Assembly (NCBI GenBank): GCA_047495785.1
Contig: JBLDXI010000023.1
Coordinates: 868,001 to 932,000 of the forward strand
Direction of reading: 5' to 3'
DNA length: 64,000 bases
Origin: Lepidodermella squamata
Taxonomy: Eukaryota > Animalia > Gastrotricha
Numbering within the stretch: the stretch's first letter is position 1; the number at the start of each line of letters is the position of its first letter. Both the position numbers and the translations under genes were made by a program. The notes below the pieces were generated by a model. That model searched no databases, was not told where the DNA came from, and saw nothing but the letters and a program-made list of their open reading frames with translations. This document shows, piece by piece, positions 1-64,000 of the stretch.

Positions 1-63
1 CAAAAAAAAATAAAATCGCAATATTTTTCAAGAAAAGACAGACTCAGACTAATCAAAAGAATT

Positions 64-1286
64 TCAATGCTGAATCGAGAGTTGGTTAACAATTGCATTT
101 CCAAGAACAAAGTTTAGGATGATTAAGAAAAGAAAAGCTGCAACAAACGTGCAAGCGTCGACAAAAAGAAACATTCGAGTTTTGATTATTTTAAACTCGA
201 ATTTGCGACTCATTTTCTCGGGATAGACAGAGAGAAGCCAGCACATACCAGCAGCATAACAAGTTATACACATGCCAAACACAACTTGCGCGAGAACTAA
301 GTTAGCCGCCAGAATAGGCTCAGGCGTTTTGGGTAAAAACGAATTAACAATAGTTTGCATTACAAAAATCGCTAACATGATAGTAGCAGCGATTCCCGGC
401 CGATCTGGAGCTTCAGCCGGGATGAAAAACGTGGACATGAGTAGGATATTGAGAATGATACACGGGGCCAGTAGATTGACCATGTAGTATTGATGTTTCC
501 GCCGTAGATTCACCGTAAATTGGGCCTGCGTGAAAACTGGCCAGCCGAATGAGGAGAAATTCACGCCAACCACCTCGCCAGTCACACTGATAACGTCCCA
601 GTTCGAATTTTCCGCCATCATCTCATCGCGGCGATACGGGAGAGCCTCAGTTATCACAGCGTAGTCGGTTCGAATGAGTAGCAAAAACTTGAGATGGCAT
701 TGTTGCACATCGAATGGGAAGTAGAAGAAGGTCATGTCGCAGAAAGATTCGAAACGGCCCGTTATCGCATTGACAAACATCCCCTGATAGACGTAGACCA
801 CAGCGAAGATGAAAAAATCGTCCTCGCTCATCAATGGGTTGGTCGCGCTGTTTCTGTGGATCATGTTTGGAGCCCAATATGTTCCGGGCTTTTCGTCGCC
901 AAGTACAGGAATTTCTCTAGGCCAAGCTGTGCGATTTTTGAAGAGATCTGCGACGCATTTGACAGTCCACAGGTTTCGTAGGGTGCCTTGAACTGCGAAG
1001 GTTTGATCGACGTCGTTGATTTCGAAGAATCGGTCGAGCAGGAAGCCGGACGTTACTTTCGTTGTGTAGCCAAGAAATTCACTGGGCGAGTTCATGCTCG
1101 GTGATACGGCACACGCCTTCAGCAAACTGCCAGATCGGTCAAAACTTTCTAGGTATTCACGTCGCTCGTCATCGATCTGAAATTCATTTAAATTTTAATG
1201 GAAGCAATGAAAGCAATAGCTCTGGGTTCTACCTCTGGCTTAACGACATGAAGGAACATGTAGATGAGAAAAAGTTTCACCTTCAT
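64..1286 (-). CDS. Divergent Cys-loop LGIC subunit, subfamily A (2 exons: 1286-1233, 1176-64)
   Basis: Cys-loop CDMTFFYFPFDVQQC, YWAP, RRKHQYY pre-M1, four TM segments. The ORF-track start lacks a signal peptide; a phase-0 GT-AG intron (1232-1177, 56 bp) joins MKVKLFLIYMFLHVVKPE to IDDERREY in frame. Confidence 0.9.
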
Positions 1287-2193
1287 TTTCGGTATTTTGT
1301 TGCAATTAAATTAAACAAGCTTTTTGCTGGCGATGGAAAATGCTGGTACAGTTGGTTGGTTAATCCAGATAAATTATGCAGCTTAGATTTTATCGGAACT
1401 CGATGATTTCCCCATGGATGTCAGCACTAATTCGCCTATACAGGTGACAATGCATTGTTGTTCGCACGAGTTTCGTTATTGGTGTGAACGGATTGCGAAG
1501 ATCAATAAGTGTATTTCGCTTTGTTTTCTGGCTGAGCACGCGCTAAATCGATGGAAGAAAATTCTAAAAACGTTTGAAAAAACGTTAACCCTGAATTAGA
1601 TTGGACTGCTTACTGAGTCTTGAGGGCTTTTTTGGGAATCAAAGATTGGATTTATTAGGTATGTGGGGTAGGTCCTTTTATGTCCTTTTAAATGAGTTCA
1701 AAACCAAAAAAGAGGAGTTCACTCTTTCTAGATTAATAAATCTCTCATGAAAATAACCAAACTGCCGAGGGAGTGGAAACCATTAGGATTTTGAGAAACG
1801 TTGAACGGCATTATTTCTCAAGCGCCTCGTGCATTTTCGTGAATACTTTTTAGAGATGCAATTAGAATTCGAGGCTGGCATAAAAATCCATATGAAAAGA
1901 GACAGTCAGGATGCTTCCTAAAAAATAGATTGATAAGGTGCGTTGCCTTAGCAACGCAGCGCCATTTGACACGCTATGGAATTGAGCTTCTCGGATCAAT
2001 GATTTTAACATTTACTTATTCCCGTTCTATCGTCCCGATCTGATAGCTATATAAAAAATTAAAAATTGATAGCTCAATTATTGAACACAGTTTTGCTCAC
2101 ATATCGAACATATAAAAATGGCGAAGATGAGATGAACTTGGTGTGCGATTTAATTTAATAGTTATTCCCATCAAACTTCATCATACTTCAACA

Positions 2194-3330
2194 TTAGTTT
2201 ACAAGCAGCGAGAAGATGACGCTATAAAACACCACCAAAATTAGCAAATGACAGAGCAATGAAACAATGTCAATGAAGATGAACATCCTAACGCGAAGCC
2301 GCCATATCCGGAATATTTTCTCAGCGTCCTCCGGCCACAGTGTTGTATAGCCACACATGAACGCAGAGTAAATAGCTACTATAGCTGCAAATATAATAAC
2401 TCCGACCAAATAGTACTCCGCAACTATCGGTCTTGGAGTTGCGGGGACTGAGGCTCCGAACTGGCTCTGCAAAACCATGATCGACAGCATGACGGAGCAA
2501 GCAAAAGCTGGCCGGTCAGGTTCAGTCGCTGGAATCGCGAAGGAAGCGATCACGAGAATATTCAGGATGATACTTGGCGCGATGAGGCTCAATATGATGA
2601 AATCAGGCTTACGTCGCAGGGTCAGGCTGATAACTGCCTCCGAAAATTTGCCGGTTGGAATCTCAATCGAATGAATTTTCGTCGCATTGCCAATAATTAT
2701 CCAGTTTGAATTCGCTGGCAGCATTATGTCTCGATCACCAAAAACTTCAGCGGTTGAAATCGTCACGTAGTGGCAAGGAGTTCTACTCGACAGAATTAGA
2801 GGGCACGTTTGGGTATCAAACGGAAATTTGAACAGCTGCAAATCGCAATAGGTTCCAAACTTTCCGTAGAAACTGCCGACGAAGAGCCCCGATTCCGGGT
2901 AGATTACCAAGGTTTTCGCGACGTCTTCAGCCGATTCTAGAACAGTTTGGCTGTAAGAGTTGCGCAAAGTTACAGGCGGAAACCATAAATTTTCAGTCGG
3001 AACTTCGAACAGCTCTTTAACGTAGTGGAGAGGCCATGTTATGTTGTCAGCTTTTCTTGCGAGATCTGCAACACATTTGACTCTCCATGTGATGGAAATT
3101 CCTCCATTGAATGTGAACGTCTCGGCTACGTCGTTAATGCCAAGAAAACGGTCGATTGCGACATAGATTGAAAGATTCGTGACCAGTCGGGTTATTTCAT
3201 CCGGTGAGTTGACGGAAGCGTGTATGTTGCAATTTTCGAGCAAGGTTGCCACAACTGGGAAGTTAACAGTCTGCCCATTTGTTGCTGCTAGGGTTAATAA
3301 AATGGCTCCCAGAGATTTCATAGGAAGCAT
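2194..3330 (-). CDS. Divergent Cys-loop LGIC subunit, subfamily B (single exon)
   Basis: Signal peptide MLPMKSLGAILLTLAA (likely start 3330 or 3321 rather than 3429); CDLQLFKFPFDTQTC; M2 PDRPAFACSVML; 4 TM. Confidence 0.92.
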   Translation of the reverse strand: MLPMKSLGAILLTLAATNGQTVNFPVVATLLENCNIHASVNSPDEITRLVTNLSIYVAIDRFLGINDVAETFTFNGGISITWRVKCVADLARKADNITWPLHYVKELFEVPTENLWFPPVTLRNSYSQTVLESAEDVAKTLVIYPESGLFVGSFYGKFGTYCDLQLFKFPFDTQTCPLILSSRTPCHYVTISTAEVFGDRDIMLPANSNWIIIGNATKIHSIEIPTGKFSEAVISLTLRRKPDFIILSLIAPSIILNILVIASFAIPATEPDRPAFACSVMLSIMVLQSQFGASVPATPRPIVAEYYLVGVIIFAAIVAIYSAFMCGYTTLWPEDAEKIFRIWRLRVRMFIFIDIVSLLCHLLILVVFYSVIFSLLVN

Positions 3331-4302
3331 CCTTTTCTTAGTCTTATGCAAGAAGCTATAATTGCATACACTCGTTTTAATTGGATCTACGAGCTCATAT
3401 AAACGTGAGTTTTTGTTGACGGCCGACATTGATGATTGGGTTTATCGATTCGTTCATCTGATATTTGCCAACACGTTCTCTAGTTGCAAGTTAAACATTT
3501 TCTGCTAGAGTCAGATTAAAGCGATATATAACTACAAATTAGCGAAATGTCTTTGATTTTTCGGCTGCAAATTCTTCATCAAATGCTGTTGTTTGTAGCT
3601 GCGGGTAAAACTAAAAACTGCTTCGGAGACGGTTAGCCAGTTGAATTTTCTCCTGGAAATTCTTAAAGTTTCAAGAGGGAGCCTGCACAAATTCCTGAGT
3701 GAAGTCAGGCGGAATAACACAGGTAATAACTTGGAGCAAATCGCTATCTCTCTGGTAAGAGTAGTTAACCCTGCAGACCCTGAAGACCAGATACGCCGAT
3801 CGCAAGTTGAGACGATTTGCTTTAGAGAATTTCAATTTCCTCAATCCTCAAGTTTGATTTTTCAAATTCAAATGATACGCCATGCTAGAACTGTAGCATC
3901 CATGACTCCATGTTACTTATTGTTTTGAAAAGATACCTGGAGACAATTTGTTTGCATTGAATCGAATGTTGTTTCTGTACCCTTCCAGTGGCTAAGCCGG
4001 CAGTGAGCACTCGATACTACGAGCTCAAGCTCAAATCAGGATCAATTTTTTTCCAGGCACTGTATGAATAACGACAGGCGGCAATTTTGATGAAACTAAA
4101 TAAATATTATTCAAATGGAACTGTAGCTCATTTCACGGTCAATCGCGCAACCTCCTTTGCATGAACACACTAACGGTGCAATACCCAGAGTCACCCGCGT
4201 CATCGAGGCTTAATATCCGGTGCCAAAAAGCTTGCCCTACTTCAAACGCTAATGAAACTCTACGTGGCATCGTTTTTTTTCTAGCTCGATTGAGAGTTAA
4301 AC

Positions 4303-5451
4303 ATGCGTCATAGAATCGTTCTGTTACTAATGCTGAGCTTTGGTGATCGCGGGGCAGCAGATAATCTCACGTACTCACCATCTATTAAAGCCGCCGATAT
4401 ATTCAACGCCAACTGCAACGTCGCTGCAACAGCTAATTCGCCGAATGAGTTCGAAGGATTACCTACGTCGATCATACTTGTTCTTCAAATCGACAGATTC
4501 CTGGGTATCGATGACATTGCAGAGTTCCTCTCGTTCAATGGCGTTCTTCAAATCGTATGGCAAGTTCCGTGCGTGTTTGAATACGTGAACAACCCTAAGA
4601 ACCAATGGCCAGCCAAGTTATCAGTGCTGCAGAACGAGCCACCGGATTCCTATTGGATGCCACCCGTTGGCCTCAGAAATGCAGTTGGCCAGATTGAAAT
4701 GGATAAAGCTGATGAATTCTCAGAGCTGCTCACGATCTATCCGTTTGAGGGTCGATTTAACGGGGCTTACGTTGGCAGATTTGCTTACACTTGCGATCTC
4801 GACCTGATCCTTTTTCCTTTCGACACCCAGACATGCACGGCTGTGATCAGCCTGCGAGCGTCGACCCCGTTTGTTCAAGTTGCTGTCGCAAATCTGATGG
4901 TATTGAGTCCTAATATAATGCCGAAAAACTCGAATTGGATGTTAGTTTCGAATCGTACTGAGATACAAGAGTTTGAAATAGTGAATTTCGGAACTGTGAA
5001 CCAGGTCTTATTCACTATGTCTCTGAATAGAAAGGCAGACTACTATTTGCTGAACATGTTCGCGCCAAGTTTCATTCTATCGACGCTGGAAATCGCCGCT
5101 TTTGGAATCCCGGCAACTGAGCCAGACCGAGCCTCATTCGCCTGCTCAGTCATGCTGTCGATTTTCGTACTCCAGGGAATGTTTTCAGCTGCGGTTCCTC
5201 GATCACCCCAGCCAATAATCACTTCGTACTACGTTCTCGGAGTAATCATGTTCGCTATGGTCTGCTCGACCTACGCGGCTATCATGTGTGGCTACTGCGT
5301 AATGTACGAAGATCGAGCGAATAGAATCTTGCATTTCTGTGGCAGGAAGATGCGCGCTTTTGTCGCTATCGATATTGTTGCATTTCTCATTTTCTTTTTG
5401 ACCTACATTTCGCTAAATGTTATTTTAACGAGCTGCCTTGCATTTAACTGA
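4303..5451 (+). CDS. Divergent Cys-loop LGIC subunit, subfamily C (single exon)
   Basis: Signal peptide MRHRIVLLLMLSF; CDLDLILFPFDTQTC; M2 PDRASFACSVML; 4 TM. Confidence 0.93.
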   Translation: MRHRIVLLLMLSFGDRGAADNLTYSPSIKAADIFNANCNVAATANSPNEFEGLPTSIILVLQIDRFLGIDDIAEFLSFNGVLQIVWQVPCVFEYVNNPKNQWPAKLSVLQNEPPDSYWMPPVGLRNAVGQIEMDKADEFSELLTIYPFEGRFNGAYVGRFAYTCDLDLILFPFDTQTCTAVISLRASTPFVQVAVANLMVLSPNIMPKNSNWMLVSNRTEIQEFEIVNFGTVNQVLFTMSLNRKADYYLLNMFAPSFILSTLEIAAFGIPATEPDRASFACSVMLSIFVLQGMFSAAVPRSPQPIITSYYVLGVIMFAMVCSTYAAIMCGYCVMYEDRANRILHFCGRKMRAFVAIDIVAFLIFFLTYISLNVILTSCLAFN

Positions 5452-5877
5452 ATTATGTCATTGAGGCGATGCAGCATGTCATTGAGGCAAGACTTTTTCT
5501 TCCTCTGCTAAGGTCATAGCTTTTTAACTTTCATGCAGAAGTTTATACAATCACTACTGCTTACGACTCGCTCCGAGTTCGAATCGCGCTGATAGCTGAT
5601 AAAGCTTCGATTACGACGCGTAGGTAATTATAAGCAAGGGTGCAAACCTTTCATAAATGCATGACAAAATCACCATTCATTCTAATTTTACATTTAATTT
5701 GAGCTGGAAACGTAAAGAAAATGACAGCGGACTAGCTTTCGGTTTAAATAAAAACGGGGTTCCGAAAACGCTTAAACTATCGAAGAACAAGCCAACTATC
5801 ATTCGAAAACGTAGTCAATTTTTTCCGCTTGAAAGTTAGTGAAGTGCAAGGGCCCTGAGCCCTAAAATCGATAATCG

Positions 5878-5990
5878 ACCTAAACCTAACCCTAACCTTA
5901 ACCCTGAACCCTAACCAAGCACTAAAACTAACTCTAGCCCTATCCCTAACCCTGACTTCTAATCCTAATTCGAAACCCTAATTCCTATTC
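5878..5990. repeat. Degenerate interstitial (CCCTAA)n telomere-like tract
   Basis: cctaaccctaaccttaaccctgaaccctaacc...ccctaaccctga...aaaccctaatt: imperfect 6-mer repeats. Confidence 0.7.
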
Positions 5991-6217
5991 GTCGTCTTCG
6001 TAAAAAAATAAGTATGAAAGCTAATTTTGTCATACAAAAATATGTATGGAAGGTAAAAACTTCATACGTAATAAATATGTAAAAAAGTGCACTTCATATT
6101 TCATTTGTTGTAACGCCATCCTCGAAAAGTGCTTCATACCTTTTACCTGCTTATACCTGCTATCATACGCCCATAATTCTTCAATAAATCAATAAAGTCA
6201 ACATTACTTTTGAATAA

Positions 6218-6346
6218 TCGACGCCACGTACCGTGCGAATTATGGGGATTGGGGCTTTCGACGCCACGTACCGTGCTAATTATGGGGATTGGGGCTTTCG
6301 ACGCCACGTACCGTGCGAATTACGGGGATTGGGGCTTTCGACGCCC
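6218..6346. repeat. 40-bp minisatellite, 3.2 near-identical copies
   Basis: Unit tcgacgccacgtaccgtgcgaattatggggattggggctt repeated head-to-tail with about 1 substitution per copy and no spacers. Confidence 0.95.
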
Positions 6347-6435
6347 CAGCTCGAGAGGTCAAGTCATAAAAACCCGAAAAAACCACGGGGATCAAGATGA
6401 ATCATTATAGTCCAATTGAGCTTTATTAGAACCGT

Positions 6436-7581
6436 TTATCTGAAGTAAAGATATCCAGGAACTCCGAACGAAAACAGTGCATAGAATGAGAAGAATGCAG
6501 AAAACATAACAATATCAATGATAGCGAAATATCGAATTTGATAGCCACAAATAGTCACAATTCTCTCGGCCTGTTTAGGCCACAACATAATGTAACCACA
6601 CATCACAGAGGAATACGTCGCAACTACCATAGCAAATACAATTACTGTGATCAAATAGTATCCCGTAACGAGAGGCTGAGGTGAAATGGGTGAAATTTGG
6701 AGGAAAGTAGATTGAATGATGAAAATTGACAACAACACAGAGCAAGAAAACGCAGTCCGATCAGGTTCGGACGCCGGAATGCCAAAAGAAGCTAACATCA
6801 GAGTTGTGAGGATGAAGCTCGGTGCGTACAGAGTCATCACAAAATACTCAGGCTTTCGCTTTAGAATCAATCGAAAATAAACGAGATTAATCGTGCCGAA
6901 ATTTACGATTTCCAACTTCGAAAAGGAAGTTTGATTGCCAATTATCATCCAAACGGAATTTCTCGGTATATAATCGTCTGGGACAGGGCCGAATGTGACT
7001 GAATCAATAACGATATCTTCGATAGTAGCGCGAGTAACGAAAGAAAATGTGCAGTTTTGCTGGTCGAATGGGAAATTGATGAGGTCCAAATCGCACGAGA
7101 ATTCAAACTTGCCGAAATAACTGCCAGTGAATATACCTTTAAATGGCTCAATCATAAGTTTTTTCGTGAAATCTGGAGAAGAATCCATATTTGAGTATAC
7201 GGCAGCATTTCTCAGCATAATAGGTGGGAACCAGTAGGCATTCGGGGGTTCGTTAATTGCGACATCCAAATTTTCGGGCCAGTCATTTGCTGGGTCATTT
7301 GCGTAGTTTGCAACGCACGGGACGACCCATTGCAGGTCTAGGACCCCTCGGAATGACGTTACTTCAATGCTATCGACGACGCCTATGAATCGGGCAATTT
7401 TGACTAGCATGGACAGTTTTGTTGGCTCGTGGTCATATTGACGGGGTGAATTAACAAAAGGTGATATGTCACAGTTTGACAGCAGAACTGTCGATACAGG
7501 GAAAGTCGCCATGTTAGTTCGATTCATTGCTGTGGACTCAATAACAGCGACAATAGCGAACAGCCAAAAGCTGGATATCAT
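6436..7581 (-). CDS. Divergent Cys-loop LGIC subunit, subfamily C (single exon)
   Basis: Likely start MISSFWLFAIVAV (7581); CDLDLINFPFDQQNC; M2 PDRTAFSCSVLL; 4 TM. Confidence 0.92.
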   Translation of the reverse strand: MISSFWLFAIVAVIESTAMNRTNMATFPVSTVLLSNCDISPFVNSPRQYDHEPTKLSMLVKIARFIGVVDSIEVTSFRGVLDLQWVVPCVANYANDPANDWPENLDVAINEPPNAYWFPPIMLRNAAVYSNMDSSPDFTKKLMIEPFKGIFTGSYFGKFEFSCDLDLINFPFDQQNCTFSFVTRATIEDIVIDSVTFGPVPDDYIPRNSVWMIIGNQTSFSKLEIVNFGTINLVYFRLILKRKPEYFVMTLYAPSFILTTLMLASFGIPASEPDRTAFSCSVLLSIFIIQSTFLQISPISPQPLVTGYYLITVIVFAMVVATYSSVMCGYIMLWPKQAERIVTICGYQIRYFAIIDIVMFSAFFSFYALFSFGVPGYLYFR

Positions 7582-7913
7582 TCTGAGCGTGTGAGAAAAA
7601 ACATGAAGAATACGTTTTATGATTTCAGCTTTCAGTTGCCGCGACAGGCATAGCCGGAAGATGAAAGAAAAACATTTACCAGGAAATTGGAACATTTATT
7701 TATGCATATATAAAATCAATAAATAAAAATTCGGATTGCTAGGAAAAACAGAACGGATGTAACAGTGTCGTTATAGCCCTACTTCAAGTTTCAAAATATG
7801 CCGATAAGCTGAATAGAGAATCGAAGGAGAACATCAAGTCACTCGCCATCCTTTGCCAAATTCAATACTGCGCATATTCCGATTTGCTTACCAGTAGTAC
7901 CATGAATGTTGTC

Positions 7914-9053
7914 TCACAATAGTGACAAAGCGATAGTTGTTATCAGATTGAATGAAATATAGGCCAGGATGAAAATGATGAACGCAACAATATCAATCGC
8001 AACAAACGCTCGCATTTTCCTGCCGCATAATGTCACAATTCTGTTAGCTTGCTCTTCCTTAAATTTACAATAGCCACAAATCACTGCGGAATACATAGCG
8101 CAAGCCATTGCAAACACAATAACAGCCATGACGTAGTAAGAGGTGACGATAGGCCTGGGTGATGGAGGAACAGCGGCTTGGAACATGCCTTGAAGCACGA
8201 AGATAGACAGCATGACTGAGCAGGCGAAAGCAGCTCGGTCGGATTCATGGGCCGGCAGACCAAATGAACTGATTTCCAGAGTTGATAGGACGAAACTTGG
8301 AGCGAACATGTTCAGCAGGTAGAAGGCAGGTTTTCGTTTTAGAACTAAGACAAATTCCGCTGCCTGGAATTCGCCGAAATTCTTCAGAGATTTATTTATG
8401 AATCTAGTCGAGTTGCTTAGAATCTGCCAATTTGAGTTCGCAGGAATGATATCCTCAGTTGCCTTAATGAAATTTAGCCTCGTCAGAACGACGTAGTCCT
8501 GCGTGACCCTGGGTGCAAACTGGGCTACGCAAGTTTGCGTATCAAATGGGAACAACGTAAGGTCCAAATCGCAAGTATACTCGAATCGGCCAAGGAACCC
8601 TCCAATGAAAAGCCCATCGAATGGCAGAACCAGCAAAATCTTCGCAAACTCTTCAGCAAGATCGAGGGTCATTTGACCGACTGCGTTTCTCAGATAGATG
8701 GGCGGGAACCAGTAGGAACCGGGCGGTTCGTTTTGGAGGTACCTCAATTGAGGCGGCCAGCCATTGCTTTGATTGTTCGTGAAGCGAGCTACGCAAGGCA
8801 CTGGCCATATAATCTGGAGAGCTCCATTGAAGGACACGGATTCTGTGACGTCTTCCACGCCCAGGAATCGATCCACTTGAAGGTCGAGTTGAACTGGTGT
8901 CGGGGCGCCTTCGAGTTCAGTTGGCGAATTTGCGTTTGGGGCGATGTTACAGTTGTTGTTGAGAGTCTGCGCTGAAGGGTACGTAGGCCCATCTTGAGCC
9001 CGGCAGAACGATAGGCCGACGGCGAGGAGCAGTAAAACGTGGTTCAACGGCAT
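7914..9053 (-). CDS. Divergent Cys-loop LGIC subunit, subfamily C (single exon)
   Basis: Likely start MPLNHVLLLLAVGLSFC (9053); CDLDLTLFPFDTQTC; close paralog of 4303-5451 (shared CGRKMRAFVAIDIVAF). Confidence 0.92.
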   Translation of the reverse strand: MPLNHVLLLLAVGLSFCRAQDGPTYPSAQTLNNNCNIAPNANSPTELEGAPTPVQLDLQVDRFLGVEDVTESVSFNGALQIIWPVPCVARFTNNQSNGWPPQLRYLQNEPPGSYWFPPIYLRNAVGQMTLDLAEEFAKILLVLPFDGLFIGGFLGRFEYTCDLDLTLFPFDTQTCVAQFAPRVTQDYVVLTRLNFIKATEDIIPANSNWQILSNSTRFINKSLKNFGEFQAAEFVLVLKRKPAFYLLNMFAPSFVLSTLEISSFGLPAHESDRAAFACSVMLSIFVLQGMFQAAVPPSPRPIVTSYYVMAVIVFAMACAMYSAVICGYCKFKEEQANRIVTLCGRKMRAFVAIDIVAFIIFILAYISFNLITTIALSLL

Positions 9054-9802
9054 GTCTCTAATTTCTAGCCGATCAATCCTAGAGAGTCGCAATGTATCAA
9101 CACGAGGCTTCGTCAGGATATTTGGTCCCTGGAAACAAGCGATGCGATAACCAATATTAAACAAATACAGAAATCCAATATTCAAGCGATTGGAAGCGCT
9201 ATTCATCCTCTAAAGAGTCAGTTCAGTTTTGCGGGAAATGCGCACATTTTTCAATTGATACGATATTGTCTGAAAAATTTATTTGAACTAAATATGCCGC
9301 CTTCAGAAAAAATGGGTTACAGAGCAAAACTAAAAAATTTGACCTCTGAAGTTTTGTTTAGGGTTTTCTTGCCTAGACCTCTCGAGCCACAGGATAATGT
9401 CCCCCGTATTCCGCACACTGGAGGATGGAATATACGGTTAGGTGATTACAGATCCCTTCTGAAGAGGGTAACTTCATCGTGTTTTTCTATTTCAGTTTCC
9501 TTTTTCCGCAACCTGCCAACATGCTAGTGAAAAGCCACTATCGGATTCATTCTTTCCTGAATCGTTGATCTTGCTATTTTCCAACTCGTGCTAATAAATG
9601 TTTGATAATGTAGCTGCGACAGAGCCCAATCCGTCATTCCCCGAGGTATTGTTTGAAGTCATTTGCTGGTAAAAAACGACATGCGCTGGGAAAATCAATG
9701 CGAAGCTTTATCAGCAGAGCGTCGATTTCTTGAATAAAATGGGTCAATCAAATAAAAACTGCAACGCCGTCATATTTACCTTTTACTAGCCTAAAGCAAA
9801 GC

Positions 9803-11015
9803 ATGAAATCCTTAATTCTCTACATTTTGTGCTCAGCCGTTGCGTGGTCGAATAATGTATCAAATAAAGTGAGTTGTTTGAAATTTCGAATTGATTTGCG
9901 AATATTGCACACGACGATCTTAGCTCTCTGATGAAAGGATAGCATACCTCGCAAAGTTCGACCGGCAAGGTACGATTCTAGACAACTGCATGGTGAACCC
10001 AACAATGAACTCGCCGAGTGAATTTCTCGGCTATCCGACCCATATTGACGTTTCATTCCTGCTGGATCGATTTTTCGAAATCGATGATGTGGCTCAAAGC
10101 ATAGCCGTGCAAGGATCGTTAAGAGCTGGTTGGGCTGTTCCATGCATCAAAGAATTGTGGCTGAATTCAAGTCTCTGGCCGACTAAAGAGCTGCCGTTTC
10201 TTGGCGATGAAAAAATAGATACATACTGGGTGCCCCATTTAGTCCACCGAAATAGCGCCAGAAATCCTTACATGAGTAACGACGACTACCTTCAGGTTGT
10301 CTTCGTGCTTTTGTATCAAGGGACGTTCGCAGCCGTGACTGTGGGTCGATTTGAATCCTATTGCGACATGACTTTCTACTACTGGCCTTTTGACACTCAA
10401 AGATGCGGGTTGAAATTCCTCCTCCTAATTCGACTTGACTACGCGAAAATTGTCCAGGCTACCCCGTTTCGTCGCCAGGAAATGATGGCGGCTAATTCGA
10501 ATTGGGACGTCCAAAATGTCGAAGGCTCTGTTGCTATGCGCAATTTTTCCGACTTTGGTTGGCCAGTCTTCTCCGAGGCGGTTTTCACGATCACTTTGAA
10601 GCGAAAACATCAGTACTACCTGGTCAATCTATTCGCGCCGAGTTTGATCCTCGACGCGCTACTTCTTATGACGTTTTTCGTTCCGGCCGAAACGCCAGAT
10701 CGACCTGGAATAGCCTCGACTATTATGCTGGCGATTTTCGTCATGCAGACCATTGTCAACTCGTTCCTGCCGCGGACACCTGAACCCATTCTGGCGGCCT
10801 ATCTTGTCATGGGTCAGGTCATTTTCGGTATGGCCATCGCCTGCTATGCCGCTGGGATGTGTTGGTTCTTATCTGTTTTCCCGAAACGAGCTAAAGCCAA
10901 GTTTAAAAAGAAAATTCCGTTATTTCTAATTGCTGATACCATCATGTTTACGGTTGCACTTCTCGCTCTGCTGCTCATTAACGCAGCCGTCGGTTTGATG
11001 ATCATAACTTCGTAG
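9803..11015 (+). CDS. Divergent Cys-loop LGIC subunit, subfamily A (2 exons: 9803-9868, 9924-11015)
   Basis: MKSLILYILCSAVAWSNNVSNK spliced through a 55-bp phase-0 intron (gtgagt...cttag, 9869-9923) to LSDERIAY; CDMTFYYWPFDTQRC; paralog of 64-1286. Confidence 0.9.
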
Positions 11016-11493
11016 GCTATCTGCGCAATTATCGCCATTCAACACATTTCTTACGATCTTTTTTCGGTTGACAACATCTACTTCTATCCTTGAGCATAGA
11101 AAATTGCTTTCCGTTTGTTGAGGCTGACCCTAAGCGGATCAGAGAATGGCGTTTAGAAGAAAATAAATTAGACTACCTGCTGGTTTGTCATGGTCACGGT
11201 GCGGCGACAAAACAGCAACTTCGTAGAACGCTGAATGCGGAAGAGATGTATCATGTTTCAGTATGATATTTTAGCTTGTTATTAACAGCTTTATGTCGCT
11301 GTTATGTCACAAGCAGATAAATTTGCTGTTTTGTCACATTTGCTGTTTTGGCTATTTGCTGTTATGACGGGCTGGCAAGTCTTTGTTTGTTCTGAATATT
11401 CACTATTCACTCTTTATTAAACTAATTTCATTGACTTCGTTAAAAATACAACTACATAGAATACGTAAGTCTAAAACTTATGTGGCGTCGAGT

Positions 11494-13995
11494 CTATAAC
11501 TGTTTACTCAAGCCGACAAACTGGTTCTGGAACTCCCGAACAGGCTGGTTGGCTAAAGCGTGGAAGCCAGGCCATCGGCTAGGCAAGTCCTGCATGAGCG
11601 ATCGGAAAATGTTGTCACCGCTTTGAACGACCGACACTAAGTTCTCGATTTTTGAATACTGACTTTGGCAAGTCTCAGCTCCACCCAGCATGTGCTTCAT
11701 CGCCATCTCGTACGAATGGCGAACAAGAGGAATTGGACCGAAATTCACGCGAGAATCATCTGAAAAAATTAAATGAATTAGGAACTTGTGTTTAAAGCCC
11801 AGTATCTATCCCCGCAAAATAAATTGGTCAAAGTAAAAATTACCTTGGCTTAAGCATAGAAGGGCACAAAAGACGGCAAATTCCTGCTGGTTAGAAATAG
11901 TTGCTGCCACTTGGTTGCCAACATAGCTCAGGTAGCTCTTAATCATGAAATCCCTCTCGTTGTCCGTCTGTGAAATTAGCATTGAAAAGCCAGTAAATAA
12001 CCCTGAATCACGAGGAATTAGCCCCAGATTTTCAAAGTTGAACGACATTTGAGCGACAAGAACGGGGAAGAACGAGTTCAGGTACAACACCATGCGTCCC
12101 TGCATGCCGATGGACTTCACGCCGGGTAGAGCATCCAAAAAATCGCTAACTGCCTTCAAGTAAACAGCGAACACGTCGGCTTTGACAATCATAGATTCGT
12201 CAGAAGTCATTTCTGGAGCAATCACAACATTTACCTGTGGAAAAGCATTAATTAAATGGTTGTTGTCTTGCATTCTACACAATTACCTGAGAAATCGGGG
12301 CCAATTTGACGGCAGCCGCAACGCATTGCTGTACAAGCCATTCTGCGAATGAATTTTTGGGCTGCGAAACAGCTGGAGGTATTAGCGACTCAGTGGCTGC
12401 TGTTTGTGGGCTACTCTCTCCCCGTCCTATTAGCATCTGATTGAGAGTCAGGTATGGCCCTTCAGCACCGCTACTCTCTTTCCTTCCCTCGAGCTGTAAC
12501 CCTCCTCCAACTGCTGCAGCGGAAGAAGTCGAAGGCATTTCGATCGAAAACATAGCCGCCACGTGGTAATCGAACGCAGCCGAAGCAGCCCGAATGGCCT
12601 GCGATGTTTGATCAATGTTAGGCGTAACTGTCAGCGATATCTGATCGAAGAATTCATCGTCACTGCTGCTCACTGTTGATTGCAAAAGTAACAAGTCCGA
12701 TGTCAGCTGGGTTTCTTGAGAAGGCTGTTTAGCGAGAGGGCTAGGTTGAGAAGGGCCAGTCGATTCATCTGAAGAATCTCTGATTGATCTTGTGATTGTC
12801 ACTTGGTGACGATCGTGCGGCATGCTTTCTAAGCTGTACGATTCAGATTGAAATGGCGATATCGGCTCAGGATTGGGCATGCTTGTAGTCACCACTGACG
12901 ATTGAGCGGGTAAGGTTGATTCGCTCGAGCAAGATGAGTCCATGATAGAACTTTCAGTCGAGCTCACTTCCCTCGCTTGTTGCAACGACTCGCGCCGACT
13001 TGAAGAAAGCGCGTGCCTAAAACATTGTAAACAATAAAAAATTACGTAATTGAAATTCAACGGGTTACTAGGATGTAATCCTCATGAGTTGAGTTTATGA
13101 TTAAATTAACTCAATGCTCACGGAATTTTTCGTCTCCGGGTTTGTAGCCGCGTGTCGTCTGAGGAGGATTCATCAACATCGTAATCGAGGTCATCGCAAT
13201 CAATGCTGCGATTGTAAACAGGCCCCTTCCACTTGCTAGATGATCCGCCCATTGCCTGCTCGTGCGTATACAACGAATAGCGGCTCCGTGAGAAACACTC
13301 AGGATACATACCAGCATCATAGCAGCGGCGCAGGTAGCAACTACGGCAGTCAGATTTAAGACTGCACGAAGCTTTCGGAATAAATTCGTCCTGTGGTTTG
13401 GAATTTCGAGGGCGTTGTATGCATCCATGTGATGTCCCACGCGTTTGACTAGCGCGGGCGAAAAAGAATCCGCAATTTTCACAAGAGACGACCCCGAAGA
13501 AAAATCCTCGGCCTAAAAGAAATCACAAAAAATCACAGACATCATTTGAATAAAATTGATCATACTCGACGCACTGCAAACTGCACAGGGAATTCTGCTG
13601 AAATCAACGCCCAGTGATTCTTTCGGCACTTCCGAACCACTGCTACCCACCGTTGCTCGTCGCTTTGCTTGCAGTAACCGGCTGCTTTCTGCCCTGTTCA
13701 ATAGCTTAGCTCTTCGCATGTTTGATTTAACACTCGAGCACGTCTTGTATTTGCAGAGTCGGCATTTCGCCAGGTCCGATGCTGATTTATGTTTCGCAGT
13801 TCGGTCTGAGCAGACGCAATCGCTCTCATCTGGCGGGCCTTCTGCTCGGCATTGCAGGTGAAATTCGCGGCAAGATTCGCATATGGATAATCTTGGAAGT
13901 TGAGTTGAATCTCGGCTGCTTCGAGTTAACGGGTGATGCCGAATTTTCGGTATCAGACGTCGACAGACGCCGCAGTACGATTTGCAAGCACTCAT
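11494..13995 (-). CDS. Nuclear receptor with two DNA-binding domains (2DBD-NR), copy A; exons 13995-13566, 13512-13122, 13016-12287, 12234-11844, 11759-11494
   Basis: DBD1 CGVC..CESC..CVC..CRLCKYKTC; spliced DBD2 CAVCSASSRGFFFGVVSCENCGFFFAR...CRSCYLRRCYDAGM; LBD signature FLDALPGVKSIGMQGRMVLY and EFAVFCALLCLS; all four introns GT-AG and frame-preserving. Confidence 0.85.
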
Positions 13996-15045
13996 CGCGC
14001 GGCCATCCAGTATTAATATTCTACAATTCAGAAATTTGAAAAATATTAATCTGAATTCTGCCAAACAAAATGATAAAAATTGAGAAATGAGGAATTTTAA
14101 TATCAATCGCAATCGCGATTTCTGCAGCGTAGTCTGATTATGTTTGAACATTTGAAAACGCGAAAGAGAAATATGCAATTACATACTTGAAGGCCAATAT
14201 CCAGTATGCGGTGAATGTTTCATTGTGTTTCATTGAATAAAAGCGAGTTGCTCGGCTTTTCAAATGGTGCGACAGCAATTAGTCGCCACGCGCGTCTTAT
14301 TCCTGCCTCCAACATCTCGCAGCGGGAAAAATACAAAGGTGAACGCAACTCTATTCTTCCGCTAGCGATATACTAGAGCACCACGGTTGAAAAAGAACAC
14401 AGCAACGCTAGCTTGAATTGACCTTTTTGACCGGCGGCGTAAACAACATGGCTTTAACGAATGCTGATGGTGTCTTAAATATGCCGTGACGCACTAATCT
14501 GCACTTACTGGCGGCGAGCAACAGGTTATCAGCATTTTCACAAGTTGCAGAGATAAATACATGAAGTCAAAATAAAAAGTTTAACTCCACCTGTAGTGTG
14601 CCAAGTACTAAAGAAGCCATGGCAAGAAAGCGCCGAAAAACCTCAAGAGATGAGGGCCCTTTAGTCAGACAAATTCGGGGCTAAAAACACTCAAACGTAG
14701 CCCCAATTCGAGGATCCTACTTTATACACTGTCCTCCTGGGTTGCGATGCCTCTCATTCCCCTTTATACATTATTCTTACGGCTGCTGTTGATCCAGTCA
14801 CACACAAGTATTTGGCACAAGGTATTTTTTCAACAGCATACCAAAAACCATAGTACTCCAGAGGAGCTGCGTATTTAAAAGTCAATTAATTTTCACCCTG
14901 AAATAATTCTCGAAATTTGTCCTCGATAATTTTTGAGCAGAAGAATTTGTGGCTAGAACTGACAAGAGACAAAGCATATCATTCCAGAATCCAGAAATTA
15001 GATTTTATTTAACTAATGAGCGAAACATCACAAGTATGCAAAATT

Positions 15046-15316
15046 GCACATTTTCCTGCCCGGCGATGGTTCCTCCGCGCGCGCTCTTATTGCTATTATC
15101 CTTAAGAAAAAAATACCGACTACGAGCATAAAAAATTTATTCAAAAGAAAAGACATTCTGAATATTGGACTTTCACATTGAGACTTCGCTGCGCGCGCGA
15201 GGAAGGCTGTGATCATTTGTTGCGCATTAAATTCGAGCGAGGTAAACTTACGCGAAAACCTGGTGGCCAATAGAAGCGCGCGGGCCGAGGAAGCACCGGC
15301 GGGGCGAAAAATGTGC
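15046..15316. mobile_element. Degenerate MITE-like element with ~48-bp imperfect inverted repeats
   Basis: gcacattttcctgcccggcgatggttcctccgcgcgcgctcttattg versus caatagaagcgcgcgggccgaggaagcaccggcggggcgaaaaatgtgc (reverse-complement match); no clear TSD. Confidence 0.45.
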
Positions 15317-15395
15317 GTGTAAATTACGACTACCCAATCAGCCTTTTGCTTGATTGCACTGTATCAAGAACGTAGTCGAGAAAATCAAGGATCGA

Positions 15396-17865
15396 TCATC
15401 TGAAGAGATGTAATCGTTGCGAGGACCTACCTCGACGCTCTTGCTGCATCATTTCAACAAACTGCTGCTGGAAATCCCGGACAAGTGAGTCAGCGAGTTC
15501 AAATATTGGCATTTCTAGCATCAGCGTATAGAAAATATCGGCACCACGACGAAAAACCGCCATCAAATTCTGCATTTTCGCCAGTCTATTCAGACTGCTG
15601 ACTGAACCACCTAGCAAATGTTCCATAGCTAGCTCGTAAGAGTGCCGAATAAGTTCGATTTGGTCAGAATTAGCTAGCCTTCCGTTATCTGAAAAAAGTT
15701 GAAGCTATAGATTGAATGAAATATTCAAGTTTGAGCCTACCAGGGCTGAAGCAAACCAGAGCGCAAAAAACAGAAAATTCACGTAGGTTCGAAATCGCTG
15801 CCGCTAGTTGATGACCAACATAGCTCAAGTAGCTTTTAATCATAAAATCTCGCTCATTATCAGCCTGCAGCATCATCATATAAAATCCGTTATATTGCCT
15901 AAAATCGCGCTTCGCTACCGAGCCTGAGGCATTGTTGAAGTTGAGAGACATCTGGGCAATTACAACTCGAAAGAACGCGTGTAGGTATAAGAGTTTGCGA
16001 TCTTGCGGGTTGATCGACTTCACTCCGGGCAAGGCTGTCAAGAATTCGTTAATAGCCCTTAATTGAACGGCAAGAGCATCCGCTTTCACAGCAGCGACGT
16101 TTTCGGTCGTCATCTCTGGGGCAATAGTTAATTCGATCTACAACATAAGCAATTTGGTATTATAATTGGGGAATTGAGTAATAACATGAATAGCCCCTTC
16201 TTAAATCATACACACCTGTGAAATCGGGATCAATTTGACAGAAGCCGCAACGCACTGTTGAATCAACCATTCAGCGAACGAATTTTGTGGCTGTGATACT
16301 GCTGTTGGTGCCAGCGAATCGAGTGACAAGAGGCAGTTGGTTGATGATCCCAGCAGGATTCCATTCAGAGTCAAACAACCTACTCGATCCGAAGTTCCGA
16401 CGCCAATCGCCACGGCTCTACCCTCTGTTAGAGCATGAGTTGAAGCAGTTCGTTTGAACGTAGCATCACCTTTGACTGTTCCTGTATGATATCTCCCGCC
16501 TCCTCTTCTGCCCTTCGACTTGGATATAGACCTCCTCGAAGCGCTTATTAGCTTTTGTTTAGGAGTTTGAAACGGGACGTCTTGGTCGATTTTTGCGGCT
16601 GACGATTCCGACCATGTCACAGATGAGGAAGAATTCAGCCGAGGATGTGACATATTCGTGTCCACATATTGATTTGCTGTAACAGGCTCGTGCGAAGTCT
16701 CGGCATTCATCGCATCGGTTTCACACGCCGTTAGTTCATGCCTTGATCGTCTTGCAACTGTTCTATCGTTTTTAATACAAATGTGCGTTACTTCTTCCGA
16801 AAGAATGGTGAGAATTAGGAAAAATTCGGGAAAAAATCGTCACGTTCCGCGTAACTTCAAAAATACTTACGATAAGGGTCTCCCGTTTAAAGGTAACTGG
16901 CAAGTCGCAGCGCTGCCATCTGAGGCGGCGCCTAATCCAGTGCTATCTGACGGTTCCTCAGTTTCATCATCGTGATCTATATTCATCTCGTTAACATTCG
17001 CCGATCTCAAATCGGCCAACATTTTGATAGTTTCGCGAGAATCTTGTGTATAGCGGCCCATTTGCGAAACGCCCCGACTCATGCCAGCGTTGTAGCAGCG
17101 GCGCAGCCGGCATAACCGGCATTTTGATATCGGGCCGCACGGAGATTTCGGCGTAAATTTGACGTTGAGAGGGCGTTGTAAGCAAACGATATCTGTTCGA
17201 TGTCTATGACTCGATGCACGGATGAAAAATACTTTGCAGCTCGAGCATGTTATTGCGCCGAAGTGACAGCCAGAGCCTAAAAAATAAAAAAATTGTGGAA
17301 AATAATCTGTCGGCTCGGCTATTGCGCATTCGAAATTGTTAATAAATCATTTCGAAGCTTAGGAATTTCGAAGGGCTTAGCGCGAAGACGGGTTAAATAA
17401 AGGTTGAATAAGACAAAAGTTTCAAAACATTGCAACGACTTGCTTACTTGGTGAGCCGCAAACTGCACACGGGATTCTAGCAAAATGAACATCGAGTGAA
17501 TTATTCGAACTTGTCTGCTCGCTGCTACCTGCCCGATTTCCACTAGGTGGCAAGGTTTGATTTGATGCCGATGCCCTCGCTGCCGCGTTGTAGTCGATGA
17601 ATTTCATTCGACGCGCCTTCTGAATGCGTTCCATCACAGTCTTGCATAGCTTGTATCGACATGTTCGACATTTTTTGAGATCTGGCGCGTGGGCACTCGA
17701 GTTCCCACAGGTGCAGTCGCTTTTCATGGACGCTCCTTTCGCTTGGCAACGCCGGTAGAACTTGAGGCAAGCTTCGCACAGCGAATCTGTGGCCTCCTGG
17801 TTGCGTCTATTGATGCCTGGTATCAGCCTTCGACAAACGCTACAATGTAAATCTGAGCCATCCAT
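15396..17865 (-). CDS. Nuclear receptor with two DNA-binding domains (2DBD-NR), copy B; exons 17865-17448, 17276-16871, 16762-16216, 16137-15741, 15688-15396
   Basis: DBD1 CSVC..CEACLKFYRR..CTC..CRTCRYKLC; spliced DBD2 [27 protein letters not shown]...CRLCRLRRCYNAGMSRGVSQMGRY; LBD FLTALPGVKSINPQDRKLLY, EFSVFCALVCFSP; same intron positions and phases as copy A. Confidence 0.87.
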
Positions 17866-18433
17866 GTTTCAAAGAAATATCTAAATCTAAATTTCAACTC
17901 AATATTTCCATTCAAGGAGGGATTATAGTTAAAATAAAGGTCATCCAAATTGCCATGCTATTGTAAAATTCACGTAGTAATTACAAGCGAATGTCTTCAT
18001 AATGATAATTAAAACCGTGCATAGTGTCTACAGCTTGCTACTAGATAATTTCATTGTGCTTCGTGAGTGGATGAACACTTTTGTTCATCTTTCGAGACGC
18101 ATAATACACTGAAAATGAATTGCTTGTATATTAAGTCTTCACATACATTTTTGAATGAATGAACAAACGTTGCATAAGTGCTTTTGGATGTTTAGTTTGA
18201 TGTTATTTTGTTCACACGAAGTTACCGCTACGTCTCGTGCAGTATGACCTCCATTGTCTTTTTGAGCATCTTTATTAACTAAATCTGAGAACGTGATTTT
18301 ACGGGAATTACTGACACTGATCTTATGCTGTCATTCATAACAAAGCTATCTCAGCCGCAGTTTGCGAACTTCTATCAGCAAAAAGTCGAATTTATTACAT
18401 TTAATTTTATTTATTTCACGTGCTCAAGTTGAT

Positions 18434-19573
18434 TTAGTCTAAAGCACTGAAATGTGGACGCATAACTTGAAGGACGAAAACACAAGTCAAGGTGAAGGCG
18501 ATAATCGCTACCGAACAAGCTATAACATCCATCAGCCTATTCCTAGACAGTTTAAACCGCCCATGAACTATGACATTATGATTAAACCACTTCGAGTACA
18601 TTTTAGCGATATAACACGTTACAAATGCATATAGAGTGATCAGCAGGGTCAACAATTCGCATGAACGTGTGAAATCACTGAGCAACATCCGTCCTGGTTT
18701 CGCCGGCGTCCTTCGGCTGACTTCAAGCCTTAACACAGTCATAGCGAGGAGAACCGTGATCGCAAATCCAGGTCTTAGCGGCTTAGCTGCGTGGATGGCG
18801 ATCGAGAGGAACTGCATCGAGGTCAAAATGATGCAAGGAACCATGAGAAACCAAACGTAGAAATGAGGCCGTCGAATAAATAAGAAATCGTAAACAGCAT
18901 TGTAATAAATCCCGCCACGAATGACTTTACGCTTTATAAGAAGAAGTAATTGCCAGTTGTCGAAATATTTAGCAGGCGGGGCGACACCAGCGCGAATATC
19001 GACTAAATTGGCATCTTGCAGTCTATTCCCGATGCGAAGTTGGATTGAACATGTTTGATTGTCGAAAGGAAAGTTCGATAGGTCGATATCACAATGAGAG
19101 GAGATAACACCTCGCAAATTCATCTGTAAATTAGCACTAATTCCGTTGAATTTGATTAACAGCTCCTTCTGAAAGTGTTTCATCGTTGGATCATTAACAG
19201 AATTCTCGTGATATATCAGCGGTGTCCAGAAAAGCGAGGCATTTGGGTAGAATACGTCACCCTGATACTGATACTTTCTCAGCTCGTAGCAGCGAATTGT
19301 CCAAGCTATTTGAAGGTTGATCAAAAACTTGAAGCTCTGCGCAACATCGTCAACTCCAAAGTTGCGAATGGCAATCAGGTTGATTAGAAAAGGCGTCGGA
19401 ACACAGGATTGGTCGGAGTAGGCAAAACTTCTGCTAGTGTTGCAGTTCGGGTTCATAGATTCAACCGACATGTGATTGCAGTCGTTCAGCAAAGCTATAC
19501 TTCTAGAATTCGCTACCTCTGAGAATTGCAAACTTGAGCAGATACTCGAAAGTAGGACGAGTATGGCAAGCAT
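18434..19573 (-). CDS. Highly divergent Cys-loop LGIC subunit, subfamily D (single exon)
   Basis: Signal peptide MLAILVLLSS; CDIDLSNFPFDNQTC; FWTP; M2 KPLRPGFAITVLLAMTV. Confidence 0.9.
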   Translation of the reverse strand: MLAILVLLSSICSSLQFSEVANSRSIALLNDCNHMSVESMNPNCNTSRSFAYSDQSCVPTPFLINLIAIRNFGVDDVAQSFKFLINLQIAWTIRCYELRKYQYQGDVFYPNASLFWTPLIYHENSVNDPTMKHFQKELLIKFNGISANLQMNLRGVISSHCDIDLSNFPFDNQTCSIQLRIGNRLQDANLVDIRAGVAPPAKYFDNWQLLLLIKRKVIRGGIYYNAVYDFLFIRRPHFYVWFLMVPCIILTSMQFLSIAIHAAKPLRPGFAITVLLAMTVLRLEVSRRTPAKPGRMLLSDFTRSCELLTLLITLYAFVTCYIAKMYSKWFNHNVIVHGRFKLSRNRLMDVIACSVAIIAFTLTCVFVLQVMRPHFSALD

Positions 19574-19997
19574 TTGAAAAAAAACTGGCTGAATAAGTTC
19601 AATAGTGAAAAATCACGCTCTCCCGATTCACATAGCTCCTATGTGCGATTATTTGCCAGGAAATGAAACGAAATCCAAACATACCCAGCAAATACTTCCC
19701 CACAAATTCAAAAAAATACAGGCTGTACTGGTGAACATAACGCATAATTTGAACAAAAAAGAGGATGTTTTCATAATAATCTGTTAAAAACATCACATCA
19801 AAATAGCTATTGTGAAAACATTTCTGCGGGTTATCTCACACAGTTTGGCGGTTATAGCTACTAGTATAACAGGCGCCCGCTTCGCGGGCGCCAATGTATG
19901 TATACCGGATTGACGATTTGGAAAGCAATAAAAGGAAAGACTCAGTTTTATTTCACACTAAACAACCGCAATTCAAGGAAGAAAAAAGCGGAGATAA

Positions 19998-20597
19998 TTA
20001 ATAATCGGTGTAAATTTCATGAGAGGTGAGGTTGCATTCTTCGGCTTCTTTCTCAGGGTTGTCGAACGATATCAGGCAGTCTTAGAATTAAGAATATTAA
20101 AATGGTCATATGTATTTGATGGAAATTTCGCTTTACTCACCGTAGACGTAGCCGGGGTCGACATCCTCCAGATACATGTGTACAATGGCAACGGTGCAGT
20201 TGACTTCTTGCATTTCTCGCCCTAATCGCCTGAAACCGCGTGAATCCAAGTGAGAGGACATCGCCTGTCGCCAATTGCTGACATACGCTGTCCGCCACGT
20301 CTTAATCCAGATGAAGTAGTACCCCATATCTGGGTCGTCGTCAAACTCGGGGTCCCAGTAGTCCTCGGCATCCTCATCAAGTCGAGAGTCATCCGGGCTG
20401 CAAGATTCATATAGGAATTTCCATCCAGGAAATTTTGGTACGAAGCCAACGCCGCAAATCTCAAATATCTCTTGAAAAATGTGTAGAATACCACACCTGG
20501 AAACGGATTCTCGCAGATCTCGGTACCAGAAGACGTACTCTTCGGGGATTTCGTAATAAACGCGATAACGGTCAGTGTAATACCAACTGGGGTACAT
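19998..20597 (-). CDS. Unknown acidic, Tyr/Trp-rich protein carried inside the Helitron (exons 20597-20141, 20080-19998)
   Basis: ORF MYPSWYYTDRY...DPGYVY; a 60-bp gtgagt...ctaag intron continues in frame to DCLISFDNPEKEAEECNLTSHEIYTDY*. No recognisable domain. Confidence 0.6.
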
Positions 20598-20811
20598 ATT
20601 AGTCGAAATATTATTCTGATCTAAAAAAATAATTTGAATTAAATAAATTAGGGAGAGGAGATAGTTTGTGGACGAAATTCTGACGTCCACAACTGGGGAA
20701 GAATAAAATTTGAGATCATGAAAAGTGAAGAATTCTGGAAAATGAATTATGCTATGCGGATAGAATAGAAAAAATTAGGTAAAGCTGGATGTAAGAAGTG
20801 GCTATAAGCCA

Positions 20812-23800
20812 TCATTTCAGCAACACCTCAGGATAGACAACATTGACGGTGTAGTACTGCTTTGTCTTCTTGTCGTAGTGGCTGAAAACAATAAGGTTTC
20901 GTGGATCTCGAACGCGAGATAAAGCGACGTAAAGCTGGCCGTGAGTAAAAACTGGGTGGTTGGCCAGATGTAAGCCGACAACGTTGAAGGTTTGTCCTGT
21001 AAAATAAAAGAATGAATAAATAATCGGTAAACGAAGGAAATGTAATGGTTCACCTTGACTTTTGTTGATTGTCATAGCGAAAGCAAGTCTTATTGGAAAC
21101 TGTTGCCGCTTCATTGGAACAGGGAAAACGCTCTCATCGGTGTTGAAATCAATTCGTGGAATGAGAACAACCTCGCCTACTCGCGTACCGGTAAGAATTT
21201 CGGCCGTGATAATATCGGACCCTAATTGGGTGATTCGAAGTCGCGTTCCATTACAAAGGCCCCCGGAGCAACTGAGATTTCTGATTAAAATAATGGGGGC
21301 GCCTATTTTCAACGCCAATCGATGAGGTGGTATTCCTGAAGGATTGAGTGTATTGAGAACTTCAACTTGGAACATTGCTCGAGCAGCTTCATCTTGAACG
21401 GTATCGCGACTCGTGTAAATAAGAGCATTTCCGGGCAGCCGTTGCAGGATCTTCTCGTTGAGGTAATCAACTTCGTCATTCCTCGTGGCAAGTATACATC
21501 TCTCGGCGACGTAGCCGGCGTCAGTTCGGTTGGAAAGGTCATCATAGACGGCGCGAATTAGGTCGTTTTCCGAATTCGCGTGCTTAATTGGGTCAGGAAT
21601 GATTACCGAGTCAGGTATGCCAGCAATTCCAGGGGCAACGCCATCCCCAACCTGAGATAAAATCTTTGTTATAAAAAAGACAGACAACTAAAAATGCCTT
21701 ATTACCTGAATTAGCCATTGCACGTAGGGAGCTACGACGGGATCATTAATGACCCGCATATTTCTGGTCAGGCGCATGATTTTAATTGTTGGCCAGAAAT
21801 CAGCTTTTCTCAAGCAAGCGTCAACGATCTCAGCTCGACCACCACGCGGAATGACGGGTAGGCATTGACGAAAGTCGCCACCGAAAACTATGGGAATACC
21901 TGATGAGAAATTGTCAATTAAAACCTGAATTCGGTCGTAACTAAACACAACTAACCTCCAAATGGCAAATTACATTGCGTCAGATCTCGAATGCTCTTAT
22001 CTAGGGCCAAGAAGTTAAAGCGGCTCATCATTGGCGCTTCGTCCCAAATGATCAGATGAGTACGTCGGATAAGGTCAGCGACGGCAGATCTTTTCGAAAT
22101 GGAGCAAGTGCTGTATTCATCCGCTTGCAGTGGAATCTTGAACCGAGAATGAGCCGTTCTTCCACTGTCGAGAAGAATTGCCGCTATACCAGAGGAAGCA
22201 ACAGCCAAAGCGATGTCGCCGAGAGACCGGACTGACCGTAGTAAGTAGTTGTAGATGTAGGTTTTCCCACAGCCGCCATAACCCTCGAGGAAAAACACTG
22301 ATGGCTGACGCTGCCCGGCTCGAAAAGATTCCACTGCGCTTTCGACAACATTTACAACCGACCACTGCTCGTCAGTTAGTCGCAAGCGTTGCTCTTCAAG
22401 TTGAAGCATCAATCTTCCTCGAGGATAACTCAATTCTTCGGTAATGAGAGAAGCAACGGGAGATGTAGGGATAGGCATGTTTGGAAAATCGGCCAAGCTC
22501 AGCCCTTGTGGGCTAATAAAATTAGCAATTTCAATCAATGCATTGTTTTTCATTTCTTGATTAAGTTCCATTTCCGGATTCAGACGTCTCGCTTCGTGTA
22601 AAAAATCCTCGCATAAATGCAAGCAAAATTCTTCCCATAGCAACTCAGGGCTAGGAGGCTTTGCGAAAACCAGAAGAATGGCGAATAGTTGTCGTAACTG
22701 ACGCGGTAGTTGCATGACGGACGCTTCTTTCAAATACTGCTTGATTTCATCACCCGATTCGAGAAGTTTTCGCTTTCGACACGCATCAAAAAACGTAGCG
22801 TAAACTTGGCCATCCACCGTTTTCAGGTATTCGAAGCTTGTAGGACCGGGAACATTGAGCAGCAGTAGACGTAAAGCAAAAAGCTCAGTGTTGTAAGGAG
22901 CTGTGTAAATTCGTCCAATGCCGTAAGCAGCATTCTTGCGGCGATTCCATTTCTTCACACCTTTCTTTCCATCCCAGGTGTAGTGTTCAGGCACCTTCTT
23001 ATATGTCAATTGGCGAGCAAAATCGTCATTTTGGCAAAGCTTGAAAAACGCCGTCAACTTCGTATCCTCAGGATTTTGCAGGTCTTCGATGTTGTCACCT
23101 TCTTTAAAAGTAATTCTCTAACAATAGATAAAAATGTTACATTTGTTAATGACATCATTAATTAATTTTTCTTACCTGCTGGTTCTCGAGATGCAGATCA
23201 AGCCGGCAGACAGATGGATATTCGCCGTGCATATGGTAACCGTAAATATGCCAAAAGGCCTCAGAGGTCGAGATGTACCTGCCTTCTAAAAATCGCTTTA
23301 TTTCGTCACCATCATCAATTTCACCAGCGGCACGGTCGGGTCCCTTGTATACATATTTGTAGTGATATTTGACGCTTCCGACTGTTCCAACAGCTTCGCA
23401 ATTGATATGGCAATTATACTTTTTCAATAGATAGGGATTATAAGGAACGACCCATCTGTTGTCAAGGCGTACAGTTTGTTTATTCACGGTTTTCTCGACA
23501 TATCGACCATTATCGGGACGCTTGTATTGAGGGTAGCCGTCATCAACCCATGCCGTAGACTCTTGAAAGTTCTTGGGGAAGTTTTTCGAGCACCTTCCAT
23601 CCGCCATACACGGGCAACTCGGTTGAACATGCCCACACGGCCCATGTAGCATATGACGCGCGACAATAGCGTGCAATTCAGGATGACTATCTGGATTGGG
23701 AAGTTCAGCGGATATAGCCTTATCGATGTCTTCGGGAGTTCTTAATTTATCCGGGTCGTTCAAAATGAGCAGTAAATGTGAGTGAGGTAGGCCGCGTTTT

Positions 23801-26418
23801 TGAAATTCGATGACATAAACGTAGCAGATAACTTCTCCAAAAATCTGATTTTCAACAATGTCGTGAAGGATTTCCTTAAACTTGAGATTAAAAACTCGAG
23901 CACAAAGGTCGGGGCGATCAGCAGCAGTTTGCAGAAGGTTACCATCGGAGTCACGTAACAAATTGTCCTGAATTTCGGGCCAATTAGGATTGCATGTTGT
24001 AGTAATAAACAAATCCGGTTTCCCAAAGTGGGCAACGCGAGCCATAGCATCATGGTACAACTGGAAATTATGACGCGGCGAGCCAATGTGTGTCGCAGGA
24101 AGGATAATGGAGCGTCCAATATTACCCAACTCTCTTTCTCCTTCTCGATGTGCATCCATTACTCCTTGATAGAGCTCAGCCCTGATCGTTTTCTGATTTT
24201 CTCGCACCCAATGCAATCGATTTGATTCGATTTTAGCCCAAACGTCGCAAGCAAATTGATGAAATAATCGGCCGTACAAAAATAAATTTGAAGAATCGCG
24301 CAATTGGAACAAATAATTGTAATAATCCAGATCCGTCAGTTTCTCATCGCATGTCAATGACTTCTTCATGTTATAAGTCCAACCGGGATTCCCCTCGGGA
24401 AACAACAAAACGTAATGAAGCGGATCGTAAAGAGGAGAATTTTCATTAACACGTTGAAGACCGCCTTCACGTAAACGCAATACAACATCGCGCGGCTGTC
24501 AACGTGAAAAGAATTATTAATGGTTTAAAATAGCATCTTTTGAAATATCAACTCACTTCTTTAATTCCAGGGTCATCAGGAATTAGAGCAGCGACTTCTG
24601 AAGACGTCGGTAAATTGTATCGCCTCTTATCCATTTCATTAGGATCGCAACGTAAAAATAAATTCAAATTCGGAGAGTTTCGAAGAATTTCATGAGCTTG
24701 TTTGTAAATGGCCACGTAAGGATTGAAATTATGAAGTTCCGCTTGGATTTCAGCGACCAAGACAGGATTCAAGTTCTTCAAGTGTCGCAATCGATTAGTA
24801 GCTTCATTATCGCTATCGATAATGTACAGCTGAGCAAACTTGGGAATGTCTCCTGGAACAGGTTCAAGTGCGCCGTGTGAATGGTGTAGGCTTCCACAAA
24901 ACCTGAAGGTTGACCATTCCACACTTCTATCGAGACCGGGTACCCCCAAAGACGTGAAAGCAAAGGCTGAATTGAACGCGCGTACTTCACTGCGAAATGT
25001 CTTGCCAAGAGGCGAATTTTCGAAGAGCAGCTTTTTGAACAGCGGTGTAGGCTGAGGGAACGGTGGAAGTACGATTTTCCCATTAGCACAGCAACGAAAT
25101 GAAGGGTTGCCAATGGTTGACTTGTCAATTTTTTCCTTCATGAAGAATATAGCATTGCAGTGGCGACATTTCGACGATAACTGTCCAATATTGTTTTGGT
25201 TAACTTTCCGCTCGTCATTGAACTCTTTCCGAGCAGCAAGACGTAACCTCTTCACGCCTTTAGGGCGACCAGCGACTGGAGCCGCTTCGTTGACGAAGTT
25301 CTCCAACTCCAAATCATCTACAGAAATGAATAATTGATAAAAACGGAGGGTCTCGAAATGGAGACATTATACCTCCTTCCAAAAGTCCGTCGATGGCCGG
25401 AGCAGAAGGCAGGGGAGTTTCTTGGCGTTCGATTCCGCCAATGCCGGGAATGTCCATTTCATCGTCAGACAATTCTACTGGATCTACATAACATGGTTAA
25501 CGGAATTTAGGATTTTTTATAAACAATGAAATCTCACCATGAACGTATCTGCTAGTGGAAGGGGCGTCAAGCATAGAAGTTGGTCTCTTGACAGCTGAAT
25601 AGGAAAAAGGGTAAAAAAAAAGATATCGTTTCGACCAATCATTACCAGTTATAGTGGGTGAAGCAGACTTAGGGTTTACAGGTGTGAACCTGAACCTTGG
25701 CTGAGGCGAGGGCGAGGACGCCGGTGAGGACAGGCGAAGCGATGCTATTGGAATAATAGGAGTTTGGGGTCGGGGAGAAACTAAAACAAAAAACAAAAAA
25801 TCTTAAACGCTTAGGATTCTAGGATGAAAGCACCTTTACCTGACAATATAGGTCTCGGTTGTCTGAAACATGCTGCAGATTGAGGCCTTACAGTCACAGG
25901 CGTACCAGGATTAAGTGCTCGCAAGTACTGCGGGGGGTTGAACGCTGGAGGAGAAGCCAGTACTGAACAATCGACATACAAAGAATCACTCTGTTGAAAT
26001 GATTAAATTGTGATCCTACTTTCATCATCTACTGCTGTATTGCTCCTCTTCGGCGGAGGGCCTATAACAACGGGACCGCTAACATTACGCTGAACGGCGA
26101 TCAATGATGACGGTCGAATTGGGGGAATAGCGGGAGGGGAAGGCAATTCTAATTTGAGAAATCGAGTGAACACATTTCATGAACTGAATTGATGTGCTTA
26201 CCTTCATCTTCGCGAAAGGGTGTTGCCCTTTTAGGCGGAGGTCTAATCATCACAGAGGTGGGAGGGTTCATGGGCCTGAGCACGACCTTTGGAGATGCAG
26301 TAGATGCTGTAGCTAAATTCAGGCTTGTTAAGTTAGTAGATTATATTGGTGAAACATGTCTACCTCCATCTTCTGCTACTGCTTGCAACAATCGAAAAGG
26401 AACCGGTTTTCGTGACAT
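20812..26418 (-). CDS. Helitron RepHel (HUH Rep endonuclease plus PIF1-family SF1 helicase), multi-exon
   Basis: Zn finger CRHC...CC; Rep motifs PDLFITTTCNPNW, EFQKRGLPHSH, KYHYKYVYKG; helicase motifs GYGGCGKT, IIWDEAPM, GGDFRQCLPV, AMTINKSQG, HGQLYVALSR; joined by ~55-bp introns. The Pro-rich 5' exons (25.3-26.4 kb) and start at 26418 are tentative. Confidence 0.93.
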
Positions 26419-27788
26419 GGCCACGAATGTCAGCAATACAACTGTACAAATGATGTCACGCAGACGAACAGACATATGCACACGTAGACACACACACATG
26501 TACACACATAGGGTTGAGAGCTAACATAACCAGAACTGAGAAGCCAACTATACAAAGCTGAAAGTTAAGGTTGAGAAACTTTAACAACTCAGAACTGAGC
26601 TAAGAGCTAAGAACTATACAAAACTGTACACCTGCCTGCTCGCAGTAAACAAAAAGCAAAGAAACAAATATAATACACTAAGTACTCAGTACTCGATACT
26701 CGATAGTCGTAAGTAGTCAGCAGTCAATGGTTGGATCGTCCTTAAACCGTGATTAACGCAAGACACCGGGCGGAGCCGTTTAATGTAACAATTTAAACTC
26801 CTATATATAAACGCAAGTTAAAATTGTCATTCTCTCTGCATAGAGAAGCTGTGCAAGAGGCCTGGGGACATGAAGTCCTTCTTGAGGTATCCATAACACA
26901 CGGACGCTAGACGGCGGTTCAAAACTGCCGCTGCGCGCCGCCGAAATCAAAATTTAAACTTTTCAGTTTTTAACACATGTTTGATTAAATTTTAATTTTA
27001 CAAATTAAAAAAAATTATTGATCAAATTATTCAATTTAAAAAATTTATTTTAGGAAATCGGGGGTAAGAAGCGCTTTTCGAAAGGGAAGTATTTTCTTAG
27101 TAGATTAGATTAACAGTGAAAGGGGTTGGGTTTGATTTGATACCTCAAAGGAAAACACGGCTTGTTCAAAGACAACCATGTTCAAAACAAAACATCAACT
27201 TTTCAAACCAAAACTTGAAAATTCAAAGCGAGTTTTGAAATGTTTTGATTTTTTTAAACCGAAGGTTTTCCGATGTTAGTCGTCATGTTTGGATAAAAAA
27301 CCGTAAATAAACGAAATAAGCGAATGAGACTGGATCAATAAAGTGTTTTACGTGTTACTTCTTTTGATCAAAACCAAAACAAAACCAAAGCTCAGCCTCA
27401 TCCTTTCAAAGCAAATCAAACCAAAACAAAGCAAACATTTTCGAAAGCTAAAACCTAAAACATGTTTTTACAGTCTATGACAACTACCTTGTCCATGATA
27501 AACTCCTTGTTTCCCCATTTACTGTTTCTCTTACGCACCGTCGTCGGCGAGCGTAGCTTCAGCATATTGTACACTCGAGCCTGATCAGATTTTGGAAGTA
27601 TTTTCCTTCTTAGTCGTAGGATGATGGAAAAGCGAGATCATAATTATGACTTTAAAAAACGAATCCAGTCGCCTAATCTGACAGTGTTCAGCTTTTATTC
27701 AGCCATCTTCAGGGTCTGACAACAAGTAAGGATATCAACAATCAAGTTTCGAGACTAATATTAAACAAGTTTACCATCAAAAATTAAT

Positions 27789-28403
27789 CACAATATTTTA
27801 GCAGGATACTTTTGCAGTTTCGAGTCTTTTTATTTCATAAAGATGTTATATATATTTGTGCGACGTTTCGGCCAGATGGTTATACATTGTGTTTGAGGTT
27901 GTAAGTTGAAAAAAATCTGCACGCTGATTGGTCAGTTGGCTCGTATCCATGACTCCGCCCTGCTACTTGATCGTGCGATCCATAAAATGTTTGCAAAAAA
28001 CAGCTTTTTATCAATGGTTTTACGCATTTGTTGGAAACGCGTGCTACGATACGGCCTTCGTAAAAATAATAAAAGCCACAAATTATATAGATCGCACGAT
28101 AAAGTAGCAGAGCGGAGTCATGGATACGAGCCAACTGACCAATCAGCGTGCGGATTTTTTTCAACTTACAACATTGTGTGACCACTTGCGCGTTCGAAGT
28201 TTTTTTCTCCAATGCTTTTGTATGGAGAAGTCATGCACATAGCAAAAAGTGGTCACACAATGAACCTCAAACACAATGTATTTTGTGCTAAGATACTGCC
28301 TGACGATGGCCTCTTTGTGGCCGAAACGTCGCACAAATATATATAACATCTTTATGAAATAAAAAGACTCGAAACTGCAAAAGTATCCTGCTAAAATATT
28401 GTG
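27789..28403. mobile_element. Fold-back element with nested inverted repeats; probable Penelope-like retroelement remnant (inverted pLTR)
   Basis: Outer IR 27789-27874 / 28318-28403; inner IR ~27899-27980 / 28090-28171; 18-bp IR 27883-27900 / 28263-28280; the right arm carries a hammerhead motif followed by AATAAA; 17-bp direct repeat at 27777-27793 and 28463-28479. Confidence 0.7.
28281..28342 (+). ncRNA. Minimal type I hammerhead ribozyme
   Basis: UGC-CUGACGA-U-GGCC-ucuuugu-GGCC-GAAA-CGUC^GCA: catalytic core, 4-bp stem II, palindromic ACGU stem III, GUC cleavage triplet (cut after 28330), stem I UGC/GCA extendable by UUUG/CAAA. Confidence 0.7.
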
Positions 28404-28952
28404 TAAATACACCGGGTCAATAATGCACTACGATTCGATCCCAACATCTATCGGTTCGGTATTCAAAAATTAATCACAAGAATCAACGACAGAAATATAA
28501 TCTATTAAAATAAATATTGTTAAGTAACTTTCCCATTTCATTCTATTGATAATTATTTGTGAAAAAGAAGAAATTGGTTGAACTTTGTATTATTTGCCGG
28601 GACACAAATAATGATGTTATGTTTCATGTTTTAAGAGTGACCGCGGCAAGATGCGATTCAATTATCCGTTCAATTCCAGAGTCTAGTTTCGCCTCTGGCC
28701 AAATCAGCACAGGTTCCGGTATACATTATCTGTTTAACTCTTATAGCTTATAGCCAATTCAGCTGTCGAATCAACCAGTAGAAATCTGGGTTGTAACCTG
28801 CTCTTTGAAGAACGGTAAAAACTCTAAGCAAAACAGAGTACATTTAGGAGTTTTATTCAATTTTGATCATTTCGAGATTCCCGTGGGGCTCGTCTACGCT
28901 ATTTATTTGCCTGAGCTCCTCAATCTGGTAGTAACATTCCAAGGACTAATCG

Positions 28953-30095
28953 CTAATGCCCCTCGGAATTTCGGGAATACGCGTTCAGCTCTCGTCGAAA
29001 TGAGACTTCAAGGACGAGAATGCAAGTCAATGTGAAGGCTGTAAATGCTGCTAAGGAAGCCATAGCATCCATCAACCTAATTCGAGACAGTTTAAATCGC
29101 CCATGAACCGTTACCTTCCGATTGAACCATTTGGCGAACTTTTTAGCGATATAACACGTTACAAATGCATATACAGTGATCAGCAGAGTCAACAATTCGC
29201 ATGACCGTGTGAAATCACTGAGCAACATCCGTCCTGGTTTCGCCGGTGTCCTTCGGCTGACTTCAAGCCTTAAAACAGTCATTGCGAGAAGAACAGTAAT
29301 TGCTAATCCAGGTCTCAGTGGTTTAGTTGCGTGGATGGCTATTGAAAGGAACTGCATCAAGGTCAACATCGTGCAAGGAACCATGAGAAACCGAATGTAG
29401 AAATGAGGCCGTCGACGAAAGTAGCAGTTGAAGCTAATATCACGCTTATTTTTGCGTAATGCACCCATTAATTCCCAGTTATCGAAATTGTAAGCAGAAT
29501 GGGCGACTAATAATGCGCTGTTGCCATATGTAACATCTTGGTGTCTATTCCCTATGCGAAGTTGGATTGAACACATTTGATTGTCAAACGGGAAGTTTGA
29601 TAAGTTGATATCGCATTGAGAAGAGATGACACCTCTCAGATTCAATTGAAATGAAGCTTCACCCCCTTGTGTTGTGATGAGTAGTTCCTTCTGAAAGTTC
29701 TTAATCGCCGGATCATTGACAGAATTCTCGTGATATACCAGGGGTGTCCAGAAAAGCGAGGCATTTGGATAGAAAACTTCCTTTCCATTTTGAAACTTCC
29801 TCAGTTCTAGACAGCTAACTTTCCAAGCTACTCGGAGATTGATCAGCAACTTGAAGCTCTGGGAAACATCGTCAATGCCATAATTGCGACTGACGACAAG
29901 GTTCAGATTGATCCTTGTCGGGGTGCAGGAATGGTCGGAGTAAGCGAAGCTGCTGCTAGTGTTGCAGTTCGGGTTCATAGATTCAACCGAAAAGTGGCTG
30001 CAATTGTTCAGCAAAGCTATACTTCTAGCATTTGCTACCGCCGAGAACTGCAAGCTTGAGCTGACGCTCGATAGTAGGACGACTGTAAAAATCAT
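28953..30095 (-). CDS. Highly divergent Cys-loop LGIC subunit, subfamily D (single exon)
   Basis: Signal peptide; CDINLSNFPFDNQMC; M2 KPLRPGLAITVLLAMTV; close paralog of 18434-19573. Confidence 0.9.
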   Translation of the reverse strand: MIFTVVLLSSVSSSLQFSAVANARSIALLNNCSHFSVESMNPNCNTSSSFAYSDHSCTPTRINLNLVVSRNYGIDDVSQSFKLLINLRVAWKVSCLELRKFQNGKEVFYPNASLFWTPLVYHENSVNDPAIKNFQKELLITTQGGEASFQLNLRGVISSQCDINLSNFPFDNQMCSIQLRIGNRHQDVTYGNSALLVAHSAYNFDNWELMGALRKNKRDISFNCYFRRRPHFYIRFLMVPCTMLTLMQFLSIAIHATKPLRPGLAITVLLAMTVLRLEVSRRTPAKPGRMLLSDFTRSCELLTLLITVYAFVTCYIAKKFAKWFNRKVTVHGRFKLSRIRLMDAMASLAAFTAFTLTCILVLEVSFRRELNAYSRNSEGH

Positions 30096-31244
30096 GTCTA
30101 ATTTGCAAATGCTGAAAATCCTCGGCTACGTTTGCATGAAAATCACGCGTTCGGCAACAATGTGTGAGTATTTACAAGGAAATTACAGGGGATCGAATAA
30201 ACGAGGCAACTGGTACAATCTCTGGAGTACTCTGGTGATCGATATTTTTTGAAGTTTTGTCAAGTTTTGCTGGTCCAGGAAATTTCACTCCATGTATGAG
30301 GTCGCAGATTTTTCTCGGAACTGATATTTCTAGCCCACCCGACTGCTGGCTGCAATCGACTTGTCTCGATCTCGTCGCGGATACAGAACCCGCTTTAGCT
30401 CTTGATCTATGACTCCTTATCAGCTGGGATGCCGGTGCGACCAAGCCAACGAATGTGTATGTTCCCGGCCCGAGCGCCGAGCGGCAAGTCGATTCTACCC
30501 GTCTGCGTACGGGCCGAATTCGGACTCGGGCCCAAACAAGAGTGTTACTTTACGAAAAAATATTATCCCATATGAGCAGTTTGGTTTTATCTCCGAAACA
30601 TCGCGCGGAACTGGTATGAACTAGGAACTATTCAAAGCTCTCAAGTTTAAACTTGTTTTTTCAAAGCGATCTCATCATTCTGATTTGTTTAGCTCTTCAA
30701 TTTTGCATTTGATTCCGCATTTCTTCACGTCGAGGTCGCAGATCTCGCGTTCATTATTTTAATATCATTGTAATTCAGAAGCTCACATTAAAACATTGCC
30801 TTCGGACAGAAAGGAATCCCAAAAGAGAATGAATAATATAATTATGTTACTTCGTAGCCAGTAGGAATGTTTTGATTATCCGAAGCAAGATAGTTAAGTT
30901 TTGCCAGCCATTTTTCAAATACGGCACACGTCATTGTTTCTTTTCTCCTGGCTAAAATGTTGTTGTGCTTTTTTAACTTTTTTATTACCTGTGATAGTGA
31001 ATCCAGTGGAAACAAAAGACTACTCGTGGGTTGCGTAGCTATTAAATATCATTCACAACATTTCCATTGTGTGTTAAATGATGATGCGCATTTCAACTAG
31101 GTAGCTTCATCATCATTCACTTTTCTCAATTGTCATTTGAAACCTCAAGTTTTGTTGAATGCAGTATCAAAAATTTCATCCAAATTCAAAACAATCTGCA
31201 AGATATTTAATTTTGATTTTATACTGAATTTAGAAAATTAAAAA

Positions 31245-32135
31245 ATGCGAAGTGGAATGGCTTTAAGCCTTATGGTGTTTCTGGCCGGGAATATCCAGCC
31301 TTTACTCGCCCAGCTTTTTCTAGATAAATTCTACTCTTTTCTGAAACCGACCGAAGTCATCAACAGCTACCGCGATTCTGTTTTCTCATCGCGACTTCGC
31401 CTCACCACTGAGTTGAATATTTTGAAGCGAATGGTGACGCAGTACGAGAAAACCATCTACTTTCTATCGGACCAGGACGATGAGATCGACAAAATGACCG
31501 AGTCGATAACTTCAATCATCACGGATCTGCCGAATTTGTACGGCAAGACGAAAACTGCAATTGAAACACTCGAGCAGCATCTCAAAAACATTACAGCTCT
31601 GAGGAACGAACAAGAAGCTATGGAGTACAAGGTTTTCATTGGCTTCGACGAAGTTTTTGACAGTAGGTTTCTAGTTCCTATTCATTTCTTGTGATAATCT
31701 AGTGAATCTTCAATAGGATCGAGGGAGATTATGAGCAATATGGGGGCAACTCCTGAAGAACTTCCCAAGGAGGCCTGGGAACTCATTGGTGTGACGCGTG
31801 TCCGTGTTGCTTACAACTACTCGACCCCGCTACGCCAGGAACAGTCAATCTTCAAGCAGGGCATCGACGCGTGGGAGAAGGGAGACTACGAATCGGCTTA
31901 CGATCTGTTCGAGAAGGCCTGGGGTGCTTACAACACAACTGAATCGGTTAAGACACGAGTAAATGCCGATGTGCACATGATTCGCCGGCATGTGGCTCAC
32001 GGCGCGTTGAAAACGCAACGTTGGCAGCGCGTCTATGAGGTCGCTAGTGGCATCGCAGGCGATACGACTTACGACACAAATGTTCGAGATGAGATGAAGA
32101 AAATGGCCGAAGACGCTAAGGAACACCTGTATTAG
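31245..32135 (+). CDS. Secretory-pathway helical/TPR protein resembling prolyl 4-hydroxylase alpha N-terminal and peptide-binding domains, no catalytic domain (exons 31245-31662, 31717-32135)
   Basis: Signal peptide; coiled-coil region; 54-bp in-frame intron 31663-31716; GVTRVRVAYNY and IFKQGIDAWEKGDYESAYDLFEKA resemble P4HA ALLRLQDTYNL and CFELGKVAYTEADYYHTELWMEQA. Gene model is solid, family call tentative. Confidence 0.6.
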
Positions 32136-32887
32136 CTGTTGCGCGGCTGATTCACTGTGAAATATTTCCTAGACAATTTATGATTGTGGCTTCAAGCTTC
32201 CTGGAGCTGACAGCCTCCTAGACTGTTAGACCAGAAGCGGACGGGTTGCAATAAATAAAACTGAAATTTACTTATCAGATAAATCTTGAACTCTCTCTGC
32301 AATGGGTACAGGTGCATGAAAGGCCTCGAAATGTGATTATTTGAGCCTCTACAGCGATAAGTAGAATCCCGAACTAAGGGGTATTTTCGGGCTAACATTT
32401 TTACTATCAAAGCTTTTCTGTTTTTAGGTTTTCAACTTGCGGGCCTTGCGAACTGGGGTAGGTATTTTCAAAATTATAATACCCCACATTCTCCGCATTG
32501 ATACTTGGCGCTCTGATGCTTTGTTTGAGATCAATCATTGCCTTCTAAGACTCTTAATTGCGAATAGTTCTTATACTCTGTGAAATGAGAATGCGATACG
32601 TACATTGAAATGTATTAGGTCGGGCTTTTACCGTCGAATTTCCTGCATGGACTAAACTTAACTGTGTGGCGTTGTTCCATTTGATTAGGATTTCGTTTAC
32701 ACAGCCAATGCATTTGTGTATACCTCGAGTAGCACTTCGCTTATTAGCGATTTTTCAATAATGCTAATCGTCCAAATAAACAGAGCAAATACGTCTAACG
32801 TCAAATTACAAGCTACCAGTGATTTCCTTCAGCTAAATCATGAACATATTATGCCAATTTTCGCGATCGTAATTTGGAGATAGAAAA

Positions 32888-34030
32888 ATGGTGGTTTCCA
32901 TTATCCTATTTCTAAATTTACTTTACGTCGCTGCTACTGGTGCAAATGCGACGACATCTTTCAACCCCACAGAATTTCTTCTCTCTCGCTGCAGAATCGG
33001 TCATGCCGTCAACTCACCAACTGAATCGGAAGGGGTGCCAACGACGCTCAACGTAACATTTCGAGGCGACCGTTTTCGTGGAATCGACGACGTTGCAGAG
33101 ACGATGAGCATGGTTGGAGTATTCATGACAATGTGGCAAGCCGATTGCGCCGCCGAGGCTTACTACGCGCCCGATTGGCCTAAATTTATCACTCTTGTCC
33201 GGGCTGATCTTAGCCAATTCTGGACCCCTGATTTCATGAATGACAACAGCATTTCAAACATTGGAATGGAACAGGGAATTGAGGGATCACTGAAAAGGTT
33301 CGAAATCAGGTTCCCATATGCAATCTTCGTTTACTACTATTATGGGCTGTTCGAAACTGCGTGTAATCTTCAACTGTTCAAATTCCCATTTGACATCCAG
33401 AATTGTGAGATTCGGATCCTTTTAAACAGCAATGTAAGACATGTTGGCGTTGGCAGTTTGGCGTTGGATAATCGTCCTACATTCATGCCAGATAACAGCA
33501 ACTGGGATATGCTAGGCGTAGATATTTTCGTAGACTTCGACCAAAATTACCTGCAGAATGAAACGATACGGTTTACAGTCGTACACATTCGATTTAAAAT
33601 GAAAAGGAAGCCCGATTATTTCGTGCTATGCCTCGTGGCCCCGAGTCTTATTCTTAGTATCTTAGTTCTAGGCTGTTTCTTAGTGCCAGCCGAAGCCCCG
33701 GATCGCCCGACGTTCGCTGCAACTATAATGATGTCTATTTTCGTGCTTCAAAGCCAGATAACGGCCGTTTTGCCCCGAACCCCACGGCCGATTGTGATCT
33801 CTTACTACGTCCTGGGGCAGACTATCTACGCTATGCTATGCACGCTCTTTTCGGGCGCTATGTGCATGTTTGTCAATCGATATCCGGATTTGGCTGAGAG
33901 GCGAGTCGATATTGGGATTCATGGGAAACAGTGGAAATTATCGACATTTTTTGACGTAGCAGCTTTTTCCGTGCTTGTGGCTCTTTTTTTCCTCCTCAAT
34001 ATAGTTTCGACTTCGCTTACCTGGTTCTAG
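32888..34030 (+). CDS. Divergent Cys-loop LGIC subunit, subfamily E (single exon)
   Basis: Signal peptide; FWTPDF; CNLQLFKFPFDIQNC; M2 PDRPTFAATIMM. Confidence 0.93.
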   Translation: MVVSIILFLNLLYVAATGANATTSFNPTEFLLSRCRIGHAVNSPTESEGVPTTLNVTFRGDRFRGIDDVAETMSMVGVFMTMWQADCAAEAYYAPDWPKFITLVRADLSQFWTPDFMNDNSISNIGMEQGIEGSLKRFEIRFPYAIFVYYYYGLFETACNLQLFKFPFDIQNCEIRILLNSNVRHVGVGSLALDNRPTFMPDNSNWDMLGVDIFVDFDQNYLQNETIRFTVVHIRFKMKRKPDYFVLCLVAPSLILSILVLGCFLVPAEAPDRPTFAATIMMSIFVLQSQITAVLPRTPRPIVISYYVLGQTIYAMLCTLFSGAMCMFVNRYPDLAERRVDIGIHGKQWKLSTFFDVAAFSVLVALFFLLNIVSTSLTWF

Positions 34031-34967
34031 ATTCGCAAAAAGAAAAATAACATCGCTGCTTTGCTGTTTCCATCAAAAGTCTATTGTTCGTTTTTGAAGC
34101 ATGATTCAAGAAAATTTGATGCCCCAAGAAAATATGAATATTTGGACCTGTGTGTGTGTGTGTTTGACCTCCCACTTGGACAACATTTTGTTAGTTATTC
34201 GCTGAATACATCGGCTTGATCACGTCTGTATCAGAAGGAATAGTAGCAGGTGCACCATCTCGCCTTCATCTTGCATCAGATTGAGACTCATTTGCGCGAG
34301 CGCTGAAGGCTTCCAAAGAGAGTAGGGCTAAAAAAAATAAGAAGCTTGCGAAATCAGCGCAATTTTTTGAAATGATCTGGTTTGAAGATATCTATGTCGC
34401 ATCCCAATAAACTGGGGGATAAACTGGCTGTTGATGTTTAGATATAAAGGTTGTCAATTTTGATAATGTGAAGGTCTATTCCGCTCGAATATATTAGCAA
34501 TTAGCAGAAGGGAATAAATTTAGACAGAACATCTTCACACTTACATGTATCAGCTAGTGATATTTCAAAAATTAAGCGGCTGATAGTTATTCGTGTAATT
34601 TATTAATAAATGAATAAAAACTCCAATAAACCAAAAATTAACGAGGTGAAACTGCAATGCGCTATCCTTTGATGCTTTATACTGGCTTTTTCTACTAATG
34701 ATGCCAAGATACGTGGCGTAGCTCGGTCAACATCAGCTAATACAACTGTGTATTATTTGTTTACTAGCACCGAGTAGCAGTGTAGATCATGTGGTGGACC
34801 GCGTGTTTACTCAACCTTCAACCTCTAGCTTCCGTGTATTAACAGCTGGAAAATCAGATAATTCCGGGCTCTAATCGGCAAACAAACCTAGAGAATTTCC
34901 CTGCGCTGATTTAGCAGCAATCGCTTAAACCTTTAACCCGTTTTAAGTAATGGAATAATGCGGAATA

Positions 34968-36110
34968 ATGTTTATATTCACCTTCCTCCTACTTTGTCTG
35001 TTCCATTACGACGGTACATGTGCAAATGCGACCGTATCGTTTAACCCAGCAGAGTTCCTACTATCTCGTTGTAGAATCGGCCGCGGAATCAATTCGCCAA
35101 CTGAATTGAAAGGGGTGTCAACAATGCTCAACCTGACATTTCGAGGCGACCGGTTTCGTGAAATCAACGATGTTACAGAAACAATGAGCATAGTTGGCGT
35201 GCTCATGGCTACCTGGCGGGACAACTGCGCCGCTGAAACTTTTCTTGAGCCTGACTGGCCTAAAATCGTCACTGTTGTTCGGGCTGATCCTGATGAATTC
35301 TGGATCCCAGATTTTATGAATGAAAACAGCGTTTCTAACATCGGCATGGAGCCTGGAGTTCAGGGCTCACTGAAACGGCTTGACGTCAGATTTCCCTATG
35401 GATTGTTCGTATATTTTTTCTATGGAATGTTCGAAACCACTTGCAATCTCCAGCTATATAAGTTCCCATTTGATAGTCAGAATTGTGAGATTAGGGTGAT
35501 GTTAAACGGCGACGAAGCTCACGTTGGAGTTGGCAGCCTCGAGTTGAGCTTCAGTCCATATTTCATGCCGGATAACAGTAACTGGCAGCTTAGCGGTGGT
35601 GGGATTCTCGTCGACTATGAGCCAAACCCTGTTGGAAATGACACGTTCCCATATGCAGTAATACGTTTTCGAATCGAAATGACGAGAAAACCAGATCACT
35701 TCTTGCTATGCCTCATCGCCCCGAGTTTCATCCTAAGCATCCTAGTTCTCGGGAGCTTTTTAGTGCCACCCGATTCCACGGACCGGCCGACATTTGCAGC
35801 TACAATAATGATGTCAATTTTCGTGCTTCAAAGCCAGATTTCGGCCGTTTTGCCACGAACCCCACGGCCTATTGTGCTATCTTACTACGTTTTGAGCCAG
35901 ACAATCTACGCAATGCTGTGCACGCTGCATTGCGGCGCGATTTGCATGCTTGTCAATCGATTTCCAAAAATAGCTAAGAGGCGAGTCGGAATCGTTTGTC
36001 AAGTGGCGAGATGGAAATTAGCCACAATAATCGATGTGGCAGCCTTCGCCATTTTCGTGTCTTTACTTTTCATCATAAATATATTATCGGCTATAGTAAT
36101 TCTTTTGTAA
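34968..36110 (+). CDS. Divergent Cys-loop LGIC subunit, subfamily E (single exon)
   Basis: Signal peptide; CNLQLYKFPFDSQNC; tandem paralog of 32888-34030. Confidence 0.93.
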   Translation: MFIFTFLLLCLFHYDGTCANATVSFNPAEFLLSRCRIGRGINSPTELKGVSTMLNLTFRGDRFREINDVTETMSIVGVLMATWRDNCAAETFLEPDWPKIVTVVRADPDEFWIPDFMNENSVSNIGMEPGVQGSLKRLDVRFPYGLFVYFFYGMFETTCNLQLYKFPFDSQNCEIRVMLNGDEAHVGVGSLELSFSPYFMPDNSNWQLSGGGILVDYEPNPVGNDTFPYAVIRFRIEMTRKPDHFLLCLIAPSFILSILVLGSFLVPPDSTDRPTFAATIMMSIFVLQSQISAVLPRTPRPIVLSYYVLSQTIYAMLCTLHCGAICMLVNRFPKIAKRRVGIVCQVARWKLATIIDVAAFAIFVSLLFIINILSAIVILL

Positions 36111-36602
36111 CCTCGGAAATGTTTTTGGAGCTTTGATATTGTCAGCGTCGATGAATTGCTCTGATTTAGGCTTGTCCACGTCAGTTTAAAGGGATGCATG
36201 AAGAAAAGCAAGGTTAAATTAAGGTTAATTGTCGATGCCTTTATATGTTCACCAAACAGGATAATATTTTTTTTGTTCAGTAAAAACATCCCGTGGAGAA
36301 AAAGATCTATGAAGTATGCCCATAAATCGAATAATTCTTTCACAAACATTATCAACATGCGACCAGGCTGAGCGATAGTTTATGATTCATGATTCATAAA
36401 ATGTGGACCCCTTGTATTATCGAATTTTTATGATTCGCAATAATTCATATATGCGTGAATTGGCGATTCAACAATTCTAACATGCTGGCCTAATATTTTG
36501 CTGATCGAACTCGTCAGACAGCTCCCTTAGGGATATAGCCCGAGCCAGCGTTCAATACCTCAAATCAAGCTTACAACCACTGAGCGCTTTTAAAACGTTA
36601 GA

Positions 36603-37751
36603 ATGGCACTGAAAAATGCACATGCAGCGCTGACTTCGGTCATAGTATTGTCTGCCTTTGTTATCCTGAGAGCCACGAAAGATGTCCAATTCAGGAATGC
36701 AACCGAAGTTATTCTTGAAAACTGTCACGTCGGTCCGACAATAAATTCGCCCCAGGAAAATGAGATGATTCCAACTCAGCTTACACTCGCCATGCAAGGC
36801 GATCGCTTTTTAGAAATCAGCGATACTGACGAGACCTTCGCGTTCGTTGGCTCGCTCTTTCAAACGTGGAATGTACCTTGTATCGGTCAGCTGTATAAAG
36901 ACCCAAGTTGGCCGAAGCATCTCTTTCAAATGACTAGGGAAAACCCGGATCTCTACTGGGCGCCAGATGTCCTCCACAGAAATAGCATTGCAGACGTTGG
37001 TCTAGAGAGCAGTTCGCTGAGCAAACGCCTTTCCATAGTCCTAACAGCGAGTATGTTTATAACCTACAGTTTCGGAACGTTTACCTCATATTGCGACCTG
37101 GATTTGTTCAAATTCCCCTTCGACTCACAAACTTGCTACGCCTATTTCATCCTGAACCAACAATCAAATTTTGTTAACATAACATACGCAAAATTTGAAT
37201 CGGTTTCAAAGTATTTTATGCCAGATAACGCGGCTTGGAGACTGGTGGAATTTAATGCATCTCATCAAAGTGAGCTAATGATTGTTCAAGGCTACGATTA
37301 TCCATTCTCGTCAGCGAAATTCTACATGACCTTCGAGAGAAAGCCCGCTTATGTCATGACAAATCTATTTGGACCCAGTTTCATTCTCAGCTTGTTAGAA
37401 CTATCGTCATTCTTAGTTCCAGGCGAAATGCCCGATCGGCCAACCTTCGCCTGCACTGTTATGCTGTCGATTTTCGTACTTCAGAGCCAGATAATGGCGA
37501 ATCTACCGAAAACACCAAAACCAATATTTTCTTCTTATTATGTTTTGGCTCAGTCCGGGTTTGCAATGTTATGCGCCATCTATGCCGCGGCAATGTGTTC
37601 GTTTCACTCGTTTTACCCGGATTTGGCCTGCAGCAAAATGAGTCTGTTCAAAAGTTGTCGAGTCTCTACTTTTATTGATTTTGTTGCATTTCATATTGCG
37701 TCAGCACTTTTGGTTATTCTGAATTTAACAGCAGTTGCTATTTTTGTGTGA
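36603..37751 (+). CDS. Divergent Cys-loop LGIC subunit, subfamily F (single exon)
   Basis: Signal peptide; YWAPDV; CDLDLFKFPFDSQTC; M2 PDRPTFACTVML. Confidence 0.93.
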   Translation: MALKNAHAALTSVIVLSAFVILRATKDVQFRNATEVILENCHVGPTINSPQENEMIPTQLTLAMQGDRFLEISDTDETFAFVGSLFQTWNVPCIGQLYKDPSWPKHLFQMTRENPDLYWAPDVLHRNSIADVGLESSSLSKRLSIVLTASMFITYSFGTFTSYCDLDLFKFPFDSQTCYAYFILNQQSNFVNITYAKFESVSKYFMPDNAAWRLVEFNASHQSELMIVQGYDYPFSSAKFYMTFERKPAYVMTNLFGPSFILSLLELSSFLVPGEMPDRPTFACTVMLSIFVLQSQIMANLPKTPKPIFSSYYVLAQSGFAMLCAIYAAAMCSFHSFYPDLACSKMSLFKSCRVSTFIDFVAFHIASALLVILNLTAVAIFV

Positions 37752-40700
37752 TTCAATAAAATTATTGATTCAGTAATATCTGTAACGGGAATGTCGAACG
37801 TGAACAATCGTCTCCTCTTGAATTCTCATCAAATAATTACGCATTACGCAATTTGAGGCATTGCTAGTTAGATCGTAGATCATTAATCATTAATCCTCTC
37901 ATGATATGGCCAAAAATGAAAAATGAACCGAAGTTTTGGAAGTCAGTTAATGCAACAGTGTCATAGTTCATAATAAGAAGTTTCAGTAGAAGTAAGAATT
38001 ACACGGTTTGTCTTTTATTTAATGAACTATTCCACTCATGATTAAGGGACTGCTCTGGACGTGGCGTTGAAGCTATACTGAGGCTAATCAGCGTGCGACT
38101 TTCAGGGGCAGGGGGGCAGGGGGATGATTCCCCCAGCTCGGCCGGGCTAGACAACAAAATGAGAGTTTATCCTACTGTTTCGTTAATTATGCGAGGCTTT
38201 TGAGCGTGTTTAAGTGGAAAGTCTTAGAAATTGTCTCGCTTCACTGTAAAGATTGAGTTTTGATGTTTAAAATATAATAAAATTTTACCCACTGTGGTAC
38301 TTACGCATAAAGGCGACCTGACCTAGATTGTACCGCCTTTGATGATTTTACCTGACTATTTAAGCGCTCGCTTTAAGCGCTCTAGCTTCAGTGTTCGTAT
38401 ATTGTAGTTTGGTAATAAAGATGATTTTGCGCGACTTCTATTTTGCCATTATACGAGTACTCTAAATAATAACAAACGAGGTTTGTTACATTCACTCGCT
38501 TGACAAAAACATCCAACAATTTTTTTCCATCCCTGTCAGCTCCGGGATCGTAGATCACACGCTGATCGTGAAGATGAAACTGTGGATTCGTCTGATGAGG
38601 GAAAAATCTAAAAATCCTTCAAGCGCCCCGCACATTTTCAGCTACAGTGCAAGTTTCAAAGCTTTTGGGCTGCATCCGGGGCTGTGAATACCCACAAGAT
38701 CCCACCTCGAGTATCCTACGTCTAACCGTATCAAGACATCCTGAAAAGCAAAAATGTCGCACCTTCTCGATCGCAATCAGCCCTAGATGACAGAACGTAC
38801 AACTTAACTGGGCGACATAGAGATCAGATTAAACTTAATTAGCCTTCTTAAAAAATGCGAAATTACTTTTTGTAGAGAGTTTTCAGCATAAGTTTCCTAT
38901 CTTGTTAATCTGATCTCTATCACTAGGAAAATAATCTAGCATTTTAGCTAAAGAAAAGCTATCGCCTCTAATAATGCTTCCTACGTACCCTTATTCAGCT
39001 TTTTTGAACATTCATCAGCTATTTATGTAGTTTGGCTATTTCGTTTCTTGCCTGTCGTGTCTCAGCGTAACAATGGGTCGCAATCGATCGAGGTTTTTTT
39101 CAGCTCTTCAATTTACTCTTCAACAATGCAAAAGAACCAGGGGGTTAATGTGTTAATTGAATGTTTATTTTTCGCGCTGCATTAGTTAGGCAAGATGTTG
39201 AAGCTCGTGCTAGCCGGAGAAAGTTGTTCTGATTTTTACCCAAATTTTAGAGAATATTATAAATTAAAAAAATCTTTTGGTAACAATAATTATGGATTAA
39301 ATCGGCAAGTCATACCTGGCGTCAATTCGATTTGAAATTATTCCATTGAGGACTCCGTGGGTTCTACTTGCTGTAACTGCTAAGAACGTAGCATTTTCAA
39401 AACGATAATAGCGAAAATAACTATTTTTTACTTATGTGTGTATGAATGAGAAACGAATGAAATGTAGCTTCGAGTAGCAATCAGAAAGGGTCGCGGCCGT
39501 TGTTGTGTAACTTTTTTATGTCACAGGCTTCAATTCGCAGTCCATCGATAGCTATTTATCTATGGTTTTTAGCTAATATTAAGCCCAAGCACAGCATAGA
39601 CTTTTTAGCTAGCTTTGGCTTAATGGAATTGGCTGAATAGATAAACATTTTTCCAAGTGATATGCTGTGCGAAATATCTTTATCATTTTTCTTCGCAACT
39701 CAACCTTCTCGACGCTTCGCCACTGCGTTAATTCTCTCGCCTTAGCTCAGGCGTAGGACAATTGTTTTATCTTGTCGCTGTCAATTTCTCATCTCAGTGC
39801 ATGAGAAAAAGTTCAATTTGTTGAATCAGTCGCTCCGCTGCCGTTTGTCAACCTTGAAAAGCGCGCTTAATATTATCATTCCATTTAGACACGCAGTCAT
39901 AAGGCGATGTAAGTGTAAACATAACATTACACCATCATCTTAATTGTATATTTTCCTTCTTTTGCAAGATATATGATACAGAACAAGGATTAACAACAAG
40001 GAATAGCGAATAGGAAGGAAAAATTATAAAATAAAATTCACCCCGGTGTACACAGCCCGCCTAGCGCAGTTTATTTTTATCCACACGCTAGACGAACCGA
40101 GTGTAAGTTTAAACATCAGGCGTAATGTTGACGTAGAGACGGAATGATAGGCAAAGGGCTCATCGAGAAGCTCATCCATGCTCAGTTCATTATTCAAGTC
40201 TTATTTCTTCTTGATAAAGTGAATATTTTTTTTTAATTGTCAACTACTCATGGCAGCTAAGCTTGCGTTGGCGATCGTCGTTTTGGTGAGAAGCCTTTCA
40301 ATTCACTCATACACCCTTCATAGCCAAACGTTATAATCCTCATAGGCCTCTGTCAATCTTATGGCATCGGCACATTAGGAAGGGGAATCTTGCCTTATTG
40401 CCGGCGTTATTCCAGGCAAATGGGTTAGAAACGCACATCATACACTCAGTTGCACCCCGTCATCTGGCCGCGAGGAGTCGCAATCGGCACAGTTGCCTCG
40501 AAGCCGGGCAAATATGTTATAGACCGCAAATCTGGTAACCTGACTTGCAGGCGGGTTGCCAGACGTTAATAGAAAGCATGGAAGCTATTGGGTAGACTCG
40601 CAAGCGGAATCGGAAAGGCTGCCGGTTGCGATGAAGAGAGAGCAGCACGCTTGTAAATGTTATCATACACTGTCAACTATTCGTGATGCGAGGTTGCAAT

Positions 40701-41143
40701 AAAAATGAGGGATACTAACGGCGGGGGAAGGTTGTTGATCTGAGGTTTACATTTGGGTAACAACTCAATGAAACTGGCTTTCAAATTCGCTATTTGAGTG
40801 CTGAATTATGCAATTTGAACATCATAGCAGTTGGAAGCAGTTGGAATACAACGTTGGCTCTTTTTATTCCTCGTAATTTTCTGGTCGCTAACTTTTGAAG
40901 CTAACCTTGAAACGGAAAGATTAAAGCTAAATAGAAATAAGGCTTCATAGAGAACGTAGTGATCACTAAGTTCTCTAAGCAAGTAATAAAGGAGGGTCTT
41001 CAGTGATGTAACTACATCCCTTTGTTATAAATATTGCTTGACGGTTTTGCAACCCCATTACCGCACCACCACACGACATACAATTAACGATGGCATTAAC
41101 AACGGATGTTGACCCTGCAACACCTAACTAAAATGACTGTTAC

Positions 41144-41831
41144 TGCCTAAAATCGTCACTGTTGTTCGGGCTGACCCTGACCAGTTCTGGACCCCTGATT
41201 TCATGAACGGAAACAGCGTTTCTAACATCGGGATGGAGCATGGAGTTCAGGGCTCACAGAAACGGCTCGACATCGTATTTCCCTATGGAATGTTTGTTTG
41301 CTTTTTCAATGGATTGTTCGAGACAACATGCAATCTCAACCTGCTTGGATTTCCGCTGTAGAGTCAGACTTCTCGTCGATTATGAGCCAAACTCTTGGGA
41401 ATGAAACATTTTCGCACGCAATCATACTTTTTTCGAATTGAAATGACGAGGAAGCCAGATCGCCGCAAGCTTCATCCTGGTTCTCGAGAGCTTTTTAGTG
41501 CCACCCGATGCCACAGATCGGCCGAAATTTGCTGCTACGATGACTATGTCGATTTTCTTGCTTCAGAGCCAGATTGCAGCCGTTTTACCACGAACCCCAC
41601 GGCCCGTTGTGCTATCCATCTACGTGTTGAGCCAGACCATATACGCAATGCTTTGCACGCCTCACTGCGTATGCGTACATGCTTGTTAATCAATTTCCAA
41701 AAATTAGCTGATAGTCGAGTCGGAATCGGTTCTCAAGTGGCCAGATGGAAATTAGCCACAGTTATTGATTTGGCAGCCTTCGCGGTCTTTGTGGTTCTCA
41801 TTCTTCATCAATATTATCATCTCTGCTACTG
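41144..41831 (+). pseudogene. Decayed, 5'-truncated copy of the subfamily E LGIC gene 34968-36110
   Basis: cctaaaatcgtcactgttgttcgggctga matches ~35198; TAG within the Cys-loop, internal deletions, and M2 (DRPKFAATMTMSIF) and M4 (RWKLATVIDLAAF) in different frames. Confidence 0.9.
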
Positions 41832-42368
41832 ATTCTGATTTTTTTTTACAGATGTTTTTGATATAATCAGCGTCTTTCAATTGCTTTGATTGACAGTTGT
41901 CCACAACGAATTGAACTGGACACTTGTAGAGTGAATAGAGGAATTGCTTTATTATTTGCTAGTTTCCCCTTAATCCTTATAACCTTCTACCGACATCTGC
42001 AAGGAAATTGTAATAATGCCTGCATAGTGAAAGGTTCAAATGAATCTAGAACGCCATTTCCTCATCAATCATCAAACATGCTCATTCGAAGTGGCGCTTC
42101 ACTATCAACCAGCCCTATTGCCATATGCCATATTAGCTGATCCAATATCCCTATTTTTTATTGATGAAATTTGGAATCCTTACATTATCGAATTTTAAAT
42201 TCGTAACGATTCGTGTATGCAATGCGATGACAAATCTTTAAAATTCGAACTTGCTGCCTAATTTGTTGTTGATCGAGCTAGTCAGACAGCTCCCTGAGGA
42301 ATATAGCCCGCGCCAGTGTTCAATACTTCAAAGCATGTTTACAACCACTGCACGTTTTTTAATTTAGA

Positions 42369-44450
42369 ATGGCACAGAAAAAAGCACAAAAAGCGATTAT
42401 TTTTGTAATCACGGTATTTTCTGCCTTATCTAGCCTGCGAGCAGCGAAAGATGATCAATTCCGAAATGCAACCGAAGTTATTCTTGAAAACTGCCATGTT
42501 GGCCGGGATATCAATTCCCCCCAGGAATTAGAGATGATCCCGACTCAGCTTACACTCGCCATGCAGGGCGATCGCTTTTTAGAAATCAGCGATACTGGCG
42601 AGACCTTCTCTTTTGTTGGCTCTCTCTTCCAAACATGGACTGTACCTTGTATCGGTCAGCTGTATAAAAGCCCAAGTTGGCCGAAGCGCCTTTATCAAAT
42701 GACAAGGCAGAACCCTGATCTCTACTGGGCGCCCGATATCCTCCACAGAAATAGCGTTGAAGACGTTGGATTACAAAGTAATTCGCTGAGCAAACGGCTT
42801 TCAATAGTGCTACTAGCGAGTATGTTTATAACCTACAGTTTCGGAACTTTCACATCATATTGCGACATGGATTTGTTCAAATTCCCATTCGACTCACAAA
42901 CTTGTTACGCCTATTTCATCCTGAACCAACAGTCGAATTTTGTTAACATTACTCACGCAAATTTTGAATCGGTTTCGAAGTATTTCATGCCGGATAACGC
43001 AGCTTGGAGACTGGTGGAATTTAATGCATCTCATCAGAGTGAGCTAATGATTGTTCAAGGCTACGATTATCCATTCTCGTCAGCAAAATTCTACATGACC
43101 TTCGAGAGAAAACCCGCTTATGTTATGACGAATCTATTCGGGCCAAGTTTTATCCTCAGCTTGTTAGAACTATCGTCATTCTTAGTTCCAGGCGAAATGC
43201 CCGATCGGCCAACCTTTGCCTGCACTGTTATGCTGTCGATTTTCGTTCTTCAGAGCCAGATAATGGCGAATCTACCGAAAACACCCAAACCCATCTTTTC
43301 TTCTTACTACAGTATGGGGCATAAATATTGAGCCGACTTTATTCATTCACAGCGAAGTCATTTCGGCTCCGATTCTCACATTCCTTACACCGTTGAAAAG
43401 CCCGTGAAGAATGGTTTATTCCCCTGAAATATTGCTCAAGGGATCCGGACCGAATCCAAGTTATAGCAAATTAAAGAAGCCGTGTTGATCGCACAAAAAT
43501 CACAATCTTTCAAAAATTTAAATTCTAGTTTTCGTACAAATCAATGGCAAACTCTGGACGCTCCCAAACCCTAAAAAATTGGCGCATCACTACCCGGGCA
43601 TGCCCCAGGCATCTCCGGCAATGATTTGGGACATTGATTTATGCCCCATTGCGACGCGATGATGAGATAAAGAGAAGGTATACCATATAGGCACACACCC
43701 CCAATACGAGCCAGATAAGCGAGAGCCCAGTCCAGTGATAAAGAGCAGATAGATCATTTTTCACTCAGAGGGTTAGAAGTCAACTTCAACAATTAATTTG
43801 AGACAACTTTGGCATGAAATAAGGCCTCTACAACAACACGTAGCAAGCTCGCAAACAATTGAAAAAGCTGAAGCTTGTTATCCGTAGCTAGCGCAATTCT
43901 TTTCTGACACAAATTTTGGCGAAAAACGACCTTTTTCGTGAGGTTCATGGCTATCTGGGTAATTTTACAGCTAGCCCAGTTGAATTAGGGACTTTTTACA
44001 GCTCAATTGATCTCAAAACTCACTTAGTTATAAAATAAAATTTCGTGATTTTGATCAACAAGCTCAACTTCTTAAACTTGCTATAACTTGGATTCGGTCC
44101 GGATCCCTTGAGCGAAATTTTAGGGGAATAAACTAATTTTCATGGGCTTTCTGACGGTAAAAGGTATGTGAGAATCGGAGCCGAAATGACCGCGCGGTGA
44201 ATGAATAAAGTCGGCTCAATATTTATGCCCCATACTGTATGTTTTGGCTCAGTCCGGGTTCGCAATGCTATGCGCCATCTATGCCGCGGCAATGTGTTCG
44301 TTTCACTCGTTTTACCCGGATTTGGCCTGCAGCAAAATGAGTCTGTTCAAAAGTTGTCGAGTCTCTACTTTTATTGATTTTGTTGCATTTCATATTGCTT
44401 CAGCACTTCTGGTTATTCTGAATTTAACAGCAGTTGCTATTTTCGTATGA
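42369..44450 (+). pseudogene. Subfamily F LGIC gene interrupted at the start of M3 by a MITE
   Basis: Near-identical to 36603-37751; removing 43310-44237 and one TA restores SSYYVLAQSGF in frame; as present the frame stops at 43331. Confidence 0.9.
43310..44237. mobile_element. Non-autonomous Tc1/mariner-type element (MITE), 928 bp
   Basis: TA target duplication (43308-9 and 44238-9); termini CAGTATGGGGCATAAATATTGAGCCGAC; imperfect TIR of 160 bp or more; no ORF. Confidence 0.93.
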
Positions 44451-45513
44451 TTAAAGAAGTAAAAGGAATGTGTTGGCATATTTTCCCTTGACATCAAATT
44501 TGCATATCTTCGAGCCAAGGGGCGATAATTCCACCTATTTTCTGATTGAAAGCCTGTCGAAGGGGAATCATCTCCCCTATCGCAACGCAAACCAATCATA
44601 ATTAATAATTTTTGATGCGAGAAAATAGCATGAATAAATGCTGTTATTTACACAATATAGGCACTATTTTTAGGCATCCGCCCGTTAACAAGCCAAAAGC
44701 AGGCACAGTTTCACGAGTGGACTGTATGAGCAAGTCATTTTGATAGATGCAGCGCTAATTCTTACCAATATCGATAGCTGCAATCACGATCTTTGCGATA
44801 GTGCCAAGTTAAAAATTCTCTGACTGTGCAATAATTTTATTCTGAATTTTAATCGAAAATAACCATTTTTTGAGGGAATAAAATTGGGAAAAAATGTTAT
44901 TTTCTGATTTTCTGATTAATGAGCCATGAATATTATCTAGTATTTTTTTCTGAATGAATCAGCGTAAATGATTTTCATCTATTTTTAGAAATTTCAACTA
45001 ATTCTGTTAGAAACATAACACACACTCACAGCAGGTCAGGATTTATGCCGTGGCAAAGATCCTCTCACGTAGAATTCAGTAATGTAAATTTCAACGCAAT
45101 CCAATCCAAAGGTGAGGTGTGATACGGTACCAACGGGACGATACTTCAATTCTTCCCATGTAATGGGTCCATGCGTAAAAAAAGTTCTTATAAAACGTCC
45201 CACGCACTCACACCAAGTAAGTTTTAGGGTTTGATAGATTCTTCCTGATATAATAGATTCACCAGCTTACTAGCAACAGATTCAAGGGAGATACAAATAA
45301 TAAAAGCGACAAATATTTGGTGATGAGGAAATTGAAACTCACATGTTCTGACAGCCAATAATTCAAATTTTTTTTACGAAATTTTGCATTCGTCATAGTA
45401 CTGTATGGGTGCTTTGTGATGAATCGAGGAGGAAATTGCTATCGGCGTTCAATATATCAGTAAAAATTGTCATCTGGCAACATTTCTTCTAGTATTTTCC
45501 ATTTCACACTATC

Positions 45514-46704
45514 ATGGCTTTTTTGGCTATTCAAGCATATATCATCATTTCCATGTGGCGAACTGCCTTGGGTGTGCCAGCCAACAATGACAGCATTTGG
45601 ACGTTCAATCCAACTTCAACAATTCTAAGCAACTGCAGGATAGGACCGACAGCCAATTCGCCGACTGAATTAGAAGAAGAGTCCACCTCAATCTATTTAT
45701 TGCTAAAACCAACACGCTTAGATAATATCGATGACGTGTCCGAAAGTTTTATCATTTCTGCGAAACTTTACATCACTTATGAATCAAAATGCGTCGCCGA
45801 TCTGTACCGAAACAAATCGCGTGTTGGGAACACGGAGTGGCCGAGAAAAATAGCTCACCTGTCAATGGAAGATCCTAGTCAGTACTGGTATCCAAAAGCA
45901 TTGTCGCACGAAAATTCGGTCGGCAGCACAACAATGGTCGAAGGCTTTGATCGATTCACATTCGTATACCCTGAATTTGGCAAAGTTACACATGGCATCT
46001 CGGGAAAATTTGCGTCCTACTGCAGTTTGGACATGACTTACTTCCCTTTCGATAAGCAAACGTGTAGTATCGAATTAATCCTAGGGCAAGGCGACGTATT
46101 CTCAAAAATCGACGGTGCCGAGTTCTTTCCGTACGAATATGACAATACTGCCTTCATGAAAGAAAACTCCGGCTGGGAGCATAACGTTTCGCAACGATCC
46201 GTGATGTTTGGCGTTCAATTACACAGCCCATCGACCAATTTTTCAAGGGCTACTTTCAGCTTCGTATTCAAACGGAAACCTGAATATTACTTGACATATC
46301 TTTTCGGGCCATCCGTGCTTCTCGCAGTATTGATCCTATCGTCATTTCTCATCCCGGCCGAGGTTCCAGATCGACCTGTTTTCGCTTGTACGGTCATGTT
46401 GTCTATATTTGTTCTTCAAAATAACCTACAGGCGTATTTGCCGAAAAGCCCAAAGCCGATGGCTGCCGGAATTTTCAACTTGTCACAAGCCGTCCTCGCT
46501 ACGCTGTGCATCATTTACGAATCCATGATGTGCGGTTTCATCGCTTTATTGCCAGATATTGCTGGTAAAAAGTTGCCGATTCTTGGTGGAACAATATCTT
46601 GCTATTTTGATATCGATGTCGTAGTGTTTTCATTCTCCCTTCTTGCATATTTAACGTCATATGTGGTGATTAGTATAATTCTGTTGCAGCGTCCTGAATT
46701 CTAG
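45514..46704 (+). CDS. Divergent Cys-loop LGIC subunit, subfamily G (single exon)
   Basis: Signal peptide; YWYP; CSLDMTYFPFDKQTC; M2 PDRPVFACTVML. Confidence 0.93.
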   Translation: MAFLAIQAYIIISMWRTALGVPANNDSIWTFNPTSTILSNCRIGPTANSPTELEEESTSIYLLLKPTRLDNIDDVSESFIISAKLYITYESKCVADLYRNKSRVGNTEWPRKIAHLSMEDPSQYWYPKALSHENSVGSTTMVEGFDRFTFVYPEFGKVTHGISGKFASYCSLDMTYFPFDKQTCSIELILGQGDVFSKIDGAEFFPYEYDNTAFMKENSGWEHNVSQRSVMFGVQLHSPSTNFSRATFSFVFKRKPEYYLTYLFGPSVLLAVLILSSFLIPAEVPDRPVFACTVMLSIFVLQNNLQAYLPKSPKPMAAGIFNLSQAVLATLCIIYESMMCGFIALLPDIAGKKLPILGGTISCYFDIDVVVFSFSLLAYLTSYVVISIILLQRPEF

Positions 46705-46944
46705 TAAGCTGGAGCTGAACGAACGTAAAACACTCGTTTCAACTTCTCTTGCTGCCTTCAGTTGTGATTGCATTTCACATTTACGGATCCGCCGTGGGTT
46801 TCCGCTAACGAATTTTAATGAATTCCGGTTATCTGCACAGTATATTTTTGAATTGACTAAGCAGTTTAATTCGCATAACAATTGTTTCTAGAATTGTTGA
46901 CGTTTAAAGAAATAAAAGCTGCGAAAACATTTTTCTGTTACTTA

Positions 46945-47560
46945 GGGGTCACGCCGATTTCTATTTTCGTGGACACAGCGTGCCTCGCCGTGCCTCGCTG
47001 TGCCACGATGTGTTAAAACAAGTCCAAACGTGTCCTAGAGCTCTCAGGAAGCTCCTGAGCCATCATATGGGGTGAAAATGTGCTGCAGATGTTCTGAAGA
47101 CCTAATACAGGTTAAGGAGTCCGCTCATTATCGATTATCGATTATAGGTGATAACCAATCAATCAGTCCACCAATTGCTTAATAATAATCAAAACACTCT
47201 GCATCATCAAGCCTTTTCCATCATTGACAGGGCAATCAAGGTTAGCAAGCATTTGAGGAATTGGTTATATCAAAAATCGAACAATCAGAATCGATAAGTG
47301 ATTGATTTTCGGTTATCGATTTGGTCATCTGGCTGAAGAAAAAATATGCTGCGCATATATATATATATATATGATCGTTTGTAGCTGCTGCTCTGAACCT
47401 TCTTTTACTTTCTATAGCATCGAGGCATAGACATCCCGATTATTTATATCGATTATCGATTATTGATTATCGATTATGGATTATTGATTATCGATTATCG
47501 ATTTTGTTGCAGAATATGTTTCCAATCTAAAAAACTGCTCACCTCGCTCGTAACGTGTTA
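46945..47560. repeat. Left TIR of the Zator element
   Basis: Reverse complement of 55402-56004; differs mainly in (TA)n and GATTATC repeat counts. Confidence 0.95.
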
Positions 47561-48052
47561 TTGGCTCAGCAAACAGAATGTATGACTAGCTCGGCTGCGG
47601 ATCAGTAATTAATTGCTCCTAAACGAATATGCCTGTGTCCGTAGCACTTGGAAATTTTATGGCGATAAGCCAAAAAGACGCGTCTCCAAGACAACATTAT
47701 AATGTAGATTTGTTTTTTAAATTTAATATTACAACAGATAATAAGAAATTTAATTTTATGTTTGATAATTTTTGCGGGATTTTTTTTAGATCCCGAAACG
47801 AGCAACAGGTCATGTCGATCAGATCTTACGAAATCGTGAAACCTGATGATCCTCAGAGACCGGCTCGGAGACAAACTTCTGAATGAACTGATAAAAGCTG
47901 AACACGTGGACCGCCATCTACGCCCGTTGGATGGAAGAACGCCTTGAAGCGAATCCAACAAAATGAAACATATATACAGTCAAACGTTGTAGTTTTGCAA
48001 AGCGAAAAGCGAAAAGAACACAATAGCTGTGTGCGAAGCTGATGCGGAAAGT

Positions 48053-50262
48053 CTACTTCGAGCTACTTATTTTCTTGCCGTGACTAATTTTAGTCACGCG
48101 AGGCAATCTATTCCCAGGGTGGCAAACTGCGTTGTGACGATTTTCGTCAATGATTGTTGGCTGGATCGTGTAATCGCATAGTTCACAACGTTTGGTTTGG
48201 TATGGATAGGCCATTTCAGGCTCAGCTTTTTGCTTGAAAATTTCAGGCGCTTTCTTGAAGTGGCCAAATCGTTCGTGGTCTTTGACCGGATCGGGGAAGC
48301 CATATTCGTTTAGGTATTCCCATACCCTGGTCCTTGACCTTGGTAGCTCTGCGCAATGGTCGCACTTGGACGCTTCAGCCGGCTCACAACAGACGAAGAT
48401 CGTCATGCCATTCCTTCTGTTCATGGGAATTGAATATTAGATAATTTTTAGGTGACGATTTACTATTACTTGTCCATGTGTTTACTCATAAGCTGCTGCT
48501 CGGTGACAAGGTCTTCGTCTCTGAGACTGCCGCTCAGCACGTCAGCATGCTCCGCAGGTGAAAGAGCGGGAAACCGGCATTCAGATTTGTCGATGATACT
48601 GACAACGGGCTGAGGATTGCCAAGCGATTGGCCATAAATGGCATTCTCGAAACGCTCGTGAACCGCCATTAAGACATTGTTTGCGACGTATAGTTTTCGT
48701 TCCTCGTCGTCTTCATAGTTCGCTTTCAGGTCTGGGTGATCTGCCGATTTAGTCATTGCGTTGGTCAGCTTGGCGTTGTAAAACGCCCAGAAGCGCTCAA
48801 TAGGGTTGTACGCACTGTAACCAGCAGCATGGGCTGTGATCACCATTGTCTCGGCTTTAGTTTCTCGAAACAGCCGCCAATAGAGTACTCGATTCGCGAT
48901 ATGTTCTTGTGAGTAGTCAGGGCCGTTGTCAGTGATTAGAAAAATATTGCGCCTCAAATTGTCCGAAGCTAGCGGAATGACATGATTGATCAGGTCGTCG
49001 CAGTGTTCCGGTAGGTTCGAGTCGTTGAAAAATTTCGATCTGATTTTTGAAGAATTTATTTACCCAATAGTTAAAAATAGTTCAACGGACCTTAAAACAA
49101 CCACTGGCAGTTTCTCTGTAAATTTCCTAGCGTTGCCCGGATTATTCTCCGTTTTCAGGATGAGATAACCACAGGGAGTCACTTTCAAATCCTGATCACC
49201 AGGGTAGTCATGGTCCGGAAGGTCAACGCGAACATCCTCAGGAAGATAGCCTCGATCTCTGGTTCGCTTGTTAACAAGAGACATGCCGGGGGTTATCTTG
49301 AGTTAAATTAAGCTCAAATTAGTCCACAATTTCGTTTTAAAAAACCAATCAAGCCTCTTATTTAGAAGCGTTTGAGCTATTTTACCTTCATTTTGTTGTC
49401 ACACGAAAGAAGAAGGATCTCGTCTTGGAATACTCCTGCTAGATAATAGAAGTAGCCAATGCGGCTTGCAACGTAATGTTGAAGAATCGGGTCTCCGTTT
49501 TTTATGTTGTAAGATTTCGGCTTAACTCGATACTTGACCTTTCCTCGATAATTTTTCGCATTTCTATAGCCCTTGTTGGGTGCAAGCATCATACGACGCA
49601 ATGAGCTCTCGCTTATTTTAACGAAACCTTTCTCCTTTAAAAATGTGTCTCAATTATTTTAGAGGTTTATAATTTTAACAGTTATTTACTTGAAGCCGAC
49701 GATGTAGTAACGGAATCGATACTGAAATCACATTATCGCCATGCCTTTTTTCTGGAGCAGCAATCTTATTTAGTTCCTCCAGAATGCCGTTGACCTCATC
49801 GACAAGCGTAGGGTATTTTTCCTCTATCGCTCGTCGCCCCACTCTGCCACGCTGGTAGAACGATGAGCGGGGCATCCTCGGTGGTCTTATTGCACTTCTG
49901 ACCGCTAGACTCGCTTCTGAGAGCGTGAAAGGGCTACCGCAGCTTGTAATTGACGGAAAATCGAAGTCACAGCCTTGAACAAAGCCCTGCAGTCTGGGCA
50001 TTTCATTCAAGGTTTTAACTATTTTGAAAAATTTCAATGGATTTTACCGCGGTCTTTTCGTTGCAGGCGAACTTGACGCGGAACTCGACTCGCTCGATGA
50101 CGATGTAGAACTTCGCGCGCTGGTATGTGTAGCATCATCGCTGCTGGCAACTGATGATGGTGCATCCTGCCGACTAGAAGCTGTTAATGACCAGTCCGAG
50201 CTACTTGCCGCCTCATTGCACCAATCGGAACTCGACTGGCTAGATGTGCTATCGCTGTCCAT
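48053..50262 (-). CDS. Zator DDE transposase, ~635 aa; exons 50262-50048, 49993-49690, 49634-49386, 49296-49091, 49039-48470, 48416-48053
   Basis: Five GT-AG introns give one open 1908-nt frame; motifs LLSCDNK, LPDHDY, LITDNGPD, AAGYSAYNPIER typical of Zator/TP36; C-terminal Cys/His clusters. Confidence 0.85.
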
Positions 50263-52298
50263 GAAAATGAAACCGGTGAGTAATTACTTCTAAATTATGG
50301 AAGCGTTCGAAGGTACATGATTTTTATGGAAAGATAACATGGAATCAGCCTAGAAATAATGCCAAATTTTAGAGATTTTTTAAATTTAAATTTTAAATTT
50401 AATTTTAAATGAATATTAATAAATACTGTGATGAAAAATGATGAAAAAATGATGAAAATGTTTAAAAAATAACAGAGAATTATTTTCTGATTATTATAGT
50501 ATATTTGTGTGCAATAAAAAATATTCATTAAAATTAAATAAAAATCGTATAATAAAAAGTGTATAGTTTCTTTTTTGGATTTGTTTTATCATAAAAAAAT
50601 ATAAAATAAATCTAAAATAGGAATTAAAAATTGAACTAAATTATAATTTAATAGAAAAAAATAAAAACATTAAATTCAAATTTAAAAAATCTAAAATCAT
50701 TTTCACGGTAATTAATTATTCTATAATTCGCCTAAGCTTTTTGTAAATTATGAAAAGTTTTCAAAATAGGGCGCAATTTTTGTGAAATTTATGACAGGGT
50801 TGTAAGGTGTAATTTGTTGTTATTGAATTAACTCGAAAGTGTTTGCACGTTGCACTATAACGGCTCGTGTGCTGTGGTCTTATAACTTACTGTTACATCT
50901 TGTCATTTCAATTTTTGTATCATTTTGCAGATGGCCGCCGACCGCCTCCACGTCAAGTGCTATTACACTGGATAGCAAAATTGAAGGAGATAACAATTTT
51001 CTTAATTTTTCCCAATCATCATTATTTTATTGCTCAGTGTACTAATAAAATCTGAAATGACAAATTCGGTGTTTAACACACGTCAGAGGAGCAATTTATT
51101 GCTCAGTAATTATAACGGTGTTCGTGTGCAACGCGGCCGCTTGCTCGCGCATTAGTGCGCGGCCGCCTTTTCCTGTCTTGTTCGTGTGCAACGCATGTTA
51201 TGCAACGCACTCGTTGAGTTTTATTACGTCCGTGTGCAACCCGCCCGGCTCGTTTAACACCGGCGCGATACGATCCTGTACGAATCAAGTAAAGCTGGGT
51301 TCATAAATTGCAAAATGTTTGCCGTATATGTCATATAGGACGAACTTGCTCTTCCGTGAGTTTAAATGTTCGCGAAAACTGTTAATAAATCTGCGTGTTT
51401 GCGGCAATAGCGCGTGAACAACCCGCGCGCACAAAAATTTTTGGCGGCGAAGAAATTGACCGAAACGGGTTATATTTTATATTTTCTACTGTTCGGTGCT
51501 GTTGTAGTAAAATGTAAAATGTTCGCCGAAAAATGGCCTAGTTGAATCATGTCATTCGTTTTCATCTCAATTTTCATAACAATAGCGCCGGGAATATTAG
51601 CTGGTAGCTATATTCGACGGCCGCCGATTTATTTCCATCGCCATTTTCATTCAAAGACTAAAGCATTTTTAGATCAAGACTGTCCGTAAAAACCTGTGAA
51701 ATAACGCCCAAGCCGTCGTTCTCTGATCATTATCAATTATTGGCTTGATGCTCATAGTCGTATAGTCATCATTTTTAAACAGCATGCCAGAACAACGAAT
51801 TTCGCGCCTTTTTCTGCCCGACTGCACGAAGGCTGTTACGCGCTGATTTTACACGCCGATAGCAATCACACATCGGCTACGGCGCGGTAAAGACGCGGCG
51901 TTTGGCTGGGAAATAGCCACGCACCGAGACGCCTGGGTACCACGAGAGCGACACAAGCTAATTACAAACTCGTTAAACCGAAGCTAATGGTTGTAGTCGG
52001 AACCAAACTCGGTGCTCTTTTATGCGGCTTGAGCGCACTTGAAGTAGTCGCATGAAATGTGCGTTGTTAGCAAAGTGCGCGGCGCCTTGAGACTAGTAGA
52101 CTGTTACTTTATTATTAGTCTCGAGTGCGGCGCGGCGCGTCGCGTTTTATTACTATAATGTTAAATTTCGCCCGCATTTTCGACCGCATCATTTTTCCCC
52201 GTCTTCACGCGCATCGATGGGCATTGTTATTTACGTTTACTGCCGCTTATTATTGTTCCTGTTTTTATTGCTTTAGGTGATTTGTTTGTTATTACGAT

Positions 52299-53788
52299 AT
52301 GGTCGCTTTTATGTACAAAGACAACAAAGTATCCCGCGTTGGCTACGCGAAATGGGTTGGGCGAGATGGCGCTGTCGAATGGTACCGCGTGGGTGTGATT
52401 GGCAACGAGTTCATCGATAAATCTGAATTGAAAAATCAAGGCAAGGGTGATTCGTACGTGGTTTCGTTTGGCGACAAACCGGACTCCAATCCAACACCGT
52501 CCGTGTGGTGGTCGACTGAGGTCCACAAGAAGCTGCCCGATGATGCGAATCTCATTGGTGCCGACGCATTACCAAAGTCGCTCCTCACATGCTTGAAGAA
52601 GAAAAAAGAAAACGAATCAGTAGCGGAGAAACAGGCACGGCGGCGTGCGGCCGACGAAGCGCAGCAGCAGCCGCAGCAGCAGCAACAACAACAAGAACAG
52701 GCAAGCGGGCCGAGCGGTGCGAAGGCCGCCGCATTCGAAGCAAACGACGATTCGGACATTGATGTGCCACTCAAGTCCAACAAGGAAAACCAGGTATTTT
52801 CCGTAATAATGATTTAATTTTTTTTTAATTTTCAATTTTTTTTTATTTCACAGCCTTCGAAACCCGCAACTGTGAAGGAAACATCGATTGTTACTCACGC
52901 CTCGTCTAACTCACAACCTCAGTCCGCAACCTCTATGTTTCGCGAATGGATCGTCAACGCCGTAGCTGATGATCGCGATGATGATGGCCATGTATCAGAG
53001 GTATTTTCTTATTATTTTCTCGCTATTGTGTTAATTTCATTATATGATAGCAAGTGTACGATTTTCCGGAAGAAAATGCTAGCAACGGCGCCGCGACGAG
53101 TAGCGGCCACAAATCTACCCATCGCAAATCTGCTGACGATCGCCATCAGGTATTAATGTAATTATTGTTTTCAATTAAATTTAATATTTTTTCTTATGAT
53201 AGCTATTGAAGCGCACTTTCTTGAATGAAAAAAAGCGTTCCCATAAACGACCAAAGGTGGGTATTAAAATGATATTTATGTGTTGTTAATACTTATTGTT
53301 TTGTTTTTGTATTTTTAGATTTCGTCTGGCTATTCCGACGACGACGACGAATTAAATTCGACGCCGCGCGCCTCTTCCACCGGCGAAGCCACACCGCGCG
53401 GAACGCTAAACATCGGCGGCATCACTCGCTAAGCCATCGGCGAGGCTGACTTGTCAGACAATTTCAAGTTAAAACAAGGGAGTGTGATGGACTTTTGCGC
53501 CGCCGCTCTTCAAGACTTCGCGAAATCCACGTAAGCTCGGTACCACATGATACAACCAGCTTAATAATTTGCTTTACCTATCTTTCCAGGCAGATGACGA
53601 ACGCCGCGGCTGTGAACAATTTTGACCTTGTTACGGCCGTTTGCCGCGAAGCAATATCCCGATTTAAGACAATTGCGGCTGAAGACCTCGCCAGGCAGGT
53701 GCAACGCGTGTTGCGCTTGCGTTTCAAGCGACAGGCCGGAAAAGTTGCGGCCGAAGAAGAAACGGCGGCTGAGATCAGCGATCTATAA
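52299..53788 (+). CDS. Accessory multi-exon gene inside the Zator element (possible DUF4806/BEN-like DNA-binding protein), with one in-frame TAA at 53430-53432
   Basis: Trp-rich N-terminal domain, poly-Q/acidic linker and helical C-terminus (DLVTAVCREAISRFKTIAAEDLARQVQRVL), joined by ~55-60 bp introns (e.g. 52794-52853, 53531-53589). Confidence 0.55.
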
Positions 53789-54425
53789 AAATTATCAATT
53801 CAACATTTCGTTTTTTCACCTTTCCTTTTGTAATGTATTGTATTGCTATGATTAAATTGCAGCTATCTAATATTTACGGCACGCTTTAATCGCCGATTCT
53901 TTCGGTTTTTTTTCAATTTGAATTTCCGATGAAATGCCAATGGCCAATAAAACCGCTGAAATCAACTAAACGTGTTTTCGCCAAATTGTGACGCCATTGC
54001 GCCCAGGTTTTTATTTCGCGCCATTTTATTGAGTGAGGTAAAATCTATCGCCTTATTCGTGAGATTTGCATGAGAACAGTCGATTTGAAAGGCCGAATTA
54101 ATTTCAGTTTTATTCAACAGAAAGTGGAAACTGAATAAGCGCGCACCTAAAATCACGTGACGGCGCAGTGCGCGCGGCTGTGGCTGCGCAACATTATTTG
54201 TCGGTTGTTGGCCAATGAAATTCATGAAAGGCCATATCTCATTGTGATTGGCGCGTGTGAGCGCGTTGTTGCGAAGTGAGCGTTGCTATTGGCTAGTATT
54301 ACAACAGGTTACAACATGTGCACGCGCTAATTATTATTGAACACCGTTCTGTGCGGCTGCTGCTAACAATAATTATAATAATTTTTTACCCGTTACTCTT
54401 AGGTTCATTAATTTTTTCGAACAAA

Positions 54426-54890
54426 ATGCCTAAAAATTCGACAGCCAGAAGCCTCAAGTGCCGTTCGAAAAAGAGTCACACAGAGCGAGACGAAATTCGC
54501 GCTAAAAACCGACTCGATATGCAAGTGAAACGTTCACGCCAAAGCGCCGAGAAGCGCCGAGAAGAGAATGAAGCCGCCCGATTGCGAATGGCAAAACTGC
54601 GCTCGAACAAGAAGAACAGCAAGGAAAATAATCACAGCGACGCGAATCAGATTGACGCGCCATCTTTTCAGTTCCAGTTATTTCCGGCCGAACCAAAACA
54701 TCTTTTCTCCTTCACGCAGTTCGATTCAGGTACCACCTGTACAAAAGTAAATAACAAACTGGGTTTTCAACAAATAATTTTTTTAGATATTGAAGATAAT
54801 CACCCGCGCGAATACGAAAACCTACAACCTTTCCGTCTGGCTGGTTACATTTATGATTTTCTGGAAAACGATGCGAAAAAATCCAATTAG
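54426..54890 (+). CDS. Small basic helical protein inside the Zator element (probable intron 54730-54786)
   Basis: MPKNSTARSLK...EKRREENEAARLRMAKLRS, an R/E-rich STPR-like pattern; in-frame GT-AG intron. Confidence 0.45.
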   Translation: MPKNSTARSLKCRSKKSHTERDEIRAKNRLDMQVKRSRQSAEKRREENEAARLRMAKLRSNKKNSKENNHSDANQIDAPSFQFQLFPAEPKHLFSFTQFDSGTTCTKVNNKLGFQQIIFLDIEDNHPREYENLQPFRLAGYIYDFLENDAKKSN

Positions 54891-55401
54891 CAACGCAGTT
54901 CAAACTAGCTCATCATCACTTTATTTGAGGATGGTTTTTGTATCACTTACTCATCGGCATGGATGTATAAAAGACATGCATAATAAAAGGCGCCATCGTC
55001 TGTTTATTTGTTGTTTTATGCTGGCCTTGTTTTTCAGCGATATTCACAGCGTTGGCAGTGTCAGAAAACGTACGCGTCCTATATATTACACAATTACGTA
55101 ACGAGAGAACGCTGAACAACATTCATTTCTTTCAATATAAAATAAAAGGTGGAATAGCTGAAAAACAACTTAGAATCAAAGCAGTAATGTTAGCGAATTT
55201 CCGGTTTTGCTCGTCAACGAAGTTTTTGTGCGGCCGTGCAATATGTTATGCAATACATAATTATTTAGCAAGCGCGCGCGCGCGCGACGCACGGGCCAAT
55301 TATGTATTGCGTAACACGTCGCGCAAATTTTATGACTTTTAATGTGATTCAAAAAAATACGCAATGAATTAACATGATTAGTTGGTATAATCGATGAAGG
55401 T

Positions 55402-56004
55402 TAACACGTTACGAGCGAGGTGAGCAGTTTTTTTAGATTGGAAACATATTCTGCAACAAAATCAATAATCGATAATCAATAATCCATAATCGATAATCGA
55501 TATAAATAATCGGGATGTCTATGCCTCGATGCTATAGAAAGTAAAAGAAGGTTCAGAGCAGCAGCTACAAACGATCATATATATATATATATATGCGCAG
55601 CATATTTTTTCTTCAGCCAGATGACCAAATCGATAACCGAAAATCAATCACTTATCGATTCTGATTGTTCGATTTTTGATATAACCAATTCCTCAAATGC
55701 TTGCTAACCTTGATTGCCCTGTCAATGATGGAAAAGGCTTGATGATGCAGAGTGTTTTGATTATTATTGAGCAATTGGTGGACTGATTGATTGGTTATCA
55801 CCTATAATCGATAATCGATAATGAGCGGACTCCTTAACCTGTATTAGGTCTTCAGAACATCTGCAGCACATTTTCACCCCATATGATGGCTCAGGAGCTT
55901 CCTGAGAGCTCTAGGACACGTTTGGACTTGTTTTAACACATCGTGGCACAGCGAGGCACGGCGAGGCACGCTGTGTCCACGAAAATAGAAATCGGCGTGA
56001 CCCC
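55402..56004. repeat. Right TIR of the Zator element
   Basis: Reverse complement of 46945-47560. Confidence 0.95.
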
Positions 56005-56827
56005 TTATCAGAAATATTTACATGACCCAACAATGAACACAATGCTAGAACAGTGCTTCCCAACCTTTTTCCGTTGTGGGCCATTTCCTAACTCATTTTG
56101 CATCCCAGCGGGCCGCTACCACTGTATTGTAAGAACACAGCGGTATTGTAAGAACCTGAATCAGGTCATGACTTGAGGGAGTAGTTGACCCAGTTCTCGC
56201 CTGTGGAATTCAATTGATATGCCCCTCCCCTCCGTTAAGGCAAAGGCCCGAAAAGTGTGGAGATAGATTTCGGGTCAACATGCTTCACCTTTAAGTAACT
56301 CGAGCAGTAGAAATGCTTCAACTCATCATTATGATAATCAATTAGCCGTGACATGACTCAGCGTGCTGTACTATGAATATTTACTATTGCCATGAATCCA
56401 AACCTGCTGACATCTGGCCTACTTATTCTTTGTTGAATGAACTCGCCAGTAAGCTCACTAAGGAAAACAGCCCTCGATAGTGCTCACAGCGCAGTTTTCT
56501 CACTTAACTCACTATGCGGAGATGGGAAATTGAGTTAAACTTTACCAACATATATAAACCAATAAACAGAATTCCTGGCAAAATGGCAACATCTGAATGG
56601 GTGCTTGTGCTGTGTGGTGAATCTGAGGGGAAATCGCATTCGCAGATGAAAATCTGGACGTGGAACTTGCAACATAGACCATCCTATAAACCAAAGGATG
56701 AACATGCGATGAATCAGAGAGGAAATTGCATTCGAGATTATCGGCAGTGTCGATCAATATTATGAAAACTCAAGCAACTTTTCATCCAGTTACCATTGTT
56801 ATTTCATCCAGTTGTAAAATCATTATC

Positions 56828-58009
56828 ATGGCTAGTTCGATTTTCCAAGCAATTCTGATCATCCACATGTTGCAGGATGCCTCTGCGAAACCAGCTAACA
56901 ATGACAGCATTTGGACGTTCAATCCAACTTCAACGATTCTAAGCAACTGCAGGATAGGACCAACAGTTAATTCACCGACTGAACTAGAGAGAGAGCCAAC
57001 TCTAATTAAGCTAGCACTACGACCACAACTTTTAACGGAAATTGACGATGTGTCCGAAACATTTACTATGGTGGCTTCACTCTCAATATCCTACAAATCG
57101 AACTGCATTGCCGATCTCTACGGTAATGTTTCGCGTAATGGCAGAGTCGAATGGCCGCCTGTCATCGATGTGTTGTCAAAGGAAGACCCGAGCCTATACT
57201 GGTATCCAACCTTGTTCCATGCAAATGCGATCGACAGCTCGGCAATTGGCGAAGGTTATCGTCGATATATAACCGTAGAACTCCTTCAAGGGAACGTTAT
57301 ATTTGGCTTGGCTGGGAAATATGAGTCATACTGTAATTTAGACATGACTTTCTTCCCCTTCGATAAGCAGACGTGTGATATCGAATTTATTCTATCGCAA
57401 AGTGACAAATTCGCAAAAATCAGTAGCGCAAGGTTCTTGGTGTTAAAACGAAACAAAACTCCATTTATGAAGGAGAACTCCGGGTGGGAGCATGACGTGT
57501 CGCAACGATCCGCATCGTTTGGCGTTCTAGAATACAACCCATTAACTAATATGTCAATGGCTACTTTCAGCTTCGTGTTCAAACGGAAACCTGAATACTA
57601 TTTGACATACCTTTTCGGGCCGAGTGTGCTTCTCAGCGTGTTGATTCTGTCGTCATTTCTGATCCCAGCCGAGGTTCCAGATCGACCTGTTTTCGCTTGT
57701 ACGGTCATGTTGTCTATATTTGTTCTTCAAAATAACCTACAGGCGTACTTGCCAAAAACCCCGAAACCGATGGCTGCCGGAATTTTCAACTTGTCGCAAG
57801 CCGTCCTCGCTACGCTATGCATCATATACGAATCCATGATGTGCGGTTTCATCGCTCTGCTGCCAGAAATCTCTGGTAAAAAGTTGCCCATTCTCGGTAG
57901 AACAGTTTCTTTCTATTTTGTTATCGATGCCATTGTGTTTTTACTGACCTTTATTGCATATTTAACGTCATATGTGGTGATTGGTATCATTTTGTTACAG
58001 CTGTTCTAA
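56828..58009 (+). CDS. Divergent Cys-loop LGIC subunit, subfamily G (single exon)
   Basis: Likely start MASSIFQAILII (56828) by alignment with 45514; CNLDMTFFPFDKQTC; 4 TM. Confidence 0.92.
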   Translation: MASSIFQAILIIHMLQDASAKPANNDSIWTFNPTSTILSNCRIGPTVNSPTELEREPTLIKLALRPQLLTEIDDVSETFTMVASLSISYKSNCIADLYGNVSRNGRVEWPPVIDVLSKEDPSLYWYPTLFHANAIDSSAIGEGYRRYITVELLQGNVIFGLAGKYESYCNLDMTFFPFDKQTCDIEFILSQSDKFAKISSARFLVLKRNKTPFMKENSGWEHDVSQRSASFGVLEYNPLTNMSMATFSFVFKRKPEYYLTYLFGPSVLLSVLILSSFLIPAEVPDRPVFACTVMLSIFVLQNNLQAYLPKTPKPMAAGIFNLSQAVLATLCIIYESMMCGFIALLPEISGKKLPILGRTVSFYFVIDAIVFLLTFIAYLTSYVVIGIILLQLF

Positions 58010-60051
58010 ATTCTAAGAAGTTTAAGTCATACGAACGGAAAAAACTCGCCCCATCTTCGCTTGCTGCGTTTAGTACTGTCTTGTGTATAGGATAACTCTT
58101 TTATTAGTAAAATTTAACCGAGTCTTCATGTTTCTGAAACTGCTGATATTATCGGTTGTTGGGGATAGTTTCAGTGTATCCATACGCATTTTTAATTTCT
58201 GGCTTCACGGAGACTTTCAAATTATGTGAGGCAGATAAATATCTTTAAAGCAAAAGTATTTTCGTGTTTCACAGAAGATCCGAAGATGCCCTTTCGGCTG
58301 GGGACTACTACTGTATGGACCCGACACTTTCAAGCAAACTTTCAAGTGTCCTGTAGGACACTGGTGTCCTATGGGCCTCAAAATGACAAAAGGAAAAAAA
58401 TAGATCCGCACTTAGAAACAAGGTATTTTTGCACCATTTTTCAGACTCAAATCGAAAGAAAATCGTCAGCTAATGCTCGCTTCGCTCGCGAGTTGCCTAT
58501 TTATGAAATAATTCATGAAAACCCCCGATGGGACGATAAATGATGGAATCAATTTTTGAAACTGACCTATGTCCCTTGTTGTTTAAGCACGTTACAGATT
58601 GCACCTTACGACATGATTAATTGAAAGTTCATAATTAACGTGTGCATTTCTCGGAAGGCATTTCCTCATATTTAAGATATTATACGTCGTTTTTCAGTGT
58701 CGAATTCTGAAAATTCTAAAAAAAAAGTTTATGTTTCACCCGGGATTTTATCAGTTTCGAGCACGGTTGCCATCAAAAACCAATTTGAACAAGCAATCAA
58801 TTTGTCGCTCAAAAATTTGCAACAAATCCCAACCAAATTTCAGCCATTTTACCTAGGTGTCCTACGAGCCATTCTCATAGGACACTGCTGTGTCATACGA
58901 GACAAAAAGTTTGGAAACCGCTGGGCTAAACCTGTGTATTAATTCACTCAATAATGGCGATGACTTATCCTAATCTGAACGCAATCTGACCTAGCGGTGA
59001 TAAAGGAGCCTCGAGTGATTATTAATGTAATTTATGTCAGTCTCCCTCTACCTCGAATCTCTCGAAGTTTAAATGGCCGCCTCCGGTCTAGCTTTGATCT
59101 AATACGATCAAAGATCAAAGTAGACGGATCATTTCGCCATTTCTCGATCTACTGATTTCCGACTGGGGATAGTGGTCTTTTTTATCAATTATTCGCAGGA
59201 CGCAGGACACAGGACACAAGTGTGAATAAGTTGTGTGCGTGATGAGAGTGGTGTTACCACCTGGGCTCCGCTAGGTACCCGTCTCTCAGTGCACCATCCA
59301 CCACCTCCTTTCTCCGACCAACATGTAACAACCCAACACAGAGGCCATAACGCAGTCACGGATCATCAGATTGCACAATATTGGAGCTACATTGATGGAT
59401 GACCAGCAAGGCTGCTTGCTGTGCACGCTGGGTGGTCGAACGCCAACTACTCCGTGCCACAGTGAGACAAGCAGTTTAGTGCGTTTTTTTTAAGCGATGA
59501 GGTAGTCTGCCGACTAGCACTAACTTCCCTTTGTCCCAGCATCGCCCATTTAACGCAGACGTCGACCGATTCCGATTCCGATTGTGTGCGTGAAAATGCG
59601 TCACCACTGCGTTACACATTGCGGGTAGGAATGCTTCAACTAGCCATTATGAATTATGATTATCAATTAGCCGTGACATGGCTGTGCATATGCTGTAGGT
59701 ACTATAAACATATTATTATTTACAAAAATAGCTTGATGAATATTATAGTGCTCATCGACCCAGCCCCCTCAGTATAAATTGAATCAAATAAAATTAAACG
59801 TTTTATTGAACAGTTTGCACTAATTTAACAGAGATTGCTATAAACTAAATTCCACGCTGGAAAACTGAGTGAGATCTTTTAGTGAAAGCTTCTCGCAAAC
59901 TATTATTTGGACGCGGAATTCTTATGAGCCATAGCTATTATTCTCAATAACTAAACGATTTCTTCAGAATCCAAACCTGCTGGCCCAACCTGGACAGTTA
60001 GCTCCTTACAGCCCTTGCAGTGTTCGAGCAGGCTTTCAACGGACTATTATT

Positions 60052-61202
60052 ATGCGGATTTTTTTATTGAGAATGACTCTGATTCTGATTATCACACTAT
60101 TTTCTTCATTTGCTTGCCTGAGAGCCGCGAATGACGACCTATTCGGGAATGCAACCGCTATTATCCTTGAAAGCTGTCACGTTAGCCCAACAATCAACTC
60201 CCCTCAGGAAAAGGAGAGGATCCCGACTCCGCTTACAGTCACCATGCAAGGCGATCGCTTCCTAGGAATAAACGAACCCGATGAGACCTTCTCTTTTGTA
60301 GGCTCGCTCTTCCTAACCTGGATTGTACCTTGTGTTGGACAACTATATGAAAGCCCTATTTGGCCGAAAGATCTGCCCGAAATGACGAGGGAGAACCCGG
60401 ATCACTACTGGGCGCCCGATATCCTCCATAGAAATAGCGTCGAAGACGTTGGTCTAGACAGTAATTCGCTGAGCAAACGACTCGCCATAATTCTAACAGC
60501 GAATTTTTTTGTGACCTACAATTTCGGAACGTTTACGTCATATTGCGACCTGGATTTGTTTAAATTCCCCTTTGACTCACAAACTTGCTACGCCTATTTC
60601 ATCCTTAACCAAAAGTCAAATTTTGTAAACATCACATATGTAAAATTTGAATCGGTTTCAGAGTATTTTATGCCAGATAACGCGGCTTGGAGACTAGTGG
60701 AATTTAATGCCACGCGTCAAAGTGAGCTAATGCTTATCCAAGGTATGATTTTCCGTACTCGTCAGCGAAATTCTACATGACCTTCCGAAGAAAACCTGCA
60801 TACGTCATGACAAATCTATTCGCGCCAAGTTTCATACTCAGCTTATTGGAATTATCGTCGTTTCTAGTTCCTGGCGATATGCCCGATCGACCAACCTTCG
60901 CCTGCACCGTCATGCTGTCGATTTTCGTTCTCCAGAGCCAGATAATGGCGAATCTACCGAAAACACCAAAGCCCATCTTTTCTTCTTATTACGTTTTGGC
61001 TCAGTCTGGTTTTGCAATGTTATGCGCCATCTATGCCGCGGCAATGTGCTCATTTCACTCGTTTTATCCGGATTTGGCTAGTAGCAAAATGAGTCTGTTT
61101 AAAAGTTGCCGAGTGTCGACGTTCATTGATTTAGTTGCATTTCATATTGCTGCAGTACTTTTGGTTATTCTCAATCTATCAGCAGCTGCTATTTTTGTGT
61201 GA
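60052..61202 (+). pseudogene. Subfamily F LGIC gene with a 1-nt frameshift near 60743
   Basis: caa gg- tat gat ttt ccg tac versus paralog caa ggc tac gat tat cca ttc; ECD ORF 60052-60780 and TM ORF 60777-61202 are otherwise intact. Could be an assembly error. Confidence 0.8.
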
Positions 61203-61474
61203 TTCAATTGAATGGGGATGAGAAACATTTCAGTGACATGTGGCATCTGAACTTTGAAAGTTGCTGAATGATGGGAGAGATGAAAAATGAAACTTACGTG
61301 ACCAATTTTATTGTCACTTTTAATCTGTAGAATTGCTTAAAGTTCGAGTCTTTCATTCTGGCTTCGAATGAATACCGAGCGGGAAAAATCTTCCCCACTT
61401 TATAAGTTATAAGGTAATCAAATTATCACGCAATTTGAGGTAGTTCTAGTTGCTAGCTGAATCATAAAACAGCT

Positions 61475-62111
61475 TCACTGTTTCATCCTAGTCTTTTGCC
61501 TTGGCATAATCTCTAGCCGTCTTGCCACTTTCGCGCGAACCTCGGCCTTGAAATGATCTGTAAGCATTTTCATTACTCCAACTTTTCCACCGATAGCAGC
61601 GTAATGCAGTGGTGTTCGGCCATGCTTGTCGCGAGCTTCGACATTGGCATTGAATTTCCCTGCCAGCAAATCAACTACTTGAGCGTGGCCATACTCAGCA
61701 GCATAGTGCAACGGCGTCCTTGCATCAATATCCTCAACTTCCACATTAGCCTCCAATTTTCCAGCCAGAAAATCGACCATTTCCCATACGCCGTCTATTG
61801 CAGCTTTGTGCAAAGCTCTGATGCCATTCTGATCTGCAGCATTGACGTTAGCATCGAATTCTTTCACTAGAATTACCATAGCTTCGGTTTGACCAGCCCT
61901 CGCAGCAAAATGAAATGCCGTTTCGTTATTAGAGTTTCGATAATCGACTTGTAAATTGAGTGCCTCATCCTCAAGAAGCATCCTCATTCTATAGATATCG
62001 CTCCGTGCAGCACATTCGAAGAGTTCCTGGTTTCAAGACTATGACTTGAGAAAATAGAACAGAATAAATGAACAAAAAACCTACGTTCTGGTAATCATTC
62101 TTATTGTTCAT
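61475..62111 (-). CDS. Ankyrin-repeat protein (exons 62111-62085, 62026-61475), 3' end apparently decayed
   Basis: TAFHFAA, ALHKAA, TPLHYAA x2 repeats; 58-bp intron; the last repeat GKTARDYAKAKD* lies in another frame near 61530. Confidence 0.8.
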
Positions 62112-62940
62112 AAGACATAAGTCGTATGATGTATCAGTGTAATATATCTACTATTTTACGAACTATTCCATTCATGATTATAGGGAACTATAATATCACT
62201 CGGATTGTTGCGTTGAAACTACTAGTTGTATTAAAATCAAACGATTCAGTGTTTGTATTTCATTACCTAAACCCTAAACTTACAAAATATGTGTGTGCGT
62301 GCTTTTTTATTAGTTTTTATTCATCGTAATGCGTATAAAATTTGTACTTGGAGGCTCATGCAAAAATAATTCAAGTCTTATACGAACGGCGTATGGATTA
62401 TTCATGAAACCTGAAGCCTGCGCAGCGAATTCTTTCAAATTGATGCGACATGCGACATGAGGAAAATGCTGCAATTTCATTCAATGCTTGCTAGTTCTGT
62501 AAAGAAATGAAGTGAGCAAGTTGCGTTTTAAATTGCTTAAACCTTCCGTGGTTTGGGAACTTTTAAAGCTCATACATCAACCCGTTTTTCTGCTCCCGGC
62601 TCGCCACTCGCCACAAACTTCATCTTGGGGAGAACATTTCGTGGGGATATCTTGAAATAGGACCAGGTTGTATAAATAGAGATCTGGAACAACGCACCCT
62701 GAAGTTCTTAACATTTCCAATTTCATGGTAAGTTTCCCCCTTAGCGAAAGTTATCCGGATCATAGCGGAAAATATGCCGTAAAACAGCCCGAGATATTTT
62801 CTGATATCCCGGGCTGTTTGAGCCAGGATATCACGCTCTCCCACCAAGGACCTACCAAGGACACTGGATATCCCTAGAAGGCTGGAAGGAAAAGGTCCAG
62901 ATTTTTATTTACTTCTTGAACATAATAACTGATAAGCAGG

Positions 62941-64000
62941 CTAACGAAGAAGCAAAGTGAAAACGACGGCGTAAAACAAAGTTATGCAAGCGAAATGAGT
63001 TAAAAAAGATAGCAAGTCTACAAATATGAATAAACGACCCTCGCGACCGAACCATCGAACTTTCCGCTCCGCTCGTTCGGGCCAAAGAGTTGTAAATCCA
63101 CACATTACAGCTGAATACATTGCTACGATAGCTGAGAAGACAACAACTCCCACCAAGTAAAACTCGGCAACCATTGGCCTTGGGCTAGCTGGGACTGATG
63201 CTCCGAATTGACTCTGCATAACCATGATTGACAGCATTACAGAACACGCGAAAGCTGGCCGGTCCGGTTCAGTCGCTGGAATAGCGAAAGATGCGAAGAC
63301 GAGGCCGTTCAAAATCACACTAGGCGCGAAAAGCGAGATGATAATGAACTGCGGTTTTCGCTTCAAAATGATGGATATTCTCGCCTCCGTGAACCTATCC
63401 GGGCCAATCATGATGCCATCGAGATGCGTTTCATTGCTCACGATTTCCCAGTTTGAATTCGACGGCATACCGTTGCTCTGGAATCTCTGGTAAATTGCTT
63501 CGTTGATATTCATATGCCGTTGAGGCAGCCGGCTTGATATGATCAAAGAGCAGGTTTGAGCGTCGAACGGGAATCGAAGCAGTTCCAGATCACAAGTTGT
63601 CGTAAACCTGCCGTGGTAACTGCCTAAAAAGCGACCCTCAGATGGCCACATAACCATGCTTCTAAACGTTTCTTCAGCCGCGTCAAGAGCCGTTTGCCCA
63701 TACGAGTTTCGCAAAGTCAGTGGCGGGAACCAAATGCTGTCTGTTGGGACTTCATACATTTCTCGGTAGAAATATTCTGGCCAGTGGTTGGAGGCGTTGT
63801 TAACGTAATCCTTGACGCATTTAACTTCCCAAAAGAGATGTATTGCGCCGTTAAACGAAAACGTCTCAGCTACGTCGTTGATGCCGAGGAAGCGGTCCAA
63901 GCCAACAGTGACTGACAGATTTGTTGTTAATTTAGTAATTTCATTCGGTGAATTCGCCGATGCGTGAATGTGGCAGTTTTGCTGCAGAAGCTCCAAGGCT
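62941..64000 (-). CDS. Divergent Cys-loop LGIC subunit, subfamily B (5' end beyond window)
   Basis: CDLELLRFPFDAQTC; IPATEPDRPAFACSVML identical to 2194-3330. Confidence 0.92.
   Translation of the reverse strand, partial: ALELLQQNCHIHASANSPNEITKLTTNLSVTVGLDRFLGINDVAETFSFNGAIHLFWEVKCVKDYVNNASNHWPEYFYREMYEVPTDSIWFPPLTLRNSYGQTALDAAEETFRSMVMWPSEGRFLGSYHGRFTTTCDLELLRFPFDAQTCSLIISSRLPQRHMNINEAIYQRFQSNGMPSNSNWEIVSNETHLDGIMIGPDRFTEARISIILKRKPQFIIISLFAPSVILNGLVFASFAIPATEPDRPAFACSVMLSIMVMQSQFGASVPASPRPMVAEFYLVGVVVFSAIVAMYSAVMCGFTTLWPERAERKVRWFGREGRLFIFVDLLSFLTHFACITLFYAVVFTLLLR

Follow-up and report, generated by a model that had tools for sequence, protein, structure and literature searches.

A predicted pair of divergent two-DBD nuclear receptor genes from Lepidodermella squamata within an expanded NR7-type family

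Nuclear receptors (NRs) with two DNA-binding domains (DBDs) are a little-studied class with a reported copy number of one to seven per species, and to our knowledge none of them has a defined DNA target site. In 2DBD-NRs (NR7) both DBDs are built from the canonical finger modules C-X2-C-X13-C-X2-C and C-X5-C-X9-C-X2-C and 17-22 residues separate the two (PMC10497141), whilst the published P-box pairs (P-P modules) read CEACKK-CEGCKG in group A and CLPCKS-CEGCKK or CEACKS-CEGCKG in group B, with nematode 2DBD-NRs all falling outside the NRA and NRB groups (PMC10497141). Sm2DBD-alpha homodimerises and forms no RXR heterodimer, and homodimerisation through the ligand-binding domain (LBD) without RXR is known for Sm2DBD-alpha and Eg2DBD-alpha1 only (PMC1810520; PMC10497141). 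The genes described here share the domain order DBD-DBD-hinge-LBD with group NR7A (Schistosoma mansoni 2DBD-NR alpha, beta and gamma plus orthologues; Wu & LoVerde 2023, PMC10497141).

Two such genes, A and B, were modelled on the minus strand of the window, a stretch of 64,000 nucleotides of contig JBLDXI010000023.1. Gene A spans 11494-13995 (exons 13995-13566, 13512-13122, 13016-12287, 12234-11844 and 11759-11494; 735 codons plus stop) and gene B 15396-17865 (exons 17865-17448, 17276-16871, 16762-16216, 16137-15741 and 15688-15396; 686 codons plus stop). Both predicted coding sequences (2208 and 2061 nt, respectively) are divisible by three and free of internal stops, all eight predicted introns run GT..AG, and intron positions and phases (1,2,0,1) are identical in the two genes; these in-frame models bear out the pair of five-exon paralogs with matching intron positions proposed in a sequence-only reading of this DNA. 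Intron lengths are 53/105/52/84 nt in A and 171/108/78/52 nt in B, and the splice acceptors are nematode-like (TTTTCAG) with introns generally short. The start Met of gene A was picked via homology to paralog N-termini, the ATG of gene B has a stop codon directly upstream, and the exon 3 acceptor of B has two extra in-phase AG options 12 and 21 nt downstream (16750 and 16741). Similarity between the two genes at exon 1 (E 7.7e-17) and exon 4 (E 2.7e-43) places their paralogy far above chance. All searches and folds were run exon by exon, or on the intron-free paralogs L014 and L016 and a continuous relative, P0001. By these models A and B are intact genes, each encoding a predicted DBD1-linker-DBD2-hinge-LBD protein, and the same layout in the earlier reading survived an exon-by-exon check of domain order.

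The first zinc module (DBD1) lies at 13702-13980 in gene A and 17608-17850 in gene B (minus strand). In A it is a degenerate C4 double zinc module with P-box CESCRE and the spacing C-x2-C-x27-C-x2-C ... C-x-C-x16-C-x2-C-x4-C, and in B a C4 double zinc module with P-box CEACLK and the spacing C-x2-C-x18-C-x2-C ... C-x-C-x13-C-x2-C-x4-C. The first-finger loop is thus x27 (A) or x18 (B) compared with x13 in canonical NR7, and the second finger starts with C-x-C instead of C-x5-C, an opening that is unusual for zinc coordination and of low confidence in the structural model. As a single sequence DBD1 of gene A gave no match in Pfam, and that of gene B scored 7.7 bits against zf-C4 (PF00105), below the curated cut-off of 21.1 bits. 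The DBD1-only family profile, however, retrieved only NR DBDs among its top ~42 matches in the PDB (best E 8.4e-4), with Rev-erb (1a6y) as the best solved structure. Searched against 1.84e9 proteins, this profile gave 34 matches, 23 of them two-DBD proteins with published P-P modules, and in 19 of these 23 the best-scoring region was the first DBD; the 34 included no recognisable ordinary single-DBD receptor and none that could be identified as a nematode protein, the latter judged by P-box type only because the protein library carries no names. An AF2 model of the gene B module (pLDDT 76, with a low-pLDDT second-finger loop) matched NR DBDs only (TM 0.52-0.55, Z 4.4-5.1, Foldseek E 0.3-1), and its predicted fold, with two helices, superposes on NR DBDs bound to DNA. 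The expectation of the earlier reading that DBD1 should score or fold as a C4 finger thus failed for single sequences in Pfam but held for the family profile and, with modest confidence, for the fold, and on these two grounds DBD1 is taken to be an NR-type DBD module.

It is possible, though in our view unlikely, that DBD1 no longer binds DNA and persists as a relic zinc module with another role, for instance in contacting proteins, setting the geometry of the dimer or directing the receptor to the nucleus, in which case A and B would act as single-DBD receptors via DBD2 only. The sub-threshold Pfam scores, the spacings far from canonical, the low pLDDT of the second-finger loop and, in gene A, the CESCRE P-box and the highest dN/dS measured for this module (0.24-0.40, within an overall DBD1 range of 0.12-0.40) would all fit such a relic, but these ratios are well under 1, the eight cysteines are invariant among 15 paralogs, the recognition helix 'CEACRKF(Y/W)xR' is conserved in at least 15, and the superposition on DNA-bound DBDs likewise speaks against a relic.

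The second module (DBD2) is divided by a phase-1 intron, exon 1 closing with its first Cys pair (IPCAVC), just above 13566 in A and 17448 in B, and exon 2 carrying the remainder. The sequence-only reading had held DBD2 to be hidden by splicing; the split is real, but exon 2 alone exceeds the zf-C4 cut-off in both genes (25.0 bits for 13286-13519 in A and 37.3 bits for 17059-17283 in B, minus strand), so that DBD2 is partly visible without splicing. A word search with exon 2 of B, under a length filter that shuts out relatives of full length, gave no match. In paralogs L014 and L016 both DBDs sit in one open frame, with two zf-C4 stretches each. The DBD2 first-finger loop is x14 and the second finger reads C-x14/16-C-x5-C-x2-C in A and B, again departing from the canonical NR7 modules. 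With DBD2 P-boxes CENCGF (A) and CSSCKV (B), the P-P modules become CESCRE-CENCGF and CEACLK-CSSCKV; the four P-boxes had been read exactly as they stand in the predicted models, and all four differ, as claimed, from canonical CEACKK/CEGCKG. The wider family is nearer to NR7 group A, pairing CEACRK, one residue off the CEACKK of NR7A, with CEGCK(G/I/S) or CDGCK(I/S), and its second DBD carries CEGCK(G/I/S)FFRR. Because the DBD2 P-box has lost its Lys in A and its Glu in B, DNA binding by this module might be weakened, not retargeted.

Measured from Cys to Cys, the basic, Ser-rich linker between the DBDs comprises 50 residues in A and 58 in B, as against the 17-22 usual in 2DBD-NRs, and what NR nomenclature calls the A/B domain is nearly absent from both predicted proteins, a further difference from NR7A. 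Exon 3 (12287-13016 in A, 16216-16762 in B, minus strand) encodes the hinge, with 20% Ser in A and 14% Ser and 10% Thr in B, and then the start of the LBD, which in A is conserved and reads 'FAEWL..QCVAAAVKLAPISQ'.

The predicted LBD continues through exon 4 (11844-12234 in A, 15741-16137 in B, minus strand; about helices 3-8) into exon 5, which in A (11494-11759, minus) ends with the conserved AF-2-like 'PVREFQNQF' and in B (15396-15688, minus) with 'LVRDFQQQF' plus a 20-residue basic tail; a C-terminal 'LVxEF' motif is conserved in the family. Against the PDB the family profile of exon 4 (A2) found NR LBDs only, with Rev-erb at E 1.2e-5 (8d8i, 3n00, 2v7c), and PF00104 (Hormone_recep) was matched by 12 of 20 family exon-4 sequences (best E 1.2e-5), whereas the LBD exons of A and B themselves gave no match to PF00104 when searched individually. 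Of the Pfam matches expected in the earlier reading, two zf-C4 domains plus Hormone_recep, the single exons of A and B gave the zf-C4 of DBD2. Exon 5 is tied to PF00104 only transitively, through P0001, whose continuous LBD passes at 24.5 bits and aligns with exon 5; a search of the PDB with the exon-5 profile found no NR LBD. An AF2 fragment of gene B exon 4 has a helix order that fits H3-H8 and Rev-erb beta as top Foldseek match, a list for an isolated exon that is only suggestive given the low-confidence model (pLDDT 57). The register 'EF..xLPGxxxIxxxD(R/K)xxL(F/Y)' matches positions 1, 11, 15 and 19, and not 2, 3 and 8, of the LBD signature (Ti) taken from PMC10497141. Judged by these profiles, the LBD of A and B is read as real yet very divergent, with Rev-erb as its best match, and the affinity to NR1D/Rev-erb-like receptors is a further likeness to NR7A. 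Rev-erb (NR1D) is the best solved-structure match of both the DBD1 and the LBD profiles; unlike the A/B family, however, it has one DBD and is without helix 12, whilst the family has two DBDs and keeps a C-terminal hydrophobic-x-(E/D)-F motif at the AF-2 position.

In order of domains A and B conform to 2DBD-NRs, with two C4-type DBDs N-terminal to a single LBD. In the domain tree every first DBD, of the family and of NR7 alike, lies to the same side of a branch with 99/98 support, and the DBD2s of the family group with NR7 second DBDs, from a tree of 52 usable alignment columns in which the stem branch of the family DBD1s is very long (2.2). A tree holding the DBD1s and DBD2s of the family together was not rejected by an AU test (delta lnL 3.6, p 0.33). 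That result, the few columns and the long stem would allow the two-DBD layout to have arisen independently here, through duplication of one DBD within the gene, and to have merely converged on NR7. We consider this origin decidedly improbable, as the best tree unites every family DBD1 with NR7 first DBDs, the DBD1 profile finds NR7 proteins, mostly via their first DBD, and not the commoner single-DBD receptors, and the family P-box CEACRK stands so near that of NR7A. A junction motif preceding DBD2 is, moreover, common to the family and to a canonical CEACKK/CEGCKG gene (L043) on another contig of the same genome, where 'DLRFVPCAVCGASS' resembles 'VDFSRIPCAVCSAS' of gene A; the linker of L043 is 22 residues long. 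Homology of DBD1 to NR7 first DBDs is accepted with the AU p of 0.33 in mind. A and B are best placed as derived genes within the known 2DBD-NR (NR7) class because of their Pfam-recognised DBD2, a DBD1 profile that matches NR7 proteins and a divergent NR LBD; they would have departed from that class in remodelled finger spacing, degraded P-boxes in place of the published P-P modules, and a linker outside 17-22 residues.

The pair is not an isolated oddity. Both genes belong to a set of at least 30 two-DBD receptor genes in this genome, perhaps 60 or more when judged by LBD matches, and most members of the family lie in NR-only tandem arrays on contig C54; the nearest relatives were found only in metagenome contigs of ENA ERZ23486764. 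At least 30 is far above the number reported for any animal, including the 1-6 per species of NR7A, and within its family the pair by itself is an ordinary member. The genome holds at least 150 zf-C4 matches from 438 candidates, a scale similar to that of the HNF4-derived nematode supnrs, which likewise radiated within one lineage into tandemly arrayed, highly divergent receptors whose P-boxes are altered and whose LBDs barely reach Pfam thresholds; supnrs, however, have one DBD and the lineage radiating here two. Nematode 2DBD-NR group C (Aphelenchus avenae, Caenorhabditis remanei, C. brenneri; PMC10497141) likewise varies greatly in its P-P module, numbers several genes (up to 7) in a genome and has diverged strongly from the Spiralia and deuterostome groups (PMC10497141), but the genome of A and B also keeps a canonical CEACKK/CEGCKG gene, and a search of it for the nematode SL1 leader gave no match, so that its nematode-like acceptors and short introns are no mark of a typical nematode.

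Synonymous sites between A and B are saturated, and dN/dS between them in the LBD exon was not computable because pS was 0.78. The LBD exon of A shares 78% identity with a copy on contig C10, and the DBD2 of A also pairs with that copy in the tree (support 100/95). A recent tandem duplication of A and B is rejected on this saturation and pairing, and the two are read as ancient duplicates that are not sister genes. Where measurable, dN/dS was 0.09-0.40 overall (dN 0.12-0.5) and 0.09-0.27 in the LBD exon; A and B evolve under purifying selection, and the fast-diverging duplication envisaged earlier is not supported. These values also bear on the suggestion that A and B are unexpressed or decaying copies whose models look intact because open reading frames were chosen to fit. 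Degraded P-boxes would favour decay, but with synonymous sites saturated at these dN and dN/dS values, ten exons without stop or frameshift, eight canonical splice pairs, coding totals divisible by three and invariant DBD1 cysteines, we regard it as extremely improbable.

The LGIC array around the pair, noted earlier as a putative chemoreceptor array, is real as an array of LGIC genes, with at least 17 Neur_chan_LBD frames on both sides, and a third paralog on the same contig (C23), ~65 kb from the pair, has LGIC neighbours too. Paralogs on contigs C54, C10 and C42 had no LGIC gene in the 10 kb searched to one side of them, and LGIC association as a trait of the family is rejected on that basis; the NR-LGIC association is local. 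It is very unlikely, the flanking frames and the third paralog notwithstanding, that A and B serve the surrounding array specifically, as its regulators or as intracellular sensors of chemicals, given the family members that lack such neighbours, the prevalence of NR-only arrays on C54, and the chance expectation that two expanded families will co-locate in a genome rich in tandem arrays.

Our main reading, to which we assign a probability of roughly 75%, is that A and B are intact ancient duplicates in a large lineage-specific NR7 radiation and likely DNA-binding factors with shifted sites. DBD1 would be descended from the NR7 first DBD, having kept its eight zinc-ligand cysteines and CEAC-type recognition helix whilst its first-finger loop lengthened and its D-box was cut to one residue; DBD2 would be a zf-C4 module with mutated P-box and re-spaced second finger, and the Rev-erb-like LBD would end in an AF-2-like helix. 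The proteins are most likely sequence-specific transcription factors in which either module may bind DNA, are probably homodimers by analogy with flatworm 2DBD-NRs, and may have a functional AF-2 and a ligand. Since key P-box residues are replaced, half-site preference would be shifted off AGGTCA-type sites, and the long linker would allow the two zinc modules to reach sites set further apart or at more variable distances.

One canonical NR7 gene together with at least 30 remodelled derivatives amounts to a natural mutagenesis series, in which P-boxes run from close to canonical (CEACRK/CEGCKG) to heavily changed (CESCRE/CENCGF) and linker lengths and finger loops vary, and could reveal whether and how tandem NR DBDs jointly read DNA. 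It is also a second, independent NR expansion of nematode scale, useful for asking why such radiations occur. A bolder proposal, which we consider doubtful, is that this by far largest known two-DBD radiation (at least 30 genes, perhaps 60+), supnr-like on an NR7 scaffold, is a sensor repertoire. If so, the remodelled DBD1 and flexible linker would allow bipartite DNA sites to be read in a new, combinatorial way, or would serve a role away from DNA, and the members would form a diversified repertoire of intracellular sensors, with the three C23 copies functionally tied to the LGIC array.

Genes A and B, predicted two-DBD nuclear receptor genes on the minus strand, were modelled by placing the exon junctions directly in the genomic sequence, and their reading frames were verified arithmetically. 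Gene A (window 11494-13995) comprises exons at 13995-13566, 13512-13122, 13016-12287, 12234-11844 and 11759-11494 (2208 nt with the stop codon), whilst gene B (15396-17865) has exons at 17865-17448, 17276-16871, 16762-16216, 16137-15741 and 15688-15396 (2061 nt). The introns, eight in total, all show GT..AG borders and span 52-171 nt, and the intron phases run 1, 2, 0, 1 in both genes, as expected of the five-exon paralogs with identical intron positions proposed in the sequence-only reading. That reading also had DBD2, the second zinc module, divided by a phase-1 intron, and indeed, in A as in B, exon 1 closes with its first Cys pair and exon 2 holds the remainder; the P-boxes too were read as it gave them, CESCRE/CENCGF in A and CEACLK/CSSCKV in B. 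Ser makes up 20% of exon 3 in A and 14% of it in B, and the exon-3 acceptor of gene B has two more in-phase AG sites at 12 and 21 nt below it. The two genes match each other far better than chance would allow (E 7.7e-17 for exon 1, 2.7e-43 for exon 4). Both are intact, under purifying selection and encode DBD1-linker-DBD2-hinge-LBD; gene B has internal Met residues in the interval from DBD1 to DBD2, and transcripts beginning below DBD1 would give isoforms with one DBD.

The input to domain searches and folds was single exons, intron-free paralogs from this genome, or proteins retrieved in database searches. Two zf-C4 matches plus Hormone_recep had been anticipated; taken exon by exon, this held for DBD2, with exon 2 on its own matching Pfam zf-C4 at 25.0 bits in A and 37.3 bits in B (cut-off 21.1), but not for DBD1, which fell below the cut-off (7.7 bits in B, no match in A as a single sequence), nor for Hormone_recep (PF00104), which was absent from the single exons of A and B. 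The geometry of DBD2 is unusual, with a first-finger loop of 14 residues versus the usual 13 and a second finger spaced C-x14/16-C-x5-C-x2-C-x4-C, and from its recognition helix the P-box Lys and the leading Arg of FFRR are gone in A, and the P-box Glu in B.

The LBD was approached through family alignments. Twenty exon-4 members share a signature centred on LPG and an EFAxFCALL helix; 12 of them match PF00104 individually, and the exon-4 profile returned only nuclear receptor ligand-binding domains from the PDB (best Rev-erb alpha/beta, E 1.2e-5, across helices 3-8). The exon-5 profile found no nuclear receptor LBD in the PDB. In the metagenomic relative P0001 the entire LBD lies in one frame and scores 24.5 bits for PF00104 (positions 21-189); gene B exon 5 aligns with residues 404-477 of this protein. 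A conserved hydrophobic-x-(E/D)-F motif at the C-terminal end of exon 5 is, from its expected position, a putative AF-2.

Whether DBD1 scores or folds as a C4 finger was the point on which the sequence-only reading could fail, and whilst single-sequence Pfam scores were below the cut-off, the family profile and the predicted fold are both NR-DBD-like. Some paralogs score better than A or B: in L007, DBD1 reaches 18 bits over zf-C4 profile positions 2-66, and L014, a near-canonical member, and L016, which both serve as single-frame two-DBD references for the family, each show two zf-C4 stretches in a single open frame. In an alignment of 15 DBD1 segments, with DBD2 left out, eight cysteines are invariant and a CEACRKF(Y/W)xR helix is conserved, and the profile made from it matched essentially nuclear receptor DBDs only in the PDB (best Rev-erb 1a6y, E 8.4e-4, the match extending from the P-box across the second finger). 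Run on 1.84 billion cluster representatives, this profile gave 34 matches at E <= 1e-3, among which no ordinary single-DBD receptor was recognised; 23 were two-DBD proteins with published P-P modules, the combined P-boxes of both DBDs (CEACKK-CEGCKG, CLPCKS-CEGCKK, CEACKS-CEGCKG and CEACKK-CEACKG), and in 19 of these 23 the first DBD was the best-scoring region. An AlphaFold2 model of gene B DBD1 built on the family alignment (pLDDT 76, two helices) had nuclear receptor DBDs as all its top Foldseek matches (TM 0.52-0.55, E 0.3-1), and VIA-align gave modest but consistent Z values of 4.4-5.1 over 57-68 residues. From these scores, individually modest and convincing only in aggregate, we conclude that DBD1 of A and B is probably a degenerate descendant of the first DBD of NR7, the published 2DBD-NR class. 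Under the main rival, DBD1 would be the relic of a zinc module, serving some purpose other than DNA binding; dN/dS, where measurable, was 0.12-0.40 in DBD1, with its maximum in gene A, and 0.09-0.27 in the LBD exon. Five public proteins matched by the profile (P0124, P0127, P0130, P0150 and P0157, unnamed in the library) contain three to six tandem NR-type zinc-finger modules with highly irregular P-boxes.

The same genome also holds a canonical 2DBD-NR, a single 636-aa frame with two strong zf-C4 stretches at L043:1501-3408 (G000:C17:2780500-2782407). The P-boxes are CEACKK and CEGCKG, the DBDs lie 22 residues apart, and the inter-DBD junction DLRFVPCAVCGASS is similar to the family's 'DFS(K/R)IPCxxC(G/S)xSS'. 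The gene's closest relative is the metagenome protein P0012 (57% identity), and among named sequences its nearest relatives belong to amphioxus, snails, sea urchins and crinoids, all listed with 2DBD-NRs in a review (PMC10497141). Close relatives outside this genome, for the family as for the C17 gene, were found only on contigs of one ENA environmental metagenome, ERZ23486764 (including scaffolds L041 and L042), which presumably holds DNA of a related small animal.

In a DBD-core tree of 52 alignment columns, every first DBD, of the family and of NR7, falls on one side of a 99/98 branch, whilst the family's second DBDs sit with NR7 second DBDs and single-DBD receptors, DBD2 of A pairing with that of the C10 copy (100/95). 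A tree that groups the family's DBD1 with its DBD2 was not rejected by an AU test (p 0.33), so that descent from NR7 is the explanation of the two-DBD layout with the most support, though another origin is tenable as well. Searching the 121-Mb animal assembly (the window being G000:C23:868001-932000) with exons 1 and 4 of B gave six close genes, namely A, B, a third C23 copy at ~816 kb and single copies on C54, C10 and C42; over 60 distant LBD exons were also matched, the majority in C54 arrays. A long stem leads to the six close genes, which make up a 100/100 clade; in it B splits off alone and A joins the copies on C10, C23b and C42. Comparison of A with B shows saturated synonymous sites (pS 0.69-0.78), and the LBD exon of A shares 78% identity with the C10 copy (dS 0.67, dN/dS 0.18). 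Saturation, tree and dN/dS values well below 1 thus make A and B old, constrained paralogs rather than a recent tandem duplicate or the fast-diverging duplication first supposed.

The DBD1 profile had 33 full-length matches in the genome, 29 of them with a Pfam zf-C4 match downstream on the same strand (median 343 nt), to which gene A adds a thirtieth two-DBD gene; genome-wide, at least 150 zf-C4 matches were counted among 438 candidates. The same receptor family forms tandem arrays on C54 (~2.51-2.67 Mb and 2.01-2.04 Mb), C24 (~3.2-3.7 Mb) and C19 (~1.74-1.76 Mb), with 41 zf-C4 matches listed at roughly 2-kb spacing at C54 2.52-2.67 Mb. In the distal part of this array (2.634-2.672 Mb), matches to the DBD1 profile are limited to its second half, so DBD1 may have been lost or truncated there. 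The many score-identical zf-C4 pairs across contigs C25/C26, C31/C48, C15/C105, C28/C33 and C26/C49 suggest uncollapsed haplotypes or very recent segmental duplicates, and gene counts for those arrays may therefore be inflated, C54 and C23 being unaffected. The phase-1 intron inside DBD2 is missing in L014:346-2019 and L016:1051-1932, and L014 also lacks the next two introns, which implies intron loss or gain within the family.

The pair had been placed inside a putative chemoreceptor array, and at least 17 open frames with Neur_chan_LBD do flank it as a Cys-loop ligand-gated ion channel (LGIC) array (window 64-11015 and 18434-63996, both strands; mostly single-frame, very divergent, 33-53 bits). 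This array continues for at least 60 kb further upstream along the contig and contains a Helitron-type element on the minus strand (20133-25312; Helitron_like_N 203, PIF1 helicase 158 and Pif1_2B 72 bits in consecutive frames). Scanned with an HMM made from the window's LGIC frames, the third C23 paralog also adjoins LGIC genes, but next to the paralogs on C54, C10 and C42 none were found in the 10 kb examined on one side. The association with LGIC genes is thus a local matter of C23, not a trait of the subfamily.

Flatworm 2DBD-NRs homodimerise via the LBD and do not bind RXR (PMC1810520, PMC10497141); no response element is known for the class, and its short linker of 17-22 residues is thought to constrain both DBDs (PMC10497141). 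A and B would be putative transcription factors, probably acting as homodimers, and, given the recognition-helix losses in DBD2, their half-site preference should depart from AGGTCA-type sites. Their linker of 50-58 residues should permit wider or variable spacing of the sites read by the two modules. In architecture and DBD1 ancestry both genes agree with the 2DBD-NR class, but three traits by which the class is described differ, namely the finger spacing, the P-P module and the length of the linker (50-58 versus 17-22 residues); variable P-boxes have already been described in the nematode 2DBD-NRC (PMC10497141). The highest reported count is seven 2DBD-NR genes per species (PMC10497141), and our literature search found no paper on an expansion of two-DBD receptors. 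The A/B pair is unremarkable inside its own family, and the interest lies in the family itself, with its at least 30 two-DBD genes.
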